Notes: a model not told the origin generated them from the letters alone. Numbered from the whole stretch's first letter, positions 1 through 57,551 are shown. The stretch: 57,551 nt of DNA, filler included, from Jimgerdemannia flammicorona (GCA_003990765.1; 3 parts of 3 records of this genome joined end to end with filler, not necessarily neighbours in it); one strand, 5' to 3'. Numbers and translations: made by a program.

Positions 1-45
1 TGTCCAAGTGACTATAAAAAAAAAAAAAAAATAAAAATAAAAAAA
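1..45 (+). mobile_element. 3' end and poly(A) tail of a family-A LINE inserted in a Gypsy element
   Basis: tgtccaagtgactat+A-tract matches the 3' end of the LINE copy at 54896-54932 (agtccaagagactat+A-tract). Confidence 0.75.
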
Positions 46-99
46 TGAACTACTAGCTCTCCTAAAAGATGGTGATGATGAAGAAAAAATCAAGATCAA

Positions 100-510
100 G
101 ATTTGGAGGATCCTCCCTGATGCAGTTCTATCAGAATACAAGTCAGAAAATACAGCTGAAATAGATATTACTATTATAGAAGAAACTATACTGAAGCTCC
201 AAATAACTACCCTACTTGCAACTAATCTGGAGATGAGTATTCCAAAAGATCATATTGGGATTCTCAAGACAAGAAGCAGTCTGGCTAAGAGTGAGATTAT
301 GATTGAAGGAGGAGTTATTGATTTGGATTATGTTGGATAAATACTACTCATCACTAGGAACTACAACCCTATGATTTTATTTTTACTCAAGAAGAAGAAC
401 TGATTGGTGCTATTGTTAATCTTCTCAGTTCTTTAGCCAAAGATCATAGAAGTCAAGAAGTTGGAGGAAATGGAAAGAGAAAAGAAAGGATTTGAATCCA
501 CAAGAAGAGG
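100..510 (+). pseudogene. dUTPase domain of Gypsy pol (degenerate)
   Basis: Translation gives KTRSSLAK, EGGVIDLDYVG and EREKKGFEST(RRG), matching trimeric dUTPase motifs 2, 3 and 5 (RSSLA, GVIDxDYxG, RGxxGFGSTG). Confidence 0.85.
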
Positions 511-2573
511 AGTATTTATCAGTACTAAGATCACTAAACTAGACCACAAAAAGAAGAAAACTACAAATAAGTATAGCTATACCATTGAAAATTAATTCTC
601 ACTCAAGAAGGAACTCAAGAAGATACTCTACAAATTTGAAGATATCGTAGCCACAGACTTCAAGGATATCAAGAAAAAGACTCTATACTATTATCATGAC
701 ATAGATATAGAGGACACCAAATCAATCTACCAAAAAACAAGACCAATCCAACTAGCCTACTATAAATGGCTCAGAGAAGAAATCAAGCAGATGGAAGAAG
801 CTGGTATCATCTAAGAAGCCAGCAGCCCTTGGGCTTCACCAGTCATATTGGTCTCAAAAAAAGAAAGCAAACTAGGAGAATTTGCCCCAAGACTCTGTAC
901 TGATTACAGAAAGCTCAACCTGGCTATAAAGAAGGATTGCCAATCACTGCCCCTCATAAGTGACATCCTTGTAACTCTGGGAGATAAAGTACTGTATTAC
1001 AGTATCTTGAATTATACTCAGGATTTTACCAGATTGGCTTCACTAAAGCAGTAAGTAAAAAATCAGTCTTCTTCACCTCAGATAAAACCTATATCTATCT
1101 GCAAATGTTATTTGAAATGTATAATGTACCAGCAAGCTTTTAGTGAATGATGAACAAAATCTTCTACTATGACATGGGAAGATGGATGATAGTTTATATA
1201 GATGATATTATTATCTACAGAAATATAGTCAAAGAACATCTACAGCATATCCAGCAGATGATAAAAAAGCTAAAGAAGTATGGCCTATATATATATCAAG
1301 TCTAAGAAGTGCAAGTTTGTAGAAATCAAGATCTTCTACCTTGATCATATCATCAACCAAGATAGAACATATACAGATTCTCTCAAAATTCAAGTAGTAG
1401 AAGTATACCCAAGGTCTACTACTGTCACTGAAGCCTAAGTCTTCATGAGACTTGCCTCATATTACTGTCCAATTTATGGACTCAATAAGAAAGATATCAA
1501 GTTCCAATAGACTGACAGGCAACAAAAAGCATTTGACAAGCTCAAGATCAGACTGACTCAAGCACCCATCCTCAGAAGACCCAATTGGACTCAAGAATTC
1601 ATTCTGCAGACAGTTGTAAGTACATAAGGACTAGGAGCAGTTCTGGCTCAAAAGAAAGACAAAGTAGAGTACATCATTACATATCTAGGCCAAGGAACCT
1701 GAGGAGCAGAAAAGGAATATAAATTCTATAAGTTAGAATATCTTGCAATTATCTAGGCTGTAGAAAAGTTTCACTACTATCTTGCAGAGAGACATTTCAC
1801 TATTCAGATAGATCACTCAGCCCTAACTTGGCTACTGACCACCAGACAACCCAAAGAAATCTATGCCAGATGGATTATGAAGTTGCAGGCCTATAATGTA
1901 TCCATTATGCACTACTCTAGAAGAACTAATATCAATGCAGATGCCCTCTCATATATACTCTGAAGGACTCTCAACCAGAAAATCAACCATGAATAAGGAA
2001 CTCTACTACAGAATTATTACCTATCTGGGACAGTGAAAGATATCTCAACATCTGGAAGAATAGATACAAATGATTATCAATGGAATATAGAAGCATTTTG
2101 AGACCAACAGAGAAATACTAAAGAAAAAAAAGCTGCTGGTTATATCTGAACATAAGAAGGAACAAACATATATAAAAAAGCAAAAAGAACAATGTGGTGG
2201 CCAAGAATAGAGAAAGATATCAGAAGATTTGTCAAGATCTGTGACAAATACTAGAAATAGAAATAAGACTAATAAAATCAGACTCCAGGATTAGCATACA
2301 TAGAATCAATATCCTTTGTATATATTGCAATAGATGTAATTAGCCCTCTACCCTTGACTTTGACTGGCAACCAATATATCATTGTTGTTGTAGACCTTTT
2401 CATAAAATAGATAGAGGCAGAACCACTCAAAGAAGTCAATATACAGTCAATTACTAATTTTCTCTACAAAGAAATCATCTGTCAATTTAAGACCCCAGTA
2501 CAAGTAACTATAGACAGAGGAATAGAATTCATGAACTAGTTCTTTGAGGTTCTCTATAAGAAGTATAAGATTT

Positions 2574-5500
2574 GGACATCATTCACTGGTAACATTCAAG
2601 TGACACAAGACTCAGACAACACTTTCTGCAATATTTTTGATAACAGGAGACTAGCAATATAGATAGTAATGACCATACTGGTGAGTGTGTTGGCCAGGGG
2701 AGCAGCAATGCCTTTGACTGCCAGCATGTTGGGAGGAGACAGGAAGATGGTTTGGGGATGCTGGAGCCTTCTACAGTTGGTTGAGGCATTGGTGGTAGAG
2801 GGAGGGGTGAATTGAGAAACCAAGGAGGGGGAGGATGACCTTTGCTGACAAGGTCAAGATGGAGAGAATGGCATTGGATCTGGATAGTTGGTTGGGGCTG
2901 GGGAAGGTGTTGAAGGCTGCTGTTGGGGGACAGAGAGGGGCCCCCATGGAAGGGTTGGGCAGTAGGAGTGGGGGGAGAGTAGTAGGGGCTGGAGTTGTGA
3001 CTGCTGATGGAGCTGTGACTGGAGATCTGGAAAAAAATCCAGATATGATAGTTGTTGGTGGATCAGAACAGGGGGAGAGCACGAGGCCTGGGGATCTAGC
3101 AGATGGTATGATGGATATAGTGTCAGCACTGTTACTCAAAAAGTCAAGATCAGAATTCACTATCACATTATGCTTCTGAGGCTTAGTGGTAACCGCAAGG
3201 ATGATTTTGAGGTTAGTGGTACAGGAGGTGAAGGGGGTGGCTTTGGTGAAGTTCTTGAAGGAGAAAGAAGGAGTTGGGGTTGGATTTGAGATAGAGGCAT
3301 CATTATTGGAGGCTGTGGAGAAGGGGGTAGTAGTGGGTGGAGTGGTGGTTCCTATGGTCAGGTGTATGTGCTGGAACCCCTGAGTGGTACAGCTGATAGT
3401 GCTGGATCTTCCTACAGTGTCAAGGGAGAGGGCCAGGGAGCTGATTGTGGAGGTGGTCAAGGAATATGGAGAGATAGTGGACATTGGGTTCAGGGTCTGA
3501 GAGGGTATTGAACTCTGGACAGAAGATGTTGACATTATGGTAAGGCTGGCTGAAAGGGAGAATATGGGGAAGACAAGAGACTGGCCTGCAACTCTTAAGT
3601 AGGGTCCAGTTGAGTGCAAGGTCTTGCAGGTGAAAGAGATGTCAGAGGAAGAGGAGGATTGCTGGAGGCTCTTGAGGATCTGGCAAGAGCAGTTGAGAGG
3701 AGAAGACTGGCTTGGAAGAAGTATGAAGCCAAGACAGTGGTGGAGATTGTGGATGGAAAGAGGATCAGGATGGACAAGGTGGCCTGAGAGAAGGCACAGG
3801 GGAGGCAAATCAAGAAAGAGTTATTGGAGAAGCTGGGAGAAAGTGTGGCAGATAGCAGAGTGGGAGAAGGTGGTGCTGGACTGAGGGAGAGTGCCTGGGC
3901 TGGAGAGCACTGGGTGGCTCAGGATGCAGCCCAGGGTGGATCAAATGAGGAGGGATGGGGTGGCATAGTAGAGGATACAGAAATGGGAGAGGAAGTTACC
4001 CTCAGTATGGTGTCCCAAGTGGGACAGAGGGGGAGGAGGAGTGCTCTGGTGGACCCTGTGGTGGAGGTTGAAGGGGTCACTCAGAGTGTTGCTGAGGCAG
4101 TGGATGAAGAGAAGTGGCTGTGGAAGACTCTGGAGGGGGTGGCAGCTGAGGAGCTGGGGGAAGAGGACTTCCAGATACTAAGTGATAGATATTGGAAGGA
4201 AATCCTTCATGGGGAGGAGGTGCTGAGGAAGATTAGGAATGAGATCCTGGCAGTGCTCTTGGAGTCCAAGGAATATCAAGTTGATGATCAGGGGAGGAGG
4301 CCCTTAGAGAAATTGCAAATGACTGAGCAGCATACTTATGGGGCTCAAGGAAGAGGTTGGAGAAGTGGAGAGTGGTATGCATGGATTATTGGGTGGAAAT
4401 GGAGGTTGTGGATGGAGTGGAGTATCAGGAAATCTTGGAAGCACTGGATGCTCAGGCTATAGCAGAGGATGAGTTAGAGGCAGAGTGGCATGTGGATCTG
4501 GCTGGTGATGAGATGAGTATGGAATTCTAGAATTGGCTCTCAATATGGAACATTTTTCATCATGAACAGTACAACTAGAATATTTTCTTTGAATGTGAAT
4601 GGGTTGAGAGGAGTGGCACAGTGAAGGAGTATCTTTGGCTGACTTAAGAGACTGAATGCAGATCTCTTCTTACTGCAGGATATACAGTATGAGGTGGACA
4701 TGGACTTACAGGATTGGACTAGCAAATGGGGTGGAGCAGCTGTGTAGACTGGGGGGGTGGGCATTCTGGTTCGAAAGGGGATAGAGGACATTGGAGATAT
4801 TGGACATTGGGGGAGTAGGTTGGTGTGGGGAGTATGGAAAAGGCCTGGGTAGAACCCTTTGACTGTTGGGTCATATTATTGCCTAGCTGAGAGGGGGGAA
4901 CACATAGATTGGATTAGGAATCTGAGAGAGACTGGTGTTATGGGTGAGGCAGGGATTGACTGCCTGGGGGGTGATTTCAACATAGTGCATAATAATGAGA
5001 TAGACAGGACTAATAGTGGGAGAGGAATGAGAGGTAGAAGTGGTAGGTTGGATGATTGCATGGAAATTGAGAGGGTGAGCTCTTGGTTGACTCAGGGTGA
5101 CAGCTCTGGGCGGATCAGAAAATTTATACCCACTGGGTTGCAGGGCTGGGCTCCAGGATCAACTGGGTGTTGATGGTGGAGTATTGGAGAGTAGATGTCT
5201 GGGATATGCTAGAGGTGGTTTGGTGCCCATGGTCAGATCACTAGGGTCTGATAGATAGTGGGAGATTTGGGGGAAGTGGGGATGGGCCCAGACATTGGTG
5301 ACTGAATTCTTCTTTATTGGAGGATGGTTCCTTATAGATAGACTGGGAAGTGGAAATTATTGGGAAGATTGGTAGGTGGCATGAGCAGGAATTGGAGATT
5401 GGGGATTGCTGGTGGCAGCTGAAATTGAGTGCTCAAAGGTACTGGAGGGAGGCAGGGAAAGGAAGGAGTGCTCAGTGGTAGCGGTGAGTGCAATGGGCTT

Positions 5501-8301
5501 CACAAAGATTGGCAGCACTTCTGGGGAGATGGGCAGGATTGCTGAAGGATTAGGGGGTAGCCAACTGGCGAATTCTGTAGATACAGAAGGAAGTAGATGA
5601 GCTAAAGAAGGTGCTACAGATGGAGGAAGAGGTTCAGCTGAAGGGGATGGTGGTGAGGCTGCAGTGGCAGGGGTTGGAAGAGGGGGAGAGGCCCACTAGA
5701 TTCCTTTCACAGTTGCTCCAAGCTCAGAGGACCAGACAGTGGTGGGATGGTATTTTGGATGAGGATGGGGAGATGGTGGCAGAGACTCCTAAGATTTTGG
5801 AATTACTGAGGACTCACTGGGGGAATTTATAGAGTGAAGAAGAAGGGGATGAGAATGCTCTGAACATTGAACAGCAGTTGGAGGATTGGCACCCAGACCC
5901 AGCATTGAGCCTAGGGATGCTGGGAGATCCAGTGTGGGGAGAGGAAGTATATAAGGTCTTGGCTTTGACAAGCAAGGAGATAGCTCCAGGAGAGGATGGG
6001 CTTCTCTGGGATTTTTGAAAGAAAATGGTTGGGGTGGAGGTGATATTGAAGGAAATGACAGTGATGTATGGTGAGGTTCTTTGGTCTGGAACTTAGATTG
6101 AGGGACAGTGCCTTGGGCTGGTCTCCTTGCTCTATAAGGATAAGGAGAGAAGAGAAGATTGGAAGTACTGATGGCCAATCATGCTCCTGGATATGAACTG
6201 CAAGCTGGTAACAAAGATCTTGGTAACTAGATTGCAGAGAATAGCTCAGCAGATGTTAGGACTGAAGCAGAGGGGATTTTTTGGGGGATGGTTGATCTGA
6301 GATAAAACTGCCTGGGTTCATGGGGTGATTAAAGGGGCTCAGGCAGCTGGGGTTGATGGTCAGTTAGTATTTTTGGATCAGGAGAAGGCATATGACAGGG
6401 TGAGGAGGGTCTGGCTAAAAGGAGTGCTGAAATGTGTGGGAGTTCCCCCAGTATTCAGAAGGTCATTAATCAGTCTATTAGAGAACAGTTAAGTAGCATT
6501 AGTGGTGAATAGATATAGAGGGGTGACTTTTCCACTGGGTCACAGGGTGCTGTAAGGGGATCCTTTATCACCCATCCTATATGCCCTTTCCTTCGAGCCC
6601 CTATTGGACAGGATTTGGTATTGATTTGGGAGTTTAGATATTTTGGAGATTAACTGGAAGGTTGGGGCTTTTGCAAATAATATGGTGGTTAGATTGGGTT
6701 CATTAGTAGATGTGGAGGAATTAAGGAGGACTGTAGAATGGTATGAGAGGGACTCAGGTGCTCAACTCAACTGACACAAGTATGAGACTCTGATGCTAGG
6801 CAGTGGAATTGTTGGTAGTAATGTAATTGGAACAGTGGTTTCAGCAGGAGAACCAGTCCAGTATTTGGGAATATACTTCTTAGTATATGGGTCCCTCCTG
6901 CCCTGTATATAGTGGAAACAGCAACTACTAGTATGGAGGAATACTCTTTTGAGATGGGGTGGTCAGAGGAAGGGTGATGGTGCTGAATGTATATTGGCTA
7001 CCAAAGCTGTAGTATGTCAGGTATTATCTGGACTTTCTGGCGTGGGTGATCAGGCATCTTCTGAAGATGGCAAGATCATGGATTTGGGCTGGGCAGTGAA
7101 GTCAGATAGGCTGGGAGGTTCTGACCCTGCCTGTTGACAGAGGCAGACTGGACTTAGTTTGATTTTACCAAGCATCTATACTGCCTGAGAGCATGGTGGC
7201 TGAAGAGAGTGAGTGAGTTAAGAGGCCAGGAGTGGGTACCACTTATACAGAGAGTGTGGGAAGTCTGTTACTCCCCTCATAGAGCAACTGGTGACCTGCT
7301 TGCAATAGTGGCTATAGATGAGAGCAAGAGGATGCATTATAAAGGCTTTTGGTGGGGAGTGGTAGATAGTGCAAGGAGAATTGAACTTCAGTGGAGGGGT
7401 GATGAGGGGGAGGAAGACTGGGGACCATAGATGTGGAGATGGGACTGGCTATTACTGGGGGGTATATTGGTGGAGGACTTTCAGCTTAGTGAAGGAATGG
7501 AATATATAAGGGGGCTCAGGGGTGACATATGGCCTGAAGCATGGCAGAGGGTGGAGATTGGCAAGGAGTGGAATTGGAATGATATTTGGCCTTGAAGTAA
7601 ACAGGTGATGCATTGGCTTCCTCCCAAGTTCTGGGTGGTATGGTGGAGGTTTCTAAGGCGGAATGTGATGCTGAACTATTGGTTGGAGCACTTGGTGGCA
7701 GATGGCATGTTTGAGTGTGAGGAGTGCATGGACATTGGCCAGGAGGGGGGAGTGGTACAAACATCTGAACATTGGCTAGGGGAGTGTGAAGTTTTGGAGA
7801 AGTTTTGGCACAGTATTTCTAGTAGACTAGAATTGCAGCCCCTGGAGAGAGGAGAAGGAGAGAGATGGGAGGACTTCTAGCAAAGGTTAGTGGGTGGGGT
7901 GGGAGATGAATGATTGACCTTGAGATGGGCTCTGACAATTTGGGTAGAGTTGGCCAGCCATTGGCTTCATGTCTTTGAGGAGGACTGGCAGGTTGTAATT
8001 GGAGTTAGGGTGGCATATTGAGAATGGTTAATATTAGACATTTTGAATGGTTGGTGGTGAGGGTGGAGACCAAGTGGAGGGAGCCATCAGAATCTGGTGA
8101 ATTTTATTTATAAAAAGAGTGACAGGAGGGTCTAGATAATAGGTGACTGAGTTGTCCTTCAGTGGGGAGAGATGGTAAGTGGAGAGGGAGATCCAAGAGG
8201 GATTGGCTGAGGGATTGTGGGTACATATGTTGTATTATTTATAGATTGAATGGTAATAAATGGAAGTCTGAGTAATTATAAAAAAAAAAAAAAAAAAAAA
8301 A
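2574..8301 (+). mobile_element. Full-length L1/Tx1-like LINE, family A copy 1 (heavily mutated)
   Basis: TSD aagtataagattt at 2561-2573 and 8302-8314. AATAAA and poly(A) tail present. ORF1 remnant ~2657-4530; ORF2 remnant 4562-8210 starts MNSTTRIFSLNVNGLRG and has APE and RT motifs. Colinear with the copies at 26.3 and 49.1 kb. Confidence 0.93.
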
Positions 8302-8879
8302 AAGTATAAGATTTAGCACATTCAGACTACAGCTTATTACCCTCAGAGAAATAGATAAGCAGAAAGGACTAACAAGACTCTCAAGAACATCATTACCAAG
8401 ATCTGCAATAACTATGAAAACTGGGATTACTATCTGCCAATAGTATTATCTACTCTTTGAGATATCTGATCATAAAGTACTTATTTTATCTCTTGAAATA
8501 TACTATTTGGAGAAGAAAGTTCTCAAGAAACTCTATTATCCAATAGAGATACAGTATAGAGATATGTAGATATAGAGATATGGAGACTACACTAAATCAG
8601 AAAGAAGGCTGAGGATTATATTATCAAGGTATAGATACTATAACAGAATAATACAGAAATGATTCATAAGTCTCTAGAGATTATCAAGATAGGAGACAAA
8701 GTTCTGATGTATTGAAATATGGTAGAAGCTTTATAGTTATAAAAACTGAAGCCTAAGTAGAAAAGACCTTACTTTGTGTAAGATATAAAAAAAATCACCT
8801 TTTGGTTACAAAAACTCTCAGATACAATCATTCTCACTACTATTTATCAAAATAAACTCAAAAGATATCATAGCTAATA

Positions 8880-10780
8880 AATAGAATACTGTTAAAGCCC
8901 TTGAGATCACCAGTACTGCACAATAAGCTATAGAAAGACAATAGTATACTACTAAGTCACTGATCATAAAAGATTTGATAGTATCCAGAGTATAGTTCAG
9001 ATATACTTATTATGAATCTCACACTTCAAGACCTACCCGAATTGGACTGAGTTTCAAGAATACTTCAAGTTGGGATAGCTATTAAACTTATGGTCAGAGA
9101 TGGGAAAAGAAGACTGGATTAAAGAGTGTCAGCTCTCTTATACTTAGATCATAATTACTAAATAAGTTAATAAGTTGTTCAAAGATGATGAGCCAGCTCT
9201 AGCTCATTTTTATAGAGTCATCCTAGAAGACTTTGGATACATAAAGAGATACAATTGGGAGAATATAATAATATAAATCATATAGTATAAGGAGATACAA
9301 ATTATAGAAGCTTGGAAGTTTGAGTAAATAGAATGTTTTAGAAATGAATCACCTATTCAAAAGAAAGTTGTAATGATTGATCTAAATTAGGAATATGAAT
9401 CAGAAGAATAGATATTTGATTATAGTACTTGAATCCAATTTCCAAATATAGTATAGTCTTATAAATAGTAGTCATAGTATTTCACAAATATTAAACTCTT
9501 TGTAAATATTAAAGTTTTCATAAATGTTAAAGTTTTCCCAAATGTTAAAGATCTCACAGATGTCAATTATCAAAGATTTAGCAGATATTGGAAAAATTCA
9601 ATACTTGAAAAGTGACTCATAACTTAGCCACATTATAGCTAACAAACTTGTATAAATATCTCCAATATCTAGAGTGAATAAATTCAGATCAAAATAGTTC
9701 AAAGATAAGAAAAAGTAAGAGAACTAGTAAGTCTGCAGGCAGATACACTTTGAACTCATCCACTCCTATATCCCAAGAACTCAGCAGAGTTAAAGAAGAT
9801 CAAGTTTTTAAAATACAGAAATCTGATATACTTATATAATTACATATCTACTATGTTATACTCTTAAGATTACAAGTACTGTTCAGTAAGCTATAAAAGA
9901 CAATGGTGTTATATTAAGCTACCAACTATAGAGGATTTCTTTGATATTATATAAATCTATCTATATATCATACATTTTATACTTTTGAATTTACTAGAAC
10001 TGTACTGAGTTTCAAGAGTACTTCAAGTTAGAATAATTACTAAATAAGAAGAAGGACATAATCAAAGAAGAGTGGATTACTGAATATCTGATATTCTATA
10101 CTCAAATTACTATTACCAAGTAGGTCTACAAACTATTTAAGAATAATGAGTAAGCTCTAGTCTATTTCTAAGAGGTAACTCTAGGAGATTTTTAGCAAGT
10201 AAAGAGATGTCACTGGAAACATATAATCAAGCAGATTATATAGTATAAGAATATATAATTATTTAAAGTATAGAAGTTTGAATAAGATTATACAGAGATA
10301 AAATTACTTATTTAGAAGAAATTTATAATAGTTGATCTGAATTAAAAACAATAATTAAAAGATAGATATTTGATTATAGAATCTGAATCCAATTACTGAT
10401 ATAGTATAATATTATAGTTTTATAGTTACTTGATCTTTTAGTTATATAATTTCCATAATTATATAAAATTCACAATTATACAGATTATACAAATATACAG
10501 ATATATAGATCTCTCAACTGTATAAAATAACTTATAGAAAAAAAAGTTTTAACTTAGCTGCTATATAGCTAGTAAACTTGTATAAATATCTTTAATATCT
10601 AGAGTAAATAAATCTTAAATTGAAATAGTTATAGCAAAGAGATAAGAAACTAGTAAGACTGCAGGCAGATATACTTTAAACTCACCTATCTTAGTATCAG
10701 AGAACTCTGAAAAGTCAAAGAAGATCAAATATTCAAGATAAAGAAATCTGTTATACTTTTACTAGTATATATTGCTATAT
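8880..10780 (+). repeat. Tandem ~960-bp duplication of the Gypsy post-integrase region carrying a decayed extra ORF
   Basis: aagctatagaaagacaatag at ~8925 recurs at ~9889, and ctgcaggcagata(c/t)acttt occurs at ~9733 and ~10659. One unit is also present, reversed, at ~41970-42930. Confidence 0.75.
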
Positions 10781-10854
10781 TACTGAGTTAAAGCTAAATA
10801 TAACTATATTAAATATATGACTCAAAAGTATATTAGTATATTTATATAATAAAT

Positions 10855-11466
10855 TATTACATATAAGATATCAGAATTTTTGACAGAAATTCCAATAGAA
10901 ATTTCTACAGAATTTCTATAGAATTTCCTACTTACAGTTATAGTTTCTGAATATAATATAACTATATATAGATATATTTAGTATACAATATTTAGCTATA
11001 GCCTCAAATCTATATAAATATCCTTTATACTGAGTATGTTGTAACCTTAGCTCTGCTTTTCCTGAATATAAAAATAAAACAGTATTCTTATCACAGAACT
11101 CTCAGATCCAACTTGGAATACAAGCATACTATCTTTCACTAGCACAAGAACCTGAAAGCAATACTTGGACTATACTGCCACAACAGGCAATTAGAACTCA
11201 GCACTTCCTCACAAGTACTCAGAACTTAGGGCTGATAGTCATCTTGATTATTTGTAATATATTAATTCTATCAGCATATAGTTTTATTATACAAAGCTTC
11301 AAAGATAAAATGGTATCAATAACTATCTTTAAACATAGAGCCACACTCAGACCAGCAGTAATTTTAATTTTGAATTATTTATTAGATCATTGTTTTCTAA
11401 TAAATACTTTAGTATGGTATAGATAACAAATCTCAGATCAAACTTGTCAGTACGAAACCTGATATA
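10855..11466 (+). repeat. Putative 3' LTR of Gypsy copy 1
   Basis: Position after the internal region, tataaa (~11013) and aataaa (~11073) motifs, and an abrupt switch to CpG-containing DNA at ~11480. No partner LTR in the window and the ends are inferred. Confidence 0.35.
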
Positions 11467-12654
11467 CTAGACTAATTAGTATGGTTTGTGAGCCTGCAAA
11501 TTTGGCGTGATGTTCCACGAAAATTTGGGAGTGGCCCTTTGCCAGAAAAAGACGGATCCATAGTGACTCCTTTTCCTATAGGAAGCGCCAAAAAGAAACC
11601 TGCAGAGGAGATTCCTTGATTGCACGCTGCTTGCCCGAATATGCTCATATCTGTCGTTATTTACATGACGAACAATCCCTACTTGTTTACTAATACTGTA
11701 GCCCACTTAAGGGCGTCTTTTGGAAGGACCACGAGGCTTTGTAAATGCCTCGCGTAGTAATCAATTGCCATTGCACGTGACCACGTCATGTCTTTGTCCG
11801 ACGCGTCCAATTAGCGTTATTGGCAATGGCGCGATTGACGAGAGGTCAGCGGCAATAAGGCGATTAACGAGAGCGCTTTTGAAGGTGGACGGTTTGAGTG
11901 GCAGACATACCCACCGATAGACGCGAAAGTTGTCTCGCCGACGGTCCCTCCTCAACCTGTAGAGGGGGGCGTCGTACTTGTTGCCCTTGATGTCCCACTG
12001 GTAGTACATCGGATTTAATTGTATTAGAGACTACAACGCAAGCGTGGAGATAACGGGGCGAGGTTCCAATACATATTTGGAAAGAATGGCATTTACTCTT
12101 GATCCGTCAATTCGGGTTCCATGAATCAATGCGGAAGAAAACAATCCCGAGATAACGGTCTACTCCATAACCTCCAAACAAAACGTCATATTCATATCTA
12201 TTTCAAATGGTAATCATGTGGATTTCACCCCGCCATAAAACCTCCCACGGTACATGACCCGAAAATACACACAGGTCAAATAATTTTTGAGCCTGTAAAC
12301 GGACGCTATAACCTTCTCTGCCTAACCCTCTACGACGGGTTCGTCCCATCCGACGATCCTGTCGTCTGTTTTTGTCTTGCGGAGACACCATCGATAAAGG
12401 TCGCGGTTGAAGTTATTTTCATGAGTGTGAGTGTCGGGGGTGTAAAGATGGCATATTTATTATTTTTTGAGGGGAAAGGAATGTAATTACAGGAGATGGT
12501 TGGATGAGCTGAATTTTATGCGTTCTGAGGCCGACATAGGGGGGTACAATGCACAAGGGTTTGATCATGTGATCGCAGACCCTACCGAGCTATACATAGA
12601 ATTTGCAACGTGGAGTGATGTCAGTTCTCGGGGGTAGAGCTACTGTTGTGTGGG

Positions 12655-12725
12655 AGAGTGAGTGGATATTTCCAAGTGAGTGAGTGGAGATTCCTAAGTG
12701 AGTGAGTGAGTGAGTGAGTGAGTGA
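12655..12725. repeat. (GAGT)n-type microsatellite upstream of AVT1 copy 1
   Basis: gagtgagtgagt... runs read directly. Confidence 0.8.
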
Positions 12726-12984
12726 AGGCTTTCCCTTGAGTCAGGGGTGTCTCGGTACCTGGGCTGTGTCGTTAAGCGCAGACAAATGGAGTGGTGGCGC
12801 TGTGGCACCTAATTATAAGATTTGCTACTTACGTTATTTCGTGACTGCCAACCCTCTGTCCTCTTATCGCTTTGTCGCCCTCTCCCTTCTATTTCCACCG
12901 CTCTATCCACCCACCCACCCACCCCTTCACCCACCCCACCCCATCCCACCCAGCCCATCTACACCACCACCCCCTCCGCCGAGA

Positions 12985-15708
12985 ATGACCCTCCCCGAGC
13001 GAATCACAATCCCAAGCGTCCGCCACCACAATGACTCAGACACCCTCGAGGACACGAGTTCGCAACGCTCCGTCACCGAACTGCTAGGATCTTTCGTCGG
13101 CTCATACTCACGCACCTCAATGAACTTCGTGGTGGATAATATATCCCTGCCTAGCTCCGCCTGCAACGAGAGATCGGACCTTCCCGAAACACATGGATCG
13201 TTATACGGAGCTGTGAATGACGATTTGGAGTCAGAAAAGAAATCTACGTATTCGAGCTTTTCGGGAGGCCATGTAGCGTCTAGTAGGTATGCATTGGTGT
13301 AATTGATAATTGTCTGATCACCTTTTGTTGCAGAAGAGGAAGGGAAGGAAGAAGAGGCGGGGAATGGCGTAATATGAGAATACATCAATTGGGTTTGCAC
13401 CATTTCTGAACGTATTACGATCATGGAATTAAGTCCATTCCGTCCTAGATGAGAAAAAAGCATGCGCCCTTCACCAATCTCACGTGTCAAATCCCCCCCA
13501 GTACTGCCAAATATGACGACGACGACGACGACGACGACCTCGGTTCCCCAACCTTCCCGCGCTCTCCCCTCCTCAAACCGCTAGTCCCAGCACTAAGCAT
13601 CGCGGAGGCGGCCGAGGACGACAAAAATGACCGGCACTCTATCAAGTCCTCTCACGTCAAGTCCACCTTCATGCAATCCATCTTTAACTCTGTCAACATT
13701 CTCATCGGTATCGGCATCGTCGCGCTTCCATATGGGTTCCGATGCGCCGGTTGGGTTGTCGCTCTGTCGGTGTTTGTATTCTGCTGCGGGCTTACGAACT
13801 ATACCGCAAAGTTGCTTGCGAAATGTATGGATGCCGATCCCAGCGCGCAAACGTATGGAGATATCGGTGCGGCTGCGTTCGGAAATCAGGCGAGGGTTGC
13901 GGTGAGAATTTTGTTTTTAACGGACCTTTTGACAGCAAGGTGAGAAACCATTTCGAGGCTTGTTGTATGGTTTTGGGTGATGGTTTGTTTCGGTCTGTTT
14001 CAGGATGAGGTGTATTTTTGGGAAAAAAATTACCATTTCCAAGATGGTTAACTGTTTTTTTTTTTACCATCCCACATAGCGTGGCCTTAGTCATTCTCTT
14101 CAGCGACACGGTCAAATCTCTCTTCCCTGACCTCGACATGGTAACCATCCACTTGGGCGCCTTCCTCATCCTCACACCAATGGTCTTCCTCCCCATCCGA
14201 AACCTCAGTTACGCAAGCCTCATCAGCATTATCAGTGCGGCTAGCCTAGTTGTCGTTATAATATACGACGGACTATCCAAGAGTGAGAAGCCTGGAAGTC
14301 TCAGGGATCCTATGGTAGGTTTTCGTAATTGAGGATTGGGGATGTTAAGAAAGAATTCTTATTTCTCAGGAACGACTATGGTCAGCCTCCGAAATAGGTG
14401 GATCGCGAAAATCAATCGGGTTATCTTCGTCGCAGGGTTACGGAAATTCTATTCTCGTCACGTAACTACCAGCGTGTATATTCATACCCCTGTATGTTTG
14501 TGTAGGAAACCGATATTTTTCCATCCGACTGGAAAACCGTCCCGTTAAGCTTTGGGTTGATAATGTCCAGTTTCGCAGGTATGGTGCGGCAAAAAATAAT
14601 GTCTTCCTACGTTTTTGGACACGCTCGGTTTGCGTCGTGTCATCGTTGATCTCCTTTCTTTTTTTTTTTTAATCATGATTCTTATTCTTATCGTATCATG
14701 TGGATGAAATTTTCTGGCTAATTCAAACCTTCCCTCCGGTTCAGGTCATGCTGTTTTCCCTACCGTCTACAAGGACATGGCGGATCCGAAGCAGTTCAAC
14801 AGTGTGGTCAACTACACCTACGCGATCACGTTCGTCGTGTACCTGCTAATGTCTGTATGTGACATTTCTTGTTTGATCGATTTTTTTTTTTTTTTTTTTT
14901 TTTTTTGGGTTCGTGGTCGAGACACTTGGTGGTGTTTTAATGTAAGTTATGGTAATAATGACAGGATAACGTTAATATTTATTGACTAATCTGTAATGCT
15001 TTCTACGATAGGCGTCCGGATACACCATGTTTGGTATTACCACTATGCAAGAGGTGTGTTTAGCATGCATCATTGAAAAAACAACATGCACCCAAATCGC
15101 AATCCTCACACCTTTTCCCATCGCACCATCGCACCTCCGCATCACCTCATCAGATCACACAAAACCTCGTCAACGTCCCCGGTTTCGACCCCTTCCTGAA
15201 CAAGCTCGCCGTCTGGCTCATCGCCGTCAACCCCATCGCCAAATATGCTCTCACCCTCAACCCGATCAACCTTACTTGGGAGATTGGCCTGCTCAGCTGG
15301 GACAGCCTCGAGGACTGGTGCAACTGTGGCCGCGGAAGGCGCACCGCGGTACGCGTCTTGGGCAGGTGCGCCATCAGCGCGTTTATCATCATCATCGCGA
15401 CTATATTCCCCGGCTTCGATAGGGTTATGGTGAGTTTGATCGCTGTTCAGGGTTGGGTTTGGTTGTGATAGGTCATTGTTGGTGAATTAAAACATGTCGT
15501 GTCATCGTTCCCATATACAACACAGTCCCTCCTCGGCGCATTCTACTCCTTCCTCATCTCGGCCATCTTCCCGCTCGCTTGCCACCTACGCCTATTCGGC
15601 CACTCTATTCCTGCCACTCAGCGACTCTTCGAATGGACTTTGATCATTGTCTCGTGCTTAACGGCGCTAGTTGGTACTGTGTGGAGTTTCCTCCCACTCG
15701 CATTGTGA
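12985..15708 (+). CDS. AVT1: Vacuolar amino acid transporter, AVT1-like (AAAP/Aa_trans family), copy 1, 8 exons
   Basis: Exons 12985-13286, 13502-13939, 14080-14314, 14506-14578, 14745-14854, 15012-15053, 15154-15429, 15526-15708, all with GT..AG and consistent phase. Motifs STFMQSIFNSVNILIGIGIVALPYGF, FAGHAVFP and NPIAKYAL, plus multiple TM segments. Confidence 0.88.
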
Positions 15709-17403
15709 CAAATTGAGCAATACTTGTGGTCCATTGAACCTTTTTATAGTGGGATGGGTCCTGGACGTTTGTGGATTGGTCCAGATCGTAGTGGAGTCGG
15801 AAGCGAAACGAAATTTCAATGTCTCATCGGCTGCTTTACAGCTGTTACAGTTGTAAGAGATAAAAGATTCAAAAATAAAACTAAATATAAATTAGAATTT
15901 ATACTAAAATAAGCATTATACAATTAAGCTTTAATAATTATTATAAATAATTTATGTTTTATCCAATTAAGTTTAAATATAAATATATAAATATATAATT
16001 TTAAATACAATTATAGAAGATATATTTTATTTTTATTGGAAATATATCTACAGATATAAATTTATAAAACTAAAATTATGTATTTATAAAGCTCTATCTG
16101 TTATAAGTACTAAAATCATTGATTTTACTTTTAAATATCTATATATTATAAAAAAATAAAAAATAAAAAAAAAATAAATATATTTAAGTATTATAAATAA
16201 AAATTTACATAACTGTCACCATTCAATATCTTACTAAATATAAATATAAATTCCCCTTGACTGTTTTAGACCTGTATATTTTACAACCACCTAATATTCA
16301 TATATCTACTACAGAAAATCTCGATCTATATCGGCTATCAAAGATATATATTTACTATTGTCAATGGATTACTGCTAAGGATTTACTTTCGGAATGTCAC
16401 ATGAGAGGGAGCCGAATCCCCAAACAAAAAAAAAAAAAAAAATGGAGACGGTGGTTGCGCAGTGTAACCTTAGGGACGGATTTGGGTGTCCGCATTTCGG
16501 AAGTTTGAATGGGCCGAAAGGCGCAGTATTCGCAGCTTTCATTCCCAAACTACCGCCCAACCTTTCCCCCCAAAAACAGCGTCTTATCAAGATCACTTGA
16601 CTGCCCGAATTTACGGAAATCTGTTTTTTTATTATCCTGACCAACATTCCCTATTTGTTTACTAATACGGTAAGCCCATCTAACGGCGCCCCGTAAACCT
16701 ATGGAAGGGCCACGAGGAAGATACAAATAGAACCGTAATATTTCGGGCGTTTTCTAAGGCCAAGTCGGAAATGGCGCCAATCTTTTAATTGCTTACACGT
16801 GCCGAATAGGGCACATTTCAATGGGCGCGATTGACGATAGTGCCATCCCAATAATGCGATATTGAATGTGGGGTTTGAGTGACAAACCTACCTATCAATA
16901 GACGCGAATATTGTCTTCGCAGCAGCCGTCCCACCAACGCAAGCGCGGAGATAACGTGACGAGGGTTCCAATATATACAAATTTTTGAAAGAATGAAACT
17001 TACGCGGAAAAAAAATACAATGCCGAAACAACGGTCTACTCCATAACCAATGTCCAGCCTCCAATCAAAACGTCAGATTCAATTGTAATCATGTCGTTCA
17101 TACATAATTATGGGGGGTATACTGTTCACCCATTTCCGTGTCAAGGTTTGATCATGTGATCATCGCGGGTTGCGGAGCGAACCCCGCAATACCTTAACTT
17201 GCGGATTTTGGAAATTTTCCGAATGTGGGAGTAAGGGTGGTGGCACATACCCCACCCCACCACCCCACCCTAAGAATCACCCTCCCGAGCAAATCATAAC
17301 CCCAATCGTCCGTCGCAGCGATGACTCAGTAGGGGACGCGAACTCGCACAGCTCCGTCACCGACCTACTTGAATCTTTCGTCGGCTCATACTCACGCACC
17401 TCA

Positions 17404-19092
17404 ATGAACTTCATGGCGGATAATATATCCCGGCCTAGCTCCTCCTACAGCGAGAGATCGGACCTTCCCGAAATACATGGGTCGTCTTACAGAACAGTGA
17501 ATGCCGATTTGGAGGCAGATAAAATATCTACGTATTCGAGCTTTTCGGAAGGTCATGTAGCGTCTGGTAAGTATGCATTGGTGTGATTGAGAGGTGTCTG
17601 ATGGCCTTTTTTTTTGTGGGAGAAAGGGAAGGAAGAAGAGGCGGAGAATGGCGTAATTTATAATACATCAATTCGTTTGCATTACATCATTTCTGAACGT
17701 AATACCATCATGGAATTAAGTCCATTTCGTCCTATGTGAGGACGAAGCATGCGCCCTTCACCACCAATCTCACGTGTCAAATCCCCCTAGCATTGCCAAA
17801 TACGACGACGGCGACGACGACCTCGGTTCCCCAACGTCCCCCTCCTCAAGCCGCCAGTCCCAGCACTATGCACGGGAATGCGGCCGAGGACGACAAAAAC
17901 GACCGACACTCTATCAAGTCCTCCCACGCCAAGTCCACCTTCATGCAGTCCATCTTTAACTCTGTCAACATCCTCATCGGCATCGGCATCCTCGCGCTTC
18001 CATATGGGCTCCGATGCGCCGGTTGGGTTGTCGCTCTGTCGGTGTTTGTATTCTGCTGCGGGCTTACGAATTATTCCGCAAAGTTGTTTGCGAAATGTAT
18101 GGATGCCGATCCCAGCGCGCAAACGTATGGCGATATCGGTGCGGCTGCGTTCGGAAATCAGGCAAAGGTTGTGGTGAAAATTTTGTTTTTAACGGACCTT
18201 TTGACAGCAAGGTGAGAAACCAATTTCGGGTTTGTTATTTGCTTTTGGGTGAGGTTGGTTTCAGCCTGTTTCAGGATGAGTTTTGTTATTGAAAAACAAA
18301 AAAAAATACCATTTCCAAGATGGTTAACTTTTTTTTTTGTTTTTTTTTTTTTTTTTCACCTGTCACATAGCGTGGCCTTAGTCATTCTCTTCAGCGACAC
18401 GGTCAAGTCTCTCTTCCCTGACCTCGACATGGTCATCATCCACTTCGGCGCCTTTCTCATTCTCACCCCAACTGTGTTCCTCCCCATCCGAAACCTCAGC
18501 TATGCAAGCCTCATCGGCATTATCAGCGCAGCTAGCCTAGTTATTGTCATCATGTATGACGGACTATCCAAGAATGAGAGGCCTGGAAGCCTCAGGGATC
18601 CTATGGTATGTTTTCGTGATTGAGGATGGGGATGTTGAGAAAGGATGGGGAACAACTATAGCCAGCCTCCGAAATACGGAAATTCTATTCTCGTCACGTG
18701 TATATTCATACCCCTTTCTGTTTGTGTAGGATACCGATATTTTTCCATCCGACTGGATGACCGTCCCGTTGAGCTTGGGGATGATAATGTCCAGTTTCGC
18801 AGGTATGTGGCGAAAAAAAAAAAAAAAAAATATATGTTTTCCTTTTTTATGACACGTTCAGTTTACGTAATGTCATCGTTGATCTCCTTCCTTTTTTAAT
18901 TATGATTCTTGTTCATATCTTGTCGTGTGGAAGAACCTTTCCGGCTAATTCTAATTACATTCATACTTTCTCTCCCGCATAGGTCATGCGGTTTTCCCTA
19001 CTGTCTACAAGGACATGGCGGATCCAAAGCAGTTCAACAGTGTGGTCAACTACACCTACGCGATCACGTCCGTTGTGTACCTTCTAATGTCT
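17404..19092 (+). CDS. AVT1: AVT1-like transporter, tandem copy 2 (3' part cut by contig gap; possibly functional or a young pseudogene)
   Basis: Exon-by-exon paralog of copy 1 through exon 5. The original ATG reads ATC (17276) and the next in-frame ATG is 17404. Net -11 nt in exon 2 is in frame only if the GTAAGT donor at 17567 is used. Upstream homology starts at ~16644 versus ~11672. Confidence 0.7.
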
Positions 19093-19122
19093 GTATGTGT
19101 CATTTCTTGTTCGGTTTTTTTT

Positions 19123-19222
19123 NNNNNNNNNNNNNNNNNNNNNNNNNNNNNNNNNNNNNNNNNNNNTTAATTAATTAANNNNNNNNNNNNNNNNNNNNNN
19201 NNNNNNNNNNNNNNNNNNNNNN
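19123..19222. other. Artificial contig spacer
   Basis: 44 N + TTAATTAATTAA (stops in all six frames) + 44 N = 100 nt. Confidence 0.95.
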
Positions 19223-19555
19223 CCCCCCCTACCCCTTCTCGACGAAAAACCACTTTATCAAATACCATCGCCACCCACCCACCACTCTGCTCACAGATCC
19301 CTTCCACCAGGTAGCGATATTGCCCACCTTGCAGTCCCCACCCAACCCACCACCCTGTCAACAAATCTGCCACTAACTCCTCCCATCTCAATAACTTCGC
19401 CCATATCCCTATCTGTTGCCCCTCCTCAAAAACAAAGAGCCAATGTCCAGCCAACCCCACCCACACTGCCACAATCCATCCTACAGTAAGCCACCTATTA
19501 CCGACACCTCCCACAAGTCTAGATTCCAGATCTTCCCAGCGACCTCTCTCCCCTA
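19223..19555 (-). mobile_element. 5'-truncated LINE ORF2 C-terminal fragment related to family A
   Basis: RLVGGVGNRWLTVGWIVAVWVGLAGHWLFVFEEG aligns with CLVGGVGDEWLTLGWALAMWVGLAGHWVYVFEDG of ORF 54239-54844. Confidence 0.85.
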
Positions 19556-19602
19556 AATCTCAAATTAAATTAAATTGAACCTTTGATTCATTAAGAGTAC
19601 TA
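19556..19602 (-). mobile_element. Terminus (TIR plus subterminal repeats) of a hAT-family element
   Basis: Reverse complement of 19585-19602 is tagtactcttaatgaatc, versus tagtactccgaatgagtc at 33577. Preceded by aaattaaattaaattgaa repeats. Confidence 0.6.
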
Positions 19603-21698
19603 GCCCCAGCTATATGAGTATTCTTTACCTGGGTTTTTAGTATTACCTCATCAGTATCTCTAAATCTACTCTATCTCACCTCCTCTTTATTAGTCTATTT
19701 CCTCTTAACTAGTATATATAGCAAGTTTTAAGACACCTCTCTCTAGAGACCTTTTTTGCTCAAACCAAATAGATTAAGCTAAGCCACACTAGCATCCTTA
19801 TATAAAAAGTAATATATTTTCAAGTTTTACACTATATACTCTAGTATATATAGTATGGTAGAGATCAAGCTTCAAGATATAGTAAGTTTTACTGAATTCT
19901 GATCATTTTTGGATAAATGGTAAGTCAAAGTTCATCTGACTCCAAGTATCTAGAGAGGAGGAGGCTTGGCCTGAGCCTCCCCAAGAGTTATATGACAGTA
20001 ACTGAAGCTGGTAGTACAGAGAGAGAAATTGGAGATCAGGGGAGACCTGCTGATACTGAAGGTTGGTGAACTGTGATAGTAAGAGGGCAGTGGCTAGACC
20101 TCTGGTAGTAGGACAGAGAAGGTATAGTATTGATAAGGGGGGGAGTCAGGTGGGTCAGGTGATGGGTCAGGTGACCAATAGGGGACAGAGGTCTGATGGT
20201 ATGATAGTAGAGACTAGTATTTCTGGGACTGGGCCAGTAGCTAGTAGAGAGATTGCTGGTGGGCTTGCTGAGGCTGAAAGAGTGACTGCTGGAGTCTCTG
20301 AGAGTAAGAAGAAGGTACTAATGGTAGCTAGCTCAGATGAACTGGTAGTGTGCCTATTCTTCCACAAATTAGTATCAATGTAGGTAATTTCAGCAAACTT
20401 CTTGGGGCTGAATATGTCTGCCAGAGAGGTTCTGTAGCTTATAGGTGAGAAGGTTGCTAGTACAGAGTTGCTGAAGTTTATTCCATTAGTAAAGACAGTA
20501 GAGATTGGCTTTATGGAGGAGGAGGAGATGATGAAGGCCCTGGAGAAAGAGTTGGTAGTTAAGAACATCAAGGTTGAGATAGTGTAGTGCTTGAGATGGG
20601 ATCCACATGCAGTATATCTGATGATGGAGGGGTTGTCAACTATGAGAAGACAGGAGACTAAGGAGATTATAGTGGAGATACTGTAGGACTTTGGTGAGAT
20701 AGTTGATTTTAGCTTTATGTTCTGAGAAGAGACCAAGCTGAGAAATGGTAACCATGAGGTAATAGTGAGGCTGGAAGGAAAGGAGACTATAGGGCTAGGA
20801 AGAAACTGACTGGAGGTAATTCATATTAGTGGTCAAGAGTACAAGGTGTGAAGGAGGAAGAGATCTGAGCAGGAAGATAAGAAATTGTTATTCACTCTAG
20901 AGGAGAGGGAGGCTATGAAGAAACTGTAGAAAAGAAGATAAGAGGAGTTTACTAAGAACTAGATCTGGATTCTGATAGATAGGAAGAGAAAGAGGTGGTG
21001 GAAAGAGAGCTAGAAATGTCTACAGGTAGTTACTCAAGATTCAAAAGAGTAAGAGTGGAGGTGGCCAAGAGCTAGATAGAAGGGGTGGAGATAGTGGAGG
21101 TATCTTTTTCATAGCTGGGTAATGTGGAGAGTTCAGTTCATATACCAGTGAGAGGAAAGTGGGCTGATAAGAAGAAGATAGGAGAAGGGGGTTTTGAGGG
21201 TATTACTAAAGTTATACTAGAGACTCAATTGGAGGATACTCATATGGTGAGAGCACCAAATATCCATTGAAAGTGTTCAGAGGCAGACAAGATAGTGAGG
21301 CTAGAGAAGGTCACTGAAAAGAATAAACTGGTAGACATGACCTCTGATGTCTTAGTAGATAGAGAGCTATTACAGAAGTTGAGTAGGACTTCTAGATCTG
21401 CCACTCCTGGGCCTTTGATGATAACAGCAGACAGCTGGTACCAGGTGGTGCTTGAGGAACTTACAGAGGAACTTACAGAGGAGAATATCAAGGAAGTAGA
21501 TATATTTCATGGATCTCAAGAGGCTTGAGATAGATTTCTCAATATTACTATACAGAGACTGAAGTTGGTAATAGTAATGGTAGCAGTACTTTTAGATGAT
21601 GAGGGGTATGATGTTGATGAGGACAGGATGGCTGATATAAGGAAAGTTGCATCTGAGTGGGTAGATATATTCTGTAGTAGTATGAATGAGACTTATAT

Positions 21699-22874
21699 GT
21701 ATCTAGACAGCTCCTTTCTCCACTACCTTACTGGTCACAAGGTTTGGTAGACAACCTTCTAAGTTCCCTTTCCCCTATTATTACTCCCTCTACCTCGGGT
21801 TAGTTTGCTGTGCCTGTAGGAGCATGGTGGGAGGAGGGCAATGGTGATGAGTTGCCTCTTTATCGGTGTCAGATCGGTGCTTCCTCCACTTTTTCATAGA
21901 TTCTGGTGCCTTCGGCTACATCTGGGGTGTACCTGTTTTGGTGTGGCGCCTTCTTCCTTTTGCCGTCACCAACAAGGAGTTGTCTTGGTGTGTCTCGGGC
22001 TATGTAGGGAGTTGGCCGACCTTGGGTGTCAAGTGTTCAGTATAGGTTATCTGCAGGTCCTCGGTACCTGTAGTGGGGCCCTCTGGCTTTGGCAAGCTTC
22101 CTGGTGAGTGCGGTTCTGGCATAGGTGACTGTTTTTCAGGTGTTGTCAGGATGGGAGGGGAGATGGCCGTCACAGATAGGAGGAAGGGTGATAATGGTGA
22201 ACCAGTGGGGTGCCAGGCTGGGAGTGTTCATTGGGGCTGGGGCAGGTACTGCTTCAGTGGAGCTTTTTGATTGATACGGCATGGTTAGGTGGTAGGTGTC
22301 ACTATCGGCTTCTTTTGGCGGTCAGCGGGGTTGGGCCCCAGTCATCAAGGGGGGTCAGGAGGCCCGAGGCTACCCATTTCAGGTATCTTGGCTGCACTCA
22401 ACTAGAACTGGGAGCTGATATGGCAACATGATCGAGGCCTGCAGGCTTGAGTAGTGGGGTATTGGGGGCTTCCTCCTGCCTCACATATAAGTCCTTTACT
22501 CACCTCAACTGGGAGAACCAGGCCCTACCCACTATGTTGTACTTTGATGAGAGTTTTTTCTTTGTCTGTCATCCTCTTTGGGGTGATAGGGGCTATTCTA
22601 TTCAGCTCGGGCATGGCCTTGTACATATGTTGGGTTCTCAGGCATGTGCTTTCGGTCATTGGCATATAGTTGGGTTTCCCCTAGTGGTAGGGAGAGCATG
22701 GTGTACAGAATGAGATACAGGCCTATATTGGCCCTACTGTACCTGGTATGGTCGAGCTGCTGAACAATAGCTAGCCTAGGTTAATGGGGGAGCAGTGCTT
22801 GGTAGGTGGTGGGGGAGGGTTTTGGCCTATATAGTCTAGGTTCCCTTCCAATAAAAATCTGCAGGACATGAGTC

Positions 22875-22956
<82 letters not shown>
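21699..22956 (+). mobile_element. Poly(A)-tailed retroposed insertion, probably a 5'-truncated LINE of another family
   Basis: TSD gagacttatat at 21688-21698 and 22957-22967. AATAAA at ~22850 and ~78-nt poly(A). Retains CpGs unlike its host. Confidence 0.75.
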
Positions 22957-22959
<3 letters not shown>

Positions 22960-25900
22960 ACTTATATCTAGAGAGCTATCTGTAAGAAATAAAAGGAAAT
23001 AATCTGTAGTAGGGCTGAGAAGGTAGTGATAATTTTTGCAAAGCTTTAAATAATTTTATTGATGGTGATGAATAGTCTATGTATATTATCATTAAATATC
23101 AATGATCTGTATAATAGAGTCAAGTGGTGGCATCTGTTTTGTTGACTGAAAGTCAGAAGGTATGATGTGGTTTTTCTTTAGGATATTTCAGCCTATAGTG
23201 GACAGAATTATAATGAGTAGAGCAAGGAATGGTATGGTGGTGCTGGCTGGAATGAGCAGGTGGGCATATTAGTTAGTATGGGAAGAGGTAAGCTGGTAGA
23301 GATAGAAGTTTATAGTGATCAATTGATATGGAGTAGATTGAAAGAAGTAGCTAAGAATGGGCTAGTTGTGGGCTCTGTTTACTTTCTGATAGTTGGCAAA
23401 GAACAAAAGCAATGGGTGGAGGGCTGACTGACTTAGGAAGGCTGAGAGGAGATTGGGTTGGACATTCTGAGGGGAAACTTTAATATAGTATATGACAGAA
23501 CATTAGACAGGTCTGATGGTGAGATTGGTATAGCTGTCTTAGCTAGACTTTTACAATGGCTTCAGATTGAGAGAGATATAGAGTTGGTTGATAGTATCTG
23601 ATAGCATCAGGGGGAAAAGCCAGGGCCCTTTACTCAGTAACATCCTATTGGCAAAGGTCTGGTGGAGACAAGAATTGACTGGGTTCTGGTGGCTGAATAT
23701 TGGGGCAATATGCTGGACTTTGCTGAGACATAGTAGTACTCTTAGTCAGATTACTGGAGAGTGGAGGTGTGTGATAGATTTCAGGTAGTCAGTGATAGTA
23801 GGAATCACTGACAACTTAATATGGCTCTCCTAAGAAGACAGGCTGAGCAAGATCAATTTGTGGCAATTGTAAGGCAGAAAGTGATGTGATGAAAGGATGA
23901 GGAGTAGCTGATAGAGCAGTGGTGGGGTAAATTTAAACATTTGACAGATATCTATTAGTATGATATTAGAGAGGTAGTAGGCAAAGAGCAGAAAGATAAA
24001 GAGAGGAAAGTTGAGCAAGGATTGCAATAGCAGTTGAGATTAATGAAAGGGGGAAATCTGTCAGAGAAGATATACTCCCAATTAACTATAGAAGTGGCTG
24101 AGCTGTAGCTAGATTTGAAGGTAGCTGAGGATAGGGTTGTAGATGGTCTGCTGGTATGGCTGCAGGCCAGATAGCTGGAAGAAGAAAAGCAGTCTACTAA
24201 GTATTTATCAGATATTTTGAAGGCCAGAAGGATATGATACAGCTGAGCCTTAGTGTCATAAGAGGATGATATTGAGGTCACTGAAATTGCTGAAATTCTG
24301 AGAGAGATCTCAGAGCAATAGCAGGTTCTTTGGTAGAATGAAGGAGGGCTTATAGAGGGTGAGGTATTATAGGAGGTTAATGACAATTTGGTGGACAGTT
24401 GACTGATACTAAGATGGGTGAGACAGTGATGAGCATGGTGTCTCTTGAAGAGATATTGGGGGTGCTAAGAAAAGTGCAGACAGGTTCATCACTAGGGGAG
24501 AATAAGCTACCTTAAGAATTCTGGAAGGAATTCCAGATTGAGTTCAGTGGCTAGTTGGTAGAAATAGTGAACTTTATATTAAAGAAAGGCAGCTGAATTA
24601 GCAATAGTTCCTTGAGATTAGTCACTCTACAGTATAAGGAGAAGGAGGATTGATATATATAGTGGAATTGGTGATCTATCATATTACTGAATGTGGATAG
24701 GAAGTTAGTTTCTAAGATTCTGGTAGAGAAGATGCAGTAGTAGATTGGCAGACTAGTGGGTGAGAACCAGTGAGGCTTTGTTAAGAGGAGACAGATTAGA
24801 GACAATACTGCCTGAGTATAGAATGTCTTAGAGGACTGTAGGAGCTGGTAAGTAGATGAGTAGATAGTCTTCTTAGATCAAGAAAAGGTGTATAATAGGG
24901 TACAGTAGAATTATTTGGAGGCAGTACTGCAGAAGGCAGAGTTCAGTATGATAGATACAAGAAGACTGATGGGTCTGGTGCAAGGCTGCTGAGCAATAGT
25001 ACTAATAAATAGGTAGAGTGGCCTGGAGTTTACCTTGGAAAGAGGTGTGCTACAGAGTAATCCTCTTTCTCTCCTACTTTATATTCTCTCTTTAGAGCCT
25101 TTGTTGGCTTGGCTAAAGGAGCAGCTAACTGAATTGCAGATGGAAGATATGGCTTGGAAGCTAGGAGTTTTTGCTGATGATATGGTGGTTGGATTAGGCT
25201 GTATAGAGGATGTGGAATACCTGCAGAAAGGTATTGGGCAGTATGAGAGACTGGTGGGAGTAAAATTAAATTAGGACAAGTATGAGATAATAGAGCTTAG
25301 TATTGGTTTGAGAGAGAATAGGCAATTTAGACAAATAGTGGTCATGGGGAAAGCTATCAGATATTTGGACATCTGGTTTTTGATATATAGAACAATGCTA
25401 TCAAAAGAGTAGTAGTATAATATAATATAGAAGTAGGAGGAAACTTTGACAGATTGGTCAGGGAAGAGCTTCTCTTTAGTAGATTGAGTGGTGGTTTTGA
25501 ATATATATTAGTTGCCTAAGTTGTAGTATTTGGGATACCACCTAGATTTTTCTAGATGGGTGATACAGAGACTGAAGAAGAATGGTTGTAGCAAGAGAGG
25601 CAGCTGTAGATTGATTAGGAGACTATGGTGATACAGATGGCAGATGAGAACCTGGAGTTAGTGAACTTCCAGAGATAGTTAAAGGTACTCTAGAGTTGGT
25701 GGGGGTGTTAATTGGTAGAGTTGGGGGAGAATAGTAGGGGCAGACTAGCTATGGACAATTGGAAGGTCAGGTTCTACCTCTATAGTAAGGTCTGAAAGAA
25801 TATACAAGGTTTGCTTTAGGTGGGAAGTATCAGTAAATTGAGTATAAGGGGTTCTGGTTGAGTATGGTAGAGGTCTGGTTGGCCATGAGATTAGCAAGAC

Positions 25901-26253
25901 TGGGGATAGGTAAGAGAGAGGATCCAGAATAGAGATAGTAGTGATTGGAGGACCTTCATATTGGTGGCCACTGGTTGGCAGAGTACTCTCTATCTGAGGC
26001 AATAGAATAGATCAGATCTGGCCCTCTTAAGAGGTGGCCAGTAGGTTGGCAGAAGGCTGAATTCAGTGAAGGCTGGGAATGGAGATAGATCTGAAGCTGG
26101 GGGGCTTCCTTGCTTAAGGTTATACTGTTTAAGTATTGAGTAATATAGTGGTAATTCTTGAAGAAAAATATGATACTGGGCTACTGGACAGGATGGATGG
26201 TAGTGAAAGGTGGTTGGGAATGTAAATAGTATAGTGAGGTGGATGAGAGAGCA

Positions 26254-29200
26254 CCAGTACTATTCAGGTGACACAAGACTCAGACAACACTTTTTAAATG
26301 TTTTTAATGATCGATGACTATCAACATAGATGGCAATAATTGTACTAGTGAGTGTGCTGGCCAGGGGGGCAGTGGTGCCTTTGGCTGACAACAGGTGGGG
26401 AGGAGGGGAGATGGTTTGGGGATGCCAGGGGCCTTGATGACTGGCCGAGACACTAGTGGTGGAGGGAGGGGTGGCCTGAGGCAGCAAGGAGGGGAGAGGT
26501 TGACCTTTGCAGACAAGGTCAAGATGGGGAGAATGGCCTCTGGTCTGGATAGTTGGCTGGGCCTAAGGAAGGCATTGACAGCTGCTGCTGAGAGATAGAG
26601 AGGAGTGCCCAGGGGAGTGTCTGGTAGTAGGGGAGGGGAGGGGAGTAGGGGCTAGAGATGTGACTGTTAATAGGATTGTGGCTGGGAATCTGGAAAAAAA
26701 TCCAGATGTGATGGCAGTTGATGGTTCAGGACAGGGGGTGGGCATGAGGCCCAGGGACCTGGCGAATGGGGTGACAGGTATGGCGTTGGCACTGTTACTC
26801 AAGAAATCAAGGTCAGAATTTGCTATCACAATGTATTTCAGGGGCTTGGCAGTAACTGCAAGGACGATCTTGAGGCTGGTGGTGCAGGAGGCAAAAGGGG
26901 CAGCATCGGTGAAGTTTTTGAAGGGGAAAGAAGGGGTTGAGGTGGGGTTTGAGAAAGAGGAAGTATTGCTGACTGCCATAGAGAAGGGGGTAACAGTGGG
27001 TGGAGTTGTGGTCCCTATGGTCAGGTACATATGCTGGGACCCCTGAGTGGTATAGTTGACAGTGTTGGATCTTTCTATGGTGTCAAGAGAGAGGGCCAGA
27101 AAGTTGATTGTGGGGGCAGTTAAGGAGTATAGTGAGATTGTGGATATCAGATTCAAGATCTGGGAGGGTACAGAGCTCTGAACTAGTGACATCAACATTC
27201 AGGTGAGACTGGCTGGAAAGGAGAATATGGGGAAGATAAGGGATTGGCTGGCAACTCTGAAGTGGAGACAGGTGAAGTGCAAGGTTATATGGATGAAGAG
27301 AACTCAGGAAGAGGAGGAAGATTTGCTTGAGGCTCTAGAGGATCTGGCTGGTGTGGTCGAGAGGAGGAGATTGGCTTAGAAGGAGTATGAAGCCAAGACA
27401 GTAGTGGAAGTAGTCAATGGGAAGAGGATTAGGATGGATTGAGAGACCTGGGAGAAGATGTAGGAGAGGGGAATTCAGAAGGAGCTGCTAGTAAAGTTGG
27501 GTGACAGTGGGGCTGGCAGTAGCAAAGGGGATGGGAGAGCAGGATTGCATGAGAGTTCCTGGGCAGGGGAATGCAGGATGGTCCAAGGTAGGGTCTAGGA
27601 TAGACCAAGAGAGGAGAGGAAGGGCAGTGTGGAGACAGATGTGAAAATGAGCAAAGGGGTTCACCCTCAGTATAGTGTCCTAGGTGGGGCAGGGGGTGAG
27701 GAGGAGTTACTGGATATACCCGATGAGGAGTGGGATGAGTCAGTAAGGAGGAGCACTTTGGTGGACCCAGAGGTGGGGGGTGATTGGGTTGCCCAGGGTA
27801 TGGTGGAGGCAGTGGATAAGGAGAAGTAGCTGTGGAAGACTCTGGAAGGAGTAGCAGTAGAAGAGCTGGGGGGAGAGGACTTCTGGGTTATGGAAGAGAG
27901 GCATTGGGAGGAAATCCTTCATAGTGAAGAGGTACCAAGAAAGGTGAGGAATGAGATCCTAGTGGTCCTCTTGGAATCAGTTGAATACCAAGTTGATGAT
28001 CAGAGAGAGGAGGAACTTAGAGGGATTGTGAATGACTGGACAGCTTACTTGTGGGGTTCAAGGAAGGGATTGGAGAAGTAGAGAATGGTCTGTACAGACT
28101 ATCAGTCAGAGATAGAGATGGTGGATAGGGTGGAATATCAAGAGATCTTGGAGGTATTGGATGCTCAGACTGTTGTAGAGAGTGACTTGGAAGCAGAGTG
28201 GCACTTAGATCTGACTGGGGATGAGATGAGCATAGAATACTAGGCTAGGGTCTCAAATTCAAATATTATTCAATATGAATAGTACAACTAGAATATTCTC
28301 TTTGAACATGAATGGGCTATGGGGGGTAGCTAGAAGGAAGTACATATTTGGATGGCTAAAGGGACTGGATGCAGACCTCTTTTTACTACAGGATATTCAT
28401 TATGAGGTAGATGTGGACTTACAGGATTAGACTAAGGAATGGGGAGGGGCTGCAGTGTGGACAGGGAGGGTGGGCATCCTAGTTTGAAAGGGGATGGGGG
28501 ATATTGGGGACATTGGACATTGGAGGACTTAGTTGGTGTAGGGAGTATGGAAGAGGCCTAGATGGTGCCTATTGATAGTTGGGTCATGTTACTGCCCAGC
28601 AGAGAGAGGGGAATGGGTGAATTGGATTTGAGGTTTGAAAGAGACCAGTATCTTGGATGAGATTGGGTTTGACTACCTGGGGGTAACTTCAACATGGTGC
28701 AGGATAAGGGGATAGACAGGACAGATGGTAGGAGAGGAATAAGGAGCAGGAGTAGTGGGTTGGATGATTGGTTGGAGGTGGAGAGGTTGAGTTCTTTGGT
28801 TGATTCAGAGAGACAGTTTTGGAGCAATCATTGAATTTATACTCACTGGGCAACAGAGCTGGGCTTCAGGATCAACTGGATATTGATGGCAGAATGCTGT
28901 AAAGTAGATGTTTGGACTATGTTGGAGGTGGTTTGGTGTCCATGGCCAGATCACTGGGGTCTGTTAGGAGGGGGGAGGTTTGGGGGAAGTGGGGATAGGC
29001 CTGGACATTGGTGACTAAATTCTTCTTTGTTGGAGAATGGGGCTTTATGGGTAGACTGAGAGAAGGAGATTATTGGGAAAATTGGGAGGTAGTGGAAATA
29101 GGGCCTAGTGATTGGGGACTGCTAGAGGAGGCTAAAAGCAAGTACTCAGGGATATTGGAGGGAAACAGGGAAAGAAAGGTGTGCTCAGCAGTAGCAGTGG

Positions 29201-32027
29201 GTGCTATGGGCCTCGCAGCAATTGGTGGTGCTTATGGGAAGATGGACAGGGGTGCTAGAAGACAGGAAGGTGGCCAACTGGCATATTGTGAGAATCCAGA
29301 AGAAAGTAGAGGAGCTTAAGAAGGTATTATGAAGGGAGGAAGAGGTTAGGCTGAAGGGGATGGTGGCATGGCTGAGGTAGCAGGGGCTTGAGGAGGGAGA
29401 GAGACCCACTAGGTTTTTATTATAGATGTTACAAGTGCAGAGAACTAAGCAACAGTGGGATGGGGTCCTGAATGTAGATGGGGAGATGGTGGTGGGGACT
29501 CTGGCAATTCTGGAATTGCTGAGGACCTGGTGAGAGGATTTGTGGAATGAGGAGGAAGGGGGAGAGGATGCTTTGAACATTGAGAGGCAGCTGGAGGATT
29601 GGCATCTAGACCCTACAATGGGCCTGGGGACTCTGGGGGATCCAGTGAGGGGAGAGGAAGTTTGCAAGGTCTTGGCTATGACAAGTAAGGGGATGGCTCT
29701 AGGGGAGGATAGACTTCTCTGGGATTTTTGAAAGAAGATAGCTGGGGTAGCAGAGATATTGGAGGAAATAATGGAAATGTGTGATGAGGTTCTTCAGTCT
29801 AGAACTTGGATTGGGGGCCAGTGCCTAGGGCTGGTCTCCTTGCTCTACAAAGATAAGAGGAGATGAGAAGATTAGAAGAACTGGTAGCCAATCATACTAC
29901 TCAACATAGACTGTAAACTGGTAACTAAGATATTGGTGGTGAGGCTGCAGGAAATCACTCAGCAAGTTCTTGGTGTGGAGCAATGAGGATTTGTCAGTGG
30001 CTGGTTGATCCATAATGGAATGGCTTGGATATATGGTATGATTGAAGGGGCCCAGGCTGCAGGGGTGGATGGTAGACTGGTTTTTTTGGATCAGGAGAAG
30101 ATGTATGATAGAGTGAGGAGAATCTGGTTAGAGGGAGTGTTAAAACGAGTTGGTGTTCCCCCAGGGTTCCAAAGGTCATTGATCAGCCTTTTGGAATACA
30201 GTCAGGCTGTATTAGTTGTCAATGGCCATAGGGGTGTAATCTTTCCTCTTGGTCATGGGGTGCCACAAGGAGATCCTTTGTCATCCATCTTATATGCACT
30301 CTCTCTGGAGCCTCTACTGGACAGGATCTGGTGTCAAGTTGGGGGGTTGGATATTCTAGAGATAAATTGGAAGGTGGGGGCCTTTGTAGATGACATGGTG
30401 GTTGGACTGGGCTTGTTGGCAGATATGAGAGAATTAAGAAGATCTGTTGAATGGTATGAGAGGGGCTCTGGTACTAAACTCAATTGGCACAAATGCAAGA
30501 CTCTGGTGCTAGGTGGTGGAATCATTGGTAGTGATGTGATTGGAATGATGGTACTGGCAGGAGAGCTAGTTCATTACCTGGGGATCTACTTTTCAGTATT
30601 TGGGTCCCTTCTCTCCTATGCTTGATGGGATCAATGACTCCTGGAGTAGGGTAATATGCTTTTGTGATAGGGTGGTCAGCATATGTCCTTGGCAGAAAGG
30701 GTGATGGTGCTGAATATGTATTGGCTACTGAAGCTGTGATATGTGGAATATCATCTGGACTTCCCAGTTTGGGTGGTCAGGAGACTATTGAAGATAGTGA
30801 GATCATGGATCTGGGCAGGGCAGTACAGTCAGATAGGATGAGAGGTTCTTACCCTACTAGTGGAAAGAGGTGGGCTGGGTTTAGTAGACTTTACTAAATG
30901 TCTTCACTGCTTGAGAGCCTGAGGAGGGTGAGCAAGCTGAGGGGTCAGGAGTGGGTGCCACTCATACAGAGGGTGTGGGAGGCCTGGTATTCTCCCCATA
31001 GAGATTCTGGAGACCTGCTTGTGATGGTGGCCATAGATGAGAGCAGGAGAATGTAGTATAAGGGCTTTTGGTGGGGGGTGGTGGATGGTGCTAAGAAAAT
31101 TAGACTTCAGTAGCAGGGTGAGGAGAGAGAGGAGGATTAGAGACTACAGATGTGGAGATAGGACAGGCTATTGCTGGGCAGTGTTTTGGTGGAGGACTTC
31201 CAGCTTGGTAATGGAATGGAGTGTTTGCAGGGCTTAGGTGGGGACCTTTGGCCTGAAGCCTGGCAGAGGGTTGAGATTGGTGAGGAGTGGGACTGGAATG
31301 GTCTCTGAATTTAGAGCAAGTGGGTGATGTGATGGCTACCCCCCAAGTTCTGGGTGGTATGGTGGCAAGTTCTATGGCAGAATGTGATATTGAACTATTG
31401 GTCTGGGCACTTGGTGGCTGGTGACATATTTGAGTGTAAGAAATGTCTCAATGTTAGACAGGAAGGGGGAGTGATACAAACACCTGAACATTGGCTTAGT
31501 GAGTGTGCCATATTGGGGGTGTTTTGGTATCATATCGCAGACTGGTTAGGGCTGTGAGCCCTGGAGGGAGGGAAAGGGGAGAGGTGGGGAGAGCTCCACT
31601 GTAGGCTAGTAGGAGAGGTAGGAGATGAATGGCTGACCCTTGGTTGGGCTCTGACCATATGGGTTGGGATGGCTGGGCATTGGGTACATGTATTTGAGGA
31701 GGACCAGTGGGTTGAAGTTGGGGATAGAGTAGTATATTGAGAATAGTTACTATTGGATATTTTGAACAGCTGGTGGTGAGGGTGGGGGCCAGGTGGGGGG
31801 AGTCGCAGGGGTTTGGTATAGTGTATCTCCCAGAAAAGTGGCAGGAGGATTCAGGTGGTGGGTGACTGAGCTATCCTCCAGCAGGGGGAAGTAGAGGGTA
31901 GAGGAGTAGATCTGAGGGGTATCAGTTGAGGAGATGGGGTGATATTGTATTATTATTATTATAGATGACAGTAATAAAGAGAAGTCTAAGTAACTTTAAA
32001 AAAAAAAAAACAAAAAAAAAAAAAAAA
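26254..32027 (+). mobile_element. Near full-length L1/Tx1-like LINE, family A copy 2
   Basis: TSD gaggtggatgagagagca (26236-26253) versus gagatagatgggagagta (32028-32045), with 4 mismatches that are all transitions. ORF2 remnant 28275-31929 has LDQEK, GVPQGDPLS and FVDD. Poly(A) tail present. Confidence 0.9.
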
Positions 32028-32559
32028 GAGATAGATGGGAGAGTAATTTAGATACCAGAGTATGTTCTGGCAGCCTGTCCTGGTATGGAGAGATATTGAC
32101 AGATATTGGAGAGTTATTGGGGCTCTGAGAGTAGGTAGCTAGAGGATCCCACTAGTCTGATAGTTAAGTGACAACTGGTGGAAGAGACTGATAATATCTG
32201 GGATAGTCTGGGTCAGGTCCTGAAAGTCTGGATCCTAATAGTAGTACATTAGTAATGAGTATTTAAGTGGGATCTGTGGATGAGAATTGGTGAGTTGGTT
32301 GAGTGGTGAAAGTGACTTCTCTGAGAGATAGTACAAGAGTGGTGATATCAGAGAAAGCAGAATTAGCTAGAAACTATGAAAAAGATACAGAACATTGTCC
32401 AGAGGAGCTAAGATCATCTGGTGCTAGATGACTGGGGGGTTCAGTAGAAGGAAGATATTGGCTGATAGACCTTTTATTTGTACATTATTATTGTAGCAGT
32501 CATTGTATAGAGTTTGGTATTATGTATATTAGATATTCTTAGGTAATAAAGAAGTCTAA

Positions 32560-33576
32560 TGGGGGGAGGCCCTATGGAGCTAAGGAGGCCACCACTTGTC
32601 TCTAATGGAGTATGTTTCCATTTTGAATACTTACTGGCTGCTGAAGTTGTGATATCTGGTATATCATCTGGACTTTCCAGCCTAGGTGGTGAAGAGATTG
32701 CTGAAACTGGCCAAGGGGTAGATCTGGGCAGGGAGGAGGAGTCAGATTAGCTGGAAAATTTTGTCCTTACCAGTAACTAGAGGAGGTCTCAGGCTGGTTG
32801 ACTTCCCAAAGAGGTTACACTGCCTGAGAGCATGATGGCTGAAGAGAGCTGTTGAGCTGGGGGATGGTAGCTGGGTTCCTCTATTGAAGAAGGTCTGAGA
32901 GGTCATCACTGAGGGGAGCTACAGGAGATCTTCTATCCTTGATTGAGCTTCAGAATAATGGACACATGTAGTTTAAGGACTTCTGGTAGAGAGCCACTGA
33001 TGGGGTACACTATATTGGCATTCATTGGCAGAGAGATGAGGGAGAAAGGCCTTGGGGCCTGGCAATGTAGAGATGGGACTAAGTGTTGCTAGAGAGTATC
33101 CCACTTGATGACTTTGTTATTAGAGATAAGGTTGAGTACCAGAGAGAGTTGGGGTAGGATCTGTGATCCAGTAGATGGTAGTTAGTGGGTGTTAGTAAAA
33201 AGTAGGACTAGAATAGAATTTGGAGCTGGAGTACTGAGATTCAGTAATGGCTGCCACTAAAGTATTTGGTGGTCTGGTGGTATATATTGAGGAGAAATAT
33301 CATACTCAACTATTGCTCTAGCCATCTGGTGGAAGGGGGAACCTTTGACTATAAGGAGTGCTATAATGTTAGTCAGAAAGAGGGTTTTGTACAGATGCCT
33401 GAATATTGGCTTAGGGAGTGTGAGATACTCAGTGACTTCTAGATAGCAGTTGGGAAAAGGTTGGGTGTTGTGTAGAGGGGGGATGGTGAGAGGAGTTGGT
33501 GGGAGGATCTGTAGGATAGACTGGTAGAAAGGGTTGGGAGAGAGTGGCTTACTTTAGGGTGGGTGTTGGCTGTATA
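32560..33576 (+). mobile_element. 5'-truncated LINE ORF2 3' fragment, cut by a hAT insertion
   Basis: ILNTYWLLKL*YLVYHLDFP...RGGLRLVDF...QMPEYWLREC is homologous to the family A ORF2 C-terminal half. Confidence 0.8.
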
Positions 33577-33594
33577 TAGTACTCCGAATGAGTC

Positions 33595-34012
33595 AATTTG
33601 AATCAAATCCGGATTTGATTTGTCACATGATGGTTTGATTCGAATCTCAAATCCGAAGCCATCCGGATCAACTTGGATTTAATCCGAATCGCCCCATCCG
33701 AATCGCCCCATCTGAATCACCCATCTGAACTACCCCAATCCAAATCACTCAATCTGAATCACTCAATCTGAATCGCCCCATCCGAATCACCCCATCCGAA
33801 TCACCCATCCAAATCACTCATCCGAACCACTCCAATCCGAACCACTCAATCTGAATCACTCAATCCAAATCACTCAATCTGAATCACTCAATCTGAATCA
33901 CTCAATTTAAATCCTCCAATTCGAATCCTCCAATTCGAATCCTCCAATTTGAATCCTTCAATCCGAATCCTCATCTGAATCCTTCAACCAAATCCTCCAA
34001 TCCAAATCCTCC
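33595..34012 (+). repeat. hAT subterminal repeat array (atccgaatc-cored ~13-14 bp units)
   Basis: Tandem atccgaatcgcccc / atctgaatcactca / atccaaatc variants, which differ mostly by CpG decay. Confidence 0.85.
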
Positions 34013-34106
34013 ATATGACTCATATGCCAGATACATCTACAACACAACACACACACATGCATACACATACATGCATACACATGCACACACAAACATGCAA
34101 ACACAC

Positions 34107-36683
34107 ATGTCGACAGATCAGTCTTCAACAGTTCACAGTACCGATGATGCTTCAAGTCAAACATCCCTGATAGTTCCACACCTTCCATGCAATCCTTGCT
34201 CTGAAATCTGGCAACATTGTACTAAGATAGGAGATGATGTTGTTTGTAATTATTACAGGTAAAAAATTAAGACGCACCTATTGATACTTTGTTTTGACAC
34301 ATATATGATATTGTTTGATACACACATGATATTGTTTCATCCACCCCTATGAACTGCACCAGCCAGAAGTTCAAAATGCTTGGGGGTATGACTTCGAACA
34401 TAAATTGACACATAAAAGACAAGCACTCTGACAAAAGAACATGGAGACAAATAAAATCGACATCCAAGCTGTGGTGGGTACGTTTATCCGATTGCCTGAC
34501 CATTTCTGTACCAACAATGCCATTTAATCAAAAATTTTAGCCATACTCTTTGGCAGAATTTCGAAATCGGCTCATTCGCTGGATTGTGTGCACAGACCAG
34601 CCATTCACAACCATCGAGAGTGATCAATTGCATAGCATCTTTGGCCTTCTCAAGCATGATTTATATTTGCCAAGTGCCGATACTATTCGCAAAGATGTCC
34701 TGGAGACCTATAGGAAGGAGTACGACAATCTCCACCAGACACTTCAGGTAAAATAAGGGCAGCACCATGACCTTTGCAAGCTGAATTATACAAAAGAGCT
34801 CACCAATTTAACCTCACATTCAATAAGCAGAATTCGGCAGGCAAAATTTTGTTTACAATCGACACATGGACATCCCCCAATGCAATTTCATTTCTGGGCA
34901 TTACCGGTCATTGGATTGACCTCGATTGGCAGCTTAAATCTCTCACCCTTGACTTCATCAAACTTGCTGGCCCTCATTCTGGAGACAACATCGCAGATAC
35001 TTTTATTAGTTATATCCGGGAGTTTGGGATCACTACCAAGGTAAAAAAGGGGGGCTTGCCGTCAGGTCAGCATTTTGAGGGAGGTCCTAAACCAAACCAG
35101 ATTTTATTGGTTACTTATTTTCACATAAATTTATCAACCAAATGTTTCAAGTACAGATTTTTGCCATTACGACAGATAATGCTACAAACAACTCAACATT
35201 TTTTCAAGGTTTAGCAGCCAGCCTCAAACAGGAAAATGTGGCCTTCAGTGCAGAAAGCTGTCATATGCGATGCCAGGCCCATGTACTGAACCTCACTGTT
35301 CAGGACTATCTTATACATGTAGACAAAACATCCGAGAGAGGAGGGGCCCTGAGTATAATTTCCAAGCTGCGCAAACTGGTTGTGTTGGTCCAATCATCCC
35401 CACAATGATGAGACAAATTCGCTGCGCAGTGTAGGGCAATCAGTTTAGCCCCGAAAGAGCTTATATTAGATGTCTGTATGCATTGGAACTCAACATTTGT
35501 AATGATCCAGCGCATGCTGGAGTTTGCTGTGGTATGTATCCTTTTTTTCTTCGGTCAGCTGAAGCAACTATTTCGGATAATGGAAGATTTATTTTTAAAA
35601 AAAAAAAAAAAGCCAATAGATTCAATGATGACTGCCGACAAGGAAATATGGGCTGAGGCTCTAGGTGAAAGCGAGTGGGACGTACTTAGGAATGTTGTCA
35701 GAGTTTTGGAAGTAAGTGGTGGTTGCTCTGGCTCCACACTCATTTTGTCTGCCTCCATACAGTGCAACACCTCACCACATATAACTGCCAGTGTTTTGAC
35801 AATTGTACAAAGGATATAGTCAAACAAATGACCCCAACAATAAGCTCTGCAATACCGGTATACAACCTTCTGATTGACCGGCTAGAGGACAAGCTCGAGG
35901 ACAGGCTGGAGGGTTGCGGTGATTTACGGTTAAGCCTGGATCAGAGAGATGCCGTGGTGGTTGCTCTAAGCAAGCTTAGAAAATACTACACCCAAACAGA
36001 TACCGCCATATACTCAATCAGTACAGGTATGTTGATGTCGGCGTGTGGCCATTGCCCCTTCCAAAACAGAGAAAACCCTGCAAAAACTCACTCTCCTTTT
36101 CTTCGAATAGTGCTGGACCCATACTTAAAGCTACAATACCATAAAAATCAGGGCTGGGAGCAGCACTTCATTGAGAGAACCAAGCAGGCCATAATTGAAG
36201 TGTACCGGAAAAACTATGCACCGCCGCAAGGTTCTGGCCGAAGTCCGGACGAATATGCCGAGGGATCCCTCCTGTCCCACATTTACTTTGGCAGAAAGAG
36301 GAAGAGGGAGCCATCAGTGGAAGAGCTGCTGTCAATAGATGAACTTATCATTTACCTCGCCAGCGACCGCGTGGTTCTGCTGGAGGGCACGGAGGTGCTC
36401 AACTGGTGGAAGGTGGATTGTCTGGTGGACATTGGGCCAATTTAACCCACCAATCTAACCACTGCTCTACTCTACCCACTGGGGCATGCAGCTGCATCAA
36501 ACAGACTTCCCCAGCCTGTGTGGTATGGCTTGGGACTACCTGGCGATTCCTGCCTCCAGCGCTCCCATCGAGTGGGTGTTCTTAGATGGGGTGGACCTTG
36601 TTGCTCCAAAGAGGTGTGTGCTGAATGCTGAGACAATCTAAGTGTGTATGTGTCTGAAGTCTTGGTGGGGCTCAGGCTGCTAA
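34107..36683 (+). pseudogene. hAT transposase with BED zinc finger, multi-intron, inactivated
   Basis: BED motif IWQHC..CNYY/..TSNIN*HIKDKH. Catalytic-core motifs DTWTS, TTDNATN, CQAHVLNL, DVCMHWNST and LDPYLK. Dimerisation domain WWK..DYLAIPASSAPIE..LNAETI*VCMCLKSW. Several stops, e.g. TGA TGA at ~35406 consistent with CGA CGA. Confidence 0.92.
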
Positions 36684-36784
36684 AATTCGGCGGGTCCGCA
36701 GATAAGTTGGTTGGCCTTGTGGAATATTTAATACCTTTCAAATTAATAAAAAGGAAAAAAACCTGAGGACTCGGCCTGGAGTTT

Positions 36785-37145
36785 GCAGCCAAAGTGGAGC
36801 AGGGTTGGCAGCCCCAAGCTACCAGTGCCTGGGTCGGTGGGCAGGTCGGTGGGCAGGTCGGTGGGCAGGTCGGTGGGCAGGTCGGCGGAGGGAGTACGCA
36901 AAATTTGCGGCCCTCCACCGGCAGCAAGGGGCAGCCCCAAGCCGCAAGTGTCCGGGTCGGGGGGGGAGGTGGAGGGAGCACGCAAAATTTGCGGCCCTCT
37001 GCCAGCAGCGAGGGGCAGCCCCAAGCTGTCAGCACCTGGGTCAGTGGGCAGGGTCAGTTGGCGGGCGGGGCAGGCAGAGGGAGCGCACAAAATTTGCGGC
37101 CCTCTGCCAGCGGCATAGGGGCAGCCCCAAGCCGCCAAGGAGTCT
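36785..37145. repeat. GC-rich composite tandem repeats with short palindromes
   Basis: 12-mer ggtcggtgggca x4-5 at ~36831-36885. Three longer units (~36889, ~36973, ~37078) contain (cg)caaaatttgcg and ggggcagcccc. Confidence 0.85.
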
Positions 37146-37367
37146 AGGGCGGAGGGTGCTTCTGGTGGTCAGAGGGTGCTTCTGGCGGTCGGAGGGCGTT
37201 TCCGGCGGTCGAAGTTGCCGGTTCGGGTCCCACGGGCACCCCGGCCCTGCGCTGCAGCACTGCACTGGCGGCACTGCAGAGCAGGGCCGAGGGGCCGGTA
37301 GGGCCCTGCATAATGGCTAAGCTAGTGCTACATAAGAGGTGCCCGGCCCAACCCCCCCACATAAGAC

Positions 37368-37452
37368 TGCCCAACCCGCACAAAATGGCTGCCTAACCCT
37401 CACGAAAGATTGCCTAACCCTCACGAAAGATTGCCTAACCCTCACAAAAACT
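37368..37452. repeat. 21-bp tandem repeat containing cctaaccct
   Basis: tgcctaaccctcacgaaagat x2 (37390-37431), a third near copy (37432-37452) and a diverged copy at 37368. Confidence 0.85.
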
Positions 37453-38215
37453 GCTCCACCCGCTGGTCCCAGGCCTTGATGAGCCTGTCATCCGTTGTGA
37501 GTGTGACGACTGTTGTGTCCGAGCTCTCCTCGAAGGCGACAGTGCTGTGGTGGTCGTGTGGTTGGAATAGGATGGCCGTGTTGGCCGCAAACGGGACTCC
37601 GAAACTATAGGTGAGGTCATACCAGACTCCGCCGCTATCCTCCCAGGTTGGGCCCTTCCTTTCCGGGACGTAAAACATTACCCGGGTGACGTTGTTGTCT
37701 GTGTGTGTGGGCAGAGAAAGGTTGTGCCCGACATATCCTGATGTGACGTGAGCATACGGTTGAGTGAACCCTTGGCCCAGGACCTCATACTGCCAGGCTG
37801 TGCTGGTGGATGCCTGCCCTTGGTCCAGCCCCGGGAGCCCTGGCTTGGAAACCTGCCAAAACAGACGGTAACCAATCAGTCCTTTTTGCATTTGGAGGGC
37901 AGAACCCGGGCCACAGAAACCCCCCGGGCTGTAGCACCCCAAAAAAGCGGAGCTCCTCACCTTATACGGTATGCTAAATTGCGCCAAGAACGTACATACA
38001 GCCGCACCGAGGTCAACACCAAGTTGGCCTGCCATACGCTCTACCAATCTGCTCAAAGAACCCCAGATCATAGCCACCATCACCGCACAGGCCGTGTCGT
38101 GCTCGCGTGCAGTTTGCTCTTCGACGGTACTTCTAAAGTTCCGGTAGGGGTACAGAATCTTGTGCATCTCTGGAATTGTATCAAAAAGAGTATGTTGGCG
38201 AAGAGTGTGATTTAT
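37442..38215 (-). CDS. Putative TET/JBP-like Fe(II) dioxygenase (DSBH fold), last two exons; 5' part lost in the gap
   Basis: Acceptor tttaacccctccccAG precedes 38215. An in-frame 108-nt intron 37960-37853 (GTGAG...ctgat...CAG) gives exons 38215-37961 and 37852-37442. Product contains NLSLPT-HTD, SGGVWYDLTYSFGVPF and ILFQPHDH-HST. No stops. Family call from motif pattern only. Confidence 0.65.
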   Translation of the reverse strand: MNHTLRQHTLFDTIPEMHKILYPYRNFRSTVEEQTAREHDTACAVMVAMIWGSLSRLVERMAGQLGVDLGAAVCTFLAQFSIPYKVRSSAFLGCYSPGGFCGPGSALQMQKGLIGYRLFWQVSKPGLPGLDQGQASTSTAWQYEVLGQGFTQPYAHVTSGYVGHNLSLPTHTDNNVTRVMFYVPERKGPTWEDSGGVWYDLTYSFGVPFAANTAILFQPHDHHSTVAFEESSDTTVVTLTTDDRLIKAWDQRVEQFL

Positions 38216-38339
38216 CTGGGGAGGGGTTAAAAAAAAAGGGAGACGAGTGCGGGGGATTTCGGAACCCACCCTTCGCCAGTGTTGCAGTATACCCAATTCC
38301 CGTCCAAACCCCCCTCCTTGCTTTTTTCGCCCCCTCTTC

Positions 38340-38439
38340 NNNNNNNNNNNNNNNNNNNNNNNNNNNNNNNNNNNNNNNNNNNNTTAATTAATTAANNNNN
38401 NNNNNNNNNNNNNNNNNNNNNNNNNNNNNNNNNNNNNNN
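38340..38439. other. Artificial contig spacer
   Basis: 44 N + TTAATTAATTAA + 44 N. Confidence 0.95.
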
Positions 38440-41400
38440 TTTTTTTTCTTAAAGTCTACAACTCTACAGTAAGATCTGCTAACTTTATTTGCAATATCTG
38501 ATTGAGATAAAGAAAGACTGAAGAATAATTCAAGGTATATCTTTGGTGGTTAAGCTATTGAGTCAATATATTATATATATAATTGAGGTCTAAAAAGAAA
38601 CTGAAGCAAGCCTTTATAAGTATTCTTATATGACTCAACTATATATAACTCAATCTTTTTTTAAATTTTTTTTTATCTAAACTTGTATATGACTCATAAC
38701 TCAAACCATAATCTATCCTCAGATCAAGGCTCAGTTCTACTGTAAGGAGAAATTTAAAGTAACCTAAGTTTGATCATATCTAGCTTCTGATAATTTAAAG
38801 AAGTTTAAGAGCAAGTTATTTAATATAAGTAACACTAGCTTAACTATTAAGACTTAAAGAAGTTCACTAAAATAACTGCTTATCTGAAAGATATAGTGAA
38901 GAAAATCAGAGAAAGAGACCATTACTCAGTTTAGCAGTTTGCTACTACTATAGATAAGAGAGAAACCTACTATACTTATAGAAAAGAAGACCACTACTCC
39001 TACAAATATATAAGTAAGATCAAGTATAAGACCTAGCTAAATAATATTACTAAGAACCATAAATAGACTAATACTATCATCTTTAAAGAGATTGGTAATT
39101 TGGAGAAAGAAAAAGAATGAAAAACTTATCTAGCCCTCATCTCTAAGAAAGATATTTACCAGAAACTCTATAGGAGGCCTCAAGAAGAAAGCAGTAGAAT
39201 AACCTATAGAAGGACAAGTAGAAGTATCTACAGAAATTGAAACTGTAGCTAAAAAAATAGATCAAAATATGGAACTCAAACAAGTAGTTAAAGATATTAT
39301 CTGAGGCAATACTCCTGTCAGTAAAGAAGAGAAGAAGAAACTGTGAAAGAACAAGACTAATTCCACTAGTATATTGTAAATAGCTCAGAGAGAAAATCAA
39401 GTAGATAGAAGAAGCCAGTATCATCAAAGAGGCCATTAGCCCCTGGTTTTCACCAATTGTATCAGCTCTAAAGAAAAGAAAGTAAGCTAGAAAAATTTAC
39501 CTCAAGACTCTATATAGATTACAGAAAACTCAATAAAATTACTAAGAAGAATTACTAATTATTACCTCTCATCAGTAATATCCTAATGATACTATATAAG
39601 AGATGAAGTATAATACTATACTACCTTAGATTTATACTCAGAATTTTATCAAATCTATCTAATGTACTAAAGAAATAAGTGAAAAGTTAGCCTTTATTAC
39701 TCTAGATAAAATCTATGTCTATCTGTAAATATTATTCAGTATATAATATTCTAGTAAGTTTCTAGAGAATGATAAATAAGATCTTCTAAGAAGATATAGA
39801 AAAATAGATAATAGTCTATATAGATGATATAATTATCTATAGCAAGATAGCTAAAGAATATTTAAACTATATTTACTAAATTCTACAGAAACTGAGAGAT
39901 TATAGTCTATTTATCAAGCCAAAGAAGTATAAGTTCTGGGAAATTGAGATCTCCTACCTTAGATATATTATTAGTCAGAATAGAATCTATATAGACTCTA
40001 TCAAGATTCAAGTAGCTGAAGTCTATCCAAGACCACTATAGTTACTAAAGCTCAAGCCTTCATAGGACTCACTATCTATTATAGAAGATTTATTAAAGAA
40101 TTTTCCAACATTACAGATTCTATCTATGAATTGTTTAAAAAGAATACTAAGTTCCAATAGACTGATAGACAATAATAAGCCTTTGAGTATCTTAAGGTCT
40201 GTTTGACTCAGATACTCATCTTGAGGAGATCTGACTAGTCTTAAGAGTTTATTCTGTAGACAGATATAAGCTCAATTAGACTAGAGGCTATCCTTATATA
40301 AAAGAAGAATAAGGTCAAATATATGATTGTAGCTAAAGAACTCACAGAAGAGAAAGAGAATATAAATTCTATAAGCTAGAATATCTTGCAGTCATCAGAG
40401 CTATAGAAAAGTTCTACTACTACCTTGCTAGAAGATACTTCACTATTCTGACTAATTATTCAGCTCTTATCTAATTGTTGATTATATTCAACCCCAAAGA
40501 AATATTTATCAAATAGATTATATAACTATAAGTCTATAATATAACCATTATGCACTATCCAAAAAGAACCAATACTAATATAGATATACTCTTACAGATA
40601 CTCCAAAGAATCTAAAATCAGTAAAACTAAAATAAATGGATAGTAAAAGATACCTCAATATTTAAAAAAATAGATATAAATAATTATTAATAGAACTTAG
40701 AAATAATTTGAAACTAATAGAGAAATATTAAAGAAAGAAAAACTACTAGTTATACTAGAGTACAAAAAGGAATAAGTAATGAAATCAGTATATAAACTTG
40801 GTTACCTAGAAGGAATAAATATTTATAATAAAGTAAAAAGAACAATATAATAATCTGAAATAGAGAAAGATATCAGATAATTTGTCAAGACTTGTAACAA
40901 ATGCCAGAAATAGAAATAAGATTAATAAAACCAGATACCAAGATTAGTAGATATAGAACTAGTACTATTTACCTATATTATAATAGATGTACATAATTAG
41001 CCCACTACTCTTGATATTAACTAATAATTAATATATTATTATATATTATTATATATCTCTTATAAAATGGATAGAAGCAGAATCTCTTAAAGAAGTCAAT
41101 ATATAGTTAATTGCTGATTTCTTTTACAGAGATATTATCTATTAATTAAAGATATCAAAGGAAGTAACAATAGATAAAGAAATAGAATTTATAAACTAGT
41201 TCTTTGAGATTTTATATAAGAAGTATAAGATTCAGTATATTTGAACTACAGCTTATTATTTATAGGAAAATAGATAGACTGAAAGAACTAATAAGATACT
41301 CAAAATATTATTACTAAGATCTGTAATAACTATAAAAATTGAGACTACTTTCTGTCAATAGAATTATCTGCTCTCTAAGATATATAATTATAAAGTACTC

Positions 41401-41967
41401 ATTTTATCTCTCAAGAATTACTGTTTGAAGAAAAAAAGTTCTAAAGAAACCCTATTATTCAATAAAGATATAGTAAAGAAATATATAAATATATACTAAG
41501 ATATAGAGATTGTATCAAAAAATAAAGAAGGCTAAAGATTATATAATTAAGATATAAATATTATAACAGAATAATACAAAGAAGATCTATAAACCTCTGA
41601 AGATTATTAAGATAGGAGATAAAGTTTTAGTATATCAGAATATGATAAAAGCTTTATAATTACAAAAACTAGAGCTCAAGTGAGAAGAATCTTATATTGT
41701 ACAAAATATAAAAAAAAATTACCTTTTGACTATAAAAACTATTAAATATAATCATCTTTACTACTATCTATTGAACTAACTCAAGATGTATAATAGCTAA
41801 CTAATGAAGTAATATTCTTGTCCTTAAGATTATAAGTATTGCTCAGTAAGCTATAGAAAGACAATAGTATTCTACTAAGTTACCAGCTATAGAGAAATTC
41901 TTTGATAATATTCAAAGTATTGTGCAGACTCACTTATATATTATAAATTTTATACTTTAAAGCCTAT
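38440..41967 (+). mobile_element. Ty3/Gypsy copy 2, extremely AT-decayed, apparently lacking protease/dUTPase
   Basis: Decayed gag knuckle YYTYRKEDHYSYKY (=CxxCxxxGHxxxxC) at 38968-39009. RT from ~39380 (SPWFSPIV, YIDD ~39817), then RNaseH and IN colinear with copy 1. Confidence 0.82.
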
Positions 41968-44900
41968 TGTAATATAGCAGATATATAACTATAAGTATGT
42001 CAGATTTCTGTATCTTGAAAACTTGATCTTCTTTGATTATACAGATTCCTCAGAATGTAGGAGTGGGTGAGTTTGAAGTATATCTGCCTGCAGGCTTACT
42101 AGTTCCTTTATTTTCTCTTTTCTTTAAACTATTTCAATCTGAGGTTTATTTACTCTAGATATTAGAGATATTTATATAAGTTTGCTAGCTATAAGGTGGC
42201 TAAGTTATGACTATATTTCTTATAAGTTATTTTCTACAAGTATAGATTCTCTACATCTATGAAATCTCTATAATTGTAAAGATTCTACATTTTTAGAATT
42301 TCTATATTTGTAAAGTTTCTATATTTATAAAAATATAACTGCTATTTGCAAGAATATACTATATTTGAGAATCAGATTCAGGTACTACAATCAAATATCT
42401 ATTTATCTGATTTATATTACTAATTTGGATCAATTATCACAACTTCCTTCTAAATAGGTGATTTATCCCTGAAACATCCTATTCACTTGAACTCTCAAGT
42501 CTCTATAAGTTGTATCTCCTTATACTATACAATTTATACTATTATATTCTCTTAATGATATCTTTTAACTTATATAAAGTCTCTTAGAACTACTTTCCAA
42601 AAGTAAGCTAGAGATGACTCATTCTTCTTAAATAACTTGTGTACTTATTTTATAATAGTGATCTGAATGTGAGAGAGCTGGCACTTTCTAATCCAATCTT
42701 CTTTTCCTATCTCTGACTATAAATTCAGTAGCTATCCTAACTTGAAGTATTCTTGAAGCTCTATTCAATTCTGGTAGACCTTAAAGTGTGAAATTCATAA
42801 CAGATGTATCTGTACTATACTTTGGATACTGTCAAAGGATTCTTCTATTATAGATAGCTCAGTAGTACACTATTGTCTTTCTATGGCTTATTGTGTAGCA
42901 CTAGTGATCTTGAGAACTGTGGCCATATTTCATTGACTAGTCATGATACTTCTTGAGTCAGTTTTGGTAAATAGTAGTGGGGATGATTGTGTCTAAGAGT
43001 TTTTATAACTAAAAGATAATTCCTTTTATATCTTGCACAAGGTAAGATCCTTCTCACTTAGACTCTAATTTTCATAACTATAAAGCTTCTACTATATTCT
43101 GATATATTAGAACTTTATCTCCTATCTTGATAATCTCTAAAGGCTTATAAATCTTTTCTATATTATTCTATTGTAGTGCCTATATCTTGATTATATAATT
43201 CTCAGCCTTCTTTCTGATTTGGTATAGTCTCTATATCTCTATATCTATATATTTCCATATAGTATCTCTATTAGATAATAAGATTTTCTGAGAACTTTCT
43301 TCTCTGAACAGTATCTCTCAAGGGGTAAAATGGGTACTTTGTAATCAGATGCCTTAGAGAGCAGATAATGCTATTGGCAGATAGTGATCTCAGTTTTATA
43401 GCTATCACAGATCTTGGTAATAACATTCTTGAGAGTCTTATTGGTTCTCTCTACTTATCCATTTCTCTGAGAGTAATAGGCTGTAGTCTGAATATACTGG
43501 ATCTTATACTTCTTGTAGAGAATCTCAAAGAACTGGTTCACAAATTCTATTCCTCTATCTGTAGTTACTTATGTTGGGGTCTTGAATCAGCAGGTAATTT
43601 CTTTGTAGAAGAAATCTATAATTAATTATATATTGGCTTCTTTAAGAGATCCTGCCTCTATCTATTTTATAAAAAGATCTACAATGATAATGATGTATTG
43701 GTTGCCAGTTAATATCAAGAGTAGAGGACTAATTATATCTATTATAATATGTATAAAGGGTACTGATTCTATATATACTGATTCTGGAATCTGATTTTGT
43801 TGGTCTTGTTTCTGTTTCTAGCATTTGTCACAGGTCTTGACAAATTATCTAATGTCTTCTTCTATTTCTGGCCACTACATTGTTCTTTTTACTTTATTAT
43901 AGATATTTGTTCCTCCTAGTTGGCCAAGTTTGTATACTGATTTCATTGCTAGCTCCTTCTTGTGTTCAGATATAACTAGTAGCTTTTCTTTCTTTAGTAT
44001 TTCTCTATCAGTCTCAAATTATTTCCATATTCTGTTAATAATCATTTGTATCTATTCTTTCAGATGTTAGGACATCTTTTGCTGTTCCAGGTAGGTAATA
44101 ATTCTATAATAGAGTTCTTTATTCATGGTTGATTTACTGGTTGAGTGTTCTTCAGAGTGTCTATAAGAGAGTATCTGCATTGACATTGGTTCTTTCAGAG
44201 TAGTATATGATAGTTATATTATAGGCTTGTAACTTCATAATCTATCTGATATAGATTCCAGTAGTCAGTAGTCAAGTAAGAGCAGAGTGGTCTGTTTAGA
44301 TAGTGAAGTGTCTTCCTATAAGATAGTAGTAGAACTTCTCTATAGTCTAGATAACTGCAAGATATTCCAACTTATAGGATTAATACTCTTTTTCAGCTCC
44401 TTGAGTTTCTTGGCTAAAATATGCAATAACATATTTTACTTTATCTTTCTTTTAGGCCAGAATAGCTCCTAGACCTTGGGTACTTATATCTGTCTACAGA
44501 ATAAATTCTTGAGTCTAATTGGATCTTCTAAGGATAGGTGCTTGGATCAGCCTGATCTTGAGCTTATCAAATACTTTCTGTTGTCTGCTGGTCTATTGGA
44601 ACTTAATATTCTTTTTGTTGAGTTTGTAGATTGGACCTGCAATGTTGGAGAATTCTCTAATAAATCTGCAGTAATATAAGATGAGTTTCATGAAGGCTTA
44701 AACTTTAGTGATAGTAGTGGGCCTTGGGTATATCACTACTGCTTGAATCTTGAGAGGATCTGTATGTATATATTCTATCTCAGTTAATGATGTGACCAAG
44801 GTAGAAAATCTTGATTTCTATAAACTTGCACTTTTTGGACTTGATATATAGACCATGCTTCCTTAGCTTTTTCATTATCTACTAGATATACTACAGATGT

Positions 44901-45772
44901 TCTTTGGCTGTCTTATTGTAGATAATAACATTATCTATATAAACCATCATCTATCTTCCCATATCATAGTAGAAGATTTTATTCATCATTCACTGAAAGC
45001 TTACTGGTATATTATATGTATATTCCAAATGATATTTACAAATAGACATAGGTTCTGTCTGAGATGATGAAGGCTGATTTTTCACTTACTACTTCAGTGA
45101 GACTAATCTGGTAGAATTCTGAGTATAAATCTAAGATACTATAGTACTGTACTTTATCTCTCAGAGTTACAAGAATATCACTAATAAGGAGCAGTAGTTA
45201 GTGATTCTTCTTTATAGCCAGATTGAGCTTCCTGTAATCAGTGCAGAGTCTTGGGGCAAATTCTTCTAGTTTGCTTTCTTTTTTCAGACCAATATGACTA
45301 GTAAAGCCCAAGAACTGCTGGTTTCTTTGATGATACTGACTTCTTCCATCTGCTTGATTTCTTCTCTGAGTTATTCATGATAGGCTAACAGAATTGGTCT
45401 TACTTTTTGATAGATTGGTTTAGTGTCTCCTGTATCTATATTATAATAGTAGTATAGAGTCTTTTTCTTGATATCCTTGAAGTCTGTGGCTAGAACATCT
45501 TCAAATTTGTAAAGTATCTTCTTGAGTTCCTTCTTGAGCAGGAATTTATCTCTAATAGTATAGCTATACTTATTTGTGATTTCCTCCTTCTTGTGATCTA
45601 GTTTGGTAATCTTAGTACTAGTAAATACTCCTCTTCTAGTTGATCTAAATCCTTTTCTTTCTCTTTCCATTTACTCCAACTTCTTTACTTCTATGATCTT
45701 TGGCTGAAAAACTAGGAAGATCAACATTTGCACTAATCAGTCCTTCTTCTTGATTGAAAATGGAATTATAGG
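41968..45772 (-). mobile_element. Ty3/Gypsy copy 3 (dUTPase C-terminus, RT, RNaseH, IN, 3' region), degenerate
   Basis: Reverse-complement match to copy 1 (ORF 45371-45670 MERERKGFRSTRRGVFTSTKITKLDH). Truncated at 45772 by a hAT-type TIR. Confidence 0.88.
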
Positions 45773-45960
45773 TAGTGCTCTGATTGAGTCAGGAAATTCA
45801 AACCTAATTCAAATTTACCAACCATATGTCAGATTCAAGCCAGTTCAAATTCATCATATGATAAATTTGAATCAATTCAAATTTAAATTTGATATCTAAT
45901 AAGTTCAGATCAGTTTGAACCTAATCAAACTAGCTTAAATTCATCTCAGAAGCCAGAATC
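45773..45960 (+). mobile_element. hAT-type TIR with subterminal ttcaaat repeats
   Basis: tagtgctctgattgagtc resembles the TIRs at 33577 and 48157 and cuts the Gypsy dUTPase. Predicted TSD attatagg. Partner TIR not found. Confidence 0.7.
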
Positions 45961-46155
45961 TCAGTAAATTTTTCAGATGACAAATCAAACTGAATTAGAA
46001 GTCAGCTAGTACAAATTAACAAGCCTACAAAAAAAGACAATTCTTTGGTAGAAAAAAAAATCTAAAAAAGGGACACTATATCTGTTCAAATATTCAAAAA
46101 CTAAGACATAATATGAAAATCAGTTACCAAATATATAAAATATCTACAGATTTTT

Positions 46156-46590
46156 TTACTCTTCTAAGTTTTCAAAAAATTTATTATAGTAGCATATAGC
46201 TTTCAAGGTTCTGTGACAAATACTTAGAGATAAACTGTTCAAAACTTCTCTATCTCTAATAACTGTTGAACTATATAGTTGATTTAAGTAAAACACTATT
46301 ATATATTAGACTCTAGCAGAACTCCAATACTATAAGCCAAATTATAGAATAAGCCCCCAGATTTTGAGGTATACTGTTCTTTATATTTGATGATATAGAG
46401 TAAAACAGATATTATATCTTAATTAGTATAAGTAGGAGAGCTTATATATTGGCCAAAAAATATATTGCTGACTTTTGCTACATTTTGCTCAAACTGAAAT
46501 TCTCCAAGTCTAAAATGTATCCTAGATTGACCCAGATTCATCTGACCTCTATCTATTCCAGATAATTTCAAAGCTGATGAAGATACTAGT
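46156..46590 (-). pseudogene. Decayed homolog of the TET/JBP-like catalytic exon
   Basis: LSGIDRGQ..AKVSNIFFGQYISSPTYTN*DIISVLLYI..SGGLFYNLAYSIGVLLESN/IVFYLNQLYSST..RTLKA aligns nearly ungapped with LPGLDQGQ..AHVTSGYVGHNLSLPTHTDNNVTRVMFYV..SGGVWYDLTYSFGVPFAAN..ILFQPHDHHST..RLIKA. One stop and one frameshift. Confidence 0.8.
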
Positions 46591-46644
46591 ATCAAAGTTA
46601 AAATCTCTAACACTGAATATAAGAGGGTTACTTTTTAGAGTAAC

Positions 46645-49133
46645 TATTACATAGTTCTGGAAGGGTTTTCTAGAAGTTCTGAATATTCTGGAAGACTGTT
46701 TTCTTATGGTCAAGATCAATTTTGTATGGAGTATGTCCTCTATGCTTATTGATTTCAAGATCGGGTTGACATCTCAACCAAAGTCCTTTTTTGGACTAGT
46801 TCTGAATGTTCAGGATTTTCTATATTTCAGAAAGTTCAAAAAACTAAGACCAGCTTAGTTGAATTGGCATATCACTATAGACAATACCCAATTAGGAAAT
46901 TTTATAATGGGGTTAGGAGTGGGATCTAGCAGGGAGCAGATTTACTTAAGAGTGATTTGTGAGTTATTAAATAGGTTTATTTGCTATTCATGATATTGCT
47001 ATACTAGGAGTAGTTGTATGAAGGGATATTTGTGAGGAAGTGTTCAAGAATGTTCTTGTGTATTTGAGTCTATTCAAGTCTGAGATTCTGAGGTCTGGGG
47101 GAGGGGGTATTTATACTAGTGAGGGGCTATCTGGACTATGCTAGATATAGATATAGCACTAAGTGCCTTACTGAGTCAGAATACAGTTATATAGTACAAG
47201 TGTGATCTGATATGTCAAGAGATCATCTGACTACTGAGTCAGTTCACAGTTACATCATACAAGGCTAATCTAACTATACTATGACTGCTAAGCTATTTAT
47301 AGGTTTAGGCACTGTCTGGGTAGTCTTCAATGATATTATCATCAATGATATTATCTCTAATAAAGTAGTCATCTAGGAAGAGTGGTTTGCAGATTACTTC
47401 TCCTTATTTGCTGAGGTAGTAATACATTGGGACTTCATCACCATCCTATAGGATAGTATCATCTGTCTCATATGCTGGATAAGGTATTGATGGACAAAGG
47501 AGGGGTGCATTGTTTTCACTTTCATCAGATTTGCTGTCTGCATATCTTCTATAGGTTATAGCACTATTATAGTAAGCTGGTGGCTGTGGCTCATATTGCT
47601 CATACTCAGATGGTGGAGTGGTTGGTTCGATCTTGAGGGTTGTCTGAAGGTATAGATTGTATTCTCCAGTCTCTTCATTATAGTTGAAGTAATCAGGAGT
47701 GAATATGAGTTAGTATTCATGTCAGTGGTCATTGTCTCAATAAGTCTCGTAGGTGGTTATGAACTATTGTAAGTTCATTGGCAGGGTTGGCAGAGTGATC
47801 AGGGTTGGCAGAGATTCTTGGCTTGAGGTCATATCAGCATCAGAGGGATTATTGTCTTCTGCTTCATCTTCATCAAACCAGATTATATTATAGATGTCCT
47901 TCATGGCATATCTGACTTGAGACATTTGTAGGATATGGTCGTCAGGATGGGGGAAGGTTCTGTCTGTGGTCTGAATGTATTTGAGATATTTGTGGTTGAG
48001 TTCTTGTATCATATTGTTGATTTGGCCATAGGATAGAGTAGTAACCATTTCACTGGTGGTAACTCAGAGGTAGGGAATAAAGGTACTATACTTGTAGAAG
48101 AGTTCTCTATGTTTGCAGGCAATGAGTTTCTGGTATTGAGACATCTGGGTAATATCTAGTGCTCCCAACGAATTGAATTGAATTGAATTTGGCCCAAACT
48201 CAATTCGATTCAATTGAATCAAGGGTCCAATTCGATTCGATTTGAATCGAATCAAAGGTCCAATTTGATTTTGAAGTTTGATTTGAACCTTAATTTTCAA
48301 AATGTAATAACTTGACGAAAACTCATCCAAATTTAACATATTTTAGCTTGTTAGATTCACCGTATTAATGTGATTCTAACAAGCTAAAGTATGTTAGATT
48401 TGGATGAGTTTACGCTGAGTTATTGCATTTTGAAAATTAGGGTTCGAATCAGACCCTCAATTTGATTCAACTTTTGATTCGATTTGAATTGATTTGAATT
48501 GAAAAATTCCCAATTTGATTCGACTCATTTAACCCTCAATTTGATTCGATTTGAATTGATTCAACTCATTTGGGAGCACTAGTAATATCTGTATTATGGT
48601 GGTATTTGACCATGTCTTTTAGGAGACAGCTAATCTGGTAGTAGCTTGAGATTTGTCTGATTTGGTGGGTCTTGTTAAGCATGTTCAGGGTGTTCCATCA
48701 GGCTTCCACAAAGTAGAGGGGTGCTAGGCTATGGATATTTATGAGGGGCAGAGGGAGTGTGGCTCAGTTGCCAATAGTATTCCAAATGTCAGTATGGATG
48801 TGGTTGTAGATCTCAGTAGTCATATTTGTATATGTTTGGAAGTTGTGGTTATTGTTTGTTTTGGTTCTTTGTTTCAACACATCTTGGTATCCAATATATA
48901 TGCATTTGGTCCTGATTGGTAAGATTCTGTTTGTGTGAATCTTGTGTTTTGTGACTTCATATTGACTCAGCTTTGTGTACTGTGACTTTGGTTTGACTCA
49001 GCTTTATAATTGTGCAGGTGATTTCCAGATTTGTTCAGAGGTCACGTGTGATTTTGGTGGCTTGTTCAGAGGGTGACATGTGATTTCTGTGACTTAGAGG
49101 TTATACACTTACACTGAAGTCAGAGATACCAAG
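46645..49133 (-). mobile_element. Probable LTR (~46645-47350) and 3' internal region of another retroelement, with unidentified decayed ORF(s)
   Basis: Minus-strand agtataaataccccc (~47110) and aataaa (~46978), CpG depletion, and broken reading frames (e.g. 47764-48048). No recognisable domain. Confidence 0.35.
48157..48581. mobile_element. hAT-family MITE (425 bp) with internal foldback
   Basis: Perfect 12-bp TIR tagtgctcccaa/ttgggagcacta, 8-bp TSD gtaatatc (48149-48156, 48582-48589), attcga/attgaa subterminal repeats and a central inverted repeat. Confidence 0.95.
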
Positions 49134-49237
49134 AATGCTAAGGATGCTAGGCTCGGACCTTTTACTGGTAACATTCGGGTGACATAAGACTCAAACAACA
49201 TCTTTTACAATGTTTTTGGTACCCGACGACTAACAAC

Positions 49238-57551: not shown

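Follow-up and report, generated by a model that had tools for sequence, protein, structure and literature searches.

A decayed gene of a multi-copy, putatively TET/JBP-like dioxygenase family beside hAT-type transposon ends in Jimgerdemannia flammicorona

Between positions 33577 and 38339 of the 57,551-nucleotide stretch of DNA analysed here (the window), a decayed hAT transposase gene converges on an open minus-strand frame with the motifs of an Fe(II) dioxygenase, raising the question of what this frame encodes and which transposon carries it. The earlier note had read the frame as a two-exon TET/JBP-like gene carried as cargo by the hAT element. The reading that we favour, and hold to be fairly probable, is that 37442-38339 represents the 3' two-thirds of a decayed copy of a multi-copy gene situated at the edge of hAT-type elements, which would encode a divergent TET/JBP-like dioxygenase with an anti-silencing role in its intact copies.

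A truncated and eroded gene

On the minus strand, 298 open codons (38338 to 37445) lead to a stop codon at 37444-37442. Comparison with relatives resolves this frame into three exons (38339-38269, 38169-37961 and 37852-37445) and two GT..AG introns, of 99 nt (38268-38170) and 108 nt (37960-37853); the frame appeared longer than the real exons partly because both introns happen to stay open in-frame. The 108-nt intron, which the earlier model had placed correctly, is exactly skipped by the predicted proteins of the relatives P0004 and P0006, while the start of the first exon at 38215 has to be abandoned, 38215-38170 being intron that remains open. The acceptor at 38170/38169, and an upstream exon in a different frame, emerge from co-linearity with P0006, P0010 and the metagenome locus L001, which has an intron at the same position as the 99-nt one. 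On the minus strand, the last exon and stop (37442-37852) supply GR(H)-x5-H-T-D, SGG plus an aromatic residue, and H-(G>S)-T; the middle exon (37961-38169), reading (E)MHKILYPYRNF ... FSIPYK, is covered by P0007 and the family alignment; and the partial upstream exon (38269-38339, ..GVWTGIGYTATLAK) is ended by the contig boundary. There the gene is cut by an assembly linker (N runs around TTAATTAATTAA, 38340-38439), so that it would lack roughly its N-terminal 150-200 residues, with the 374-aa P0006 as the yardstick.

This copy is probably dead, judging from its sequence. Its C-run at 38309-38314 lacks a base that most metagenome copies have: in run X1, 58.2 of 82.6 depth units carry the additional C, as do all covering contigs of runs X2-X4. 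Two missense changes, R205H and G265S, are both CpG transitions at family-conserved positions; at 37546, the position behind the serine, 79.8 of 85 depth units in X1 carry C (Gly). The erosion from C to T that had been proposed for this genome is borne out by the differences listed between the window and other copies, 32 of 40 of which place T or A in the window against C or G elsewhere, 17 of these 32 in CpG context. That the frame is a chance opening, or a dead relic devoid of biological meaning, would be in keeping with the assembly truncation, the 1-nt deletion, the two missense changes and the lengthening of the frame by its open introns. Yet the family is real, with P0004 matching at 8.1e-72, P0005 at 2.3e-33 and P0006 across all three exons, and intron positions are kept in L001; for the family as a whole these observations largely refute such a reading, which we consider very improbable.

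The protein family and its enzyme class

The motifs noticed earlier lie where they were claimed to lie: HTD at 37697-37705 (H212 and D214 of P0003), SGG plus an aromatic residue at 37619-37636, and HHST at 37541-37552. One correction is needed, since the 'HST' is a mutated HGT, the form seen in the rest of the family, owing to the CpG-transition missense at a conserved residue. The metal-type histidines of P0003 (H212 and H264) are 52 residues apart, giving with D214 an HxD...H iron triad of about 50-residue spacing that is conserved throughout the family alignment except in decayed copies. This is a very small family: six matches came back when 1.84 billion representatives were scanned in full with HMMER. 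The best, P0004, is 86% identical across the last exon, and 28 members make up the P0008 cluster. The alignment retains G-R-C-A-[ST]-S-P-x-H-x-D, GG plus an aromatic residue, and H-G-[ST], as well as two features of the family's own, an invariant Arg seven residues ahead of the first His and a near-invariant [EK]R-x-G behind it.

Profile searches gave no Pfam match, whether to Tet_JBP (PF12851), to PF20515 or to any other family, at E<=10 for P0001-P0008 and at E<=1 for P0010 and the three L001 exons, and PDB sequence searches with the family proteins found nothing relevant, the sole row being a designed myoglobin (E 0.18). AlphaFold models of family proteins, with pLDDT of 35.7 and 39.0, are too low in confidence for use, and Foldseek with the second of them returned unrelated folds at noise level (best E 0.33). 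The ESM Atlas model of P0004 is better (pLDDT 0.69, pTM 0.59). Eight of the ten structural neighbours listed for it are 2OG-Fe(II) oxygenase clusters and the other two are unnamed Basidiomycota clusters; every named one is a 2OG-Fe(II) oxygenase (Tet_JBP at 28%, prolyl 4-hydroxylase, 2OG-FeII_Oxy_3, 2OG-FeII_Oxy_5 and HIF prolyl hydroxylase), with TM by query of 0.54-0.63, scores so alike that they cannot separate TET/JBP from prolyl-hydroxylase-like families. Among feature neighbours, P0004 has as its best named entry, at rank 3, a cluster called 'Tet-like 2OG-Fe(II) oxygenase' (score 0.91, 178 of 256 shared), 72% of whose members carry PF20515, and the top feature cluster for P0006 (score 0.96, 209 of 256 shared) has PF20515 in 15% of members.

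An oxygenase of the 2OG-Fe(II) type other than TET/JBP, whether prolyl-hydroxylase-like or acting on small molecules, and merely lying among transposons, would account for the empty Tet_JBP and PF20515 searches and for the prolyl 4-hydroxylase, HIF hydroxylase and 2OG-FeII_Oxy_3/5 clusters that share the TM of the Tet_JBP-containing cluster. We nevertheless judge it improbable: PF20515 Tet-like clusters are the nearest named feature neighbours of both P0004 and P0006, the order of motifs by eye follows PU-type TET/JBP domains over their whole length, including a helix motif (L[ML]x[HQ]FN[LA]P) outside the generic core, and multi-copy, decaying genes linked to transposon ends do not behave like a metabolic host gene. 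The assignment to TET/JBP, proposed in the earlier note, is best carried forward as a lead, in which Atlas neighbours and motif order suggest that the protein may be a divergent TET/JBP-like Fe(II) dioxygenase.

Gene copies, hAT-type ends and the likely carrier

Two copies of the gene occur in the window, and in X1 1038 contigs align on 2.8 kb at identities from below 90% to above 99%; the metagenome runs with multiple copies of the dioxygenase part also contain multiple copies of the hAT part. A second locus, L002, which contains stop codons, resembles L001 at about 99%, also across the flanks. A single-copy host gene, the outcome that had been expected to count against a transposon-borne enzyme, is not what the window copies, the X1 contigs and the P0008 cluster reveal.

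The second copy lies on a different contig, the window consisting of three contigs joined by linkers. Its C-terminal half (46162-46580, minus strand) is P0006-like and heavily AT-decayed, with a GC of 0.29, and its N-terminal half (55073-55743, minus strand) is about 8.5 kb away, with a LINE-like element in between. About 390 bp past its stop stands a hAT-type terminus (TAGTGCTCTGATTGAGTCAGG, 45773-45793, plus strand). A complete hAT-type MITE of 425 bp (48157-48581) is inserted in its disrupted intron, with perfect 12-bp TIRs (TAGTGCTCCCAA), a perfect 8-bp TSD (GTAATATC) and ATTCGATTTGA subterminal repeats. L001 has the same 11-mer, exact three times in the MITE, at its 3' end, where 8 matches compare with 0.35 expected. 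The gene is linked to hAT-type ends in three contexts: the 37442-38339 copy, the second window copy and the metagenome locus.

At lower coordinates than the first copy, the autonomous hAT opens with a left TIR (TAGTACTCCGAATGAGTCA, 33577-33595, plus strand) that by eye equals the end at 45773 in 16 of 19 positions, followed on the same strand by 14-bp subterminal tandem repeats (AATCCGAATCACTC, 23.7 copies, 33681-34008) and a decayed, multi-exon transposase gene (34108-36684). A start codon, a BED-like CxxC..H..C stretch and a DxWTS motif are discernible by eye, and a profile match to Dimer_Tnp_hAT (PF05699; 36459-36641, E 1.5e-6, 28.3 bits against a cut-off of 21.4) confirms a plus-strand hAT transposase convergent with the dioxygenase gene. 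Decay is evident from an in-frame TGA TGA (35406-35411) and from a TAA at 36639-36641 that is CAG in nine of nine covering X1 contigs. The octamer gctgtata at 33569-33576, read directly from the sequence, stays a candidate 8-bp target-site duplication because the contig lacks the right end of the hAT; no partner for it was found on the contig. The earlier note was right that the two genes have no right TIR between them: of 26 TAGTRCT matches, not one falls on the minus strand within 33577-38339, and a search for an inverted copy of the left end came up empty. Its proposal to extend past 38339 in search of that TIR runs into the linker at 38340.

The TAGTGCT that the earlier note had placed at 37323 is present there and belongs to TAGTGCTACA (37323-37332, plus strand), which is a candidate for the end of a separate hAT-type element with its interior facing the dioxygenase gene. 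As a 7-mer, TAGTRCT is common (26 matches against 15.5 expected); the 10-mer TAGTGCTAYA is found four times against 0.29 expected, a number that none of 100 shuffles reached, and the four sites share no similarity outside the 10-mer. Just inside the candidate terminus are 21-bp subterminal tandem repeats (37354-37463, plus strand, 4.8 copies) that overlap the last codons of the gene. Between this terminus and the hAT lies a GC-rich spacer with 12-, 84- and 20-bp tandem repeats (36832-37211; GC 0.65 over 36701-37322), the repeat number of which differs among metagenome copies.

Could a single hAT nonetheless run from 33577 to past 38339, with its convergent transposase (plus) and dioxygenase (minus) genes, a right TIR beyond the contig end and an incidental TAGTGCT at 37323? 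The lack of a right TIR between the genes would fit, as would the multi-copy state of both parts in the same runs; the second copy, where the 3' end of the gene comes directly after a hAT end, might have arisen from such an element by internal deletion; and TET/JBP-carrying hAT elements are documented (PMC12730594). Against this, 37323 combines both hallmarks of a terminus, the recurrent 10-mer and the tandem repeats directly inside it; GC jumps from 0.44 in the hAT to 0.65 in the spacer and 0.55 in the gene; the L001 ORFs between gene and terminus are on the gene's strand, with no convergent transposase; and the TET gene in the hAT7 cases described in PMC12730594 is upstream in the same orientation. 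We regard the single element as possible but doubtful. What survives of the cargo claim is that hAT-type ends adjoin the gene in three contexts; as to ownership by the hAT with the convergent transposase, carriage by the hAT at 33577 is no likelier than a separate element with its start at 37323. No copy in the window or the metagenome shows a complete element enclosing the gene with both ends.

On the reading that we favour, then, the carrier most likely starts at 37323, with the 21-bp repeats as its subterminal region, and would abut, or nest in, the decayed autonomous hAT, which runs from 33577 to about 36700 and farther. The enzyme made by intact copies would have transposon DNA as its target, where oxidation of 5-methylcytosine, or of a related methylated base, may weaken both methylation-based silencing and CpG hypermutation.

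Comparison with known systems

The KDZ (Kyakuja, Dileera, Zisupton) and Plavaka fungal DNA transposons reportedly carry TET/JBP genes, as Iyer et al. are said to have described in 2014. The concept is the same here, a fungal DNA transposon with a TET/JBP gene. None of the 121 window ORFs of at least 90 aa has a KDZ- or Plavaka-type Pfam match, a count that decayed or short fragments could escape, and hAT is the only DNA-transposase signal among them; a KDZ or Plavaka carrier, which would have spoken against the hAT linkage, is accordingly rejected for these ORFs.

The earlier note knew of no association between TET/JBP genes and hAT elements, and on this point it has been overtaken by print. 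Kojima (2025, Biology 14:1741, December 2025; PMC12730594) describes twenty TET+ hAT ('hAT7') families from six Puccinia species. In common with our locus, the sections of that article on hAT7 present a hAT-superfamily context for a fungal TET/JBP-type gene, multiple copies, genomes with C-to-T hypermutation of repeats and a proposed anti-silencing role, which is inferred there as it is here. The differences concern the elements themselves. The ends are TAGTRCT here, whereas hAT7 consensus sequences in Table S1 start with CAACGGTGGG or CAGCGATGGG; the TSD is 8 bp in the sole complete insertion here, the TAGTGCT-family MITE, against 7 bp in hAT7; and our gene is the last before the terminus and convergent with the neighbouring transposase, whereas in three hAT7 families the TET gene precedes a transposase of the same orientation (PMC12730594). 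The 8-bp TSD and TAGTRCT termini set these elements apart from the hAT7 lineage as it is described there. Eleven 5-mers of our family were absent from the first 400 characters of each Table S1 cell, and in the searched portion of the supplement TAGTGCTAC and TAGTACTCC were likewise absent, TAGTGCTCC occurring once, within an EnSpm entry (PMC12730594).

In motif order the closest domains are the PU-type TET/JBP domains of rust transposons in Table S1 of PMC12730594, with which the family is collinear by eye. The shared blocks are an N-terminal strand; G-x-aromatic-x3-G-aromatic; L[ML]x[HQ]FN[LA]P; N-x-F-F ... H-x-D-x-[DN]; GG-x-F; [IV]xM[IV][WF]...H-x-T; an S/G-M-S-V strand; and A-x-x-R-Y. With the PU type, Tet_JBP (PF12851) and PF20515 alike, the family shares by eye the H-x-D...H spacing of about 50 residues, an acidic or amide residue soon after HxD, GG plus an aromatic residue ahead of the second sheet, H-x-T or H-G-T, and the order of flanking helices and strands. 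The difference lies in two arginines of the PU type: by eye, that of [ST]R[LI]G, ahead of the last core strand, is H, N or T in our family, and that of G[WF]R is T, other conserved Arg residues being present; the PU example hAT7-5_PGr itself has K at the [ST]R[LI]G position (PMC12730594). In HsTET2, R1261 and R1896 hold the 2OG carboxylates, according to the passages of PMC7854593 on that enzyme. The same source describes CMD1 of Chlamydomonas, a TET homologue in which HxD...H is retained, as is an Asp, placed behind HxD, for cytosine N4; lacking a basic residue to hold the C5 carboxylate of 2OG, it uses vitamin C. Our family resembles it in HxD...H and the following acidic or amide residue, and the absence, by eye, of the canonical Arg may or may not carry the same meaning. 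hAT-borne TET/JBP genes are already known from rust fungi (2025; PMC12730594), and what is new at this locus is a putative, divergent member in a different hAT lineage, one with TAGTRCT ends and an 8-bp TSD.

Structure and decay of the dioxygenase gene

The three contigs are joined by linkers, runs of N around TTAATTAATTAA, at 19123–19222 and 38340–38439, and the middle contig has the dioxygenase gene (copy 1) at its right end. An open minus-strand frame was borne out there, extending over 298 codons from 38338 to 37445 (protein P0003) with its stop at 37444–37442, and the motifs read from it earlier are present: T-H-T-D at 37697–37708, S-G-G-V-W-Y at 37619–37636 and H-H-S-T at 37541–37552. 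The 108-nt GT..AG intron that the earlier note had placed at 37960–37853 is correct, exactly that stretch being skipped in alignments with two protein relatives, P0004 and P0006. An exon had been started wrongly at 38215: co-linearity with P0006, with a further protein (P0010) and with a metagenome locus (L001) puts the acceptor at 38170/38169, between '..GYTVSYAKG' and 'MH..ISP..NF'. By the same co-linearity the preceding exon ('..GVWTGIGYTATLAK'), which is in another frame, ends at 38269, leaving a 99-nt GT..AG intron; an intron is present there in L001, too. A contig from metagenome run X4 extends 139 letters past 38338, the first 30 of which, translated, resemble by eye the '..CEEAF.LR.AG' segment of P0006. 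The gene continues beyond the contig end, so that roughly its C-terminal two-thirds are in the window.

Logan contigs from four metagenome runs (X1–X4) were aligned to 35500–38339. X1 contributed 1038 contigs at identities from below 90% to at least 99%, a spread which shows that hAT and dioxygenase parts alike are multi-copy and vary mostly by transitions; parts of 36925–37304 lack contig cover in X3 and X4. Among the 40 best-supported differences listed, the window has T or A where other copies have C or G in 32, of which 17 are changes from CpG to TpG or CpA. Two such changes in the gene strike positions conserved throughout the family, in G-R-C-A and H-G-[ST]: at 37725 the window has His and other copies Arg, and at 37546 the window has Ser and other copies Gly. 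The 'HST' motif reported earlier is therefore a mutated version of the family form, HGT. In the C run at 38309–38314, an additional C accounts for 58.2 of the 82.6 depth in X1 and is present in every covering contig of X2–X4. Restoring it lets the upstream exon align to P0006 free of gaps, so that copy 1 has either lost one nucleotide or been misassembled at a homopolymer. The neighbouring hAT is decayed too, with a TAA at 36639–36641 that reads CAG in all nine covering X1 contigs, and an in-frame TGA TGA at 35406–35411 in the transposase that, by inference, looks like two CGA-to-TGA changes. A second metagenome locus, L002, comes from a different metagenome and is about 99% identical to L001 over its whole length, flanks included; its dioxygenase gene contains TGG>TGA and CGA>TGA stop codons, a transition-type decay like that of the window.

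Relatives and enzyme class

In a full HMMER scan against 1.84 billion representative proteins, just six matched at E ≤ 0.001: P0004 (136 aa, 86% identity, E 8.1e-72), P0005 (55% identity, E 2.3e-33), P0006 (374 aa, 35% identity, E 4.4e-16, matching in two stretches), P0007 (55 aa, spanning the middle exon), P0008, and a repetitive protein of 2128 aa (E 1.6e-4) that we regard as spurious. Word-based protein searches returned no relatives with P0003 and gained only P0010 with P0006 and alignment A1, which is headed by P0006; a metagenome scan with alignment A2 produced two loci, and relatives of the family occur in soil and root metagenomes.

Pfam gave no relevant match for P0001–P0008 (E up to 10) or for P0010 and the L001 exons (E up to 1), nor did PDB sequence searches with P0003, P0006, A1 and A4, an alignment headed by the window exon. 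AlphaFold models built on the shallow alignments were both unusable, with pLDDT of 35.7 for A1 (seven rows) and 39.0 for A4 (12 rows), and Foldseek with the A4 model against the PDB returned nothing at E ≤ 0.001, its top rows (Rpn13, a tail-fibre chaperone and herpes gB) being noise. P0004 is in the ESM Atlas as an identical sequence that has a model of its own (pLDDT 0.69, pTM 0.59). Eight of the ten structural neighbours listed for it are clusters with 2OG-Fe(II) oxygenase families or names, and the other two are unnamed Basidiomycota clusters; one of the eight, at a TM by query of 0.61, has Tet_JBP in 28% of its members. Among feature neighbours of P0004 the best named one, 'Tet-like 2OG-Fe(II) oxygenase', scores 0.91 with 178 of 256 features shared, and 72% of its members have PF20515. 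The top feature cluster of P0006 (score 0.96, 209 of 256 shared) has PF20515 in 15% of members. Such neighbours serve as leads, and structure and feature searches of one query count as a single source. The family is very probably a 2OG-Fe(II)-type enzyme with the DSBH fold, and there is a good probability that it is TET/JBP-like; this class, which the earlier note had proposed, is made plausible by the Atlas neighbours and by a by-eye match to PU-type domains, while Pfam and PDB sequence searches yielded no match for it.

Transposon context of the gene

The autonomous hAT starts at 33577 on the plus strand with TAGTACTCCGAATGAGTCA. Next come a 14-bp subterminal repeat in 23.7 copies and a transposase of several exons, whose C-terminal domain is Dimer_Tnp_hAT (E 1.5e-6; 28.3 bits against a Pfam threshold of 21.4). 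When the hAT region was compared by tblastx with the remainder of the window, no further hAT transposase emerged. The observation that no right TIR separates the two genes holds, since 33577–38339 contains neither an inverted copy of the left end nor a minus-strand TAGTRCT. Between the transposase and a candidate terminus at 37323 lies a GC-rich block (36701–37322; GC 0.65) of 12-, 84- and 20-bp tandem repeats, the number of which varies among metagenome copies.

On the third contig, a complete hAT-type MITE of 425 bp (48157–48581) has perfect 12-bp TIRs (TAGTGCTCCCAA) and is flanked by an 8-bp TSD, likewise perfect (GTAATATC); it shows that this hAT lineage made insertions in the source genome. 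When the window was searched by brute force for TAGT...ACTA pairs flanked by 8-bp TSDs, it was the sole clean case; two other pairs were rejected, with 12/20 TIR matches and mismatched TSDs. The same contig holds a second, P0006-like copy of the dioxygenase gene, located by tblastn, whose C-terminal half (46580–46162) and N-terminal half (55743–55073) are both on the minus strand, have a GC content of 0.28–0.29 and stand about 8.5 kb apart. Within the gap lie a LINE-like element (RVT_1 matches; strong GC skew across 49000–55000) and the MITE. Very long T runs, in the minus-strand reading, occur upstream of this copy at 55850–55960 and 57370–57420.

Long repeats with a very strong G-over-C skew on the plus strand (0.4–0.58) occupy 3000–8000, 20000–33000 and 49000–55000, and an A/T run is found near 54910–54940 in the skewed-repeat regions; RVT_1 matches fall at 29987–30622, 51338–53137 and 53141–54178. 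These repeats look like LINE-type retroelements, one of which splits copy 2. The window also includes two neighbouring copies of an Aa_trans amino-acid transporter (13449–15465 and 17703–18620; best Pfam E 1.2e-17 and 9.8e-17), the second heading towards the contig end at 19122, and, at its very start (41–337), a dUTPase domain (E 1.6e-10) that is perhaps part of a retroelement.

Three contexts bear on which element carries the dioxygenase. Copy 1 adjoins the autonomous hAT, with TAGTGCTACA 113 bp past its stop. The TAGTGCT noted earlier at 37323 is present; the 10-mer TAGTGCTAYA occurs four times against 0.29 expected (0/100 shuffles reach four), and at 37323 it leads directly into a 21-bp repeat present 4.8 times, an arrangement typical of transposon ends. 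The four sites have no similarity beyond the 10-mer, and 42903, 47161 and 47566 were accordingly rejected as partners of 37323. About 390 bp separate the stop of copy 2 from an end at 45773 (TAGTGCTCTGATTGAGTCAGG) that shares 16 of 19 positions with the autonomous hAT's TIR; joining 45773 and 47566 as one element was discarded, the offset flanks TTATAGG and TTATAGT being judged chance. The third context, L001, is a metagenome contig of 3.7 kb that bears a complete P0008-type gene; at its end, about 1.6 kb past the stop, are tandem ATTCGATTTGA-type repeats (eight matches against 0.35 expected, reached by none of 200 shuffles) and then a terminus that by eye resembles the MITE TIR, and the MITE itself has three exact copies of the repeat 11-mer ATTCGATTTGA. 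Between the gene and this hAT-type end, L001 has two more open exons on the gene's strand (2320–2601 and 2661–2945), which have no Pfam match and may belong to another cargo gene carried by this element.

We think it fairly likely that the gene resides in some hAT-type element. The earlier note made it cargo of the hAT at 33577, and copy 2 does resemble the internal-deletion derivative expected from such a composite; in all three contexts, however, it is the gene's 3' end that is turned towards the terminus, which favours a separate element starting at 37323, either abutting the hAT or nested in it. We hold cargo of the 33577 element to be the less likely, and the separate element, to which we give a little less than an even chance, to be the better reading. 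The general link to hAT ends thus finds support in three contexts and the specific attribution to the 33577 element does not. No dioxygenase copy with both element ends was found, none of the X1–X4 matches listed bridges 37323, and the window contig stops at 38339; no KDZ or Plavaka signal appeared among the 121 window ORFs of at least 90 aa.

Comparison with published TET/JBP-bearing transposons

TET/JBP genes have been described in 11 DNA-transposon lineages (Kojima, Biology (Basel) 2025;14:1741, PMC12730594), including twenty hAT families ('hAT7', with a 7-bp TSD) from six Puccinia species. The statement that no hAT association was known has therefore been overtaken, a hAT case having been in print since December 2025. 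It was proposed there that the genes would counter methylation-based silencing and C-to-T hypermutation, a function inferred in that work as it is here. A transposon-carried enzyme that oxidises 5mC would be a direct counter to methylation-based genome defence, and copy 1 displays the outcome expected of a successful defence: conserved residues of the enzyme itself have decayed by CpG transitions.

PU-type TET/JBP domains from transposons of Puccinia graminis are given in Table S1 of PMC12730594, and by eye their blocks match those of the copy-1 family one for one, with the order kept throughout: an N-terminal strand; G-x-aromatic-x3-G-aromatic; a helix with L[ML]x[HQ]FN[LA]P at its end; N-x-F-F ... 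H-x-D-x-[DN]; GG-x-F; [IV]xM[IV][WF]...H-x-T, which is H-G-T in hAT7-5_PGr; an S/G-M-S-V strand; and A-x-x-R-Y. Eleven exact 5-mers of the family are absent from the supplement, in which Table S1 cells were covered to 400 characters, and its remainder could hide a hAT with TAGTRCT ends or a nearer relative. The Arg residues of PU-type G[WF]R and [ST]R[LI]G correspond by eye to T and to H/N/T in our family. In both TET2 and NgTET1 a pair of Arg holds the carboxylates of 2OG, and CMD1, without a basic residue at the C5 carboxylate, cannot use 2OG (PMC7854593); other Arg are conserved in our alignment, one seven residues before the first His and one in [EK]R-x-G after HxD. We raise as a long shot that this is a fourth transposon-borne TET/JBP-like type beside the published PU, AG and PE, on a hAT lineage with an 8-bp TSD and TAGTRCT ends. 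It would have replaced both canonical 2OG-binding Arg and so might use another co-substrate or make a different, CMD1-like base modification rather than plain 5mC oxidation; given its relatives in soil and root metagenomes, it might also reach past the three fungal lineages known to date. Either the altered co-substrate pocket or the wider spread, if true, would make the finding weightier.

The locus adds a very divergent branch, missed by current Pfam models and almost absent from protein databases, and a second hAT lineage apparently linked to TET/JBP-like genes. Compared with hAT7, as described in the parts of PMC12730594 used here, its ends are TAGTRCT rather than CAACGGTGGG or CAGCGATGGG, its TSD is 8 bp rather than 7 bp, the gene is placed differently in the element and the protein is much more divergent. 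Since hAT-borne TET/JBP genes are in print and these features differ, the dioxygenase element belongs to a published kind, as a member or at most a variant.
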